Shown here piece after piece: positions 1 through 64,000 of a DNA stretch of 64,000 nucleotides; position 1 is the first letter of the stretch; each line of letters opens with the position of its first letter. The translations under genes were made by a program, and so were the position numbers. Source of the DNA: Entomortierella parvispora E1425 (lineage: Eukaryota; Fungi; Mortierellomycota); assembly GCA_020891255.1 (NCBI GenBank), contig BQFW01000006.1:1984001-2048000 (forward strand), written 5' to 3'. The notes beneath the pieces were generated by a model. The model saw nothing but the letters and a program-made list of their open reading frames with translations, was not told the origin of the DNA and did no database searches.

Positions 1-74
1 CTATACATACTGGATCGGTCATATCTTGACCATGGCTAACCATCTTTGCGACACTGTACTTTGATGAATGCCAG

Positions 75-2384
<2,310 letters not shown>

Positions 2385-2414
2385 TGCTGCCGTCTATGTT
2401 TATTTTCTCCCCGA

Positions 2415-2444
2415 TCAGAAACCCGTTCCGGAACGGGTTTCTGA
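2415..2444. repeat. Perfect 30-bp palindrome tcagaaacccgttcc|ggaacgggtttctga
   Basis: The 15-nt left arm is the exact reverse complement of the right arm, with no spacer. Lies 30 nt after the PGM stop codon. Confidence 0.95.
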
Positions 2445-2549
2445 CCCATTCAAAAACCTGCATTGTAAATAAAAAAAAAATTGAGCTCTTCTTGCGTTCA
2501 TCTTGCGTCTACATCTTTCATTCATCTCATCAACAGCCGCATCAGCAAC

Positions 2550-4295
2550 ATGGAGGACTCAACACCCCTTTCAGTAGAAGCATCAGAGCTTCCAGGCTCG
2601 ACTACAGGACCACTCCAGGAGCAGGAAGCGCCCTCTGCGTCTCCAGCCTTGCTTTCTAGAGCCGCACCAGGTCCCCCCGCCTTCACCACAGGGCCTCAGG
2701 GGCAAGAAGGTCCTTCTCCACTAAAGATCCCCGAGCTCCTGACCCGAATTGGCCGATTCATGGATCAGCCAACCCTCCTGGCCTGTCAGCTTGTGTGCAA
2801 GGAATGGCACAAGACGCTCATGTTTTTGCCTTGGGCAGAATTAAAGCTCTTTCAAATGGGTCGGCACTTCAGACAACCCATGACAGAAGACTTTATCCGT
2901 CAGCATGCGCCTCTGGTCGAGCGACTCTCAATCCGAGTCGACCCACAGCATTATCAGCAAGTCAATGGAAACCTGCACGAGGAGCTCTGCCTCCGGACCA
3001 TTGACTTTCCAAAGCTCACGTCACTCGACATTGGGATCCAAAAGGGTGTGGCCTATCTTGACAGTCAGACAAGGGACATGGCGTATCTGACCTCCGAGTT
3101 GTTCAGGTTGATGTTGGAGAGCAGCTCAGCGCTCAACAACGGAGGACAGGGGTTGCCAATGCTCCAAGTGCTGAAAATCACTGATTTCCACTTCAAGTTC
3201 CTGCCTCGAGACTGGATGACCCTTTGGGAGACGCTTTGGTCCCGACTTCAGGTTCTTTCACTGATCGGTCTTTGGTGGGAGGAATACCAGGTCTTTCCAG
3301 AAGAAGATAACATGGATGATTCTGACGACGAGAACATGATGACACAGTGGAATAGACAAGATGAGCTGTGCGACCCTGAAAAGATGGAGGATTTAGCCAA
3401 GCGACTGGGGCCCTCCTTGACGATGCGGGAATTGACCCTGGTCAATCGCGGCTCACAGGAAAACTCTGCCCTGTATGCGATCCAAAAGTGGATGGTAGAA
3501 CAGTGTCCCAATGTTGTCCGATTGGAGTGGAGTGTCACCTGGAGGATACGATCAGATGAGAAGCCATTGGCCATGATGCGGGACCTCATCGTGAGCGGAC
3601 GTCAAGAGGACCCCCCACAGTTCCAGAAATTAGAGACCCTGGCTCTCCCGGCAAAGTTTAACGAAGACGAGTTTCTGGATCTGGCCAAAGCTATGCCACG
3701 TATGACGGAGCTGAACTTTTTCGGAACCAGACACTTTGACGGCAGCGCATGGCTTCTTTTCAAGATCGCGACACCCCACCATTTGAATACGATCCGGGTC
3801 GTCGATGTTAGCTGGTCTGGTTTGAACGCGATGGTGATGCTCGATATACTTTGCTCTCTTCCACGCTTGGAAGACTTCCGAGGCGATTATGTCGCGGACC
3901 GGGATCTGCAAAACGACCCTCGACCCTGGGCTTGCCGGAAAACGTTGAAGCGCCTGAGCCTGGACTTCAACATCACCTCCCAAAGGCGACTCCTCGCACA
4001 GCGTATGATCTTGGGTCGATTGGCGGAACTGGAACAGCTCGAGGATTTGATCGTCAGCGATTCTCATTTGCGTTTGGATCTGTCCAAGCCAAAGGGAATG
4101 CTGGAGAGCTTGAAGGCGCTCAAGAACTTGAAGAGACTCTCCTTGGGGACGCGACGCGAGCATTTCAATTGCGATTGGGGACTGGCCGAGATCGCCTGGG
4201 TCCGAGAGAACTGTCCAAAGTTGAAGTATGTGGATCGTGTCCATTACAAAGAGGAGGTGGGGGAGGAAGATCGGTTCCCTCCCGCTCCCCAGTAG
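2550..4295 (+). CDS. F-box/LRR (RNI-like) protein, array copy 1, 581 aa, intronless
   Basis: F-box-like PSPLKIPELLTRIGRFMDQPTLLACQLVCKEWH followed by LxxLxL repeats and the PWAC..LKRLSL motif. ATG chosen by homology with the other copies; the ORF track starts at an upstream TTG. Confidence 0.9.
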   Translation: MEDSTPLSVEASELPGSTTGPLQEQEAPSASPALLSRAAPGPPAFTTGPQGQEGPSPLKIPELLTRIGRFMDQPTLLACQLVCKEWHKTLMFLPWAELKLFQMGRHFRQPMTEDFIRQHAPLVERLSIRVDPQHYQQVNGNLHEELCLRTIDFPKLTSLDIGIQKGVAYLDSQTRDMAYLTSELFRLMLESSSALNNGGQGLPMLQVLKITDFHFKFLPRDWMTLWETLWSRLQVLSLIGLWWEEYQVFPEEDNMDDSDDENMMTQWNRQDELCDPEKMEDLAKRLGPSLTMRELTLVNRGSQENSALYAIQKWMVEQCPNVVRLEWSVTWRIRSDEKPLAMMRDLIVSGRQEDPPQFQKLETLALPAKFNEDEFLDLAKAMPRMTELNFFGTRHFDGSAWLLFKIATPHHLNTIRVVDVSWSGLNAMVMLDILCSLPRLEDFRGDYVADRDLQNDPRPWACRKTLKRLSLDFNITSQRRLLAQRMILGRLAELEQLEDLIVSDSHLRLDLSKPKGMLESLKALKNLKRLSLGTRREHFNCDWGLAEIAWVRENCPKLKYVDRVHYKEEVGEEDRFPPAPQ

Positions 4296-4473
4296 AGCAT
4301 TGCAGTAAGAAATCTATCTTTCCTCCTCCTCCTCCAGGGGATGAGGCCGATTTAGTCCCTGCGCGTTGACCTCACGTCAAAATCTAGCATTGGAATAAAA
4401 TCAATACATAAAATCACGCTCGTGTGCATCATTCATTTGCATCATTCATTTCTTTCCTTCATTCATCAGCATC

Positions 4474-6225
4474 ATGGAAGACGCAGCTCTACATTCAGGA
4501 GACGCATCAGGATCAGCATCCTCCACTACAGGACCCCAGAGGGAGGAGGCATCTTCGGCAGCCCTCGTTCTGTTCTCTAGCGCCGCACCAGGTCCCCCAC
4601 GTCTTTCCGCAGTTCTACGGGGATATGAAGACCCATCACCGCTCAATATCCCAGAGCTCCTGGCACGAATTGGACGATTCATGGACCTGCCCACCCTCCT
4701 GACCTCTCAGCTTGTGTGCAGGGAGTGGCACAAGGTACTTGACTGCTTGCGTTGGACAGAATTAAAGCTCGTTCAAATGGGTCGGCACTTCAAACAACCC
4801 ATGCCAGAAGACTTTATCCGCCGGCATGCGCCTCTGGTCCAGCGACTCTCGATTTGGGTCAACCGTCACCACTACCGACGAGTCGACGGAAACCTGCACA
4901 AAGAACTTTGTCTCCGGACCCTTGACTTTCCGAAGCTTATATCTCTCGAGATTTGCATTCGAAACGGTCCGTACTCTCGTGGTGACGAAATAAGGGACAT
5001 TCAGTTTCTGACCTCAGAATTGTTTAGGTTAATGTGGACGAGAAGTTCGACACTCGACTCAGGATACGGGTTTCCTATGCTTCAAGAGTTGAAGATTACT
5101 GATTTTCAATTCAAGTTTTTACCTCGAGACTGGATGGTCCTTTGGGAGAGGCTTTGGTCCCGCCTCCAGGTTCTTTCACTGACCGGCCCTTGGTGGGAAA
5201 ACCGCCAAGTCTTTCCAGAAGAGGACGGTACCAATGTTGTCAGCCAGGAGAGTCAAGGAAAAAGGTATGAAAAGATGTGTGACCCTGCCGAAATGGAAAA
5301 TCTTGCCAAACGACTGGGACCTTCCTCAACGATGCGGGATTTGACAATGGTTCAACACAGTGAGCCCGAGAACTCTGGCCTGTATCGGATGCAACAGTGG
5401 ATAGTGAGCCAATGCCCCAATATCGTCCGATTGAAATGGCGCATCGGCGGGACAGCGGTTCAGCATGGGAGGCCCACGCTAATGATTCGGGACCTCATCG
5501 TGAGGGGGAGTCGACTGAACCCCCCACAATTTCAGAACTTGGAAACCCTGGCTCTCCCCTTCGACATTGACCAAACCGAGTTTTTGGCCCTAGCCACTCT
5601 CATGCGGAGCTGGACGGAACTCAACATAAAAGGATCGCAGTTCTTTGATTGGTACACATGGTATTTGCTCAAGACAACCCTGCGGCATTTGAATACGCTC
5701 CGGGTCGTCAATGTTGCGTTCTGTTGTTTGAATGGAACGGATATTATCGATATGCTTTGCTCTCTGCCAAAGTTGGAAGTTTTCCGAGGAACTTTTATTA
5801 CGGATAAGGACCTGCTGGAGGACCCTAGGCCATGGGCTTGCAAGGAAACGCTGAAGCGCCTTTGCTTGCATCTCAACATGCCCCAGAGGCAACCCCGCTC
5901 CCAAAGTGTGATCATTGGTCGATTGGCCGAATTGGAACAACTCGAGTATTTGATCGTCCCCGATTGTTGTTTGATTTTGGATTTGTCCAAGCCAAACGGA
6001 GTGCTGGAGGGCTTGAAGACACTCAGGAACTTGAGGATACTCTCCTTGCAGATGCGACTCGAGAGCTACAGGTGCGACTGGGGCCTGGCGGAGATCGCGT
6101 GGGTCCGAGAGAATTGGCCAAATCTAAAGTATGCGGATTCTGTTCAATACAAAGTCGAAGTAGGGGAAGGGGACCGATTCCTTCGCAGCTATTATCGTGG
6201 ATTCAGTTCGGTGACCATTTCGTAA
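4474..6225 (+). CDS. F-box/LRR protein, array copy 2, 583 aa
   Basis: Collinear paralogue of copy 1 (PLNIPELLARIGRFMD...VCREWH; PWACKETLKRLCL; CDWGLAEIAWVRENWP). Confidence 0.9.
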   Translation: MEDAALHSGDASGSASSTTGPQREEASSAALVLFSSAAPGPPRLSAVLRGYEDPSPLNIPELLARIGRFMDLPTLLTSQLVCREWHKVLDCLRWTELKLVQMGRHFKQPMPEDFIRRHAPLVQRLSIWVNRHHYRRVDGNLHKELCLRTLDFPKLISLEICIRNGPYSRGDEIRDIQFLTSELFRLMWTRSSTLDSGYGFPMLQELKITDFQFKFLPRDWMVLWERLWSRLQVLSLTGPWWENRQVFPEEDGTNVVSQESQGKRYEKMCDPAEMENLAKRLGPSSTMRDLTMVQHSEPENSGLYRMQQWIVSQCPNIVRLKWRIGGTAVQHGRPTLMIRDLIVRGSRLNPPQFQNLETLALPFDIDQTEFLALATLMRSWTELNIKGSQFFDWYTWYLLKTTLRHLNTLRVVNVAFCCLNGTDIIDMLCSLPKLEVFRGTFITDKDLLEDPRPWACKETLKRLCLHLNMPQRQPRSQSVIIGRLAELEQLEYLIVPDCCLILDLSKPNGVLEGLKTLRNLRILSLQMRLESYRCDWGLAEIAWVRENWPNLKYADSVQYKVEVGEGDRFLRSYYRGFSSVTIS

Positions 6226-6395
6226 AGGGGTATCTGTCCTTCCCCGATGGGCATCATCAAAGTGTCGCAAAAATGTAGTGAAGGGGGTAATTGGAGCGGA
6301 AAATCTCGTCCAAATCGAGCAGGGAAATAAAGAAAAAAAAAAAAAATCAAGCACATGTGTCTTTCATCACATCTTCCATTGAACGCATCGAAATC

Positions 6396-8102
6396 ATGGA
6401 AGGCTCAGATCAGCATCCTGGAGAACCATCAGCATCTAAAAGAAGACTCCGGAGTCTTCGTTTTAGAAACGTACCAGGTCCCCCGCGCTCCACTCTAGGA
6501 GCTCCAGGGTACGAAGAATCCTCTCCGCTGAAGATCCCAGAGGTCCTGGTCCAGATTGGCGAGTACATGGATCAGGCCACCCTTTTGGCCTGTCAGCTTG
6601 TTTGTAAGGAATGGCACAGGACACTCAACCTCTTGCTTTGGAGAGACCTGAAGCTTGTTCAATTTGGCAACCAGTTCAAGTATCCCATGTCGGACGTCTG
6701 TATCGGCCTTCACGCACCCCTGGTCCAGAAACTCTCTCTACGGTTCGACACTCAACATTACCAACAAGTCAATGGAAATCTGAGCGACAATGTCTGTCTC
6801 CGGACGATTGACTTTCCAAAGCTCACTTCGCTAGAGATTGGTGTAAAGCGGTGCTGGTCCAGTACGGATACCCTGAAAGACGGCATGGAGTATCTGACCT
6901 CAGAATTGTTCAGGTTGATGTTGGAGAGCAGCTCTGCACTTAACAGCGGAGGGCAAGGACTCCGTATGCTCCAGGAGTTGAAGATCACCAATTTTCAATT
7001 CAGGTTCTTGCCTTCGGATTGGATCACCCTTTGGGAAACACTTTGGTCCCGACTTCAAGTTCTTTCATTAATCGGTCCTTGGTGGGATGTGTATCAGGTA
7101 TTTCCTGAAGAGGATGGCATTGACGTTTTCAGCGATGAGAGCAGGAGGAGAGCATTTGATCGGCACGCAGATCTTTTTAATTGGGAGGCGATGGATGAGT
7201 TGGCCGAGTGGCTTGAACCGTCCTCGACGATGCGGGATTTAACTATGGTTAACTACAACACAACGGAGAATGAAGGGTTGTATAGGCTTCAGAGGTGGAT
7301 GTTGAGGCAATCTCCCAATCTAGTCCGCTTGGATTGGCGTCTTGGCTGGAAACTTGATCCGATCGAAAGGCCAATGGAATTGCTGTGGGAGATCATCAGG
7401 AATGGGAGGCGCGAAACCCCCCCACGGTTTCAGGACCTGGAGACCATATCTCTCTCGCCAATGCTTGAAGAGGATGAGTTTGTGGATCTGATCAATGCCA
7501 TGCCGCGCTTAACGGAGATGAATATGGATTGCCTGAGAGACTTTGGGGACAGCGCATGGGGTTTGCTCAAGGCCGTGACACCACGCCATTTGGCGACGAT
7601 CCGGATCATGAAGGTTGATGCAACTGGCCTAAGTGCGGGCGCGTTGATCGATATATTGTGCTCTCTGCCAAACTTGGAAGTTTTCCGAGGAGATTATATT
7701 ACGGATCAGGACCTGCGAAAAGATCCTCGACCATGGGCCTGCCGGAGAACGCTCAAGAGCCTGGAACTGAATTTTGAGGTCACGTCCCGAAAACAAGTCC
7801 TTGCCCAGAAGCTGATTGTCAAGCGTTTGGCAGAATTGGAGCAGCTCGAGGAGTTGGACGTGAGCGATTCATATTTGCAGCTGGATCTATCGAAACCCAA
7901 AGGGCTATTGACGTCCTTGAGAACCCTCAAACACCTCAAGACATTCTCGATGGTGTCTCAGCTTGAGGATTTCAATTGCGATTGGGGGCTGGCCGAGATC
8001 GCGTGGGTCCGAGAGCACTTGCCAAAGTTGAAATACGTGGATTGGATCGAGTACAAAGATGAGGTGAGGGAGGAAGACAAATATCCTCCCATTCCTCGTT
8101 AG
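6396..8102 (+). CDS. F-box/LRR protein, array copy 3, 568 aa
   Basis: Collinear paralogue; ATG at 6396 follows the shared ...catcATGGA leader. Confidence 0.9.
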   Translation: MEGSDQHPGEPSASKRRLRSLRFRNVPGPPRSTLGAPGYEESSPLKIPEVLVQIGEYMDQATLLACQLVCKEWHRTLNLLLWRDLKLVQFGNQFKYPMSDVCIGLHAPLVQKLSLRFDTQHYQQVNGNLSDNVCLRTIDFPKLTSLEIGVKRCWSSTDTLKDGMEYLTSELFRLMLESSSALNSGGQGLRMLQELKITNFQFRFLPSDWITLWETLWSRLQVLSLIGPWWDVYQVFPEEDGIDVFSDESRRRAFDRHADLFNWEAMDELAEWLEPSSTMRDLTMVNYNTTENEGLYRLQRWMLRQSPNLVRLDWRLGWKLDPIERPMELLWEIIRNGRRETPPRFQDLETISLSPMLEEDEFVDLINAMPRLTEMNMDCLRDFGDSAWGLLKAVTPRHLATIRIMKVDATGLSAGALIDILCSLPNLEVFRGDYITDQDLRKDPRPWACRRTLKSLELNFEVTSRKQVLAQKLIVKRLAELEQLEELDVSDSYLQLDLSKPKGLLTSLRTLKHLKTFSMVSQLEDFNCDWGLAEIAWVREHLPKLKYVDWIEYKDEVREEDKYPPIPR

Positions 8103-8354
8103 AGCGCGACTAGACAGTGAACTTTCATTTCATAGAGAGTCATCCCATCCTCCTTCCCTGGGGATCTTCATAGTCTTTTTCAATGACAGGAGATGTGGCA
8201 GTGACAGACTGGAGGAAGAATAGTGGGGTTGCTCACTTCTGAGCACCCGTTGGTCTCAGACCCAGCATGGAAAATCAAAACAAAAGAAAAAAAAATCAGG
8301 CACATGTTTTGTTTGCATCTTTCATTCGTAACGTTCATTCGCCCCATCAGCATC

Positions 8355-10082
8355 ATGAAAGAACCAGCTCAGCTTTCAGGAAAGGCATCAAAGCTATCAA
8401 ACTCGACTACAGGACCCCAGCGGCAGGAGGCTCCCTTGCTATCGCCTGCCCGGTCCTCTAAAAACGCACCAGGTCCACCTGCTCTTACCACAGGGCTCAA
8501 GGGGTATGCGAGTCCCTCACCATTCGAGATCCCAGAGCTCCTGGTCCGCATTGGGGGATTCATGGATCAGTGTACCCTCCTGGTTTGTCGGCTAGTGTGC
8601 AAGGAATGGCTTAGGACGCTCGACTTCTTACTTTGGGAAGAACTACAACTCGTTCAACTTGTCAATCGATTCCAAGCACCTATGACGGACGATTTTGTTT
8701 GCCAGCATGCACCTTTCGTCCAGCGACTTTCGATCCACATCAAAGCAAACAAGAAAAGCGGAAGAAATATGAATGATCATCTCTGTCTCCGGACCATTGA
8801 CTTTCCAAAGCTCGCATCACTCGAGATCGGTATTCAAAGGGGCCAGCCTTATGTCGACTGGGCTTTGCACCTGGAGGATCTGTCCTCAGAGTTATTCAGG
8901 CTGATGTTGGAAAGCAGCTCAATGTTCAACAACGGAGGACACGGGCTTCCAGTGCTCCAAGTGCTGAAGATTACCGAATTCGGATTCAAGTTCTTGCCTC
9001 GGGACTGGATGACCCTTTGGGAGACGCTTTGGTCCCGGCTTCAGGTTCTTTCACTGATCGGTCCTTGGTGGGGGAAAGACGCCGTTTTCCCGGAAGAGGC
9101 AGACAAGGTGTTTTTCAGGGATGAGAGTGTGGATAGGCAATTGGACCGGCACGAGGAGCTGTGCAACAGGGATGAGATGCGAATGCTGGCCAGGCGACAT
9201 GGACCGTCTTGGACGATGCGGGATTTGACCATGATCTGTCACAATTCAGATAACGAGAGTGTTTACATGATTCAGGAATGGATGGTGGAACAGTGCCCCA
9301 ATTTAGTTCGGCTTGAATGGGATATGGGCTCTGGAGCCGATCAGATGGAAACGATACGGAACCTCATTTTAAAAGGGAGTCGGCTGGACCCCCCTCAGTT
9401 TCAGAACCTGGAGGCCCTGGCTGCCATGCCAGTTCATGCAGAGTTCGAGTTCATGGACATGATCCAGGCTATGCCGCGTTTGACAGAACTGGACCTGAAA
9501 TATATGCACGACTTTAAGGACAGCACATGGGATTTGCTGAAGGCTGAGACGCCGCGCCATTTGGCAACGATACGGATCCTGGATGTGACAAACTCGAGGT
9601 TTAGCTCGCCCACGTTGATCGATATGCTCTGCTCTCTACCAAACTTGGAGGTTTTCAGGGCACACTATATTACGGACGAGGACCTGTTGGATGACCCTCG
9701 ACCATGGGCCTGCCGCAAAACACTCAAGAATCTGTATCTGGATTTTGAGGTCTCTTCCGAAAGCCTAGTCGACGCCCGGAGTCTGGTTGTCAGTCGATTG
9801 GCGGAATTGGAGCAGCTGGAGGAGTTGCACGTGTGCAATTCATATTCGCTGTTGGATCTGTCCCTGCCCGAAGGACTCTTGACGGCTTTGAAACCCTCCA
9901 GGAACCTAAAGAAACTCACGCTGGAGTTTAGTCCAGAGTCCTCTTGCCCTTGGGGTCTGGCCGAGATCGCGTGGGTCAGAAAGAACTTTCCAAAACTGAA
10001 AAACGTTGGTGGTGTGAGTTACAAAGACGAAGTGAGAAGGGAGGATCAATTTGCTCCCATCCGTAGGCCGTGGTTCGCCTAG
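8355..10082 (+). CDS. F-box/LRR protein, array copy 4, 575 aa
   Basis: Collinear paralogue; ATG at 8355 after catcagcatc. Confidence 0.9.
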   Translation: MKEPAQLSGKASKLSNSTTGPQRQEAPLLSPARSSKNAPGPPALTTGLKGYASPSPFEIPELLVRIGGFMDQCTLLVCRLVCKEWLRTLDFLLWEELQLVQLVNRFQAPMTDDFVCQHAPFVQRLSIHIKANKKSGRNMNDHLCLRTIDFPKLASLEIGIQRGQPYVDWALHLEDLSSELFRLMLESSSMFNNGGHGLPVLQVLKITEFGFKFLPRDWMTLWETLWSRLQVLSLIGPWWGKDAVFPEEADKVFFRDESVDRQLDRHEELCNRDEMRMLARRHGPSWTMRDLTMICHNSDNESVYMIQEWMVEQCPNLVRLEWDMGSGADQMETIRNLILKGSRLDPPQFQNLEALAAMPVHAEFEFMDMIQAMPRLTELDLKYMHDFKDSTWDLLKAETPRHLATIRILDVTNSRFSSPTLIDMLCSLPNLEVFRAHYITDEDLLDDPRPWACRKTLKNLYLDFEVSSESLVDARSLVVSRLAELEQLEELHVCNSYSLLDLSLPEGLLTALKPSRNLKKLTLEFSPESSCPWGLAEIAWVRKNFPKLKNVGGVSYKDEVRREDQFAPIRRPWFA

Positions 10083-10263
10083 AAAAGGTGGTGAGCATCT
10101 CATAAAGAATATATTCTCTTCTTCGCCTCAGCATCTTCATGTTGTTGTTTGTAACAGGATAATTTCGTGCCTGTTCGAGCACGCGTTGGTCCCAGCAGCA
10201 CGAAAAATCAAAAAAATGTTTGTCATCTTTCGATTCATGACGTTCATTCATCACATCAGCATC

Positions 10264-10496
10264 ATGGAAGACCGAGTTCTAAATTCAGGAGAGGCATCAG
10301 AATCAACGACCTCTGCTACAGGATTCCTTGGACAGGGGGCTCACTCTGCATCTTTAACTCTGCCTTCTAGAACCGCACCAGGTCCACCTGCCGTTACTAC
10401 AGGGCCCCAGGGGTGTGAAGACCCATCACCACTCAAGATCCCAGAGGTCCTGGTCCGCACTGGGAGGGGGATCAGTACCTTCCCATTCCTTGTTAA
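10264..10496 (+). pseudogene. F-box/LRR array copy 5, internally deleted: N-terminal leader fused out of frame to the last ~10 codons
   Basis: MEDRVLNSGEAS...PSPLKIPEVLVRTG is directly followed by gag ggg gat cag tac ctt ccc att cct tgt taa (EGDQYLPIPC*), which matches the family C-terminus (copy 3 EEDKYPPIPR*, copy 6 EEDQFPPIPFD*). Confidence 0.85.
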
Positions 10497-10874
10497 GTCT
10501 TGGCCAGACAGTAGGGACGCCTTGACCTGTCGTCGTGAGAATAGTTGCAGTGAGAGGCTGTTTATGAGAATGCCGACTTTTGTCTTTTGCTTGGAATGCG
10601 CGTCTGTCTCGACCCTAGGATAGGCTCAGTCCCTAGATCGAAGGTAGCCCTCCTTCACTCAGTCAAGTCAATTGACCGATATCATTGGTTGCAAGCCAGC
10701 GGCCTTAACCTTGCAAAGACGTTTTTTTTCTCAGACTGTTCCTGGTCCTGGACCAGAACTCCCCGATTTGCGTGACTTCAAAAAAAAAAAAAAATAAAAA
10801 AAAAAAATAAAAAAGGTCTCTGCCAGCACTTTTTGTTTTCTTCGTCGACATCTTTCATTCACCACATCGGCATC

Positions 10875-12605
10875 ATGGAAGACTTGGCCCTACCATCAGG
10901 AGAAGCATCAGGATTGGCAGCCTCCTCTACTGGATCTCAAGGACAGGAGACTTCTCCATCCTCAGCTCTGCCCACTGGAACCGCACTAGGCACCTTGGTC
11001 CTCCCTACCGGGCCTCAGGGGTACAAAAATCCTTCACCACTACAGACGCCAGAGCTCCTTGCTCGCATTGGGAACTTTGTGGATCGGTCCACACTCTTGG
11101 CTTGTCAGGTAGTGTGTAAGGAATGGCACAGGACGCTCGAGCACCTGCTTTGGAAAGACCTGAAGCTCGTTCAACTTAACAATCATTTCCAAGAACCCAT
11201 GACCGACGACTGTATCCGCCGGCACGCGCCTTTGGTCCAGCGACTCTCGATCCGCGTCGACCCCCTGAATTATGAATTGTTCTTTGGAAACCTGGATGAC
11301 AATCTCTGTCTCCGGACCATTGACTTTCCACAGCTTACGTCGCTCGATATTGGTATCCAAAAGGGCAAGTCGTATTTGAGTAGCGAAACGATCGAGATGG
11401 AGTATCTGACCGCAGAGTTGTTCAGGTTGATGTTGGAAAGCAGCTCAGCGCTCAACAATGGCGGTCAAGGGCTTTCTAAGCTCCAGGTGTTGAAGATCAC
11501 TGGTTTCCAATTCAGGTTCGTGCCTCGGGACTGGGCAACTCTTTGGGGGACGCTTTGGTCCCGCCTCCAGGTTCTCTCTCTGATTGGAACTTGGTGGGCA
11601 CCTTACCAGGTCTTTTCAGAAGAGGATGGTCTTGATTACCATGGCCGTGAGAGACTATCTAGGCAGAGGGATTGGGTTCGGGAGCTGTGGACCTGCGACG
11701 AGACGGTGACTGCGATGAAGCGATTGGGACCCTCCTTGACAATGCGGGATTTGACCATGATTAACAAGGGCTCAAAGAACGAAGAACTGTATGGTATTCA
11801 AAAGTGGATAATCACTCAATGTCCCAAGCTTGTCCGATTGGAATGGTGCATGAGCTGGGACCCGGAGAAGGAAAGGCCGATGCAACTGATGTTACACCTC
11901 ATTGAAAGGGGGAGGAGAATGAACCCCCCACAATTCCAAGACCTACAGACCTTGGCTCTCCCGGGAGCATTTGACGAAATCGATTACTACTGTCTGCTCA
12001 AAGCCATGCCGCGCTTGACAGAGCTGCGAGGGTGGTGGGACTTTGATGACGGCCTCTGGGAATTGCTCAAGGTGGGGACACCGCGCCACTTGGAGACGAT
12101 CCGGCTTGTGGATATTTATGCCTGTAATCTGAGTTCGCGCACACTGATCGATTTGTTGTGCTCCTTACCGAACCTTGAAGTTCTTCGAGGAGACTGTATC
12201 ACGGATCGGGACCTGCGAGAGGATCCTCGACCATGGGCCTGTCGGGGAACTTTGAGGCGTCTTGAGTTGGATTTCAAAATCACGACCCAGAGGCGAGTCC
12301 TTTCCCAGAGTTTGATTGCCAGTCGGCTGGCTGAATTCGAGCAGCTAGAGGATTTGATCGTGGCCCATTCCCCTTTACGCCTGGATCTGTCCAAGTCTAA
12401 GGGGGTGCTAGAGAGGTTGAAGCCACTCAAGAACCTGAAGACACTCTCGCTCCATTCGCGTAACGCAAGCTTCAATTGCGATTGGGGCCAAGCAGAGTTA
12501 GCTTGGGTTCGAGAGAACTGGCCAAATTTGAAGTACGTGAGTTGGATCGAGTACAAAGATGAGGTGAGGGAGGAGGACCAATTCCCTCCCATTCCTTTTG
12601 ATTAG
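10875..12605 (+). CDS. F-box/LRR protein, array copy 6, 576 aa
   Basis: Collinear paralogue (PLQTPELLARIGNFVD...VCKEWH; PWACRGTLRRLEL). Confidence 0.9.
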   Translation: MEDLALPSGEASGLAASSTGSQGQETSPSSALPTGTALGTLVLPTGPQGYKNPSPLQTPELLARIGNFVDRSTLLACQVVCKEWHRTLEHLLWKDLKLVQLNNHFQEPMTDDCIRRHAPLVQRLSIRVDPLNYELFFGNLDDNLCLRTIDFPQLTSLDIGIQKGKSYLSSETIEMEYLTAELFRLMLESSSALNNGGQGLSKLQVLKITGFQFRFVPRDWATLWGTLWSRLQVLSLIGTWWAPYQVFSEEDGLDYHGRERLSRQRDWVRELWTCDETVTAMKRLGPSLTMRDLTMINKGSKNEELYGIQKWIITQCPKLVRLEWCMSWDPEKERPMQLMLHLIERGRRMNPPQFQDLQTLALPGAFDEIDYYCLLKAMPRLTELRGWWDFDDGLWELLKVGTPRHLETIRLVDIYACNLSSRTLIDLLCSLPNLEVLRGDCITDRDLREDPRPWACRGTLRRLELDFKITTQRRVLSQSLIASRLAEFEQLEDLIVAHSPLRLDLSKSKGVLERLKPLKNLKTLSLHSRNASFNCDWGQAELAWVRENWPNLKYVSWIEYKDEVREEDQFPPIPFD

Positions 12606-12769
12606 ATAGTGAACGTTTCATAAAATAAAGCAAGTTTTATCCCATCCTTCCCTTCCTGGATGTCTTGACATGTCGTATTGGCGGCTACAGTGAAAACTTT
12701 TATGAGAATGTCAACGTTTGTCAATTGCATAGGCCGCACGCTGGTAGTCTTCTGTCATGAACTAGCGAG

Positions 12770-13433
12770 AAACCTGGAAACCTTGGCTCTTCCACAATTA
12801 TTTCAAGGAGGAGAGTTTATGAGGTTGATCCGTGTCATGCCACGTTTGACGATGCTGAATGTGCACAACGCGACACACTTTGGCGATAGTATATGGTCCA
12901 TCATGAAGTGGTCAACACATCACATGAACACGCTCCGGATCTTGGATGTGCGATCCACCAGTGTTGACGCGCGCATGTTGATCGATATGCTCTGCTCTCT
13001 GCCCAACCTGGAAGTCTTCCGAGGAGATTCCATCACAGATCGGGACCTGCGAAAGGATTCTCGACCCTGGATTTGTCAAAGAACGCTAAGGCGTCTCGAG
13101 CTGGATTACGAAATCACGACCCAGAAGAAACTTGTCTCCCAGCGTCTGGTCATCAGTCGACTGGAGAAATTAGACCAGCTGGAGTATTTAATCATGGCCC
13201 AGTCTCGTTTGCCCCTGGATCTGTCCGAGCCGAACGGGATACTGGCTGGCTTGAAGACCCTCAGGCACCTCAAGGCACTCTCGCTCGAGTCGCAGGAATG
13301 GTATTTCAGTTGCAATTGGGGCCTGGCTGAGACCGCGTGGGTTCGAGAGAACTGGCCAAAGTTGAACTATGTCGACGGTGTTCAATACAAAGAGGAGGTG
13401 GGGGAAGGGGACCAATTCCCCAAGTCTCAATAA
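12770..13433 (+). pseudogene. F-box/LRR array copy 7, 5'-truncated (C-terminal LRRs only, no F-box)
   Basis: Homology begins abruptly at NLETLALP (~12770). Upstream sequence is spacer-like. The 3' part is intact to EEVGEGDQFPKSQ*. Confidence 0.8.
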
Positions 13434-13574
13434 GGACTCAATAGGGGCGATCATGCAAGAGGAGGAAGGCCTTGTCCATGCTTGGGACACGTATTGGTAC
13501 CATGTTGTCCTGAAAATGAAAATGAAATCCAGCATTGACATTCCTTCACATCTTTCCTTCACCACATCGACATC

Positions 13575-15353
13575 ATGGAAGAACCGGCTCTGCTGTTAGG
13601 AGCAGCATCAGGATTGACAACCTCTGCTACTGGATCTCAGGGTCAGGAGACTCCCTCTTTGTCGCCAGCTCTGCCCTCTGGAGGCATACCGGGCGCCTTA
13701 GCTCTCACTACCGTACCACAGGGGTACAAGAATCCTTCACCACTCGAGATCTCAGAGCTCCTGACCCGCATTGTGAGTCTTGTGGATCAGACCACCCTCT
13801 TGGCTTGTCAGGTAGTGTGTAAGGAATGGCGCAGGACGCTCGAGTTCTTGATTTGGAGAGACCTGAAGCTCGTTCAACTTGGCAATCGTTTCAAACAACC
13901 CATGACCGACAACTGTATCCGCCAGCACGCGCCTTTGGTCCAGCGGCTCTCGATCTGCGTCGACCCTCGGTATTATCAACCAAGCAGTGGGAATCTGGAC
14001 AATAATCTCTGTCTCCGGACCACTGATTTTCCAAAGCTTACGTCGCTCGAGATTGGGATCCAGCTTGGTTTACTCTATTGGAGTAGCCAGACCGAGGAAA
14101 TGGTGTATCTGACGTACAAGTTGTTCAGGTTGATGTTGGACAGCAGCTCTTTACTCAGTGGTGGAGGTCAAGGGTTTCCAATGCTTCAGGTGTTGAAGAT
14201 CGCCGACCTCCAATTCAAGTTCTTACCTCGCGAGTGGATGACCCTTTGGGAAACACTTTGGTCCCGCCTCCAAGTTCTTTCGTTGACTGGCCATTGGTGG
14301 GGATATTATCAAGTCTTTCCGGAAGAGGAGAATATGGACGACATTGATGATGATAGGCCATGGCAGAGATACGAGGAGTTGTGCAACAAGGACGAGATGC
14401 AAAAACTGGCCAGGAGACATGGACCGTCATGGACGATGCGGGACTTGACCCTTATCAGCTACAGTAGAGATATGAATAGAGGCGTGTACGAGATACAGAG
14501 CTGGATGGTGGGACAATGCCCTGATCTCGTTCGATTAAAATGGAGTGTCGACTGGTATCTGGAGGCGGAACAAAGGCCCATGGAGCTAATACGAGACCTC
14601 GTTATGGAGGGGAGTCAACTCAACCCACCTCAGTTCCAGGAGCTGGAAACCCTGGATCTTCCGCGGCAATTTTACGGGGAAGAGTTTGTGGACCTGATCG
14701 ATGCCATGCCACGTTTGACGATGCTGAAAATGGAGGACGTAAAAGAGTTTGAGGAAAACCCATGGATCTTGCTGAAGGCCACAGCACCACGCCATTTGAA
14801 TACGCTCCGGATCCTGGATGTGCGATGCTCGGGTGTGGGCTCGCACACGTTGATCGATATGCTCTGTTCTCTGCCCAACCTGGAGGTCTTCCAAGGAGAT
14901 ACTATTACGGATCTGCACCTGAGAGAGGATCCTCGACCATGGGCCTGTCGGGGAGCTTTAAGGCGTCTTGAGTTGGATTTCAAAATCACGACCCAGAGGC
15001 GAGTCCTTTCCCAGAGTTTGATTGTCAGTCGGTTGGCCGAAATGGAGCAACTGGAGGATTTGAGAGTGTCCTGTTCCCCTTTGCGCCTGGATCTGTCCAA
15101 GCCAAAGGGGATGCTGGAGAGGTTAAAGACGCTCAAGCACCTGAAGACACTCTCACTCGAGTCGCGTAACGAAAACTTCAATTGCGATTGGGGCCAAGTA
15201 GAGTTGGCTTGGGTCCGAGAGAACTGGCCAAAATTGAAGTACGTGGATTGGATCGAGTACAAAGATGAGGTGAAGGAGGAGGACAAATTCCCTCGCACCC
15301 CTCCGGTTGAGGAGCAAAAAAGTGAACGTTATTACACAAGCCGAAACAAATAA
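13575..15353 (+). CDS. F-box/LRR protein, array copy 8, 592 aa
   Basis: Collinear paralogue with a short C-terminal extension. Confidence 0.9.
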   Translation: MEEPALLLGAASGLTTSATGSQGQETPSLSPALPSGGIPGALALTTVPQGYKNPSPLEISELLTRIVSLVDQTTLLACQVVCKEWRRTLEFLIWRDLKLVQLGNRFKQPMTDNCIRQHAPLVQRLSICVDPRYYQPSSGNLDNNLCLRTTDFPKLTSLEIGIQLGLLYWSSQTEEMVYLTYKLFRLMLDSSSLLSGGGQGFPMLQVLKIADLQFKFLPREWMTLWETLWSRLQVLSLTGHWWGYYQVFPEEENMDDIDDDRPWQRYEELCNKDEMQKLARRHGPSWTMRDLTLISYSRDMNRGVYEIQSWMVGQCPDLVRLKWSVDWYLEAEQRPMELIRDLVMEGSQLNPPQFQELETLDLPRQFYGEEFVDLIDAMPRLTMLKMEDVKEFEENPWILLKATAPRHLNTLRILDVRCSGVGSHTLIDMLCSLPNLEVFQGDTITDLHLREDPRPWACRGALRRLELDFKITTQRRVLSQSLIVSRLAEMEQLEDLRVSCSPLRLDLSKPKGMLERLKTLKHLKTLSLESRNENFNCDWGQVELAWVRENWPKLKYVDWIEYKDEVKEEDKFPRTPPVEEQKSERYYTSRNK

Positions 15354-15516
15354 AAAAAAAACATGTAATTGGAGTGAAGGAGCTACCCTCGAAGAGTTGG
15401 ATGAGGCCATTGATTCTGGGGCGCGATCGCGTCTGTCATACTCTAGAGATCAAGGTATTGTATTTATTACGAACGACGACTCTCCTGTTTTCTAAGGATT
15501 TTTCTTTCAATTTTTT

Positions 15517-16899
15517 TTACAGTCTAGCCTTGACAACAGTCGAACCCTGAGCATAGGATCGGATGTTCATGCCTTTCTTGGTCCGCGTGATATGGATCCG
15601 GTGCTTATGTCCTGGCGTCACCTTCAAGGAATGTTCCTCGTCGCCAGGCAAGATCCCACTCAAATGCAGTCCCTTTTCATCCTGTGACTCCAGCGCAAAC
15701 TCGGGCATGATGGTCAAAATCTCTCGGCCCTGGAAATGTGCCACCAGATCCTCATGGCGTTGGATGGGCAACAGATGTGCCAAGGTGACAAACTGAGGGG
15801 GCAAAAAGGTCTGAATCTCATTGTTGCGATACGCTTCAATCGCCTCCTCGGGTGTGTGCCAGTCCAGTCGTGTCGTCTCGGTGCCGTCCGCAAACACGCG
15901 CGAGTCTGAAAAGGAGTCTCGCGACCAAGGAAGCACTGTCAGGTAGAAGTGGGTATGGAATCGCTTGGCCTCAACTGGGGGTGTGATCCAAGAGGAGAAG
16001 TGGCAGAGACGGCCGACCGCAGGCTTGAGGTTGTGGGTGATGCACAGGTTGTAGAACTCTTCGGCGTTGTTGTGTACCTAATGAATGAGGGCGGAGAGAA
16101 TGCTTGTGAGACGAGGGCTCATTGGATCTCTGCAATTTCGCTATCTACTCCCTTACCTTCTCGCGCCAGATCCTGATCTCATGGTTTGAAAGCTCGGTAG
16201 GAGGATCAGACACAAGAACACCAGACTCCTCAAAGGCCTCGCGAATGGCGCAGATCTCGCTGAACAGGGGAGGGGCGTCTGGTTTGGGCGTGTAGTTCAG
16301 GAGAGTGGCCCATCGAGGATCATGATCTGCTTTCTCCACGTTGCCTCCTACATGTTTGCATTTGGATATCATGTTAGTCAGAGCAGGGGTGAACAAGGGA
16401 AAGAGGAAAGAGAAGCAAGAGGCAGTACCAGGAAAGACGTGCGCGCTGGCAGCGGTGCCTTTGCGACTGCGTTGAAGGAGTAGGATTTTGTAGTTGGCTT
16501 TTCCAGGCTGCACCTTGGACTTTGAAATGGGGGCAGCGATAATAAGCGAAGACGAGGGTCGAAGCTGTGCCCTTTCCTCAGCCGTTATTTGGGCTAGCAA
16601 AGAAGTATGGGCAATATTCAGTTAGGTGCGGCTCGAGAAGACAAAAAGAGTGAAACGGCAATTAGAAGCTTACACATGGTGGTGTATCGAGATTGTTGTT
16701 GAAAGTGGATGCGATTGTTGGGGGGATGAACCACTGATGTACAGTTGGACCGTTGGAGCTGCAGGCGACTGTGGGGTGATGGAGTTCTGACGGATGGCTT
16801 GAGGGTTGTCAACGAATGAGAAGAGAAGAGTCGGATGGTCCTGGATGAAAGATTCCCCAATCGCTCTCGGGTCGAGGAGGCGAGCGCAATCTTCAGCAT
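15517..16899 (-). CDS. NUDT19: NUDT19-like Nudix hydrolase (acyl-CoA diphosphatase type); exons 16899(or 16677)-16674, 16593-16429, 16347-16157, 16077-15517
   Basis: Motifs RPSSSLII, ILLLQR...HVFPGG, Nudix box ICAIREAFEESGV, WITPPVEAKRFHTHFY and DGTET...W.TP. C-terminal ARL* is a PTS1. Confidence 0.85.
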
Positions 16900-17122
16900 G
16901 GACGGGAGGTGGTGGTCACTCGGCTCGCTCAAGTGTTTGTGGAGAAAATAAAGAGACAAAGAGGAAAATTGCTTCCAGGTGTGGAAAGTCGCATTCCTTG
17001 CTCCTGCTGCAGGTCGCGAGGTCGCCCACTAGTTCCTAGTGGAGGGGAGCTCAAACACACACCATTCGCCAATTTTCTAAATGGGGGGACAGTCGTGGGA
17101 ATATCGGACAGTGAACATCCAG

Positions 17123-18737
17123 CTAGGCATGGCTCTGATCTGCTCTGAAGGTGCAGTCGTACGAAGAATCGCTTACCAGCCTCTTGGACCTCATGACCTC
17201 TGCAACCCGCACGGGTCCGAAGGCCGCTCCAGCGGATTGGCTCACTACAGGAGCAGCCGTGTCGTCTTCGTTGAAGAGATCCGAGTCGATCCTTGAGTAA
17301 TCTCTCTTTGAACCGTTGGATACCTGGTCACTCCTCGTCTTGGATATGAAGAGCTGCAGATCGGTCGCGTACTTCCAGGACGATCCCAAGCCAGGTTTGA
17401 CTTTGTTGGTGGATAGGATTGATGGCGCCTGTTGTTCATTCTCTGATAGTAACACCGTAGAAGTCACGACCTACACAAGCGTCTTGTTAGTAGAGAATGG
17501 CCTCAAGAATGAACATTATGATATATCAATTACTTACCAAGACAGTCAGGGCGTATTGTTGGGCCATGCCTCGCAGCACTCGCATCGTATGCATCATTGT
17601 TGCATGTCCTGGAACGGGAAATGGGTCTTTGTTAGAAACGGCGCGGCCTAGAAGCAGTAGCCTCATTCATGGAAAGCTTCATACCCACTCCATCCGAGAG
17701 GCGGAGGACACCATTCATAGTACGGGCCAAAGAGTCAATGACAACTAGCCTTGAAGCCGAAGGGGAATCTGGGTCTGGCAATTCTAAAGTCTTTTTCAGA
17801 CTCTCCAGAATGTCAAGGACCTCGTAAGCATCCTGGCAGACAAAAACTTGGATTCTAGACAAGATGCTCGAGATGACCTCCTATAAAGTGAATCGACCAC
17901 GTGAGTTCATGGGGGTCTTTGAAATCTATTGTTGCTGGTGCCACCCGTCATTCACGAGAGGCACTCTACCTCGATATCTTGTCCTTGATCCAGTTGCTGC
18001 TGCTGAATACGCGCACGAGAAAAATCTGAGGCAAGCTGCGCCGAGAAGCCTCCTGAGTGGGCGTCGATCCAGATGACCAGGGCAGTAGAGTCCGTCAATA
18101 AAAGATCAACAGCAGAATGCAGGCACATAACAGTTTTTCCAGCACCGATCGACGAACAGATCTCGCTGATCTCGCCACTGCGCCATCCTCCGTCCAGCAA
18201 CCTGTCAAGGCTTTGACAAACACACACAATTCTATTAGATTCAAAACGTAGGAGGATGGGAACGTACTTTCATGGAACTTACTTTTGCCATCCCGTGGAC
18301 AGCGTCTCTGTCTTTTTGGACTGTGTTAGTGTATCAGAGGCTGTCTTTGGGGCTGGGATCGCTTGCAGCATCTTAGGAAACAAGATTCGATCCAGCAGAC
18401 TATCAATGTCCTGAATATTTGCCAGAGGAATGTCAATGCGCCAAGTCAATGTATTGCGGAGACATGTCGCATGACCTAATGCAGTCGATTCACCTACCAC
18501 CTTCCGAATGCGTCCGTCCGTCTTTGCAACGATGCTGTTGGATTCAAGGGTCAGGGCGGCATCTACCCAACGAGAGCATGTCACTGTGTTTAATTCCATG
18601 GCTCATGCATGTTGGTCAAGAAAAGAGAAAGAGACACGGCGCGTACCAGTCTTGATCCCGAGAGCAAGGATATCGCTGAGCAGGTCCCTGTCCTGCTGGG
18701 CCAGGTCGTCCTCCAGGTATGTCTTGAGCAAGGGCAT
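17123..18737 (-). CDS. RAD51D: RAD51 paralogue, RAD51D-like; multi-exon, 3' end uncertain
   Basis: LSTGW.NLDRLLDGGWRSGEISEICSSIGAGKT (Walker A), LVVIDSL (Walker B) and KPGLGSSW, typical of RAD51D. Exon 1 is 18737-18647. Confidence 0.8.
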
Positions 18738-18824
18738 GGTCCTGCAGCATGGGTCAAAGGGAATGAGATGCAAAGCGCGACTCCTTGTTGCCACCATTTT
18801 CTTTTTTTTTTTTCGTGACTGTTG

Positions 18825-18830
18825 ACGCGT
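18825..18830. promoter_or_regulatory. MCB-like element ACGCGT about 90 bp upstream of the RAD51D start
   Basis: Exact ACGCGT. MCB elements drive G1/S and DNA-repair genes in ascomycete yeasts, but a single hexamer can occur by chance. Confidence 0.25.
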
Positions 18831-21247
18831 CCATTTTTTTTTTTTCTTTTCCTCGCCCTTGTCGTATTATTAGCGACCAGAGGAGGGAGCATTGCTGCCA
18901 ACCTGCTTGACAGCCAGCATAGTGCACGTTTATGGCAAGGTTGGCGCCGGCAACTGGGAATGTGCTACAAGAGCTCCCGCCAAAAACAATTTATATTTCT
19001 TTTTGATGAATGTCTCCCATTCTGCAGGCTCACTCGCTGGCGCCTTGGCTCCAGAGACACAGGGCTATTATCGGATGCAGGTGCCATCATGGCGACTCTG
19101 CTGTCAGCAGGGGTTTAGCACTGCTAAGAGAAACCCCTCGAGAGGGATGTTCTTGATGAGTGCTCTTCTGGAGGTGAACAGGATTTCAACAAAGCAGCAA
19201 ACAACGGGTCTCATTTGCTGGTTCTTCCGCTGGAGATTTTTTTTGAAAAAAAAATATAACTGCGCGCGTCCAGCCCTTGGTGGAACTATGATCGATTGCT
19301 CTCTGGACTTTCTTGATTGCCAACGAGAGCAATTGACATGAGCAGGGCCGTTGTTGGTCGTCACTTTTAGCAAGCTCTTTGAGTTCCAGCCTTTCACCAC
19401 CACCGCCAGTAGGAGTTGAGTGAGCTGAGGGGGAGAGCTGGGGCGGCGGCAACCAGCAGCCAAGGGCGAGATAGTGCAGACTTTCTTGACCTCTTTTTTC
19501 CTCCATTTTCGTTTCCTTCTTTCCTTTCCTCCTCCCCTTTTTGTTTCTTTGTTCCTCTTTGTCCCTCCTTTGCAAAAAAAGTCCTCCCCCCGGAACGTTC
19601 CCTTAGTCCATCGGAGTTGACCAAGGGTTCCACCCCATTTTTGTTCTCTTTCTCCTAATTAAAAGCATTAAAGCACCTTTTTGGCTTGTCCAACTTTCTC
19701 CCTTTGTCCCTACTCTCCTCTTTTCGCTCGACACACGACAGAAACACCGCACCAACGAACCCTTCCCGGCCACGAAGACACATCCTTCGCCTCATTTCAT
19801 ACCATTCCATTCCCTGTGCACCCTGCCCCTGGTCACTCGAAACAATTATCCCTTCTCCTCTTCTGTCCTACCTCTTGCAGTCAAAAAAGAACAAAGAACA
19901 GACCATGCCATCATCCTAAGAACAAACCCGTCGATTTTATTTTCATAGTTCTCCTTTTGTACTCTTTTCTCCTGTCTCTTTCTCTATCACTCGCTCTTTC
20001 TTGCGCCGTCCCCCTACATTTTTTTTCCTTCTCTCGCCCTCTCCTGTTTTCTGCTGACATCAAAACAAGCAAACAAAAAAGGAGCAAGTGGCTCGAACAG
20101 ACCAGACAAAAAAGAGATAAAATACGTGATGCAAGCGAGTCCCAGGTAGGAACAGACGCAGAAAAACAACAAGAACCAGGAAGGACATAAAAAAGTCCAA
20201 GCGACCTTGCAGCTTTGCAAAAACGGTTGTGGGTGGCACAGTTGTTGAGATACCTCCGTTGCAATATCCCATGCCACAATTTGCCCATTGCTTCTTCTTC
20301 CCGAGTTGGAACCTTGGAAAGAAGGAGAAGGGAAGGGAAGGAAGGGTTGCACTTGCAGCGCAAAAGCCCGATGGCAACCATCCACCCTCCACGGTGACTC
20401 TCCCATAGACAAGACATCTCGCGCTGATCTCCCTTCCTTCCCGTCCCATCCCATCCGACTTGCTCCCCCTTGTTTCCTCCCCCTCCTTCCCTCATTGCTA
20501 GGATGGAGGAAGCGAGCCGGAAGAGAGAGCGAGATAAAGAGAGAGAAAGAAAGAAAGAGCAAATTGATCATCCCAAACTAACCATTCGTTCTCTCTTTAT
20601 TTCCACTCTGCCTGTGAGCAACCCAACAGACACTCATAAACACACATACGATCCCAGCCCAGATTCATCATCTCTCTCCTTTCATCTACATTCAGTCCAT
20701 CCATTCAATCCTTCGACCTGTCATCTCATCGGATCATCCCCATCCCACTCGTACACACCCACACCGACCCAAAGGTAACCCACCCCACCACCACCGGACG
20801 CGTCTCTCTCCCTTCGCGCGACAACACACACACACTGTCACCTCCCACGCGAACACGAAACTCACCTCCCACGTTGTTTTTTTTTTTCTTTTTTGTGTTT
20901 TTCCTTTCCCTGTTTTCCCCTGCTTGTCCTTTGTCTTCTCCTTTGTGCTTTCCCTCTTTGTCCGATGGTATCTTACATTGCACAATCCAATCCTTTGCCT
21001 CCCACGCTCCACCTTGCCCCCCTGTTTTTATTAGTTTCCACGTTTTCTCCCCCTCTCTTCTATTTTCAGCCATCTCTCTCCTCTCTCTCGGCCACCCTCT
21101 CTTTCTCTTTCTCTCTCTCTTTCTCTCTCTCTCTTTCTCTCTTCACCCACACCCTCTCTTGCTTTCTGCACCCTCATTTTACTCATCCGCATTACTGCCC
21201 CTCCAACAGCATAGCCTCTCTCCCCGAGATCGTCATTTTTAGCTTGG

Positions 21248-24200
21248 ATGTTGACCCCAGTACCTGCGATCTTTGATCAGTCCGACGACTCTCTCAGCTT
21301 GCAACCATTTCACATATCATCATCATCACCATTACCGTCCTCCTCCTCAACAGATACACCCCAGCCACTCGATCCATACCAGCACAGCCCTTCATACACA
21401 TATAGCAGAGCCACCAGGACAGCCTCACAACGTTCATCCAAACTCTCAAAGACTTCACATCATCATCGTCACCGTCCCTCTAAACAGTTTGTCGCCACAA
21501 CCTCAAACGCCATCTTTGGCGACTGGGACCTAGACCTCAAGATTGAACACCGAACGAAAGGAAGGAACTCGAGTGTAGTCGGAACTGAAGCCGGAGCCGT
21601 TGCCACCGCAGGAGCAGGAGGCGGCAGCGGAGGAGCCGGACGGAGTGGAGGACGAGGAGGTGTACGGGGAGGCGGCTTTACCATTGGTCCTGGACCTGGG
21701 ATTCATACTGGATCCCTGGGCACCCAACCACTCTCCAGTTTTCCATCTGCGTCTCCTTCAATTGCAGCACCCACATCAATACCCGGCCGCCACCCGACCT
21801 CTTCTTCCATACCCAGCACACAGGCCCACAACACGGCCTTGAATATCCTGAAGGGTCAGCGGTCCAACCAATCGTTCCAAAATAACAAGATGGCATCCTT
21901 GCCCAAGGGCAGTGGCCTCACCTCTACTGCGCTCTCCAACAACAATGGCCAGCAGAAACACAAGAATAGCCAAAGGAACACGGATAACAACAGCAATGCG
22001 GTCGCTGCAAACAAAACGACAATCATGACAGCGGCATCGTCGTCACCAGCTCACAAACCCCCTGCGGCACAGAAGCACCTGCAGCAGGGTCGTCAGCAAC
22101 AACAACAACCTTTGGAACAAAAACAGCAGCTTCAGATCCAGCAACCAACATTGCCACAACAACAACAACAGCAAAATGGACTGACGGGCGAGAGCCATGG
22201 GACGACGCCTGCGTCTGGGTCAGCAAAGTCGGGCTTCCTGAGAGCGCTTGGAAAGTTCAAAAACAAGCACATGCTACAAAAGAGGTAAGGTTCCCAAGGT
22301 TACCAGTCGCTCTCGTTCTTCCTTCTATCCCAATGGCTAGTTTGCTCCCATACCATGGACTGGACCTACCATGATGACTCCAAAAGAAAAAAAAGTATCA
22401 AAAAAACTGACTTGTCGCGTTCCTTTTTCCCGTCTTCCCGTTCTCTGTGTCACGGCGGCCATGCGCTTCTTTCCTCTGCCCCTTTTTTCCCTTTGTACGC
22501 CCCGCCACATCCCCATTTCCCCAATGTCGCACAAAAACCTTTTATTTCTTTCTTCTTTACATAACAGGTCGAGCGCGCCTCCGCCCGCACACGAAAGCAT
22601 TGACCCCATGGCCTCGGCGGTTGATGACAATCGACGCGCCTCTTATGTTTTGCCCCCTATGCAGTTTGGAGAGTCAGATGTTCCAACAACAACAACAAGA
22701 GCAGCAGCCACAACTCTACCCGATAAAGCTTCCTCACCCTTACGTCAGCACTATGAGCAACAGCAATTACAGGCCCAGCCCGCACCGACCTCACCCACCT
22801 CTTCAGGAGACACGTTCAGGAGGACAGATTCGATGAACATGGATACCTTAGATACGCCAGCGTCTTCTGTGCAAGGAGATATGACAGAAAAGGTCTCGAA
22901 CCCTTCCTCGTCCTTGCGGGTCAAATTCAAGAACCGTGTCAGCAACACGTTGGCGTCCATGAAGTCTTCATCCAACATGCGCGATCGTGCCAAAGCCGAT
23001 CAACAGAACGCAGCATCAGGGACGGCAGCAGTAGGAGCAGGGGAAGGAGAATCGTCAGAGCCTTCACGACGGTTTTTGTTGGGCGACCGACGACAGTCCG
23101 CTCAGGCCAGTCTCCCCACACAAGATCAACAAAGCCAAGAGGTCAATGCCACGACGCCACCAAACACGCTCAAGAAGCGCTCATCTCGGAATTTTTGGAC
23201 ATTCCCACGCGTTCGACTGGACACGACGCCCACGACTGTGACCTCAAAACAGGGCTGGGAAGAGTCTGCGACCGTCTCCCCGACTGCCGATGCCTACGAT
23301 GAGGATGTAACCATGATGTCGCCCGATGCTGGACCTGGTGAGAATGTTGGACCTTACAGTCAAAATGCATTTGCAAGGTTGCATCATGAGCAGCAAGGAC
23401 TTGAATCTCAACAACAACAACAACAACATCAGCAGCAAGAAGGAAACCGTCAAGAGGATAGAGGAGAAGATTCTGATGACTCTATCGATATTATCCAACC
23501 AGCCGATTACCAGGATTATACCCAGTTTGCAGAACTCCCGCTCAAGAAGCGTAAAAAGATGGAACGGTCTCTTGCTGCTAGTCTCGCGGCCGAGACATCT
23601 TCACAAAATAGCAAGCGCCCCAACTCTGTGAGAGCCAGTGCAGATGCGATGCGACGGTTCTTGCTGCTGCAACAACAGCAAAAGGATGGCGGCGAACACT
23701 CCCTGGAGGCTGGCGCTGACGGTAGCAACATTACTGGCAACAACAGCAACAGCAACAACAACAAAAAGAAGAAAAACAAAAAGAACAAAGGACAGGCAAC
23801 CGAGGATACACTTGAAGTCGTTCTTAGTCGCGAAATGGGTCCCCCTCCAGTACCTGCCACCAACAAGGCCAACAAGAGGCCTCAACTCTCGACCTCCTCC
23901 CTTGATTCAACCGATCAGATTCCCAAACGACCCACGACAACTGCAACTCAGGGTGGTGGTGGCGCTTCAGATTGGCGACGATCGTTCTTAAAGTCGCTGC
24001 ATCTCGGTCGTGGTCTGCCAAAGAAGAAGGGTGGCCCACTCATTGTTCAGGAGCATCAGTCCCCCGCCTCGTCATCACAAGTGGTCACTACCAGTGTGGA
24101 GGAGCAAGGGAGAGCAAGTCGTTCCGGAAGCGTTCGTTCCACTCGATCCAGATCCTTGGTAACTGCAACGCATCCTGCACTCTTGGCCACTACCATGGTC

Positions 24201-26327
24201 CCAACACCCCGTGGAACCGGACAACGCCGCGAGACTTTGGAGATGGCAATGCGACGTCGTCGTCAGTCCAGTGCTGCGCGTTCCCGGATCGGCGACACAG
24301 GGGTCCCTCCACCCTTGCCATCCGAGTTGTTTGCAATGGGTGATAATTCATCGACCATGAACATTACCCATACTTTTACATCATTTACACTGGAGCTCGC
24401 GGATATGCATGCTCGCGATGTGATGAACAACTCGGCCACACCAGGATTGTTCAATTGGAAGTTTGGTCCGCCAGCTTCTCTACTTATGAACCGTCGACAG
24501 ACGCAAACCTCCATGTCGAGGAGGATCACCGTCTCGTCGAATGTCATGGATGTGGATACGGATCAAGAGTTCAAGGGCTTTGATTCGGACGGCGATGCTC
24601 TCAGTGGCTACACGGGCGATGCGGATGTGTCGATGGAGGAGATTTATGTCCGACCCAAGACTCCCACCTCCTCAGGACCTCGACCAGTCTCACGAGCTGA
24701 CATGATCACCCGACGAAGGCTCTCTAGCATCGACGGCGATTCGGACGCCATCTCGGACTTGCCGTCATTGTCGGTCCGGACCAGGGAATTCAACAGGAGC
24801 TCAGGAGGAGGCGCCATCGTTTCCCCTGGCGGTCCTTCCTCTTCAAAAGCACTTCGTCAAACAGGATCGTCCTTTATCGAATCTGTTGAGAATGATGCGC
24901 GCGAGCGCGAGCGTGAGCGTGAGCGTCCAAAGAGTCCTCCGGGAGCAAGGCGGGGAGCAAATTCTCCCAATCTGACCCGAAAGACGGCCCGTATGCCTTC
25001 GTCCGCAAACATTGCGACGACACCTCGGGCACCTCTTTCGATGGAGGAGGTTGTCTCCTGGAAGCCTCGAAATGCACAGTCTTCTGGACCAGTCACAGCC
25101 TCTCCACCAAGACCTGTGGTGCCAGCATTAGATACCTCCAAGACCCAGAAATCCGCCCACCGAGGTGCGAGTGGCGGCTTGTCCTCTTCCACCACATTGG
25201 TTCCCTCGGCTTCTGCCCGGACACCTTCTACTGCGGCCAGCAGTGGCAGTCAAGTGCTGACAGCCTCGCCCACAGAGGACCGGTTTTCGTTGCGACAAAC
25301 ATTCCACCAACATCATTTGTCTGGATCAGGAACCTCAGCTTCGCCATTGCACTTCCGACACCCATCCTCCTCCCAGCAATCGTCATCTACACACCAGCAC
25401 AGCCAGGATCCCTCTGCAGACACGCTGGTATCGCATCACAAACACTTTAGCTCCGCCTCCAATGCCTCGACGTTGGCGAGCCCCTATCACCACGCTGGAG
25501 GCTCTTCTAGCGGCGGCCACCATGCTATCGCAACGGCCATGGCAGCGATGCATGCCGAGCAGGAATTGCAGCGTCAGCGTCAGCAGTTGTTCCTTGTTCA
25601 AAAGCAAGGGTCGGGATCGGGATCGAGTTCGAGGGTGGCAGAGTTTGACCCGAGTGTAGAGTTCCCACCGGTTACACCCGTGGATCTGAAGGCCATGGAC
25701 TTTGAGACCTTGTTGGCCACAGCCGAGAGGGATCATTTGCAAGGCTGGGAGGATCTGAAGCAACAAAAGAAGAACCTGCCCTCGGTTCTGAGTCGTGCCA
25801 CTGTGGCCCCTGCCCCTGCCCCTGTTTCACCACCGCTTTCAAAGTCTGCTAGTCCTCCCAACAGCAAGAGTTCAAGGGCCAATTTGCAACCGCTCAAGAT
25901 CATTACACACCACAGTCCCCCTGGTCTTGGACCCTCCAACACAACGGCGGAGAGACAAGGCGCTCAATCCAGGAACGCGGTGGCGTTTGATCTGAGTCCC
26001 TCGGACGACGGCACCGCGTCGGGTCTGGGCGGCACGACCGGAACAGGCACGGGCAGTGACCGGTCCGGCAACATGCGATCGAAGCGGGTCATGAAGAAAA
26101 AGATGAGCGTGATCCGATTAACGGGCAACGGGAACATTCAGGGACGGCGCGATGATGATGGCGTGATCCGGGTCTCCATGTCCTCGACCAACTACTCACG
26201 ACAGCCACAACAACAACCACCACCAACGACGTCTGCTTCCCACCATTCTTCGAATCAGTCTTCCCCCGGCGGTGCCTTTTCGCCCTCTGGACGGTACCAT
26301 CAGCAACAACAGGATTGGAGGCAGTAG
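21248..26327 (+). CDS. Large, mostly disordered S/Q/T/G-rich protein of unknown function; join(21248-22284, 22568-26327), ~1,598 aa
   Basis: Two long ORFs join in frame through a gtaagg...taacag intron. Low-complexity composition; no recognisable globular domain. Confidence 0.8.
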
Positions 26328-26746
26328 ATGATTTTTTTTCCCTCGCTCTTCCTCCTCGTCCCTTGATTTCCTTTTGTTTTTGTTTTCGTTCCCCCTCCCC
26401 CTCACTTTTCCGCATTTTGATTTTTGAGTGTTGTTTTGTACCCCATTGCTTCATTTTTGTCCTGCATCTTCTCGTCCCTGTCTTTTTTTTGGAAAAGAAA
26501 ACAATAAAAAAAAAAAGAAAGAAATAACAACTTTACACTTGGTGAACGATGCTCACCGAGAAGGCAGGGTGATCAATGGGCAGGGTTTGTTGACCAGATC
26601 ATCCAGGGCCAACCCCGGATGCAACAAGGCGCCATCTATAACACTTTTCATTCCCGACCTGAACAGGCATGGTGATCTGGAAGGTGCAACAGGAGTTGAA
26701 ACGGTCGAGTCAGTGGCCAACTTTCTTTTATTCTCTTAATCTTCCA

Positions 26747-29718
26747 CTAGTCCCAGATCTTAGTATAGTCGGTTCTTGTCCATGAGCCTTGCCGCATGTT
26801 GTCAGGCGACCATCCCAGCTTGATCCAAGGGTAGTGCTCCTGTAGCCACTCCACCGCCTCCTCTGTCTCTCCGGGAGTTTTACACCGGGGATCTCTCATG
26901 TGCGCCAGACCATCTATGCGACGCAGTTTCGGCCAATGAGCCACCATCCATTGTACCTCTGGCAGCCGCACACGATGGCTCATCCTCTCGATACTCAAGA
27001 CTTCTAGATCCTTCAGACTAGCCAGGTGTTCAAGACCTGCACCAAGCGACAGCGAGAGACAAGAGTACTGGAAGCCCTCATCATGGTACATGAGCGGGAT
27101 CTCTGGAGGCCAATCCTCTTCCCATTCCCAAACTTGTTCATCACTGTCGGAATAGTCACCGTCGTCTCCGTCATTGTTCTCGCCCACTTGTTGGCCTTCT
27201 TCTTGACCTTCCTCATGGCCGTCTTGCTGGATGTCCTCGTGGATCTCTTCCTGAACCTCTCCTCCTTGGATTTGTTGTTGGACAACATCCTGGACATCTC
27301 CTTGGTCATCTTCCTGGATTTCTTCTATGATGACTCCCTGGCCAGCTTCCTGATCTTCTAGGATGATTTCATGAACTTCCTCCAAGACAAAATCATGAAC
27401 CTCTTCCAGCACAATCTCCATCGCACCATCGATAGCTTCGTCTCCTTGATCGACAGAAGAAATCTCCAGCCCATCCATATGGACGTCTTGCCCATCTTCC
27501 TCCTCTTCATCGTGGTCGTCATGGTAGCTAGCGTCGTCCTCGTTCATGGCCTCATCTGCTTCCCTCTGCATCCGTTCCTGCATCACCTTTCTCAGGTCCC
27601 AGTCAATGCCCAGTGCCAAAAGTCGATTCTTTGGGATCTCACGGTACGACATCAACTCATTCCACCGACGATCATCAACTCCCAGGACCAACTCCTTCAG
27701 TCTGGTCATCCTGCCGAGGCGTCGACAAATCTCTTGTTCCACCTGAACGGCCACCTGTGGGTTCTTGTACTCCTCGTGTGCCAAAGTGCCGTTCCGATGA
27801 CGGCCCAACCGGCCTCCGAACTGGCTCCTGGCCAGATCGGGTCTTGGCACGTTCTTGATCATGATATGGAGAATCTCCAACGTCTCATGACAAGCCCAAA
27901 CATTCTGATCGCCATGCCAGCTCTGCTGGCGGTGCCCTCTGTCGTACGGGGGAACCCATCCTCGGTTCTGGGGATGCACATTGTTACGATTCTTCCATGT
28001 GGACCAGAACTGATCGATTTCATCCAGCGGTTGCAATAAATCTTGAGCGTCCATGAAAATGTTGAGGTACGGATCGCCATCCTGAAATATTGGGAGCTCG
28101 TCATTTTCAATCGTCTTCAAACATCTCAATCGGGGCGAGGTTCGGAAAATACGCGCCAGATCTAGGGAGGGAAAGCCCTTGGACGCCCCCAAGGCCATAC
28201 CTTTGGATTCTTCCAAGATCAAGCTCTCCAAGGTCGAGACGTGTTCTAGCATCGCAGCACTGGTCTTTGTGAAAGAAGTCTGGGTGTCCACCAAAACGAG
28301 GTTTCTCCAGCCCGATGGATGGTAGGAGGGGTCCGGTGGTGTCGAGGTTGACTGTGATCCGTTCTTGTAGTCGGGAGACGAGGATGGATGCAACAAGTAG
28401 GCCAGGTCCTCGTCTGTCCACTCTTGGTAAGTTGTAAAATCAAGCACAGACCCAGGTCCAGAATTAGCGTCTTGCGTCCGATCCAGTATCTCGGCCAACT
28501 TCCTTAGTTCAAACCACTCCGTGGGGTGCTCGCCTGTCACAAACAAGCATCCGCGAGGCCTCATCCCCATTGTCAAGGACTCGAGGGTGGGGCGACACTG
28601 TCGGATCAACTGCTCTAGCTCCTGCAGGAAGTAGGCCGGCCTCGTCACCTGAGCATGCCCACCTTGGACCTCAAAAGTCGAACCAATCGAGCATCCATCC
28701 AAACCAGGCAGCGGCATGGGGTAGGATCCGTATAACTGTAAGGACTTGAGAGGAATCGGCGGTATTGGTTTTGTTGGCTCTGTGTCCTCCCCTAGGTCCA
28801 TTCGACGATCACGTTCATTGTCGTACCTCTCCAACTCGTCCTGAGCTTGGCTGGCGGTTAAAGATCGTTTTTGACACCCTCGAAACTCTTCTTCCTCCTC
28901 ATGGTTCCTATGCTGGAGGGATTTACCGCTTTGGATCTCCATCACAAGCTCTTCAAGGGTCTGAGGAAGGTTTCTGAAAAGCCAGAAAAGAGGATGGCTT
29001 CGGTCGTTATGGGGCAAGTCGACCAATATCTTCAACACTCGCAATGCCTGACCCAGACCTATTGTTGCAAGGGGGATACCGTGAGAATATACAACATGCG
29101 TGGGAGACGAATCAACTGCCTTCCAGCCAACATGCGCCCCCTATCTTTTTTATCTTTTTTATCTTTACCTTGATCGACTGGGCTCAACAATTGCCGTTTG
29201 TAGTACCACTCAGCCGTGACTGGCCACCACCTGCTGTCGAGTATCGCAAGCTGTGGGTTGTTTCTCATCATCATCAACAATCTTGGCTCCCACTTTTTGA
29301 ACCAGTTGAAGTGTCCGCCTGGGTGTGGTAGTGGAGGGGCCCGTAGTGGAAGATCGGTAGGCATCCGAGCACGAAAAGACAGTTCGACAAGGCCAGTGAC
29401 ATACGGTCGTCGCTCGAGTCTTCCTTGAACGGTTTCTTCTTCTTCTGCTCCCTGCCCTTGGACCTTCTCTTCCTCCTCTTGTAAGAATGGACCCAATGAT
29501 TCGTAGGAATAAACCATCAGCTTGCGGATAAAGGACCCATTTCTTCGAACACCCTCCCCAAACGCCTTGCTGACGTAGACGCCAAGCTCGATATCTTGCC
29601 AGAGAATCGGACTCAAGATTTTCTGCCATGCTTGGCTGACTCGGATTGCAGATAGGAGCGAATTCCTGTCCAGCTTGGCAAATATAACCAAAAGAATCTC
29701 TGGAGGCAAATTCTCCAT
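26747..29718 (-). CDS. F-box/LRR protein with a long acidic insertion; join(29718-29169, 29058-26747), ~953 aa
   Basis: N-terminal F-box MENLPPEILLVIFAKLDRNSLLSAIRVSQAW. A gtaaag...caatag intron joins the two ORFs in frame. C-terminal motifs WACHETLEILHI, LKELVLG and CLSLSLGAGLEHLASLKDLEVL. Confidence 0.88.
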
Positions 29719-31708
29719 TTTTCCTTCTTTCTTCTGGGTAGGGGGCGGGGAGGGTTCGAAGAAGAAGGAAGGGAGTGGGAGGGTTTAAAGAAGGAGGAAG
29801 GGCGTGGGAGGGTTTATAGAAGGAGGAAAGAGCGGGAACAAAGAGCCTTGGATCGGGTCAAAATTGCTGGTCCAGTGGCTTGGACAGGGCACCAATTAAC
29901 ACGTGTCATTTTTTTTCTTTGGGAGATTCGAGAACGCGAGAACACGAAAAGAGAGAAGAGGGCAGGGGTGCTGAAGTCCTGTTGATGTTTGCTGCAAGAG
30001 ACGAGGAGTTGGATGCATTGGATCAGTTGAAACGATGGCTGCAAGAGGTGAAAGAAGTGAGTTGGACTCATGAGAGGAGAGAGGCACGAGACGAGAGATG
30101 CAAGAGAGGAGAGAGGTGCAAAAAACAAGAGGGATGCAAGAGACGAGACAGTCGAGGACAGGGGAAGGATGGTGAACAATGATATCGCCTTTGTTATTAA
30201 AAATCTAGGGTAGCAACCACTATTCTCTTCGCCTTGTGCAGGAACCAACTGTTCCTCTTCTTTCCCGTCAACACTGCTGCTCCCACCATCGTTTTTTTGC
30301 TCATGTTTTGTTGACACCGCGGATAGACGTAGTCTCCGATGGGGTCGGCAGTACAGAATGTAGAGTGAACAAAGAGAAGCTGTTAGAGCACGCTGACAGG
30401 TTTTGTAGCATCATGGCGAACTGGGGCTGTGGATACAACAAAAAAAAAAGTAGAAAAAAACAAATGAAAGGACCTCTTTCTAATCCTGGACGCTCGTTTC
30501 GGAAGAGGGAACTATACCTTTGGCTCCGGCCTGTGGAGGAGACGCGACCAGAGCCACTTGGCCAGTGGAGACAACAGTGCAGCAGCAGCAGTGGCAGTGG
30601 CAATTGTTGCACCAAATCATTGCATGAGGCATGTTTACGCTGTTCTCCTTAAAGGCCGTCAAGTGAGGTTGGCTGTTTCCACGCCATATGGAAATGATAA
30701 AACGGCGGGGGGAAAAAAAACTGCACTAGGATATTTGCCTTGCAGAAGAGTGTCATGCTGGGAAAATAAAGTGGTCAAGCTTTGAAAGGCGCAGATCCTC
30801 GCATGAGGAAGGTTCCCTCTTTTTTGAAGGAGGAAAGAAAGCCCTTGAACGCGGTAAATGGGATGTTGAATGGCTGTTTCCGATAATGTGCGCGACAGTT
30901 TCTATGATTGGTGTCATTGAGAATGACAGCTTCGCCTCGCACAGTCTGGAGCAAGAGTCTCCATCACGAAGTAGCAAACGACGAGAAAGACGAGGGAGTC
31001 AAGAGAAATTGAGGTAGTCATTGGAGGGATGAAATGAAGGGATGGAATGAAAGCAATGCATTTTTTGACCACTCCTTCATTTCGGATTTTTTGGATCAGT
31101 TGGTGGCGTCGGGATTTAGTGGCGTATCTGTCAATTGATGGCGCTTCATGCGCTGGTGCGTGTTGGGCAGGAGGCTCGTCAATCCCACCGCAGAATGTTG
31201 CTGTTAGTTTGTGCCTCTTGTTCCTCTGTCGTTAGTCTGCCATGATAGGAGGCTGGATGCTAGAGACAGTGCCTCTCAGAGCCTCAGTCTCGTCTTTCCT
31301 TTGTCCACCTTTTTTTTATCGACAGATTATTTCGTTCAATTGTACCTCAAGACCCCGTCTCTCTGGCTCCTCCAAAGTAGACAAGTGCGATTTACGTGAA
31401 ATCTAAACGTTCGCATATAGCTGTTTATAGTGAAGGAAGGCAGACTCTTGTAGAATCAAACAAGTTCACGGTGCTGAACTTGACCACTTGTCCCTTGACT
31501 GAGTTCCAAACTGTGTCGGGAATGCGTGCAATCAGAAAAAAAAAACCGTAATGCCAATTAGCATCTCTGGACTTCTCCCCCCTCTCCTTCCTACGCAAAA
31601 AAGTGTTTCTTTAACAGGTTCACAATGTCCCCCCCGGCACTCTTTCACTTTTTTCATATGTTCATTTCTAATGGATCCTTTTTGGTATTTTTTTTTTGTC
31701 TATCTACT

Positions 31709-33606
31709 CTAAAGTATCTTTCTCTTGTTCATGTTGTTGTTTTTGCCTCCCTTTCCTGAAGCCAGCTTCTTGGAAGACAACAACTCCTTGGGGGAGACCA
31801 TGGCGGCCTTGACCCCATATTCCCCATTTACGCTCCGGCGGGGCAACCACTGAATCACAACCTCTACGAGGAAGTATCTCGACATTGTCAAAAACACACA
31901 GAACGCGTACATGACCGGTCGGTACCATCGTCCGAACCATTGCAAAGGTCCTGGTGGGGGCATCAACAAATAGTTCAGGTTCCGACCATGGAAAAGAGCC
32001 ATGGAACTCAACACTGCTGAATGGTAAAGCGCAAAGAATGAGAACGACATCAACGCCACGTCCATGGAAAGAGGCCAGATCACATAGCGGTTCGACCAAA
32101 TCATGTATATGGGTGTCAGCAGCAACAAGTAATGTTCTAAAGCATCGGTAAAGCAAAATAAAGGAGAGCCGAGATTAGGGTCAGTGGTCCAGTTTTTTTT
32201 CAAGATAGCCTTGCATAGCAGCTCGCCAAGAGGGGTGTTTCAGCGCTTTTTTTTTTCCACATGGTGATTTTCAGCCCAGTGTCATTCTCAAATTCTCAGC
32301 CCAGGGCGAGTAACTCTTCCTTGCTGTGGTTGATCCTGCAGTTGTGAATCCTGTGTCCAGTCCAAATCTGCTGAGCATGCGCACATGCTATCCAGTTGTT
32401 TTTTCTATCCTGTGGTAAAGGCCCTTACCAATAAAGAAGTTTTCCACCTCAAAGAATTGGTCATAATCACGCAGATCGGGGGACAACAAAGCCAGCATGC
32501 TAAAAAAGAGAATAACAATGACGAGAGGATGTTAGAACGACCCTATTCTCAGCTTTCTCACTCCAGCCTGCCTTGGCAAGGGGGGGGGGGGGGAAAGGTC
32601 CAATCCATGCTGTGACATTGAGCACATGAAGCACTGTCCCTTTGCACCGTCGAGTTTTTGTCAGCTCCAATCATCTCACATCTTCAACCCCACAAGGAGT
32701 CGGGCTGATAAAACCATAAGACGTTCATTCAAGCAAATGGTTGCACAAAAAAAAAAAAAAAAAAATAACTTACGTTCCCCACATGATATGGAAATAAACA
32801 TTCAGCAACAGATGAGGCCACTTCTTTTCCTTGGGTCCAGCCAAGATAGCAATCAACATCATGGCCGACATGTGGCAGGGCTGCAACAAGAACAGCAATC
32901 CACCTCGAGTCCATTTCTGGTAGACGGTGATCATTAATGAGGTCGCCAAGGTGACCAAGACTGTGATCTCGATCTTTGACTTTTTCTTGGGTGCCACATA
33001 CATGTCAAACAAGGTGGAGATGGGCGATCTAGAGTGTTTGGATGCATTGGAGGAAGGGACAAGATGATTATTAGTGAGGGGCCACTTGAAGCAGAAAGAG
33101 GTTTAGAAATCTGAAATAGCAAGAAAAAACATTGGGGTAGATCTTGAGGAGAGAGGGGGCCCTGAGATAAAAAAAATTGGTTCCCTTTCGACCCCCTTGC
33201 TCAAATTATTCCCTGCAAGTAAACCATCTTATCAATCCTGAACCCTTCCTGATGGCATTAAGGTCTGAGATAAAGTAGCACCACAGAACAAATAAATCAT
33301 GAGAGGATAGAACTGTACTGTACCCAGGAAAGAGAGCTCGACGGTAAAAATAGCGGACGGTATACAAGAAGAGAGCGTTGTAAATAATGAACTCTACAGT
33401 GTGCCGACGAGGCGACAGGTACCTGGAAGGAAGGAAGCAATGGCTGTCAGCGATGAAGAGATGGCGCATGGAAGGATGGTGCAGGAGGACAGGAATACCG
33501 AGGTTCCCCCACTGTACCATGAGCCGTTCAATGAAGTCTCCCAATTCGTCTCAAAGGGCATTTCAGCAGCGACGGACAAGAGCCAGTCGCCCATCCGGTC
33601 AAACAT
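31709..33606 (-). CDS. TMEM164: TMEM164-family multipass membrane protein, about five exons
   Basis: Spliced product contains WYLSPRRHTVE, FLLQPCHM, LLSPDLRD...FFIEHYLLL and NLNYLLMPP, plus several hydrophobic segments. Confidence 0.85.
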
Positions 33607-34985
33607 GATGGGTTGTATGTGGGAAGGGGGTGGGGGATGAGGAGAGTGAAATGAGGAGATGAGAGAGAGAGAGAGAGAGAGAAAGGGGCGGAATGCAAGA
33701 AGGGTAGGGAGAGAAAAGGAGGGATGAAGGAAGGAAGGAGAGAAGGAGACGAGACGAGACGAGACGAGAACAAAAGAAGGAAAAAAAGAAGGGAAGGGAA
33801 TGAGAACAGCACCACCCCAAACGGACCTGATCCGCTTGCAAGTTGCAAGTTGCAGGTTGTAACACTCTCCACCCCTCGCTCGCTCTTTGCACACTTTCGA
33901 GGTGTGCAAAGAAAAAAAAAAAAAAAAGTGTATCGGAAAGAAGGTTTTGGTCACGTGGAATCTTTTTGGGGTGGGTGATTCCCTTTTTCAGCTGTGCTCG
34001 CTCGCATTCCGTTGGTGGATGCCACATGTGGACATGCTGCTTCATGACGCAGTCGAATTCCACTCCATCCCCCCCTTCCTGATCATCAGCTGTTACATAG
34101 AAGATGACAGAGCAAGTCAGCTTGCATGTATGACATATGCTTGCCAACACAGGTCCCCTTCAAGTATCGGATACCACCGCGGCGGGATGTAGGGATGTAT
34201 CTCCGTCCTTCACAAAAGACGATCTGTCACATCTGTCGCACTATTCACTATGAAACCGTTAGAAGCAAAGCCTCATCGGCGATTGGCGTCCATTTAGAGG
34301 ATGTCGCTCCTGTTTCGGGCAAAAGAGTTTCTTGTAGCGTCTGCATCTCTCACCAGAGCCAAAAGGCAATTCAATGACCATGGCGATAAGCACGCGCTTG
34401 CACGCGCTTGGTACCTTTTTTTTTGCACATCGATCCAATGGGATAGACGGCTCCCGTCGCATTTAGCATCGGACGGCACTTTGAGCTCTAAAATGGGTAG
34501 CACGCCTGCCTGCATGTTCAGCTGGAGTCAACACAAGTTGGCGCGTGAACACCAATAGCCGAAAAAAAAGACACAAGAGTACAAAGGGCGGATCAGAAAC
34601 TCTGCCAGAGATCGCCTCCCGCTGTTACAAGCAACGGGGTCTTCCAATGGCAGCGGCAGGAACAAAAGCAAAAAGGGAACCCGGCTGAAAGGCGAAAAAA
34701 GCGACAACAAGAGTCAACAAGAGTTTTTCAATTGAAGGACGAACAGCAATAGACCCTTGGAGCTGTGGTAAATTTGAAAAACATTCCCCTTGGTCTAGAC
34801 CTTGAAGAGTTTTGTGTGGTTTTGTTTTTTTATTTGTTTCTGGTTTTTTTTGTCTTCTTTTTTCTTACTATTCTTCTTCTTCTCTCTTTCATGATACGAT
34901 CGACGTATTTGTTCTTGACATTTGGGGCGGAAAAAACGGACATTGCAAAAAAGAAAATAAAAAAATAAATAAAAAAAAAGAAAAA

Positions 34986-35016
34986 GGGGAGGGGAGGGGG
35001 GGGAGGGGGAGGGGGG
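34986..35016 (+). other. G-quadruplex-type tract GGGGAGGGGAGGGGGGGGAGGGGGAGGGGGG
   Basis: Five G-runs of at least 4 nt with 1-nt loops, ending 7 nt beyond the RhoGAP stop codon. Confidence 0.7.
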
Positions 35017-35023
35017 ATAGCTT

Positions 35024-37400
35024 CTATAGCGACATGGGTGTCGATCCTCGCCCTCCTCCGTGGTGCCCGCCGCCGACCGTGACGGCGTGAGAAGAATGCG
35101 AGTGCTGATAGGGCCGAGGTCTTTCAGGGATCTTGACGGCCGCGCTGGATGCATGGCCATGGTTTCCGTGACCGCCATGGTGGTTGGAATGAGGGTGATG
35201 ATTGTTGGCGTGATGTTGTTGTTGTGGATGATGATTGGGGTGGTTGCTCTGGTGGACGACGTTGGGCGAAGTCATGCCTGCAGTGACGGATCCATCCCGC
35301 ACCACCTCGCCTGCCCCTTCTGTGCCCTCTGCGGCACCATTGTGATTGGAGCTGTGGTTGTTGTTATTCGTGTTGTGATTGTCGGCATAGAGATCGCCCA
35401 AAGAGTGCGACTTTTTGACTTTGGACTTGACCAGATTCTCACAGCGCTTGAGAATGTCCTTGGACGACAGATCCGTCGACGACTCGACGAGGTCCTGGTC
35501 ACTGAGGATCGACGACAGATCCATGGGGACCACACAGAACTCGTCCTGGAATTCCAACAGACCCATCACGGCCTCAATGGCCAAGAAACTCTCGTCCTTT
35601 GTTGGGTCCTTGGATTTCGAGTACAGGACGTTGGGGGTGATCACTGTCGCCAAGTTGTGCAGGTCCATTTTGCTTCCTGTTTCCTCGTCCACATGTGAAA
35701 AGGATGCGACCCAGCGCAGGAACAGACAAATGGCTTCCATACTGTCTCTGTTTGCTTTTGGCAAAAGGCAACACGTCAAGTGCAGAATCATCTTTCGAAC
35801 AGCCTCGTCTTCAATTTCTGTTTTTGAAAGGGGTAAAAAAAAGTCTGAGGATTAGAAAATGGCATCTACATATCATTCGAAAGGCCTATTACAACCATCC
35901 TCAACAACAGATGCGCTGCGCTACTTACTCTGAGAAACAACAAACAATCGGTGGAGTTTGAAGGTCAAAAGTGGATCGGGCATATCGCGCAAAAACTTTT
36001 TCAGCAACGCCGCCACCTGGACGGGATTGTCCTCTGTCAAGTTCACAGCCGATGGGTCCTTGTCAATTGCCTCGCTAAGTTCCTTCAGACGCCGAATGTT
36101 GCCGTTCTTTCTAAACACTCCCTCCACAGACATATCTAGTCACGACAGAAAAACAAAAAAAAAGCATGAATATGAATATCGCCACCCAAACAAAGACGAG
36201 CCTGCAATCCAAAGGTTTGTCTATTCTCTCTGCTCTCTCCTTACCCATATTGCGCATGGCCGAGATACTGTCATCCACAAAACTGGGGATCCTGATTCTT
36301 CCTGGTCCAGCACCCAATGCAGAGTCAACACCGTTTCTTTCGACCAAAACCTCCAATGGGACACCAAACGTTCCTTCGACTAGGAAAAAAAATAAAATGT
36401 CAAGAATAATGAGAAATTGTCCGTCATCAGACTAGTCCCAGATTTTCTATGTATAGACAACTCTTGACAAAGCCCGACATTTCCTTATTACCTTTAGGCT
36501 TCTTCTTATCAGTCTTCAGCCCCTTCACGAACCGTCCCCAAAGCGTTTGTTTCCGTTGACCAATGAGATCTAGCAGCTCCTCCAATGTAAAGTAATCAGA
36601 CACCACAGGCGCCAGCGTCAAGACGGCCAAATGCTTCACAATGAATAGTTCCAGCGCCGACAGCTCGTTCAAGTATTGGCGCTTCGGGTGGCGAGGTCCG
36701 TTGATGGTCAATCCTTGGATGGACAAGTGTTGTGAACCATGACGGGACCCTTGAACCCCTGTCTTGCCGTGAATAGAAGGCGTGGGTGAGCGGTTCACGG
36801 CCGTGCTGATACGAAGTCGTTCCGTGAGATCCGACAAAGTCGGGGGCGCATCTGGGCTGGGTCCATCTACATCATCCTCCTCTTCCTCCAGCATAGCCTC
36901 AGGTCCTGGACGTTCATCTACAATCTCAATTTCTAGCGCTGCAGGTTCAGACTCGACAGCCATAGGACACAGGGCGGTGCCGTTCTGTTCCTGCCCTTCC
37001 TCTGTGACGCCGCTCTTCTCACGTACACTCAGATCCCCCGTCGTGGACGCCGTTGGGGGTCGCCTCCGTTGATGTTCAATCACGGTCTGTCGTCGAGGGA
37101 ACCTTGCAGAGTTGGAGAGTTTTCGATCCAAATGAGTTGATTTCACACGTTTGATGTCTCCTAAATGAATCGTTTCGTACTGTCGGTTGTCATCGGAGGA
37201 ATAAGATTTGGATCTCGAGTCCTTCCTCATCAACCCCGGAGGTGACAAGGGTCCGCCGCTACTCGACGGAGAGGTCGCCAAATGACGAATCCGGTGTTCC
37301 TGATCTCCTTGATCGTCTCCTGTTTTTTGGGGGGAAAGATGAAAATGAATATAAAAAAATAATTAAAGTCAGTTTTTTTTTGAGAGCTTTCGAGCTATTC

Positions 37401-37433
<33 letters not shown>

Positions 37434-40179
37434 CCTTTTCTCTCCCTTTTGTTCTTTTTCCACTTGCATTCAGGAGAAAAGAAATAAAGAGTTTGCCTTA
37501 CCTTTGAGATGGAGCAAGTTTTCTAACCGAATAAGAGCGACGCGTAGCAAAAAGGTATACTGCTCCAATTTGGTGACATGCGAGAAGCCGGTTTTGGATT
37601 CTGGCGTCTTGCACTGCTGACACAAGACCGACCCGCGGGTTGCATCGTAGGAGGCATCATAGTAGACAGGCGCCTGAGGTTTAGCACATCCAGAGCAGAT
37701 AAGACACTTTGGATGCCAGCGGTGGTGATGGTTAAAGGTGAAGCACTCGTCCTCGATCGTGACGCGACAAGAGAGACAGAGATCCGAGGTGACTTCTGCA
37801 TCCATGGATTGTTTCCCGTGCAGGTCGTTCAAGTACTTGTCCTTGTTTGCCAGCTCCATCAGCTTGTTGAGGAACCGGGCGATCACCACGGTCGAGTTGT
37901 GTTGCCGCTCCTGTTCATCCCAGCAAGAAACATCAGGGGTTTTTTTGAATACAAAATAAATATAAAGTCAATTTTAAGTTGGCACCTTCGAGCAAAATCA
38001 ATGTTCCGTAAAGCGCATGGAGAAAAAGATGCCTCAACGAGAAAGGGAAAAGTGAAAAAAAAAAGTGACGAAACGAAAAAAGAAACAAGGTTGGTTGTGG
38101 AGAGCCACACCCCTCCTCCAAGGTCTGGAATCTGGGTCAGGGACCACAGCAGACAGAGCAAAACAGACAAAAAGGAAGTGTGTGTCCAGGGTAGATTCGT
38201 TTCCTCGTGCTTTTTGTTTATCTTACCAACTTCAGGGCGCAGGTCAGGGCAATTCGAATCAAGATTTTCAGGTAGTGGGCCAATCCAGTGACCAACGACA
38301 GCAATTCTTGGGTCATGCCCAACCTCCTGACACCGCTCTCTTGTGTGTGCGACAGAAGAGAAAAGAAATTGACAATCTTTTTGCAGAGCATCTTGGCCTC
38401 ACGACCATGTGCCATATCTAAATTGACCAACAAGGAGCGGGCAAAACATGCATGTTAGCAATCAATCAGTCCGTTCTACACCAAGAATTGTGCCGATAGT
38501 GAAAAGAATAAAAAAAATGGCCTGGAGGGTCATCAAGGGATCATCAGCACTTGCCACTTTGGTCGCCGACCTCCCGCATCTGGGTCTCCAGGTCGTCAAT
38601 GGCACTGAAGAGGATGTCGACATGGAGGATGAATTTGCCTGCCATCTGCACTCCATCGTAATAGGCGCCGTTGGAGACATGAAGCAGCATGTCCGAGATA
38701 CAACCTGCAGATGACTCCTCAAAGGCCGAGAGGACCGTCCAGATCTGGTAAACCTTTTCTTCCATTTGCTGCTGTGCCTGTTTCAGTTCAGCGGGCGTCT
38801 TTTGCTCCATGGGCGAGTTTGGCGTTTCCTGAGGTGAAAGCATTTGCAGTTCTTCAGAGTCCTCCGACTCGAGAGACTGTTGGGTCTGCCCATTGCTTGT
38901 GGAGGACGGTGTGGGGTCTGACGCCCCTTGGATCAAGGATCGACCATCATCTTGAGGCGCAAAGGATAGCTTTACGTTCCAGAACTATGTATCCCCGGAC
39001 AAATATAAAGTAAAAAAATAAAATAAAATAAACCTGTCAGTTTGGCGAGCATGCAGTATCATGATGGAGACGTTGACATGTCATGATGACAAGAGCACGG
39101 CGCGCCTTGTTGGTTGTTAGACTCGTTTTTGCCTGTTGCATATTTTGAGATGCATTGACACGATGGGCTTGTTCGGCAGACGGAACTTTGAGCAGCCGTC
39201 TCCCATGCACACAGTCGAATAACACAAAAATAATAAAAAAACGCGAACAGCCAAAGACACAAAACAAAAAGACAGCGCGCGCGCGCGTTGAGTTTACCTT
39301 GTGGATCATGTAGCACTCTGGGTGCCAATGCTCGTCCTGACTGTTGCGGTTGATCTCGACAAACTGCTTGAGGATGGCGGTCCTGCATCCAGCGCACTTG
39401 ACGGCGTAGCAGAGCGAGTAGTGGTAGTGGCAGTAGACCTTGCCCTGGTGCTCGTAGTACGAGTCCTGGGGCCCAAAGACCGTTGGGCACACGGAGCAGG
39501 TGAAGTGCTCAATATGATACTTGCAGTCCAGCGCAGTGATATACGAGCCCCGGAGCGCACCTCCACAGGACTGGCACACAAGGTTCAGGCGCCGGAAATA
39601 GTCGCGCTCACAGAGCGGATATTGCTTGCCGTCTGGCTCGGTGATGGGGAAGAACTTGGAGGCGACAATCTGGCTGCAATCCTGTGAGTGCGTTGAAGGA
39701 GGAATGACAAGGGGCCAAAAAAAAGGAAAGAATACGAAGGGAAAAAAATGAGTGGACGGAAAGGGATGAAGTGGAGGGCACTGCAGGGGCAGGGGCAGGG
39801 CAAAGAGACAGGGGTCTGTTCTGCCCTGTCTATGCGTGCATGATGTCTTTCATTTCAGGTACGCTTTTACCTTGCATTTGAAACATTCAAGGTGGAAGGT
39901 GCCTCCCAATGCACGGACAAAGGATCCCTTCATCTGCAATTCACATTGGCCGCACTTTTGCACCGCTGGAGCCAGCTCCGGCGAGGGTGCAGTCTGGATA
40001 GGTTGACTCTGCAGGCGAGGCTGATTCGTCTGTTGAGGGAACGACTGGGATGCAGCAAAGTCCCTGGAAGATCTGCTTTGTTGCTGCTGATGCGTGTCCT
40101 GAAGTGGGAGTGGGTGTGGCATGGTGGAGGTAGCAGTAGTGGAGGTGGAGGTAGAGGCGGTGGAGGGACTGACACTCAT
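35024..40179 (-). CDS. LRG1: LIM-domain Rho GTPase-activating protein (Lrg1/Rga1 type), multi-exon
   Basis: LIM motifs CGQC...FHLECFKC, CQSC...YHIEHFTCSVC, CAGC...WHPEC and CLSC...WHPKCLIC. GAP motifs VEGVFRKNGNIRRL (catalytic Arg), ALLKKFLRDMPDPL and MDLHNLATVITPN. Confidence 0.93.
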
Positions 40180-40331
40180 AGCAAGGGCAAGCGTTGCCGA
40201 GACAAAGTGTCTGCCTGTGAAGGATGAGGAGTCGTGTTGGTCCGGTACTTGTGCAAAAAAGATGGATTCAACTAAACGTTACGACGATGGAGTGAAGGGT
40301 TGGGTCAAGATGTAATGAAGGGAGGAAAGGA

Positions 40332-40376
40332 AGGAGGAGGAGGAGGAGGAGGAGGAGGAGGAGGAGGAGGAGGAGG
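40332..40376. repeat. (AGG)15 microsatellite within a ~1-kb purine-rich tract upstream of the RhoGAP
   Basis: Read directly. Neighbouring repeats include (GAAA)n near 40558-40585 and (GAGGAACA)4 at 41125-41156. Confidence 0.9.
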
Positions 40377-41019
40377 TTGGCGATTCCCGAGGAAGTTAGA
40401 CTGGCCTAGAATCGAATTACAAAGATCAGGAACGGACGACAGGTCAGAGAAGGAACAGCGCACGAGGAGGAGTGCATGGGAAAGAGAATGAGAGTGAGAA
40501 GGAGTAGGGAGGTGCTAATGAGATGAATGAATGAATGAATGTTGGTTGTGCGAGAAGAGAGAAAGAAAGAAAGAAAGAAAGAAAGAAGGAAGGAAAGAAA
40601 GGAAGGCAAGAATGAGAGAATGAGAGAATGAGAAAGAGAGGGGTGAGAGTGCATGCAGGAGCATCTGAACAACAACGTGGTGAGTTGCTCTTCAGGAGGA
40701 GGGGAGGAAGAAGCGAGGAGGAGGGATAAAATGAACGGATGGATGGGATGGGATGGGCAAGGAGGAGAGAAAAGGAAAGGAGAGGACAGCATGGTACATA
40801 GGCGTCAGGAGGTAAAGAGTCGTTGCGTTGCAGGTCGAGGGATCGGCTACTCACCGGTGTTGAGAGGTGGAGGAGCGGACAGGGATGAAGGGAGTCAAGA
40901 AGGAACGGAAGAGAGTAGGGGGGATGTGGCGAGGCTATCGATACTCGATCGGGTGGAGGAGGATGACGAGGAAGGAGGAAGGAAGGAGGAAGGAGAGGAA
41001 GGAGGAAGGAGGAAGGAGC

Positions 41020-41050
<31 letters not shown>

Positions 41051-42565
41051 AGGGAAAGAGAAGGGAAAGAGCAAAGGGAGAGAGAGAGAGAGAGAAGGAA
41101 AGCAAAGGAAGGACAGACGAGAATGAGGAACAGAGGAACAGAGGAACAGAGGAACAGAGGACGAGAGCGGTGCTCATCGGCCGACGGATGCTCAAGGGAA
41201 ATGAGAGGAGAAGAAGAGAGAAGAAGAAGAGAGAAGAGAGGAAAGAGACCCCCGCCCCAGGTTGCATGTGCAGTACACGTACCTTGCCTTTCCTTTGCAT
41301 CTCATTCCACCACCCCTGCCTCTGTCTGACTTGACGCTGGCAGACAAGAGATGGATGGACATGCAGATGATGGATGACGAGGGAAGGAAGAGAAGGAGGG
41401 GGGTGGGTGGGTGGGTGAGTCGACAATCACTCATTCAGACAAACAACCGTGCATTCCATGATGGGGACAATCCTCCTTCCTCCTTTCCTTCCTTTCCTCC
41501 CTCCTCCCTCCTCCCTCCTCCCTCCTCCCTCCAGTGACTTCGCCCTTCCTGTCTCCTTTGCACACGCACACGCACACGGGAAACGCGTCCAGCAAAAAAG
41601 GGGCCACTCACTGCCCAAGGCGCGTGTCTGGTCGTCTCCCCTCTTTTTTCTATCATTCTCTTTTTCATCTCATCAGAAAGGAAACATACTGTTCAGTGCT
41701 GTAGTCAAAAGACCGCATCCTCATCCACAACCAGCAAACAAGAGAGCAAACGACATGAAAAACAACAACAAACAAAACAACAACAACAACAACCCATCCT
41801 GTTCTCCTCCTTCGCAGCAAAACGCGCCGGGACCACGCTTGTGTTGTCATGCGCACACACGCGCAGACGCGTCGTTGTTGTTTGTCGTTTTGTCGTTTTG
41901 ACGTTTGTCGTTGTTCATCATTGTTGTTGTGTTGTGTGTTGTCAACCCCCCTTCTTCTTCTTTCTCCTTGTTCCCTTTTTATGTCTCCGTCCCAATATGA
42001 AAAAGAAAAAAAAAAAGAGAGCGATGGGATTTGACCCTGTCATCCGACTGTTTGTCCGTCGGTCGTCTGCGTCGCTTTCCGTCAGATGCTGGTCTGTCAG
42101 ATGTCCGCCTGTCAAAAAAAACTAAAATGGTCGGCACTGTGCAATTGCATGGTACTCGGGGCAGTACCGCCCGTGGGTACCCGCTCTCGACGTACAATAC
42201 TGCACCGTTACCCATCTGCGGGTTCTTTCTTGATACGCCAGTCAAATCAATCAGTCAACCATTCAGTCAGTCAGTCAGTCAATCAGTCAATCAGTCAGTC
42301 AGTCAGTCCAACCAAAAAAAACAAAAACTGTTTTCCCAATTCTCAACCTAGGACATGCCAGTGAGCATTTCAATCCCAAAAAAAAAACGACACTCGGGCA
42401 ATTTTTCCTGGCTCAACCATGGATTGAATTGTTTGCATACCCTTCAATATGTATAGCAACCATTCATATTCATTCGGACGTTCATTTTTAATACACTTTC
42501 TCGGGGGAAGAAGGAGGGGAGGGGGAGGCTCTCTCTCACATTTTTTTTTTCGTTCTTTCTTTTTT

Positions 42566-45259
<2,694 letters not shown>

Positions 45260-45424
45260 GGCAAAGGTGATGTGGTGTACAAAAGAGAAATGGGAGAAAT
45301 GCAAACGCCCTGGCCATTTCTTGTCACATCGCAAGCAGAGCACCCCTTCCACGCCCCTGGTCCAGATTGTTGTTTCGGGCCGGTGGCTTTGCTCTTTTTT
45401 TTTTGAGTGCGGATTTGCACGAAT

Positions 45425-46653
45425 TTATTCTTGATTTTGTTGCTCTTTTGACCGGACGAACTTGAGGATGAACAGCTTCTCGCGGCCAGCAAGGCGTGTC
45501 TTGACCACCTAGAGAGTGCACAACAAAGAGCGTCAGAGATGAAATGATCATTTGAATTGAATCCACTGTATGAAAACACAAAATAGAGATCAAGGTTGTC
45601 ATTACACTAGAGTCAAAACCATCCTGCTTCATAATCTCGCGGATATCATCGGGCTTGTTCTCGTTGACCACCACCATGTAGAACACTCCCTTGGGTGACA
45701 AAAGACGCTATGGATAGATGCAAGAAGGTGATTTGTGAGTATCATCTGTTATAGCTGTTTTTCGATGGAATCGACTCTCGAACTGTACCTTCACAAAAGG
45801 CAGGAATTCGTCAATGACCTCCCTTCCATCAATTCCACCGGCCCATGCTGCCTCTACAGAATGAGATCCAACTTCCTCGGATGGGGTCAACACGTAAGGA
45901 GGGTTAAAGTATACGAGATCGATCTGATTTTCCAGCCTTGGAAGCAGGGATGTTGTCAAATGTGTTTCTACAACTTCGGCCGTGATCTAATTCAATCAGA
46001 CGAAAGGAAGGTATCAGATTCTCTCCCTGTCCTTTACAGTCTATAGTGCCGATTCTGTCTCCTGTTCAGTACCTGGTTCTGCTTGGCTGTTCCTTGTGTT
46101 GCCCTGGCTGCCTTTGGGTTGATGTCAGTGCAGAATTTTACTATGGTTGTACATGAAAGTAATCCAACTTCAGTTAGTCAAAACTCTGAGTAAAAGTCTC
46201 TTCATTTCCAGCCTTTCAGTCCGCTTTATATCCAGTGTTATTACAGCAGCAGCTTTCTCCGAGGATCTTGCCCACGAAAGCGGTAACGCATCCTGATCCC
46301 GATCTAAGAAACGAGGTCATGAGCGCGAGGTTAAAATGTCTTCTTTGGTCGGATAGGAACATTGACAAACTGCTGAGAGCGCCAAGAACGCAGTGAACAT
46401 ACCCGACTTCCAGCGAGATGATGGGGTTCAGTTCCTTCAGGAAGGGTACTTCGTCCTCGAATGCATCCAAGAACAGGAACGTGTCCTCTATAATCCAGTC
46501 GAATATGAATTCTTTGTCAGTTTCTCCTTCTCCCTTGGTAATGGTGAACCTGTAATGGACAATTGCATCTTTGCAATGACAAGTACCAGCAGGCTCATAG
46601 ATGAACTCGTAGTCCTTTTTCTTAAGATGCGACAAGTCGGGGGTTGGCAGCAT
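45425..46653 (-). CDS. MTQ2: HemK-family eRF1 glutamine methyltransferase (Mtq2/N6AMT1), multi-exon
   Basis: MLPTPDLSHL...YEPAEDTFLFLDA, LEVG|SGSG (SAM-binding), FNPPY, WAGGIDGREV and final exon ...RLAGREKLFILKF. Confidence 0.93.
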
Positions 46654-47164
46654 GGTTGAAATGGAGTAAAAGCTGAATTGATCAAGAAGGGGCAGGACAA
46701 AGACTTGAAGGGAGATCAAAATTTTAGTCGGGGTCGATGACTTGCATTGTTCTGAAAAAAATTGGGGGTCCGTGCTCATTTTCATGTTCCCACAACTTGA
46801 ACGTCCAGGCCGTCGCGTTCCTGCCTGGCTCCCATGGTTCCTTGAGTCGTCAAGAAGGGCCAAGAGACCAAGACGAGTCGAGGAAACTACCTTTTATCAT
46901 GGCTTCTTGACTCTTCCTCGGCCAAAAGAGGATGCCCTAGTCAGGTGATCCCTTTGGTCGCCTTGCTTTTGGTTCCCGTTCTCGACCGTCCTTGGGTCTC
47001 TTGCCTTCCTCCTCTCCCTCTCTCTCTCTTCCTCTTCTCTCTCTCTCTTCCTCTCTCATTCTATTTCGGATCCTTTGAACCAACAGCATCGACAGGCGTG
47101 GACACATTCATGCTCGGCCCATCCTTCCTCTTCCTCCCATTCTCATCCCCTTCGCGCTCTCGCC

Positions 47165-48438
47165 ATGTTGAGCTTCGAGAATGTCGCACGCAATGCACAA
47201 AGTCGAACGGTTCCTGAATCCATGTACGACGTGGTGGCCGTCTACCTCGACAGCCTGCCCCGTCACCCCAGAGCATTCACCCCTGTCCCCATTCAACCTC
47301 TCCAATGGACCTTGCCATTCGAGCCCGTTATCCCACCCACACCAGAAAACACCCAAAGGGCCCCCTTCACGACCAAAAAGGCGTTGCAGAACAAATCAGA
47401 CCCGACCCGGTACAGCCTCTTTGCCGAGCACAATAAGCCCATCACTCTCGCCTGGAAAGCTCCACAAGTCAGAGGGCCACAGTGGCTTCTGCAGCCGGAA
47501 GCCTATCCGCCACCGCAGTCGGCTCTCTTCCAGAACTCGCCTGCCTCTTGGCCAGTATGGGCACCTCCACCACCACCGCCGCCACCGCTACCGCAACAGG
47601 CACTACAGCCACCGCAGCCTATGATGGCATGGCCTGGTCAACCAGAGTTGCCATTGTTTCAAACAGCCAGAGCCAAGACTCATAGACCGCCAACGTTACA
47701 CTCGGACGTTACCAACCCGACCATGAAGACGCATGGCAAGATACCACAAGAAACGGAGCTAACGACAGCGATCCAGAGCCTGAGAATCGACGTCCCTCTC
47801 CAGTCTCCGAATTCGTCCAGCAGGGAACAAAACAATCATAATGGCGCCGTTGTCCACAACAAACGACGGAGAAACCGCAAAAAGAACTCACATTATCACA
47901 AGGAGCCTGTGCACAAAGATACCCACGTCCCCCCCGTAAATGAAAACGAAGAGAGTCCCCCCATCGGTAAGGGTCCTTGCGGGAAGTGTCGACATTGGTT
48001 AGTCACCATCTTAACCATTGAGACTTTCTTTCTTTTTTTTTTTTTTTTCTTTTAGCGGTCGCCAATATCAGCAGCCAAAATAAGCGAGAGGAGAGGCACC
48101 AATATCGCGCAGCAGAAGGAGACGAGATCATAAAGACCCTCAGTCGAGGAGGTCATCGAGGCGGTCGTGCTGGTCGAGGTGGTCGAGGGAGTCGTCGTCA
48201 TCCCCCTGTCAACAGTGAGCAGCTTCCCACTCAACCCTCCTCCGCTCCTCCGCTTTTTGTTCCAGACCGAGCAGTGAGTACGCCAGCTGCCCCCGTAGCA
48301 TCAACAACAACGCCCAAGGCTCACCCAACAACACGCTCACAACAACTGCCACTTCAAAACAACGAATCATTCCGTCATGCACGAAAAATTGGTGGCAACG
48401 CGCGTCGGGATAGGACAGACACCGTGGTAGCCAACTGA
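47165..48438 (+). CDS. Unknown Pro-rich protein with an RGG box; join(47165-47966, 48056-48438), ~394 aa
   Basis: A gtaagg...ttttag intron with a long poly-T tract joins exon 1 to a 383-nt open exon that the ORF track misses. That exon contains RGGHRGGRAGRGGRGSRR. Confidence 0.7.
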
Positions 48439-48635
48439 ATCCCTTTTTTTTTTTTTTTTTTGGTCATAATTTTTTTCTTTCTGGTTTTCTTGGACGGCCA
48501 AGACCGCCATGCAACTAGCTAGCTACACGATGTACCGCATCACCTCATGATAACCCATATTTGACCAAGACCTACTCATAATAGTAAATATTCACTTCAT
48601 TTTTTTTTTTATTAACATTCATATTTTGGACAGAT

Positions 48636-49436
48636 TCAAAGCTTGGCAGCGTTATCAGCTCTCTTGATGAACTGGGCGATTGAGTGGGACATGGAGTAGG
48701 TGGTCAACATGGGGTTGACTCCACTGGCGGTGGGGAAGGTGGAAGCATCCGCCACATAAAGGTCCTTGACTTCCCAAGTCTCTCCAGTAGGCTTGACAGC
48801 AGACGTCTTGGGGTTGCTACCCATACGGCTAATCGTTCATTCAATCAAAAAAAAAAAAAAAAAAAAAATGGTTAGAAAATAGAGTCAACTCGTCGAGGGG
48901 AAAAAGAAAAGAAAAATAGTCATACCAAGATCCCATTTGATGGGCACTACCGATGAGGGCCGAACCGGGCTTGATAGAAGTCTTTTTGACATTATCCAGG
49001 AACGTCTTGAAGGCCGGGTCCTCGGCTCCGAGCTCCTTGTTCACATGGAATTCCTCGACACCGCGCTGGGTCGTGTAAATAGTCTTTGCGCCGGCGGCGA
49101 TCAAGATCCGGAGGCAACGCTCCACACCGTCCTCCAACGACAAGGTGTCGTGCTTGGAGACCACATAGTTGATCCTGGGCAAACCATCCGGTCCCAAAGT
49201 AATGGATCCGCCATCGCGATCGCGGGTCAAGACAATGAGAGGCATCAAATGGTTGATTTCCAACATTTGACGCTTGTGTTCCTTGGCATCCTTGAACTTG
49301 ATAAACGCAGCGTTCAATCCAGGGTGGTGAGAAGGTACCTCGATCTTGGAACCGTATCCGTTTCCGTCCGTGTTCTCGGCCACCGTTGTGAGCTAAAGGA
49401 ATCAGAAGGAGGTTTGAGATCAGTTTTTGTTTTTTT

Positions 49437-49477
<41 letters not shown>

Positions 49478-51385
49478 AAGTGAAATGGAAAGAAACTTAC
49501 AGCGGTCATGATAGATCCTTGGTAGCAATCAATCTTCTCGTCAAACTTTCCAAAGACGTAGGTGACGGGGTGCAAGTGCAAGTTCTTTCCAATGTTCTTG
49601 TTCTTCAATCCCGAGCGCTGCAACAAAGCAGGGGTGTGAATGGATCCAGCCGACACCACCACCTTGTTGGCCTTGATCGCGAATCGGCCACCTCCGTTTT
49701 GGTAACCGACCACACCCACGGCGCGTCCCTTCTGGACCAAGACCTTCTCCACAAACGAATCCTGCATGAACTGGGCGCCATGGTCCTTGGCATCCTGCAA
49801 AAAGGTCATCATGGTGCCCTGTTTCTCTCCAAAGCGACAACCGAATCCGCACCAACCGCAAGAGTGCTCTTGATGGGCCGTGTTTTGGGGAATATTTTTG
49901 TAAGGATAGCCCAATTTGTGGCAAGCCTCCAACAAGAGACGGTTGGGGGTGTTGTGCTTCAAGTACTGATCCGAGATACCGAGACGGGCAATGACGGCGT
50001 CAATGGACTTTTGGTAGGCGGGTGTGTTGAAGTAGGGGAGTCCCTGCTTAGCCCACTCCTCACGGACAAAGTAGGGGAGCTAAGAAAAAGGAAAGAGTGG
50101 CAATCCCATGTCAGAATTTTGAGCAGAGAAAACGCACGGTCGGCAACATTTTTCACAGGCAAGTGCTCTGATTTACCTGAAGAGAGGCGCACCAGTTGAC
50201 GGTCGTTCCACCACCCCAGGTGGCACCAGCCAGGACGGTGAGCGCACCATCGGTGGTTGTCAAAGAGCCAGCTGCAAGAGATTACAAGAAAGAGGGAGAA
50301 ACAGGTCAGGACCCAGTTGCACAATTTGCATGCTCACGTGAACGCGCACTTTACAAAAAGTGCTCCTCGCAAAGTGAAGTGGGGGGCAGAAGAGCGAGGA
50401 ACGGGAGAAATCAAATTGAAGGTTTGTTTTTTGGAGAGTGAACTCCAAAGTGAACAAAGGAAAGAAATTAAAAAGGGACCGAAAAAAACACTTACAGCTC
50501 TCGTAGAGGTTGGTGAGTCCATCGCACTGGTTCAGGGTCAACTCGTGCTGACCATAGTGGTGACCCTTCTCGATCACCAAGACTCTCTTTCCGGCGGCCG
50601 ACAACTCGGCGGCCATCACACCACCGCCTGCGCCCGAGCCCACAATCACGACATCAAACGTCAACTCGACTCCTTCTGCTGGCACCTTGATAAAGTCATA
50701 CGAAGGGAACGTCTTTGCGCTGAAGCGTTCCGAATGCATCTCCGGGTCGGGTCCTGGGTATTCAATGGCCTTGTAGACCACGTCAAGAGGCTGGGTATAA
50801 AACGACATGGAGGCCAAGGCCAACATGGCCCTCGCAAAGATGCGGAGCTTGGTGATCATACTGTTGGACCACGACAACACAATCTCGGCACGCTGCTCGC
50901 GCGACAGTGAATAAAACTCGCCGTACGTGCCACCCAACGCCAATGTTCCGATCCTGAACGTGAGAATGCATGCAACCACGCATAAAAAAAAGTAAAAGAA
51001 AAAGGAGCAAACAAGATTGTCAATTGATCAAAAAATCAAAGAAAAAAAAAACTCCCTCGGGCAAGTGTGGGAAGCAGTTGAGAGATCAGTCGGGCGATCC
51101 TTACTTTGTGGAAAGGACCTTGAAGACCTTGCCAAGGTCCTCAATCTTCTCTGCGGGCAAACTATGCAACTTTGCGAGGATAATCTCGGAGACTTTGGTG
51201 TTCATGACGCCAGCCCTGCCAAATGCCCTGAGCGCATCATCGTTGGTACCGTTCGAGTTTTCGCGAACAAAGGATTCAAGCTCTTCACCCTCGAGCTCGG
51301 GAATGAAGGTATCAATGATGGCAAAGAGGACCTTGATCTGCTCCTCCGACAAGGTGGGCTTTGGGGTGGCAGCAAAGGTGGCCAT
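48636..51385 (-). CDS. FAO1: Long-chain fatty alcohol oxidase/dehydrogenase (GMC oxidoreductase), multi-exon
   Basis: FAD-binding VIVGSGAGGG, LAGATWGGGTTVNW, HSCGWCGFGC, HLHLHP, SAHQMGS and VADASTFPTASGVNPM. C-terminal AKL* is a PTS1. Confidence 0.93.
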
Positions 51386-52118
51386 GGTGTAAAAGAGCAA
51401 AGGGACGGACGAGGAGGGGGTATATAAAGGTGAAGGGAGGAAGGGAGGGCGCGAAAAGAAGAGAGATGAAGAAAGGAATGGAGACAAGGAAAGAAGATTG
51501 AGTCGAAAAGACAGGAGGGGATGGAGCAAAGGAATGAGCAAGAGGATGTCAGAAGGTAAAGGCGGAGCGGGGTCTGGTTTCTTTATATCACACGAAAGAA
51601 AGACAGAGTTTTTGTTCACACACCTTTTCTGGCCCCACACGCTTGCACCGTCGGGATTGGACCGTTGGCACCCCCAAGCAGAAGCGCACCATCCATTGCC
51701 CTAGCGGCTCTTTTTCGTCCTTCCACATGCTACTTTATCATAGACTCCTTTGTCGCAAAAAAGATGAGCCTTGGCGCCAAGGTCTCAGCTGCGCCTAGGG
51801 ACTCGGAGCTACAAGCAAAAAAGAAGGTGCTTCTCTCGGCCGCCAGCCGTGTCCTTGATCTTTATGTCCATATCTCCGTCCCGAAGTCAAGGTTCGCTTC
51901 GCTCGGACCAAAAACAAGGTCTGCCTACTGCAACTGGAAATAGCGGCTCTATCGCTATTTCCACGCAGAGTCAGATTGGTGGCAACGGGTGAGTCCTTAA
52001 GGGTGTACACTGAGCCAAGCCACGCATCCCACCGCCCTCCCTGTCTCTCTCTCTGGGTGACATTTCGGCAATCGGACAAAATGGCCCATCCTTCCTAGCA
52101 TTCAACCTCATTTCCGCC

Positions 52119-53043
52119 ATGTCCGACATCGAGATCAAAACCAGTGCGTGATTCCTCCCTTTCCCTTTGCAGTTTCCCCTCCTGCATCACTCTCTGTCTT
52201 CAATACCACAGTGAAGACTCTCTCCATCTTGAACAATCCTCTTCCGATTCAGACGCGATCAGGATTTCTCCGGAGCTGCATTCACGACACGAACCCAAAA
52301 AAAAAACCTTTTCGTCCATCAAACAAGGACATGGGATCAGCATATGGCTAAAGTGGATGAAAAGAGTGTGTTTAGAAGCAAGATGAACGCGCGATAGATA
52401 CCCACTTCACTATTGACAACACTGGTTGGATCCGACATCCAGGAAGCCGATTCGCGTACAACCCGACCACATTTTTTTCGCTCTCTCCCAAGAGGAGACA
52501 TGGATATCGCATGGACCCACAACGAAAACACACTTGGAGACAAACACGGACTGCAACCCTTTTATCTTTCAATGGCATATCCACTAACGTTTATTCCACC
52601 CTCTCGTCTCACTATAGCCCCCTTCGACGCTCGTTTCCCCAACACCAACCAGAGCAAGCACTGCTGGCAGGTGTATGCGGACTACTTCAAGTGCATCAAC
52701 GCACGTGGAGAGGAGTTCGCCCCTTGCCAGGACTTCAAGAAGGCTTACCAGAGCTTGTGCCCCCAGGACTGGGTACGTATAATCCTTTCTCTCACCTTGT
52801 CCACTTTCTATTGCTCTCTCTCTTTCTTTCTCTCTCTCTATCGCTCCACTCACCCTCTTTCTCTGCGCCCATGTCCTCTTGAAACATTTTCGGATATCCT
52901 TTTTGGAATGAATTGGACGTTGGTCACTGACCCTGTGCATTACCCTTTTCTTGGTCTCCCTTTTTATCTTTTTATTCTACTAGGTCTCCAAGTGGGATGA
53001 GCAGCGCGAGGAGGGTACCCTCCCCTTCAAGGTCACCGTTTAA
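52119..53043 (+). CDS. COX12: Cytochrome c oxidase subunit 6B; join(52119-52143, 52618-52772, 52984-53043), 79 aa
   Basis: PFDARFPNTNQSKHCW, CX9C and CX10C twin motifs, W...W.EQREEG. Confidence 0.96.
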
Positions 53044-53285
53044 ATTTTGTCAACCCTGACCAAGAAGAAAAACTTCACCTTACACATCCGAATTAGAATC
53101 CCAAGACGAAAAAAGAACATGATTTTTTTTATGGAGTATCATTGTTTTTTGTAGCAATAAGTAAAAAAAAGACCTCCCCAGTGGTTATTTCAATTGAACT
53201 TGAAGAGAGATTCAACTTGCTGTACACATTTTTTTTATTCCCAACATGTGAAAAAAAAAAAAAAGAACGTCCAAAAAAATTGATC

Positions 53286-56055
53286 TCAATTGATCTTGAG
53301 GCTGGATCGAATCGCCTGGATACCGATATCGCTCTCCAATGGAGTAGCGTCCTGAAGACCTCCCGCTGGATCCTCAAGCGATCGAGACTGCAATCCGTTC
53401 ACGCCCACAGAGAACGAGGTGGCGCCAATGGCATCACTCAAACGCGACAACCAGCTGCTCTTGACACCAAACTCTTTTTTGCGCACCTTCAGCTCTGCAT
53501 CTGTGGGGATGCTATTCAACAACAAACCCACGGTCGATCGCAGACCCAGATAGACATGCTCAGAGACCAAGATCCACAACAGGAGCATGGCCAGACCCAG
53601 GCGAGGGCCATGGGCCTCGGAGGTATCAAGGGTGCCATGGAAGAGATAAATAATCGAAGCATTGGTGATGGACGAGAACCAGGTAATGGTCTGGAGGTTG
53701 TCGATCCAGGGTCCAATGGTGTCGGTTCTGGAAGGGATGGGTCGGCGGGCATTGTAGCTGATCTTGGCGGCATCCGATCGAAGTTCAACCCAGTTGTTGA
53801 CAAACGCACAAAGTCCAGTCAAGGGCCAGATCACACTAAAGAGAGATACGTAACCGAACTAAAACAAGAAAGACCAGGATTAATATTGACAGTCTTGTAG
53901 GGTTGGAGACAAGACCAAACCACCAGCTTGCATTGCCTTATCCATGATTTACCTGAAGAACCATCTCGGCATAGTCCTCATTGACATCGTACTCGGGGAG
54001 CTCGGCCTGCTTCCTGACACGGTTCAAAAACTGTTTGGTATCCTCGGAATCCTCACCAAACGAAGGAATGGCGGGGCCCTGCCCATTGGTCTCGTGATGC
54101 AACTTTTCCGAAACCTCATTTTTGATTTTGACGGCTCCAACCATGGCACGACGCGTCAACCAGGGGACAATAGTCTCGGTTGCAAAACTGACGGCCTGTG
54201 TGGTGATCATAAAGGCCTTGAGGCGGTTCTGAAGCATGTGCGAGTCGATCGTCGCACTGGCAAAAGGCAAGCCGTAGCTCTGGAAGGTCGAGATCACTTG
54301 AGGTCCAAAGGGGATGTAGATGTAGGCGGTCAACAAGATCGACATGTAACTGGTCAGGGCATTGAAGATGAACACCTTTTGCATCAAATGGTATTCGTGT
54401 GATCCACGCGTCTCGTAGTTCTCATAATCAGTGAGCTTCAATGAGACTGATTTGCAAATAGCGGCGACATTGGGGATCGCAAGCGAATACAGAACCATGG
54501 GGAGATAGATCTATATCCAAAGATAGAGAGAGAAAAAAGTTCAATGAGAAAAATGAATGACAGCACAATCTCCGACGTCATCTTCTTCTCTTGGAACATT
54601 GTTGCTCATGTCAGCTTTCTTACCAGGATTTCCTTCATGTATCCGTCGTAATAGACGGTCAAAAAGACTTCAATTCCAAAAACGCAGGTGATAACTGCCG
54701 CCAGGGTCAATGCGCCTCCGACCACTACGGGGATGCCAGCAATCCTGCGCGTCCATCGCTTCCATGGAGAGAAATATGGCTCCATTTCTCCAGTGACGGG
54801 GTCCAGCATCATGGTGTCGCCCTTGAACGTTGGGCGTCTCATCTCGGTCTTTGACACATGGCGGACACCCCACCAAAGAGCAAGCTCCTTCTCCCGACGC
54901 TTCCAGCATTCCGTAAATACGACTGACCAGAGGATCACAAAGACTCCATAAGAGATGGAAAAGGGCGATCCAAAAAAGTGGATGAGAACGCCCAAAGCTG
55001 TGGGTGCGGCCAGCCACTGGAAGTAGAACTGCAGGAACTCGAAATAGTAGGCAACCTTTTCACCAAAGTGATCGCGAACCTGCGACAAGTCGTTTTGATC
55101 CACAATCCACTTTGTTGACCAAGACTTGAGCCACGACTGTTCGGGAGGGAAAAAAAAAAAAAGAGTTCGTGAAAGTGAAGAAGATCAAGTTGTTTTAGTA
55201 CCCATTGCTTTTTCTTTGCCTCTGTTGCTTCGTCGAGAACATGATCTGACAAAGACACTAATCCAGTCCATCCATACATACCATGTTGAAGGCCTTATCG
55301 TGCAATGGCAAGATACTCTTAACATACTCATCCTCGCCAGCATAGATTCCTGCACCTCCTTCACTGGGAATTCCCCGAATCAGCTCTGCAATGATGCGGA
55401 GTCGGTCCGATTCTGTAACATCGTCCAAAGATTCATCGCGACCCTTGGCAGGCTGGAGCAATTGCTCCGTCTCGGCCGTATCTGCCACCCTGACTCCTGC
55501 CAACCAGTCGTGAATGCTATGATGAGATACGAATGCAATTGAGTTAGTGACGAAAGGAGCATGAAAAAAATATGCTGCACGGATCACAGTTTCTCCATCC
55601 AAAGAGGAAAAAAAAAAAAGAAGCGGAAGGGGGATGATCTCCCATTACCTGTTCTTGGTGATCTCACGCTTCAACACTGCCCAAGGGCAGAGAACAAAGA
55701 TAAAAAGCATGTCGGGTCCGTTGGGACGCGTCTCGTGCTGGAGTCCAACTCGCGTCAGCTTTTCAATCACGTCCTGGTAGGCCTGGAGAGTTTTCTGTTC
55801 ATACTCGGGTCGAGCGACGGCGCCCTTGACGGGTTGTTTGTACTTGAAGACGAGGACGAGGTCGGCATAGTACTCGAGACTCTGGGTTTTGCCTGCCCTA
55901 TAGAGGGTCTGGGTGTGGATGGTGGCAGTGCCTTCTTTGTTGGATGTTTCTGCATTCTGGGAATGTTGCTTGACAATGGACGAGTAAATGTCGTAAAAGC
56001 GGAGGCTGGAGCCAGACTTGGCCGAGGCATTTGCCGCGCTGGAGGATGGTTCCAT
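53286..56055 (-). CDS. IST2: Anoctamin/TMEM16 family scramblase/channel (Ist2-like), multi-exon
   Basis: VRDHFGEKVAYYFEFL, EDYAEMVLQ, NNWVELRSDA and RRPIPSRTDTIGPW, with multiple transmembrane segments. Confidence 0.92.
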
Positions 56056-56456
56056 TGAGAGTCGGCAGCAGCAAATGGGCTGTGTGAGTGGAGAGTAATG
56101 AATGAATGAAGAAAGAAAAGGAAATGTAAAGAGTGAATGGAAAAGAAAGAAGAGAGAAAAAAGAAAAGAAAAAGACGGGAGCAGAGAGAAAGAGAGAGAG
56201 TGCAGCCCAGACCATGGGACCGTGAGACATATCCAACTTGCTCTCGTTTGGACCATTAGTTCATATCCGTCCTATCCCTAGCTTGCAAATCTTGACTGTC
56301 ATCACCATGCCGTAAGCCATCGTTCCTTGGACTTGTTTGTTGCCCTCACTCCAGGAAACTCTGTCCTACTCAACTTGGACCCAGCATGAAGGATGTGAAA
56401 TATGTGCAATCGTTTTATTGCATACAAAAGACCCTTGAATATTCTCTTCCAATTAT

Positions 56457-59400
56457 TTACATTGCCCTTCCAGACTCACGGCGCTCCTGTTGCTGGCGAT
56501 TCTGCTCAGTCCTGAACCAAAAGTCTGCATCCGACTCTGTGGCATTGCGGTCCATCTCTTGCAATCGGTCGCCAGCCTTGTTCAAGCCAGATCGGACCCC
56601 CTTCTCGAGATGGCCCATTTTGCTCTCGGCCTCTCGAGTGCGGGCACTCCACCAGCCCTTGCTGTCGTCCATAACCCTGTCGACCTCAGTCTTGGCCTTG
56701 GACAAGTCCCGGTCAACCTGATCGGTCTTGTTGTTCCACCAGCGCTTGGTCTCCTCCTTGGCCTGGGAAGCACCACGCTGGGCGGACTGCTCAGCACCAA
56801 AGAGGTCATCACGCGTCTGACGCAAGTCATCGCGGATATGGTCTACCAAAGTGTGTCCATCGTGGCTGCCAAGGCTGTGACTCTGTCCCTGGTCAGATTT
56901 GGATGAAGTGGAAGAGGAAGACGATGATCCCTTCCACCAGATGCGGCTCTCGGGGACTGTTGTCTCTCTCAAGACCTCCTCTTTGGTCTTCTGGGCAGCG
57001 GCGCCAGCAGCGCCAGCAGTGCTAGAGGCAGCGGCCGATGCAGACTGGGCACTGCCGAGAACAGAGTCCTTCAAGTGTCCAAGACCACCCTGGATATCCA
57101 TCTTGGTCTGCTTAATGTCCTCGACAATGTGCTCCAAGAGCTCTCCAGTGCTGTCGAATCCATCGTGGCTGTGGGTGTGCTTGGTTGAAGTACGCTCGGT
57201 CAAGACCTCCTCAGACTTGGAAGTGGATGAAGACCAAGGCCATAACCATCCTCTTCTAAAGGAAGACGAAGTAGTTGCCTCTCGCAACTCCTCGTTCAAG
57301 GCACGCTCGGTGGAACGCGTCTTCTCCAACAAGAGGGCCTCAGCACGGCGTTTAGCCTCCAAAACCTCAGCCTGAGCACGCTCGAAAGCGAGCTTGTCGG
57401 CTTGCTCCTCGGCAACGCGCTCAGCAGCACGCTTCTTCTCTGCAGCAGCAGCCTCACGCTCGCGAACAACGCGGAGCTCAAGATCACGAGCAGCCTTCTC
57501 AGCAGCCTGGCGCTTCTGATCCAACATGTCCTGAGCTGCCTGTTCGGCCTTGATGCGCTCCTCATAGGCGAGGGCCGCCTCAGCCTTGGCACGGATCTCG
57601 GCATTGTACTGCTCGTCCTTGAGTCTCTCAAGGTAAATCCTCTCTTCGAGCTCGCGGGCTGTGCGCTCGACCTTGACCTTTTCCTCACGGACCTTGGCCT
57701 CCAAGGCTGCCTTAACTTCCAAAGCTGCCTTCTCTGCTGCGGCAGTCTCGCGAAGGACGCGGTCTCGGATATCTTTGGCAGCCAGATCGGCCTTTTCTTT
57801 TTGCTCACGAGCCCAGGCATCAGCCCTGGCCTTGAGTTGGAGAGCAGCCTCCTCAGCGGCAGCCTTCTCTTGTAAGACGCGGTCCTGGACCTCCATGGCG
57901 GCAAGATCAGCCAAGCGGCGCTGCTCCAATTCCCAGGCTTGGGCCTTGGCCTTCGCACCAGCGGCGACGCGATCAGCAGCCTCCTTCTCGGCAGCGAGAC
58001 GAAGCTCCATTTCCTTAGAGGAGCGCTCAATGGCGGCCTGGCGTTCACGGATCAGGGCTTCCGACTGGGCCCTGGCCTGACGGGCAGCATCCTCAGCACG
58101 AGCACGGGCCTCAGCAGCCGATCTTTCGAGGATAGCCTGTTCCTCTGCCAACTTGTTGGCAAGATCCAAAGCGGCCTGTTCAGCGGCCTGCTTGGTCTCC
58201 CAGACCAAAGACTCGGCCTTGTCCTTCAAGTTGGACAAATTGCCCTCGTAATCCATAGATCGCTGGCGGCTCCACCAAGAGGTGCGACCGAGAGAACTGC
58301 CAGAGAAGCTGCCGGGATAGTTGTAGTAGTTGGCATCACGGACACTGGCGCTGGACATTTCCTCGCCGTTGGACCAGTGCTCGGGCTCCTTGTTGGGGCG
58401 GAGAGCATAGGCGCGCTCGGCCCAGTAGTCGCGGTTACCAGAGTAGAGGTGCTCTCCAGAGTACCGGGACTCATCCACGCGAGCAGTGCCAATCTCTTCT
58501 CCGTTGGAGGACCAGCGGTCGACGTCCTTATTGTCCAAGATTCCATAGGAGTAGCTGTCGCTGGCAATATAAGATGAGCCGGGGGCGCTGTGGGGGTGAT
58601 CTCTTCCAAACTTCTTGCGTAACGAGTCAAGACGTGCAGAAGCAGCACGGCGTGCCGATGCAGAAACTGCCTCAGCATCATCAATATCCTTGTCATCCAA
58701 GATTCCATCCGCGAATGTTTCACTGGCAATATATGATGAGCCGAGGGGATGGTGAAGGTATTCTTCTTTTCCAAGCTCCCTGCGTAACGAGTCTAGACGT
58801 GCAGAAGCAGCGCGGCGTGCCGATGCAGAGCTAGAAGCGTCCTCAGCATCGTCAATATCCTTGTCATCCAAGATTCCCTCCGCGAAGGTTTCGCTGGCAA
58901 TATAAGCCGAGCCGGGGGGATGGTGGAGGTATTCTTCTTTTCCAAGCTCCCTGCGTAACGAATCAAGGCGTGCAGAAGCAACGCGGCCTGTCGATGCAGA
59001 GCGGCCTGTCGATGCAGAGCCAGAAACGGTCGATGCAGAGCCAGAAACTGCCTCAGCATCATCAATATCCTTGTCATCCAAGATTCCCTCCGCGAAGGTC
59101 TCACTGGCAATATAAGATGAGCCGAGGGGATGGTGAAGATATTCTTCTTTTCCAAGCTCCCTGCGTAACGCGTCAAGACGTGCAGAAGCAACGCGGCCTG
59201 TCGATGCAGAAACTGCCTCAGCGTCATCAATGTCCTTGTCATCCAAGATACCCTCTGCGAAGGTTTCACTGGCAATATAAGATGAGCCGAGGGGATGGTG
59301 AAGGTACTCTTCTTTTCCAAGCTCCCTGCGTAATGAATCAAGACGTGCAGAAGCAGGGCGGCCTGTCGATGCAGAAACTGCCTCAGCATCATCGATATCT

Positions 59401-61579
59401 TTGTCATCCAAGATTCCCTCCGCGAAGGTTTCGCTGGCAATATAAGATGAGCCGAGGGGATGGTGAAGATATTCTTCTTTTCCAAGCTCCCTGCGTAACG
59501 CGTCAAGACGTGCAGAAGCAACGCGGCCTGTCGATGCAGAAACTGCCTCAGCATCATCAATATCCTTATCATCCAAGATACCCTCCGCGAAGGTTTCGCT
59601 GGCAATATAAGATGAGCCGAGGGGATGGTGAAGGTACTCTTCTTTTCCAAGCTCCCTGCGTAATGAATCAAGACGTGCAGAAGCAGGGCGGCCTGTCGAT
59701 GCAGAAACTGCCTCAGCGTCATCAATGTCCTTGTCATCCAAGATACCTTCCGCGAAGGTTTCACTGGCAATATAAGATGAGCCGGGGGGATGGTGAAGGT
59801 ATTCTTCTTTTCCAAGCTCCCTGCGTAATGAGTCAAGACGTCTAGAACCAGCGCGGCCTGCCGATGCAGAGCCAGAAGCGGCTTCAGCGGCATCATCAAG
59901 ATCCCTGTCATCCAAGATACCCTCCATGTAGCTGTCGCTGGTAATATAAGTCGCGGCAATGGTGTGATGAGGGTGGCCATTCAAAGATCCGGGTCCGGCC
60001 GCGCCGGCGCCACGCGACTTGAGACCGAACCAACGACTGTCATGGCGATGGAAGGGGTTGTGGTCATGGATCTCGGGGGCTGAATTGGAGGTGTTGATCG
60101 TTGCATCGGAACTTTGGCGATGGAACCAAGACTTCTCGGCAGTCTTGGCCAGGTGCTCTGCATCTCTCTTAGCCTCATACTGGGCACGCTGGGCCCACCA
60201 GGCATCATCGGCCTTGATCCTGTCTTCAATCTTCTTGTCAACGACCGCACTGGTGTCTTCGACCCAGTCCTCGACCTTCTTGGTTGCGTCATCCACCTTC
60301 TTGGTCACTTCTTCAGCCTGAACGCGAGCCATGTGGGAAGCACCCTCCAATGTCTTTTCAGCCTTACGGGCCTTCTCTGTGATCCAAGACTGGACACCCT
60401 TGGCCTGGTCCTTGGCCTGGTCCTTGACCTTCTCGGCAGAATCCTCCACCTTGGACGAAGTCTTGTTCCACCAGTGCTTGGCTTCTTTGGCCTTTCCTTC
60501 AATGTCATGCCGGAGATGACGGGCGCCATCGCGCGCGTCCTCATAGGCATCCTCGGCCTTGTTGGAGGAGCGGTTCCGCCAGTACTGGGCACGGTGCTGG
60601 ACATCATCCTTGAGGTCGTCCGCACGCGACTCGGCATGGCGCCAGGCGTCTCTAGCACGGGAGCTCAATTCGCTGGTCGAGCCAGATTCGTAACCCTGGC
60701 CTTGACTGTAACCTCCTTGGTGAAGGCTCTGGCGGTGGCCTTCGCCATCGAAGTCACTGCTGTGTTCGGGGCACTTGGGAATACGAGGCCCATCGATCGC
60801 CTCAAAGATCGAGTGCGTCGCGTGGGGCAAGAAGTAGGCTCCAGCAGCGGTGGCAAATGCCACAGGTGAAAACAAACGGATCAGAATATTTCCTATCGAA
60901 TCGATCGAAATAGAGTGAGTGACAACAGGGTCAGCAGGAAAAAAAAAAAAAAAAAAAAAAAAAAAATTAAAGCTGCATTAATGTCTTACTCTGGCGGGCC
61001 ACCAAGGAACCAGTGAGACCGGCCAATGCAACATAGAGCAATCCAGGCAAAAGTTCTTCTTCCTGCGAGATGAGGGAGCGATGGTGAGAAAGACCGTGTT
61101 GCTGTTGTTGTCCTTGACGGCGAATGCTCAAGGGATCTTGATCGTGCTCGTGGAAGGCGTAGCGGAGATGGCCGCTTCCACGGTTGTCCTCAGGGTCTTC
61201 GTCGTCGTCGTAAGAAGAGGAGCGACCACGTCCATGGCGCTCACGATCATCGTAACGCTGACAATGGGAAGGGTCGCAAATATCGTCAGAACCAGCGAGT
61301 TTTTGTTATAAAGAGCTGAGGAAAGAGAGAAAAAAAGACTAGGAGATAAATAACAAAAAGACACTTACGTTGTACTCATCAGCGTACACTGTCGTGTACG
61401 AGGTGAAAGCTCCACCGGCAACAAGGCCAGCAGCAGCGGCAAGGGTCATTGGCTGTAAAAAAAAAAAAGCACAAGCCGATCCATATCCAAGTTAGCGGTC
61501 AAGAAATAGCATTCAACTCTATCCTCTCGAGCCATTCCATCTTTGTTTTATCATTTACTCGAAAGACGGGAAGGACCAT
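56457..61579 (-). CDS. Giant Mic26/Mic27 (ApoO)-like protein with LEA-like helices, 55-aa repeats and coiled coil; join(61579-61559, 61452-61369, 61257-60990, 60892-56457), ~1,602 aa
   Basis: Four GT-AG exons splice in frame. The exon 3/4 junction gives EEELLPGLLYVALAGLTGSLVARQRNILIRLFSPVAFATAAGAYFLPHAT, which I recognise as the Mic26/27 two-transmembrane signature. Confidence 0.8.
58521..59948 (-). repeat. Coding tandem repeat, ~165-bp (55-aa) unit, 8 full units plus 1 partial
   Basis: Unit YIASETFAEGILDDKDIDDAEAVSASTGRxASARLDxLRRELGKEEYLHHPLGSS, read directly from the ORF. Confidence 0.95.
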
Positions 61580-63920
61580 GTTGGAAGGATGAATTAAATA
61601 CTACGAGTGGGGAAGGGTGAAGGGGTCAGAGATTTCGTGCGCGCGCCAAGAATGGCGGGTGTGGTGTGTGTGTGTGTCTGTGTCTGTGTGTGGTGTGATG
61701 CACAGTTGGCGTGGAGCGGGTTGGACGGAGTAGAGGGTAGGGGGTGGGAAGGGGATGGCGGTGAAGAACAAAGAAGACGAGGTAGAAAGGTCTGGCCTCG
61801 ATAGATTGGCAGGGTGTTGCAGACAAGACCGGGATGGATTTGAACATGTGGTGTTTGAGACGCGACGAAACATTTTTTTCTTTTACGACATCGCGTCTCG
61901 GACGTAGAGGCGACGCGCTCTTTACACATATTCAGCCACGATGGTGTTGTGGATCGTCCCCTCTTCCATTCAAAAGTCTGAATGGATGGATGGTGGATGA
62001 ATAGACGACAAACAAGCTAGAGATTAAAAAGTTCTCCCTTCTTGTAGCTCAAGTCACTGGCAATAGCCCGTCACCATTTTTGTCCTGTTTTTCTACGAAA
62101 TTCTGTTCCAGGCCGGGATGGTGACAAAAGTCCTTGAATCCATGCGGCCCGACGTTTGTTCTGTTTGTTCGGCATGCATGGACCAAAGAGCAGAAAGTTT
62201 CCAAAGTGGCGAGAGGAGTGTGGGAAACTTTTTTCTTTATCACATCAGAGCCCAGATCCCTCTATTAAAGAAATCAAGGATCGGCATGGTGTAGCAAGCA
62301 AGCTGCAGAGTTTTGAGGCATCCAATTCGGCGCAAAGAAAGAAGAGAAAACTCAATTGCTTGACACGCACGGTCCCAGTGAAAGGGATGAGACTGGTCCA
62401 AAGGGCGACGGACGTGGGGACGGGGAAAAAAAAATGTCCCAATCCCTAGAATCGGGTCTGTGCTTCCAAAATGCACAAAAGACGCGTCGAAACAGGAGAG
62501 CCCCGTCCTTCTCTCGACGACGATAATCTCAATCAGAATCCCAGAAGGACCCTTTTCCTTGCATGCACGACCTTGTGGTTAGTGGTGTTGAGCGGGGCAA
62601 GGGGGGTTGGGGTCCCAAGGCAGGGTGAAGAATGAAGCGCGTATCCCCTTCCATTGCGGGTTAGCCCTGCCGGCACCCTTGATCGCAAGATGTAGGCTGA
62701 ACAGTAGTGTATCTTCTCTCACGCTCTGTCTCTCGCTCGTCCCGCAATCCTCTCCCCCTTCCTCTTTCCCGTCTCCCTCCCTCTTGCTCTCTCTGTCTCT
62801 CTCCCCTGCGAGATACTTGCCTCTTTTTTCTTGCTCGCCAACCCTTGCGGACTCTCCTTTTGATGCAGGTCAATCATCTTTCTCTCCGACCCTCTGTGCG
62901 TTATATGCAAATCCAACGACCGAAACAAAGGTGCGAGTTGAAAAGAGACACGGAAAAAAAGGAGAGCCACCCCAAGAAGGACGCGACATGTACAACCGAA
63001 TCTTGCAGGAGGAAGAAGGGGAGTAGGGACACAGCAGGGCATTAAACTGGTATGGAACAAGAACAAAGACGAATGGATCCATGGTGCAACTGCATGGAGC
63101 CTCCATGGGGGTTTTGGATCCAAGTATGGACTTTTTTTTTTGTTTGTTTCTTTCCACCAATGGTTTGTTGATTTGAACTAATAGCAACTCCCTCGGTTGT
63201 CATGATCCTCAAACATTGAACATCATCCTCTTACTCTCATTCCTGCACCACCAAAAATGAACGACCTGGGACCAACGGAGTATATCGGTGAGGCAGGTAC
63301 CAAGAAGAGAAAGAAGAAACAATTATACAAAAGGGCATCATAGGAAAATTAGGGCAAACATGACAACATAAAACAACGATACATATAGACCCCCCTTTCC
63401 CAACTGTGGTCAGCAGTATAATTTTCATCATCTCTTCTGTATCAACAGCACTTTGCGCTCGGCAAAAGAACCGTCTTTTCGACTTCAAGGTCATATTTTG
63501 TGTGTGTCTATAAGGTTGTCTGGTGGTTCATTGGTAGCGTGGTAGGGTCGATGCACTGCCTCCAGTTGCCGATTGCCATTGTCGATCCTCACAACAAAGA
63601 TGCACAAACTGTCTCCTCTGCAAGTTCATCACTACTCTCTGCTTGGCTTGGATATCTGATGTACGCGACCTTTTTCAATGGTCCCCCACACAGACACCTA
63701 CGCAGCTACGAGGGAGACACCCCCTTTCAAGTTCCACCAAGCGGCTGCAGGCGCCCTCAACTTTCTTCTTCTTCTTGGAAACAGGAGGCCTAGATCGGAG
63801 GTGACATCTTTCGTTTCGTGACACAGAAGACTTTTTCAGTCCTCTGTCTTTCTCTCTTTCCATCTCTCTCTCTCTATGTCTCTATCTCTCTTTTCTCTAA
63901 CATTCCTTCTCTTCTGTTTC

Positions 63921-63958
<38 letters not shown>

Positions 63959-64000
63959 ACATCAGCAAGCATTCTCGATAACAAGCAATTATACAGGCCC

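What the first reader, a model, noticed from the sequence alone, without database searches (positions are those of the whole stretch)
2550..15353. Eight-copy, intronless, birth-and-death F-box/LRR array: candidate diversifying recognition system
Seen: eight head-to-tail paralogues between PGM and NUDT19, six intact and two broken. None has an intron, while every neighbouring housekeeping gene does. Established: F-box/LRR proteins are SCF substrate receptors, and rapidly evolving clustered F-box families in nematodes and plants have been linked to pathogen defence and to S-RNase self-incompatibility. Mortierellaceae often carry endohyphal bacteria. Inference: this may be a repertoire of intracellular receptors that target foreign proteins (endosymbiont, viral or non-self) for ubiquitination.
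Basis: partly seen in the sequence, partly recalled or inferred. Interest (0 to 1): 0.8.

Follow-up and report, generated by a model that had tools for sequence, protein, structure and literature searches.

The report
Tandem F-box/LRR gene array in Entomortierella
A soil fungus carries eight head-to-tail copies (six intact, two remnants) of an intronless F-box/LRR ubiquitin-ligase adaptor gene that duplicated within its own lineage and is changing fastest on the loops likely to bind targets; what those targets are is unknown.

Summary
Between phosphoglucomutase and a Nudix gene lie six uninterrupted ORFs of 569-592 codons and two remnants, all on the + strand. They are 53-65% identical in protein.

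The genome is Entomortierella parvispora E1425, the host of the endobacterium Mycoavidus sp. B2-EB.

A confident model (pLDDT 82.5) and profile searches place the proteins in the F-box/LRR (FBXL) class, alongside FBXL2, TIR1, COI1 and Skp2.

The array is lineage-specific:
- Four other Mortierellaceae have PGM followed by bestrophin and no array.
- Gryganskiella has three or four distant copies beside PGM.
- A syntenic metagenome relative has one frameshifted copy, fragments and a degenerate PGM piece.
- No copy has a one-to-one orthologue.

My own codon site models favour positive selection. M1a-M2a gives 2ΔlnL 21.2, against a maximum of 7.4 in 48 null simulations. The signal sits in the C-terminal LRRs. 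Nine of 14 candidate sites fall just after LRR β-strands.

A run that behaves like the RNA-seq library covers c4 and c6 but not remnant B, and c8 only weakly.

The proposed role in recognising foreign proteins remains untested.

The scan has already noted many similar arrays elsewhere in this genome, so this locus is one example of a genome-wide expansion.

The parts
1035..2384 (+). Last exon of phosphoglucomutase, the left boundary of the array
   Evidence: Pfam PGM domains II-IV and PGM1_C at E 1e-51. 100% identical to E. parvispora PGM.
2550..4295 (+). c1, intact F-box/LRR copy (581 aa)
   Evidence: Uninterrupted ORF. F-box-like 20.2 bits. Sister to c2. Annotated in the database only as a 5'-truncated 479-aa protein, P0003.
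4474..6225 (+). c2, intact copy (583 aa) with the longest branch and a divergent C-terminal tail
6396..8102 (+). c3, intact copy (568 aa from the ATG)
   Evidence: F-box-like 32.9 bits, above the Pfam cut-off of 24.3..
8355..10082 (+). c4, intact copy (575 aa)
   Evidence: Run X2 covers 9400-10037 at depth 43.
10264..10500 (+). Remnant A: first 65 codons of a copy fused to the last ~12 codons and the 3' flank of a copy (internal deletion of about aa 66-565)
   Evidence: tblastn aa 1-65. Alignment of 10461-10620 with the c6 stop region and its flank. Lies on the same X2 contig as c6.
10875..12605 (+). c6, intact copy (576 aa)
   Evidence: F-box-like 24.5 bits. Identical to annotated protein P0002. 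X2 contig 10265-12571 at depth 35 with no gaps.
12768..13433 (+). Remnant B: 5'-truncated copy (aa 355-575) with an open frame and no F-box
   Evidence: X2 depth is 0 over 12600-13199 and at most 1.95 over 13200-13599, while the DNA run X1 stays at 81-89.
13575..15353 (+). c8, intact copy (592 aa). Its F-box has Ser in place of the conserved Pro (ISELL).
   Evidence: Identical to P0001. Only one near-exact X2 piece (14104-14232, depth 3.4).
13740..13859 (+). F-box helices of c8 (aa 56-95); the equivalent segment is present in every intact copy
   Evidence: Pfam PF12937/PF00646 matches. Three helices at pLDDT about 92. Family profile aligns to the FBXL2 F-box. Mean posterior omega 0.46.
13860..15260 (+). 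LRR solenoid of c8 (aa 96-562), about 16 beta-strand/helix turns
   Evidence: Model pLDDT 82.5, pTM 0.83. Foldseek matches TIR1, COI1, D3, FBXL2, FBXL3 and FBXL17.
14823..14828 (+). Codons 417-418 of c8, the two sites with posterior above 0.95 for omega > 1, directly after LRR strand 413-415
   Evidence: alignment columns SADTYR and WFANAC, P 0.99 and 0.97.
2468..2549 (+). Example of the conserved upstream unit: an A-run followed by a CATCTTTCATTCA…CATCAGCA(A/T)C leader ending at the ATG. It recurs before c2, c3, c4, remnant A, c6 and c8.
   Evidence: Intergenic sequences printed. An X2 loose end with an adapter abutting CCTTCATT suggests a transcript start about 20 nt before an ATG (inference).
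15517..16600 (-).
   Evidence: Nudix box in ORF 16145-16600. Pfam NUDIX only E 0.04. The flank 15462-19940 is 76% identical to metagenome contig L008 4690-9211.

Best explanation
The interval holds a lineage-specific tandem family of FBXL-type F-box/LRR proteins in Entomortierella parvispora E1425.

Likely mechanism. Each intact copy probably acts as an interchangeable substrate receptor of an SCF (Skp1-Cul1-F-box) ubiquitin ligase. The N-terminal F-box would dock on Skp1, and the LRR horseshoe of about 16 turns would bind a substrate that is then ubiquitinated.

How the array grew. It grew by unequal crossing-over of whole units (core promoter, leader and intronless CDS) after this lineage split from its nearest sampled relatives. 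It loses copies by internal deletion and truncation.

Selection. About 55% of codons are under purifying selection, which keeps the scaffold. A small class of codons (4-8%) is under positive selection. These codons are concentrated in the C-terminal LRRs, in the loop that follows each β-strand. The paralogues are therefore diverging in what they bind.

Shown here: architecture, homology, duplication history, the selection pattern and (probably) transcription of c4 and c6.

Inferred: Skp1 binding, ubiquitination, and that the selected loops form the binding surface.

The substrates, endogenous or foreign, are unknown.
For: Architecture:
- Pfam F-box-like in all six intact copies at 18.8-32.9 bits; two reach the cut-off.
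- The 104-sequence family profile hits FBXL2 (2.5e-20, including the F-box), TIR1 (5.8e-19), FBXL3, FBXL17 and Skp2.
- The AF2 model has pLDDT 82.5. Its full-length Foldseek matches are TIR1, COI1, D3, FBXL2 and FBXL3.

Evolution:
- The seven alignable window copies (six intact plus remnant B) are monophyletic (100/100). They are sister to the PGM-adjacent Gryganskiella copies.
- The copies of a syntenic metagenome relative fall outside the window clade (93/95).
- Four other Mortierellaceae have PGM followed by bestrophin and no array.
- Neighbouring copies are each other's closest kin.
- Remnants exist here. The relative has a frameshifted copy and a degenerate PGM piece.

Selection:
- M0 omega is 0.44. 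Under M1a, 57% of sites have omega 0.15.
- LRTs: M1a-M2a 21.2, M7-M8 36.9, M8a-M8 22.0.
- The 48 null simulations reach at most 7.4.
- The result survives trimming near gaps (22.9) and partition-specific topologies (17.85 in the last third).
- Nine of 14 candidate sites lie within 5 residues after LRR strands (Fisher 1e-4).

Expression: run X2 behaves like the RNA-seq library. It covers c4 at depth 43 and remnant A plus c6 at depth 35. It has nothing over most of remnant B and only about 3 on c8.
Against: - No biochemical evidence: Skp1 binding and substrates are untested.
- Four of the six F-box matches fall below Pfam's gathering score.
- c8 lacks the conserved F-box proline.
- The site models are my own implementation, run on only six old paralogues (tree length about 4.8 substitutions per codon).
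- The middle third has an incongruent topology, which implies past recombination. Recombination can inflate such tests.
- Only two sites exceed 0.95, and these are naive posteriors.
- The loop enrichment was defined after seeing the sites.
- I had no 3D coordinates to show that the sites cluster on one face.
- X2 is labelled 'DNA?'. I read it as RNA from its adapter-tipped contigs, gene-wise depth and total size.
Confidence: 0.75

Rival explanations
1. Immune-like surveillance repertoire. The paralogues would be intracellular receptors that recognise foreign proteins, such as Mycoavidus effectors, mycovirus proteins or non-self proteins after hyphal fusion. They would send those proteins to the proteasome, and an arms race would drive the turnover.
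For: - Positive selection on recurring LRR loop positions.
- Lineage-specific turnover with pseudogenes.
- The host strain naturally carries an endobacterium.
- The family is hugely expanded in this genome and in Gryganskiella.
- An earlier scan note reports F-box genes beside NLR genes elsewhere in the genome (unchecked by me).
Against: - No target is known.
- No expression data with versus without the bacterium. c4 and c6 appear to be expressed in the cured line.
- The paralogues are old (dS 0.6-1.1) rather than recently churning.
- No NLR, RNase or effector-like partner was found among the large ORFs of the window.
- Positive selection among paralogues is equally expected from ordinary neofunctionalisation.
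- Within-species presence/absence variation is unresolved (run X3).
Confidence: 0.13
2. Ordinary regulatory expansion. This would be a lineage-specific set of SCF adaptors for endogenous substrates in development, nutrient or stress signalling, like the F-box expansions reported in mushroom-forming fungi. The positive-selection signal would reflect subfunctionalisation after duplication.
For: - F-box expansions with fast loss of orthology are described in Agaricomycetes (PMC10282164).
- Most codons are constrained.
- c4 and c6 appear expressed in plain vegetative culture.
- Each unit carries the same conserved promoter and leader.
Against: - It does not by itself explain why selected sites recur at the same loop position of successive repeats, although it is compatible with that.
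- No substrate is known.
- The scale of the expansion in two related species, and its absence at this locus in four others, hints at a lineage-specific pressure.
Confidence: 0.55
3. Decaying or neutral gene family. The copies would be largely functionless duplicates drifting towards pseudogenes, and the omega > 1 class would be an artefact of relaxed constraint, misalignment or recombination.
For: - Overall omega is high (0.44).
- About 40% of codons fit omega = 1.
- Two remnants here and a frameshifted copy in the relative.
- c8 has an altered F-box and little coverage in X2.
- The middle third has a mosaic topology.
Against: - Six ORFs of about 580 codons stay open across dS of 0.6-1.1.
- 55-57% of codons have omega about 0.15.
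- 18 positions that are at least 90% conserved across the 104-sequence family alignment are listed, and the 15 of them I checked against the alignment blocks are kept in all six copies.
- The LRT exceeds every one of the 48 null simulations, and it survives gap trimming and partition-specific trees.
Confidence: 0.1

Closest known systems
FBXL-class F-box proteins (human FBXL2, FBXL3, FBXL17 and Skp2; plant TIR1, COI1 and MAX2/D3; yeast Grr1)
   Same: N-terminal three-helix F-box followed by an LRR horseshoe of similar length. The family profile hits FBXL2 at 2.5e-20 and TIR1 at 5.8e-19. Full-length fold matches at E 1e-9 to 1e-7.
   Different: Only 10-16% identical. There is a disordered Pro/Gly/Ser-rich N-terminus of about 55 aa. 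TM scores are only 0.4-0.5, so the curvature differs. No orthology to any characterised member. The genes are intronless and tandemly arrayed.
Expanded, positively selected F-box families of nematodes and plants (Thomas 2006, Genome Res, from my own knowledge; cited in PMC3984280)
   Same: Clustered lineage-specific duplicates with pseudogenes and a conserved F-box. Positive selection is confined to the substrate-binding domain.
   Different: Those families mostly use FTH/FBA, kelch or other domains. This one is in a mucoromycote fungus and uses LRRs. The proposed link to pathogen defence is itself an inference in those systems.
S-locus F-box (SLF/SFB) arrays of Solanaceae and Rosaceae
   Same: Several tandem F-box paralogues at one locus that collectively recognise a diverse set of targets.
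   Different: SLF genes have FBA domains and are linked to an S-RNase. No RNase gene was seen among the ORFs of at least 220 aa in this window. No mating or incompatibility context is known here.
F-box, BTB and RING expansions in Agaricomycetes (Krizsán 2019, as summarised in PMC10282164)
   Same: Large fungal expansions of ubiquitin-ligase adaptors that evolve so fast that orthology is lost.
   Different: A different phylum. Those expansions are linked to fruiting-body development. I found no report for Mortierellaceae in the searchable literature.
Fungal NLRs (NACHT or NB-ARC with WD40/ANK/TPR repeats)
   Same: Intracellular repeat-based proteins with hypervariable repeat positions and birth-and-death dynamics.
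   Different: These copies have no nucleotide-binding domain and no effector domain other than the F-box. The output would be ubiquitination, not oligomerisation.

Membership tests
F-box protein (SCF substrate receptor) | F-box motif of about 40-50 aa (Pfam PF00646/PF12937) with the L/I-P-x-E-I/L-L … L-x-x-V-C-K-x-W pattern | tested here: met
   PF12937 is found in all six intact copies at 18.8-32.9 bits; c3 and c6 exceed the cut-off of 24.3. The family profile aligns over the FBXL2 F-box. The model shows three helices at pLDDT about 92. c8 has Ser for the Pro, and c6 has TPELL.
F-box protein (SCF substrate receptor) | Binds Skp1 and assembles with Cul1/Rbx1 | not testable with these tools
   Needs co-IP, yeast two-hybrid or a multimer model.
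FBXL subclass | C-terminal leucine-rich-repeat solenoid | tested here: met
   About 16 strand/helix turns over aa 96-562. Foldseek matches TIR1, COI1, D3, FBXL2, FBXL3 and FBXL17 over 510-690 columns. Pfam LRR models alone stay below threshold.
Birth-and-death multigene family | Tandem duplicates with pseudogenes or remnants in the array | tested here: met
   Remnant A is internally deleted and remnant B is 5'-truncated. The syntenic relative L008 carries a frameshifted copy and fragments.
Birth-and-death multigene family | Species-specific clades and variable copy number at the locus; no one-to-one orthologues | tested here: met
   Trees. At this locus there are 0 copies in E. beljakovae, M. 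alpina, L. hyalina and Lobosporangium. Gryganskiella has 3-4. E. parvispora has 8.
Birth-and-death multigene family | No ongoing homogenisation by gene conversion | tested here: met
   dS is 0.57-1.17. The highest 150-nt window identity is 0.92. The middle third does have an older mosaic topology.
Diversifying recognition (immune-like) repertoire | Positive selection focused on the ligand-binding surface | tested here: inconclusive
   The LRTs are significant and calibrated, and sites recur after LRR strands. But there are only six sequences, the code is my own, posteriors are naive, and no 3D mapping or known ligand is available.
Diversifying recognition (immune-like) repertoire | Presence/absence or allelic hypervariability among isolates of one species | tested here: inconclusive
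   Run X3 has the same species label and a different sample. It yields 62 contigs, mostly under 90% identical, stacked up to 6-7 deep. Its best matches are c6 at about 92% and c8 at about 88%. Contigs are too short to reconstruct the locus.
Diversifying recognition (immune-like) repertoire | Foreign target, or induction on challenge | not testable with these tools
   No RNA run was listed. The sequenced line was cured of the endobacterium.
S-locus-type F-box system | Tight linkage to a partner gene such as an S-RNase | tested here: inconclusive
   Pfam on ten ORFs of the window (nine of at least 220 aa plus one 133-aa stretch) found no RNase. Small or intron-split genes were not examined.

The most novel reading that the evidence does not exclude
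This array would be one unit of a genome-wide fungal surveillance system. More than a hundred intronless F-box/LRR genes are noted elsewhere in the same genome. Their diversifying LRR receptors would capture endobacterial, viral or non-self proteins and mark them for proteasomal destruction. That would be an innate-immunity layer based on ubiquitination, distinct from NLRs, and it might govern whether Mycoavidus endosymbionts are tolerated.
Probability: 0.12. Interest if true: 0.85.

Novelty: new member of a known kind. Interest (0 to 1): 0.45.

Why it matters
Fungal innate immunity is usually discussed in terms of NLRs and HET domains. A large, fast-turning family of SCF adaptors under positive selection on its repeat loops, in a fungus that naturally hosts an endobacterium, offers concrete candidates for how early-diverging fungi police or tolerate intracellular partners.

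If the substrates turn out to be endogenous, the locus still matters. I found no report of an F-box expansion in Mortierellaceae in the searchable literature. The locus also has a clear history: one ancestral gene beside PGM grew to eight copies here, while the syntenic relative has different copies and pseudogenes.

The value of this single locus is limited, because the scan has already flagged many similar arrays in the same genome.

Tried and rejected
- RNA evidence. A search for RNA runs holding c8 listed none. I had to rely on run X2, labelled 'DNA?'. I read it as RNA-seq from its adapter-tipped contigs, gene-wise depth and 24-Mb total.
- More clade members. The word-based protein search found only the window's own proteins.
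- E. chlamydospora synteny. Both contigs end about 1 kb after PGM, so they say nothing.
- Retroposition as the origin of intronlessness. The long A-run after remnant A looked like a poly(A) relic. However, an A-run of at least 7 bases (homopolymers) precedes the leader of c1, c3, c4, remnant A and c6, so it looks like a promoter-proximal feature. c2 and c8 have only A-rich sequence there. The Gryganskiella relatives are intronless too. Rejected as specific evidence.
- Recent gene conversion. No long high-identity tracts. Only an older mosaic signal in the middle third.
- NLR or other partner genes beside the array. None among the large ORFs.
- Horizontal origin. GC is 0.49-0.53, the same as the surroundings, and the relatives are fungal. 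Rejected.
- Antisense ORFs of 110-208 aa inside the copies. I treated these as by-products of the coding strand and did not pursue them.
- One script call did nothing, and one (59) timed out from thread contention. It was rerun.
Full report
OBSERVATION

The + strand between 2550 and 15353 carries six long uninterrupted ORFs and two shorter related pieces.
- c1 2550-4295
- c2 4474-6225
- c3 6396-8102
- c4 8355-10082
- c6 10875-12605
- c8 13575-15353

The six are 53-65% identical in protein and 67-75% in DNA. tblastn finds no further close copy in the 64-kb window. It finds only a weak F-box match near 29.5 kb.

The two 'broken' copies differ in kind.
- Remnant A (10264-10458) keeps the first 65 codons. 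It then runs directly into sequence that aligns with the last dozen codons and the 3' flank of c6. It is therefore an internal deletion.
- Remnant B (12768-13433) is the last 221 codons of a copy with the frame still open.

The left neighbour is phosphoglucomutase. The right neighbour has a Nudix box, but its Pfam support is weak. Both neighbours are split into several ORFs. The array copies are not.

The intergenic spacers are only 141-252 bp, apart from the 416 bp that include the tail of remnant A. Before c1, c3, c4, remnant A and c6 the spacer ends in the same unit: an A-run followed by a CATCTTTCATTCA…CATCAGCATC leader abutting the ATG. c2 and c8 keep the leader but have only A-rich sequence in place of the A-run. 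The duplicated unit is thus promoter plus CDS.

ORGANISM

The PGM exon is 100% identical to the PGM of Entomortierella parvispora on a 2.44-Mb contig. The genome paper (PMC8759367) describes strain E1425 as the natural host of the endobacterium Mycoavidus sp. B2-EB. DNA and RNA were taken from a line cured of the bacterium.

WHAT THE PROTEINS ARE

- Pfam finds an F-box-like domain near residue 60 in all six intact copies. Scores are 18.8-32.9 bits against a cut-off of 24.3. LRR models stay below threshold.
- An exhaustive profile search found 1063 relatives at E ≤ 0.001 and 72 at E ≤ 1e-30.
- With 104 of these relatives as the alignment, AlphaFold2 gave a confident model of c8 (pLDDT 82.5, pTM 0.83). 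It has a disordered N-terminus of about 55 residues, three F-box helices (60-95) and about 16 strand/helix turns up to residue 562.
- Foldseek aligns the whole model to TIR1, COI1, D3/MAX2, FBXL2, FBXL3 and FBXL17.
- The family profile hits FBXL2 (2.5e-20, F-box included), TIR1 (5.8e-19) and Skp2 (8.6e-8) by sequence alone.
- The protein-atlas look-up returns Mucoromycota 'F-box domain-containing protein' clusters.

Membership of the FBXL class is therefore met for both sequence-defined features. Skp1 binding could not be tested. c8 has Ser where the conserved F-box Pro sits.

HISTORY OF THE LOCUS

Other Mortierellaceae. In E. beljakovae, Mortierella alpina, Linnemannia hyalina and Lobosporangium transversale, PGM is followed by a bestrophin gene and there is no F-box gene.

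Gryganskiella cystojenkinii. Here PGM is followed by a polX gene and then by three tandem intronless relatives, 27-31% identical to the window copies, plus a fourth gene of 589 aa.

Family tree. In a 33-protein tree the seven alignable window copies (six intact plus remnant B) form one clade (100/100) on a long stem. That clade is sister (90/73) to the clade holding the two PGM-adjacent Gryganskiella genes.

A syntenic metagenome relative. A 12.2-kb soil-metagenome contig (L008, seen again in an ENA assembly) lines up with the window's right flank: its 4690-9211 is 76% identical to window 15462-19940. Directly before that flank it has a single copy split over three reading frames. Before that copy it has a degenerate, frameshifted piece of the PGM 3' end (42-54% aa identity, against 84-91% for true orthologues). 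Before that it has more fragments and the end of another copy. Its copies fall inside the E. parvispora clade's parent node (100/100) but outside the window clade (93/95).

Conclusion on history.
- No window copy has a one-to-one orthologue, even in a relative that shares the flank.
- The eight copies arose after that split.
- Copy number and integrity at this locus differ among all relatives examined.
- Within the array, neighbours are closest kin: (c1,c2), (c3,c4) and (c6,c8, with remnant B). This is what unequal crossing-over produces.
- dS of 0.57-1.17 and the absence of long high-identity tracts show that the burst is old and that the copies are not being homogenised now.
- The middle third of the gene gives a conflicting topology with a better likelihood, so some past exchange did occur.

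SELECTION

Pairwise dN/dS is 0.27-0.45. codeml is not available, so I wrote GY94/F3x4 site models with joint optimisation of the nine branch lengths on the ML tree.

Main results:
- M0 gives omega 0.44.
- M1a puts 57% of codons at omega 0.15.
- M2a adds 4.4% of codons at omega 4.2 (2ΔlnL 21.2, p 2.5e-5).
- M7 versus M8 gives 36.9, and M8a versus M8 gives 22.0.

Controls:
- Forty-eight data sets simulated under the fitted M1a gave a maximum LRT of 7.4, with 2 of 48 above 5.99. The code is therefore calibrated.
- Removing all codons within five of a gap, together with the disordered ends, leaves the LRT at 22.9.
- The signal lies in the C-terminal half (23.3, against 1.7 in the N-terminal half).
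- With each third given its own topology, the LRTs are 2.7, 7.95 and 17.85.

Candidate sites:
- Naive posteriors exceed 0.95 at c8 residues 417 and 418, and exceed 0.8 at 16 sites in all.
- Nine of the 14 sites in the LRR region lie within five residues after a β-strand. These are residues 166, 244, 298/299, 328, 365, 387 and 417/418. Such positions make up 18% of the region (Fisher 1e-4).
- Mean posterior omega there is 0.97, against 0.53 elsewhere.
- I defined this class after seeing the sites, so it is exploratory. It does agree with another first-stage note on this window (s1-185212).
- The F-box itself is constrained (0.46).

Caveats: six sequences, high divergence, evidence of past recombination, and no 3D coordinates to confirm that the sites share one face.

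EXPRESSION AND OTHER ISOLATES

No RNA run was listed for c8. I laid four runs on 9400-15399, which is 6,000 letters.

X1 (same sample as the assembly) has even depth of 73-83 on its exactly matching contigs. It is the DNA library.

X2 (same sample, labelled 'DNA?') has the following features:
- 24 Mb of contigs, and Illumina adapters at contig tips;
- depth 43 on c4;
- one gap-free 2307-nt contig from 10265 to 12571 (remnant A plus c6) at depth 35;
- zero over 12600-13199 and at most 1.95 over 13200-13599, which covers remnant B, while X1 stays at 81-89;
- only a depth-3 piece on c8.

I read X2 as the RNA-seq library. On that reading c4 and c6 are transcribed in vegetative mycelium of the cured line, remnant B is silent, and c8 is nearly so. 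Remnant A may form part of a long c6 leader or be a separate overlapping transcript. X2 also held 88% of the sampled words of 2400-8200, so c1-c3 are probably transcribed as well.

X3 is another sample with the same species label. It gives 62 contigs, mostly below 90% identity and stacked six or seven deep on conserved parts. Its best matches are about 92% (c6) and about 88% (c8). That isolate has its own multi-copy set, but short contigs cannot show its arrangement.

CONTEXT IN THE GENOME AND THE LITERATURE

The top hits of the exhaustive search are mostly Gryganskiella cystojenkinii proteins from many contigs. There are also two further E. parvispora proteins and more distant Haplosporangium and E. 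lignicola members.

The scan's own notes list 123 entries on F-box/LRR genes in this genome, including several other 'birth-and-death' arrays and a follow-up on F-box genes beside NLR genes. I did not check those. They do show that this locus is one instance of a genome-wide expansion that the scan has already met on other DNA.

I found no paper on F-box expansion in Mortierellaceae. Comparable expansions are described for Agaricomycetes (PMC10282164). From my own knowledge they are also described for nematodes and plants (Thomas 2006, cited in papers found).

VERDICT

The evolutionary part of the interpretation (an F-box/LRR family, birth-and-death turnover, diversifying selection) is supported by new evidence.

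The most likely mechanism is a set of interchangeable SCF substrate receptors whose binding loops are diverging. I give the immune-like reading about one chance in eight.

As a kind of system this is a new member of a known class (expanded, positively selected F-box adaptor families), in a lineage where it has not been described.

Noticed in passing
window 26747-29754 (-): A 765-aa ORF shares the family's C-terminal motif (hhalign probability 94.8%, E 4.9e-8). An F-box-like stretch lies just upstream (tblastn 29512-29754). It is probably a distant, dispersed member of the same superfamily, possibly with an intron.
   Followed up: partly
L008 2344-2791: The metagenome relative carries a degenerate, frameshifted copy of the last 164 codons of PGM inside its array (42-54% aa identity). 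This is a footprint of a segmental duplication that included the end of PGM and the first F-box copy.
   Followed up: partly
window 10265-12571: One gap-free contig of run X2 joins remnant A to c6. The c6 mRNA may therefore start at the remnant's promoter and carry a 610-nt leader with a 120-codon upstream ORF. Alternatively, two transcripts overlap.
   Followed up: no
window 13749-13766 (c8 residues 59-64): c8 has ISELL where the other copies have IPELL or TPELL. The proline is the most conserved F-box residue. c8 is also the copy with almost no coverage in run X2.
   Followed up: partly
alignment codons 184-366 (c8 residues 201-390): The middle third of the gene supports (c4,c8) instead of (c6,c8), with 8.8 lnL units in favour. 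This indicates an old exchange between non-adjacent copies.
   Followed up: partly
window 1035-2384 versus L001, L002, L004: E. parvispora PGM is closer to Gryganskiella (91-92% on the pieces) and Podila (90-91%) than to E. chlamydospora or E. beljakovae (83-88%). The array is also shared with Gryganskiella only. The genus placement of E. parvispora may deserve a second look. This rests on a single gene.
   Followed up: no
window 22371-26327 (+) and 56457-60875 (-): Two very long ORFs. The 1318-aa one has no Pfam family at E ≤ 0.001. The 1472-aa one has only a weak WbqC-like match (34.6 bits) and a sub-threshold Apolipoprotein match (22.4 bits against a cut-off of 90).
   Followed up: no
L002 and L003 (E. 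chlamydospora): Both assemblies of this species break about 1 kb after PGM, at the place where the array begins in E. parvispora. This may reflect a repeat there.
   Followed up: no

Follow-up and report, generated by a model that had tools for sequence, protein, structure and literature searches.

Mic26 and Mic27 are regarded as accessory MICOS subunits of small size that are specific to opisthokonts (PMC10243636). Proteins of their family, ApoO, have two hydrophobic helices linked by a basic stretch, expose their main portions to the intermembrane space and bind cardiolipin (PMC3660581). Here we describe a much larger member, encoded in a 64,000-nucleotide stretch of the Entomortierella parvispora E1425 genome (contig BQFW01000006.1; the whole stretch is called the window below). 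The protein shares two hydrophobic helices and a basic loop with yeast Mic26/Mic27 and with MIC26 (APOO)/MIC27 (APOOL) (PMC3660581), along with an N-terminal hydrophobic sorting segment, an amphipathic stretch past the hairpin and an above-threshold ApoO match. In contrast to Mic26/27, which are about 200-340 aa long, it has 1,602 aa, of which ~1,450 are additional helices and repeats, and the N-terminal half of the family profile is missing from it.

Several other systems resemble parts of this giant. In Mic60 (mitofilin), an anchor in the inner membrane leads into a long helical part that faces the intermembrane space (PMC8301002), a layout that the giant is predicted to share. However, the giant has neither a mitofilin domain nor any sequence relation to Mic60, its anchor is a hairpin rather than a single helix, and its helices are not heptad-based. 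Its K/E/D/A-rich amphipathic helices, 11-residue-based and lying beside disordered segments, recall group-3 LEA proteins (such as LEAM, a plant mitochondrial protein) and the bacterial YtxH and ElaB-DUF883 proteins. Unlike the LEA families, though, it gives no LEA profile match and parts of its tail are strongly conserved in sequence, and the YtxH profile scores only 14.8 bits against a threshold of 37.5. The exchangeable apolipoproteins (A1/A4/E) and perilipin-4 are likewise built of amphipathic helices that recur on an 11/22-mer logic and carry class-A charges, but the apolipoprotein profile (PF01442) scores 22-24 bits against a gathering score of 90, and the giant differs from both in its 40-aa repeat unit and its hairpin membrane anchor. 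Domain II of TolA, a bacterial envelope-spanning helix, combines a membrane anchor with a very long A/E/K-rich single helix. TolA is the nearest ESM Atlas feature neighbour, at a score (0.61) within the chance range, and we draw a functional analogy here without claiming homology.

Gene structure and the ApoO hairpin

The gene lies on the minus strand (61579..56457). Joining its four exons (61579-61559, 61452-61369, 61257-60990 and 60892-56457) yields a coding sequence of 4,809 nt, open throughout, for the 1,602-aa protein, and the three introns (106, 111 and 97 nt) are all GT..AG. The window also holds a long open reading frame, 56457..60875 (-), upstream of which the initial annotation had placed three small exons. 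These exons were confirmed: translation of the joined coding sequence again begins with MVLPVFRPMTLAAAAGLVAGGAFTSYTTVYADE, and splicing completes the motif LLPGLLYVALAGLTGSLVARQRNILIRLFSPVAFATAAGAYFLP of the hairpin, which spans intron 3. The features of this part are as follows.

61559..61579 (-): exon 1 (MVLPVFR), start codon 61579-61577
61369..61452 (-): exon 2, hydrophobic N-terminal sorting-type segment, aa 8-35, ending in VYADE
60990..61257 (-): exon 3 (aa 36-124), coding for a disordered linker rich in R/D/S/H/Q and for the first helix of the hairpin (from the ApoO match and composition)
60816..61062 (-): ApoO hairpin, aa 101-150, two hydrophobic helices and the basic loop RQRNILIR, with intron 3 (60893-60989) inside
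56457..60892 (-): exon 4, coding for the second helix of the hairpin and for all of the ~1,450-aa tail, with the stop codon at 56459-56457

At the orthologous locus of Mortierella polycephala, the three intron positions are identical and the splice sites nearly so, and exon 1 has the same seven-codon length and the same GTAAATG donor. The exons of the two genes differ at third codon positions, while the introns have diverged. This comparison among species supports the splice structure and indicates a genuine, intact gene; the sequencing runs listed were three DNA runs and no RNA run.

Pfam was scanned with exon pieces of the 1,602-aa protein. Exon 3 matched ApoO (PF09769) over profile positions 48-86 with 28.4 bits, and the first 27 residues of exon 4 matched positions 88-114. 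The first 313 residues encoded by exon 4 scored 33.3 bits on their own, passing the ApoO gathering score of 31.4, and orthologues of 1,062-1,333 aa scored 55-68 bits, which bears out the earlier assignment of an ApoO/Mic26-27 hairpin domain. The anchor had also been described as fused to the tail. The two matches adjoin at profile positions 86 and 88, and the fusion is physical, since one exon encodes both the hairpin's second helix and the entire tail. The giants do not match the full-length domain but only profile positions ~42-118, starting at 42-63; in the window protein a low-complexity linker takes the place of the N-terminal half. Hydropathy peaks at aa 1-11, 103-105 and 127-128, with RQRNILIR between the last two, and the hairpin is 71-78% identical across orthologues.

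The amphipathic tail and its repeats

The tail comprises, from its N-terminal to its C-terminal end:

60081..60665 (-): first amphipathic helical region, aa 201-395, rich in K/D/E/A and containing W (periodicity and AlphaFold2)
58534..59950 (-): acidic 55-aa units repeated in tandem, aa ~441-905, with a net charge of -43 (TRF; motif SSYIASETFAEGILDDKDIDD, nine copies)
58263..58388 (-): W/Y-rich motif, aa ~960-1001, HWSNGEE..VRDA.YYNYPGSF..SWWSR (81% identity)
57570..58229 (-): one helix of 220 residues, aa 1013-1232, rich in A/E/R/K and built on a 40-aa repeat (AlphaFold2, pLDDT 85-92)
56478..57509 (-): helices aa 1253-1328, 1375-1433 and 1473-1596, with S/T-rich disordered linkers between them (AlphaFold2)
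56460..56540 (-): C-terminus DADFWFRTEQ..RRESGRAM, aa 1576-1602, conserved among orthologues (identity of at least 70%)

AlphaFold2 predicts helices at aa 197-277 and 281-392 (both with pLDDT 70-91), 1013-1232, 1253-1328, 1375-1433 and 1473-1596, in agreement with the K/E/D/A-rich and A/E/R/K-rich helical segments first described. Both of the models obtained are non-globular (pTM 0.24 and 0.28). A periodicity of 3.65 residues is strong in aa 201-395 (power 177 versus a shuffled maximum of 40+/-10) and in aa 1480-1600 (97 versus 35+/-9). The A/E/R/K segment also peaks at 3.65 (40/11), with almost no power (0.1-0.5) at period 3.5, and the hydrophobic moment of its helix is 0.05 at 3.5 versus 0.59 at 40/11. 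With the heptad signal absent, the ~300-aa coiled coil proposed for this segment is not confirmed. The 220-residue helix instead shows autocorrelation peaks at lags of 40, 80 and 120 and is about 55-75% identical across orthologues; a single helix of the tail would be up to 33 nm long. On a helical wheel the pattern is class A, with an A/V/L face, K/R flanks and D/E opposite. In the 220-residue helix the opposite face is likewise A/L-rich, which would also suit bundling of helices with one another.

The initial annotation had called two parts of the tail LEA-like. The amphipathic, 11-residue-based periodicity (3.65) agrees with this, but no LEA Pfam family matched at E<=1 in any scanned piece of the protein. 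The LEA likeness thus consists of composition and amphipathic 11/3 periodicity only. The Apolipoprotein and YtxH Pfam matches, both below threshold, fall in the aa 201-395 region, and a PDB sequence search with aa 956-1602 gave no match. ESM Atlas feature searches with the last 307 aa and with the long helix gave LEA_4, perilipin-4, YtxH, DUF883 and TolA as neighbours, at only 0.55-0.72; we rejected these as homologues and treat them as analogies, the scores being within the chance range. Pfam matches of the long exon to WbqC (34.5 bits, with no stretch passing alone) and GP120 lie within the tandem repeats and were set aside as summed scores inflated by repeats.

The 55-aa repeat block noted earlier is recovered by TRF as 165 nt x 8.2 copies, with a higher-order unit of 330 nt at 92%. 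The motif G[IL]LD[DN][KR]D is present nine times in the window protein and 5, 4, 3, 2 and 1 times in five other clade-A proteins, and the strict pattern has zero copies in two Linnemannia proteins; the number of acidic motifs thus varies among giants. The best-conserved block of the tail is the W/Y-rich motif, whose alignment columns are nearly invariant and which is unstructured, with low pLDDT, in the AlphaFold2 model. Mid-length paralogues end in a terminus (GRGRERGM/GRGERGL) related to that of the giant.

Distribution and paralogues in Mortierellaceae

An exhaustive HMMER search of 1.84 billion representatives with a profile of the hairpin returned 320 matches. In the top 150 of these, each protein of more than 590 aa comes from Mortierellaceae, and more than 16 orthologues retain the architecture. 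Long ApoO forms are thus restricted to Mortierellaceae among the named matches, as expected for the lineage-specific protein that had been proposed. A word-based search with the excised hairpin piece returned fragments only.

The ApoO proteins of Mortierellaceae form four groups: short proteins, mid-length proteins (roughly 700-770 aa) and a pair of giant clades. Short canonical ApoO/MIC26 proteins (245-341 aa) coexist with giants in the assemblies of relatives, and one assembly holds both BG011_003137 (short) and BG011_004123 (giant). The short proteins are a separate, slowly evolving group, and one of them (P0028) matches the ApoO profile over its full length (positions 10-116, 82 bits). In BLAST, aa 11-291 of the giant align with the entire short paralogue, including its K/E-rich tail. 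In the mid-length paralogue, the YtxH-like match reaches threshold. A tree of the hairpin, at 90 columns, does not recover the order in which the short, mid-length and giant groups arose. One further candidate, P0098 (478 aa, seven matching stretches), was rejected as an ApoO protein because of its low complexity.

Because canonical short ApoO proteins coexist with giants in relatives' assemblies, we regard the giant as an added paralogue, apparently distinct from the lineage's Mic26/27 crista-junction subunit. The initial annotation had seen in it a lineage-specific Mic26/27 crista-junction protein; membership of the ApoO family stands, but the role of the lineage's own subunit falls to the short paralogue found in relatives. 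It had also stated that no equivalent was described. Our literature search on long ApoO forms found no paper, but orthologues are already deposited as hypothetical proteins or, in UniRef, under the automatic name "MICOS complex subunit". In all, its observation was confirmed and its interpretation held in part, with the coiled coil, the LEA assignment, the identity of the subunit and the novelty corrected.

Possible location and role

What might such a protein do? We lean, by a modest degree, towards a giant ApoO/Mic26-Mic27 paralogue that serves as an accessory scaffold or stabilizer of crista or boundary membranes beside canonical MICOS. The mitochondrial location, the association with MICOS and the function are all predicted from sequence. 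The family-typical N-terminal hydrophobic segment would sort the protein to the mitochondrial inner membrane. There the hairpin would insert with its basic loop RQRNILIR facing the matrix, so that both ends, and with them the ~1,450-aa tail, would lie on the side of the intermembrane space or the lumen of the cristae. The ~670 helical residues, with a straight-helix periodicity (40/11 = 3.64) and a class-A pattern, both known from apolipoproteins, group-3 LEA proteins and perilipin-4, may rest on membrane surfaces rich in cardiolipin, cover them or link them; membrane binding by these helices is suggested by the periodicity. Multivalent binding sites could be provided by the array of nine acidic motifs together with the conserved W/Y motif. 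Import of 1,450 residues into the intermembrane space is unusual, which counts against this reading, as does the missing N-terminal half of the ApoO profile, which the short paralogue retains.

It is also conceivable, if rather unlikely, that the protein is not mitochondrial and that these oleaginous fungi have turned the ApoO-type hairpin into a monotopic or hairpin anchor of the endoplasmic reticulum or of lipid droplets, with an 11-mer-periodic tail that acts on a lipid surface in the manner of an exchangeable apolipoprotein or perilipin-4. With one basic residue, then a hydrophobic stretch and V-Y-A|D-E, the N-terminus could pass for a signal peptide no less than for a presequence, since short family members have 2-5 basic residues before the hydrophobic stretch. 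The MICOS role is already covered by the canonical short paralogue, and both the sub-threshold Apolipoprotein A1/A4/E matches and, as a lead only, the perilipin-4-like and LEA_4 clusters among the Atlas neighbours (0.55-0.72) point the same way. However, those Atlas scores are within the chance range, and the short ApoO proteins of related fungi share both the N-terminal segment, ending in [VI][YF]A[DE]E, and the basic loop, R-x-R-N-I-L-I-R, in a family that is mitochondrial where tested (PMC3660581; PMC10243636). A paper on the M. alpina lipid-droplet proteome and its supplement name no ApoO, MICOS or LEA protein, a weak point against a droplet location.

Alternatively, the giant could be mitochondrial but act as a stress or dormancy protectant, induced mainly by drying, freezing or sporulation, that is, as a membrane-anchored LEA-type shield rather than a constitutive scaffold. 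The 11/3 amphipathic periodicity with its A/V/T-type apolar face, the disordered linkers, the lack of a globular fold (pTM 0.24-0.28) and the YtxH-like match at threshold in the mid-length paralogue would all suit such a shield. We nevertheless judge this improbable, as the LEA Pfam families are unmatched and the 220-residue helix and W/Y motif, at about 55-81% identity across genera, are conserved above what a purely physico-chemical shield would lead one to expect. That the giant is instead the lineage's own Mic26/27 orthologue, extended by a tail and replacing the short subunit, agrees with its ApoO hairpin and with the automatic UniRef name, but is very unlikely given the full-length, 82-bit short ApoO beside giants in relatives' assemblies and the slowly evolving group that the short proteins form. 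An artefact joining anchor exons and long reading frame from different transcripts is scarcely credible, given one exon for second hairpin helix and tail, adjacent profile positions at the exon 3/exon 4 junction, intron positions and splice sites conserved across species with codon-like substitutions, and an architecture retained in the orthologues.

If the giant is indeed a crista or boundary-membrane scaffold, a broader picture may be entertained, though only tentatively: Mortierellaceae might possess a second, lineage-specific layer of crista architecture derived from the ApoO hairpin, in which giant and mid-length helices line or bridge crista-lumen membranes and acidic motifs recruit partners. 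Such an apolipoprotein-like coat inside mitochondria would be without counterpart in yeast or animals. A mitochondrial giant would be among the largest proteins known to be exposed to the intermembrane space, and would offer a handle on crista stabilization in oleaginous soil fungi that tolerate cold and drought. A giant located elsewhere would be the first member of the ApoO family to be re-used outside mitochondria. Since several Mortierellaceae species are culturable, either outcome for its location can be tested. In this one fungal family the ApoO hairpin has multiplied to four paralogue groups and been built into proteins up to seven-fold longer, with amphipathic helices of a membrane type, a natural experiment in what the hairpin anchors and what a tail facing the intermembrane space can do.

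Gene model and ApoO-family membership

The minus strand of the window holds an ORF of 1,472 codons (56457..60875), and splicing of the exons below gives an open CDS of 4,809 nt that encodes a 1,602-aa giant ApoO (Mic26/Mic27) paralogue. Its three introns (106, 111, and 97 nt) are all GT..AG. The initial annotation had placed the gene at 56457-61579, which are indeed the start and stop codons of the spliced gene, and the spliced product reproduces its N-terminus and hairpin motif exactly.

Exons of the giant gene, spliced reading
61579-61559, minus strand: exon 1
61452-61369, minus strand: exon 2
61257-60990, minus strand: exon 3
60892-56457, minus strand: exon 4

The sequencing runs listed for this DNA or its sample comprise three DNA runs and no RNA run, and splicing was judged by comparison with the DNA and proteins of relatives. 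The M. polycephala orthologue P0003 (1,333 aa), mapped to its 4,310-nt gene, gave four blocks with three identical intron positions. In the DNA alignment of the two species, exon 1 shows few differences, mostly at third-codon positions, and the donor that follows it (GTAAATG) is identical; the remaining donors and acceptors are conserved, exon substitutions are codon-like, and the introns are unalignable. Database fragments from other species, P0007 ("..ARQSKTK") and P0008, run through intron 3, which places that intron at the same codon in those species. Because the second hairpin helix and the whole tail form one exon, the anchor cannot belong to a different gene from the tail. An artefact of gene modelling is very unlikely, and we are highly confident that this is a real gene encoding an ApoO-family giant paralogue.

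Two simple repeats were also noted: a (GT)n microsatellite of ∼20 units (61659-61697), some 80 nt ahead of the start codon, and, within intron 3, a homopolymer of 28 nt (60939-60966; T on the coding strand); the same intron of M. polycephala also has a long homopolymer. The next gene downstream on the same strand (54606-56256, minus) is anoctamin/TMEM16-type, its pieces matching Pfam Anoctamin at 149.9 bits and Anoctamin_N at 34.6 bits. At the M. polycephala locus (L001, 6001-10310), the surrounding genes are Bestrophin_2, PC4, Sec66, methyltransferase, and TM7S3_TM198; no anoctamin gene adjoins the orthologue, so local synteny may not be kept.

Against Pfam ApoO (PF09769), exon 3 scores 28.4 bits over profile positions 48-86, and exon 4 continues the match in its first 27 residues (profile 88-114). 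The opening 313 aa of exon 4 pass the gathering score of 31.4 bits unaided, at 33.3 bits, which bears out the Mic26/Mic27-like anchor first proposed; orthologues with an unsplit hairpin reach 55 to 68 bits. Profile coverage in giants is only ∼42-118, versus 10-116 (82 bits) in the short paralogue. Two hydropathy peaks, at aa 103-105 and aa 127-128, lie either side of a basic loop, RQRNILIR. The giant thus has the defining ApoO layout of two hydrophobic helices with a positively charged stretch between them, in a family whose proteins expose major parts to the IMS and bind cardiolipin (PMC3660581).

Giant, mid-length, and short ApoO proteins

A profile of the hairpin region, searched against 1.84 billion representatives, gave 320 matches. 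Among the best 150 of these, all proteins longer than 590 aa are from the Mortierellaceae (Podila, Mortierella, Linnemannia, Entomortierella, Gamsiella, Dissophora, Haplosporangium, and Actinomortierella). A tree of 17 giants (901 columns) contains clade A (SH-aLRT 96), with the window protein, Podila verticillata, P. minutissima, M. polycephala, and Linnemannia, and clade B (SH-aLRT 99), with Podila horticola, M. alpina, Entomortierella, Gamsiella, and Dissophora. The two clades are probably paralogues, since Podila and Mortierella are present in both and partial clade A proteins were found for P. horticola and M. alpina. Clade B members (P0014-P0022, P0155, and P0156; ∼760-1,275 aa) share the clade A architecture, without the G[IL]LDxxD tandem array and with two to three copies of a WSNGEE.GTA element. 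P0014, the 1,550-aa protein of Actinomortierella ambigua, falls outside clades A and B alike.

The Mortierellaceae also have a mid-length group of 690 to 770 aa (P0026, P0041, P0079, P0088, and P0105), with a basic presequence-like N-terminus, the hairpin, and a K/D/E/R-rich tail that matches YtxH at threshold (39.9 versus 37.5 bits). Its C-terminus, ..GRGRERGM, is related to the ..RRESGRAM of giants.

Could the giant have replaced the canonical Mic26/27 subunit? This is contradicted in relatives. With the 278-aa P0028 as query, canonical short ApoO proteins (245-341 aa) turned up family-wide, in assemblies that also carry the long ones. M. polycephala has short BG011_003137, giant BG011_004123, and mid-length BG011_005596; in Mortierella sp. 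NVP85 these are, in the same order, BGX34_010775, BGX34_011385, and BGX34_008556. Short and long proteins coexist also in P. minutissima, L. zychae, M. alpina, and E. parvispora, where the short one is named MIC26. In a hairpin-only tree, short (95), mid-length (98), and giant (87) proteins form groups of their own, with branches much shorter in the short group than in the others. From this coexistence, grouping, and branch length, sequence comparison points to the window gene as an added, faster-evolving paralogue rather than the Mortierellaceae Mic26/27.

Architecture of the tail

Regions of the giant protein (aa, spliced numbering)
1-35: hydrophobic segment ending in VYADE
36-100: R/D/S/H/Q-rich linker, poorly conserved
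101-150: hairpin, 71-78% identity across orthologues
197-392: two long helices (AlphaFold2 [AF2], pLDDT 70-91)
∼441-905: tandem array, 165 nt x 8.2 copies, net charge -43
∼960-1001: W/Y-rich motif, the tail's best-conserved part (81%), unstructured in AF2
1013-1232: single 220-residue helix (AF2 pLDDT 85-92)
1253-1328, 1375-1433, 1473-1596: further helices with S/T-rich linkers between (AF2)
1576-1602: conserved end ..DADFWFRTEQ..RRESGRAM, found again, modified, in mid-length paralogues

The whole protein has one cysteine, and the low pTM of its models (0.24-0.28) means that no globular domain is predicted. The helices at aa 197-392 have a hydrophobic periodicity of 3.65 residues (power 177 versus a shuffled maximum of 40±10), with an apolar A/V/W/T face, K/R flanks, and D/E opposite. 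The 55-aa repeat block noticed initially corresponds to the tandem array, where a higher-order unit of 330 nt reaches 92%. The window protein has nine copies of the array's core motif (..SSYIASETFAEGILDDKDIDD..), and five other clade A proteins have five, four, three, two, and one; the two Linnemannia proteins have none by the strict pattern. The final copy merges into a conserved "..DRWSSNGEE.GTA.." element, so the array expanded from one ancestral motif through internal duplication.

The helix at aa 1013-1232, about 55-75% identical across genera, has a 40-aa repeat (autocorrelation peaks at 40, 80, and 120, side peaks at ±11). The A/E/R/K segment had been read as a coiled coil, but it has no heptad: power is about zero at period 3.5, and the hydrophobic moment is 0.05 there versus 0.59 at 40/11. 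A period of 40/11, or 3.64, corresponds to an unsupercoiled helix. It fits either a helix of the lipid-surface type (apolipoprotein, LEA-3, or perilipin) or a straight bundle; the side opposite the main apolar stripe is likewise A/L-rich, so the segment may bundle. Nor does "LEA-like" hold as homology, as no Pfam LEA family matches at E≤1. The only related signals, all sub-threshold, are Apolipoprotein A1/A4/E (22-24 versus 90 bits), YtxH (14.8 versus 37.5), and ApoLp-III. Outside the giants, the 381-aa metagenome protein P0029 joins an ApoO-type hairpin to a helical tail (named ElaB/YqjD/DUF883 by its source), so modest LEA-like hairpin extensions exist elsewhere.

Location and possible role

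Where does the giant reside? We consider a mitochondrial inner-membrane/IMS location somewhat favored. Short ApoO proteins of related fungi have the same N-terminal segment, in which [VI][YF]A[DE]E comes after a hydrophobic stretch, and also the loop R-x-R-N-I-L-I-R. These common features suggest the same sorting route and membrane environment as the short proteins, which are presumably MICOS-resident. The main rival is a non-mitochondrial protein of the ER or lipid droplet: the giant's presequence-like part is weak and signal-peptide-like, with one basic residue before the hydrophobic stretch versus two to five in short ApoO proteins, and the Mortierellaceae are oleaginous. Positive hints are confined to chance-level Atlas neighbours, and the paper on the M. 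alpina droplet proteome mentions no protein of this kind.

For a mitochondrial giant, a membrane-coating or scaffolding role is a tentative proposal. APOOL has been shown to have its ends facing the IMS (PMC3660581). With the basic hairpin loop toward the matrix, both ends, and hence the tail, would lie in the IMS or crista lumen. There, ∼670 helical residues of class-A amphipathic character would sit on or between cardiolipin-rich surfaces, and the acidic array, varying from one to nine motif copies between species, would serve as a multivalent element. Conservation of the W/Y motif, the long helix, and the C-terminus points to specific partners. A stress-induced protectant is compatible with the tail's composition but fits poorly with strong sequence conservation in parts of it.

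Literature searches combining MICOS, Mic27, or ApoO with Mortierella or Mortierellomycota yielded no paper on these proteins, and MIC26/27 appear in reviews as small paralogues specific to opisthokonts (PMC10243636; PMC4802753). The initial statement that no equivalent had been described stands for the literature searched, although orthologues are publicly deposited as hypothetical or under the automatic label "MICOS complex subunit." The existence of the giant is well supported; its functional role is putative. BLAST aligns its aa 11-291 to the entire short paralogue, including the latter's ∼110-aa K/E/T/A-rich tail, so the giant tail may have been elaborated from a short amphipathic one already present in the family.
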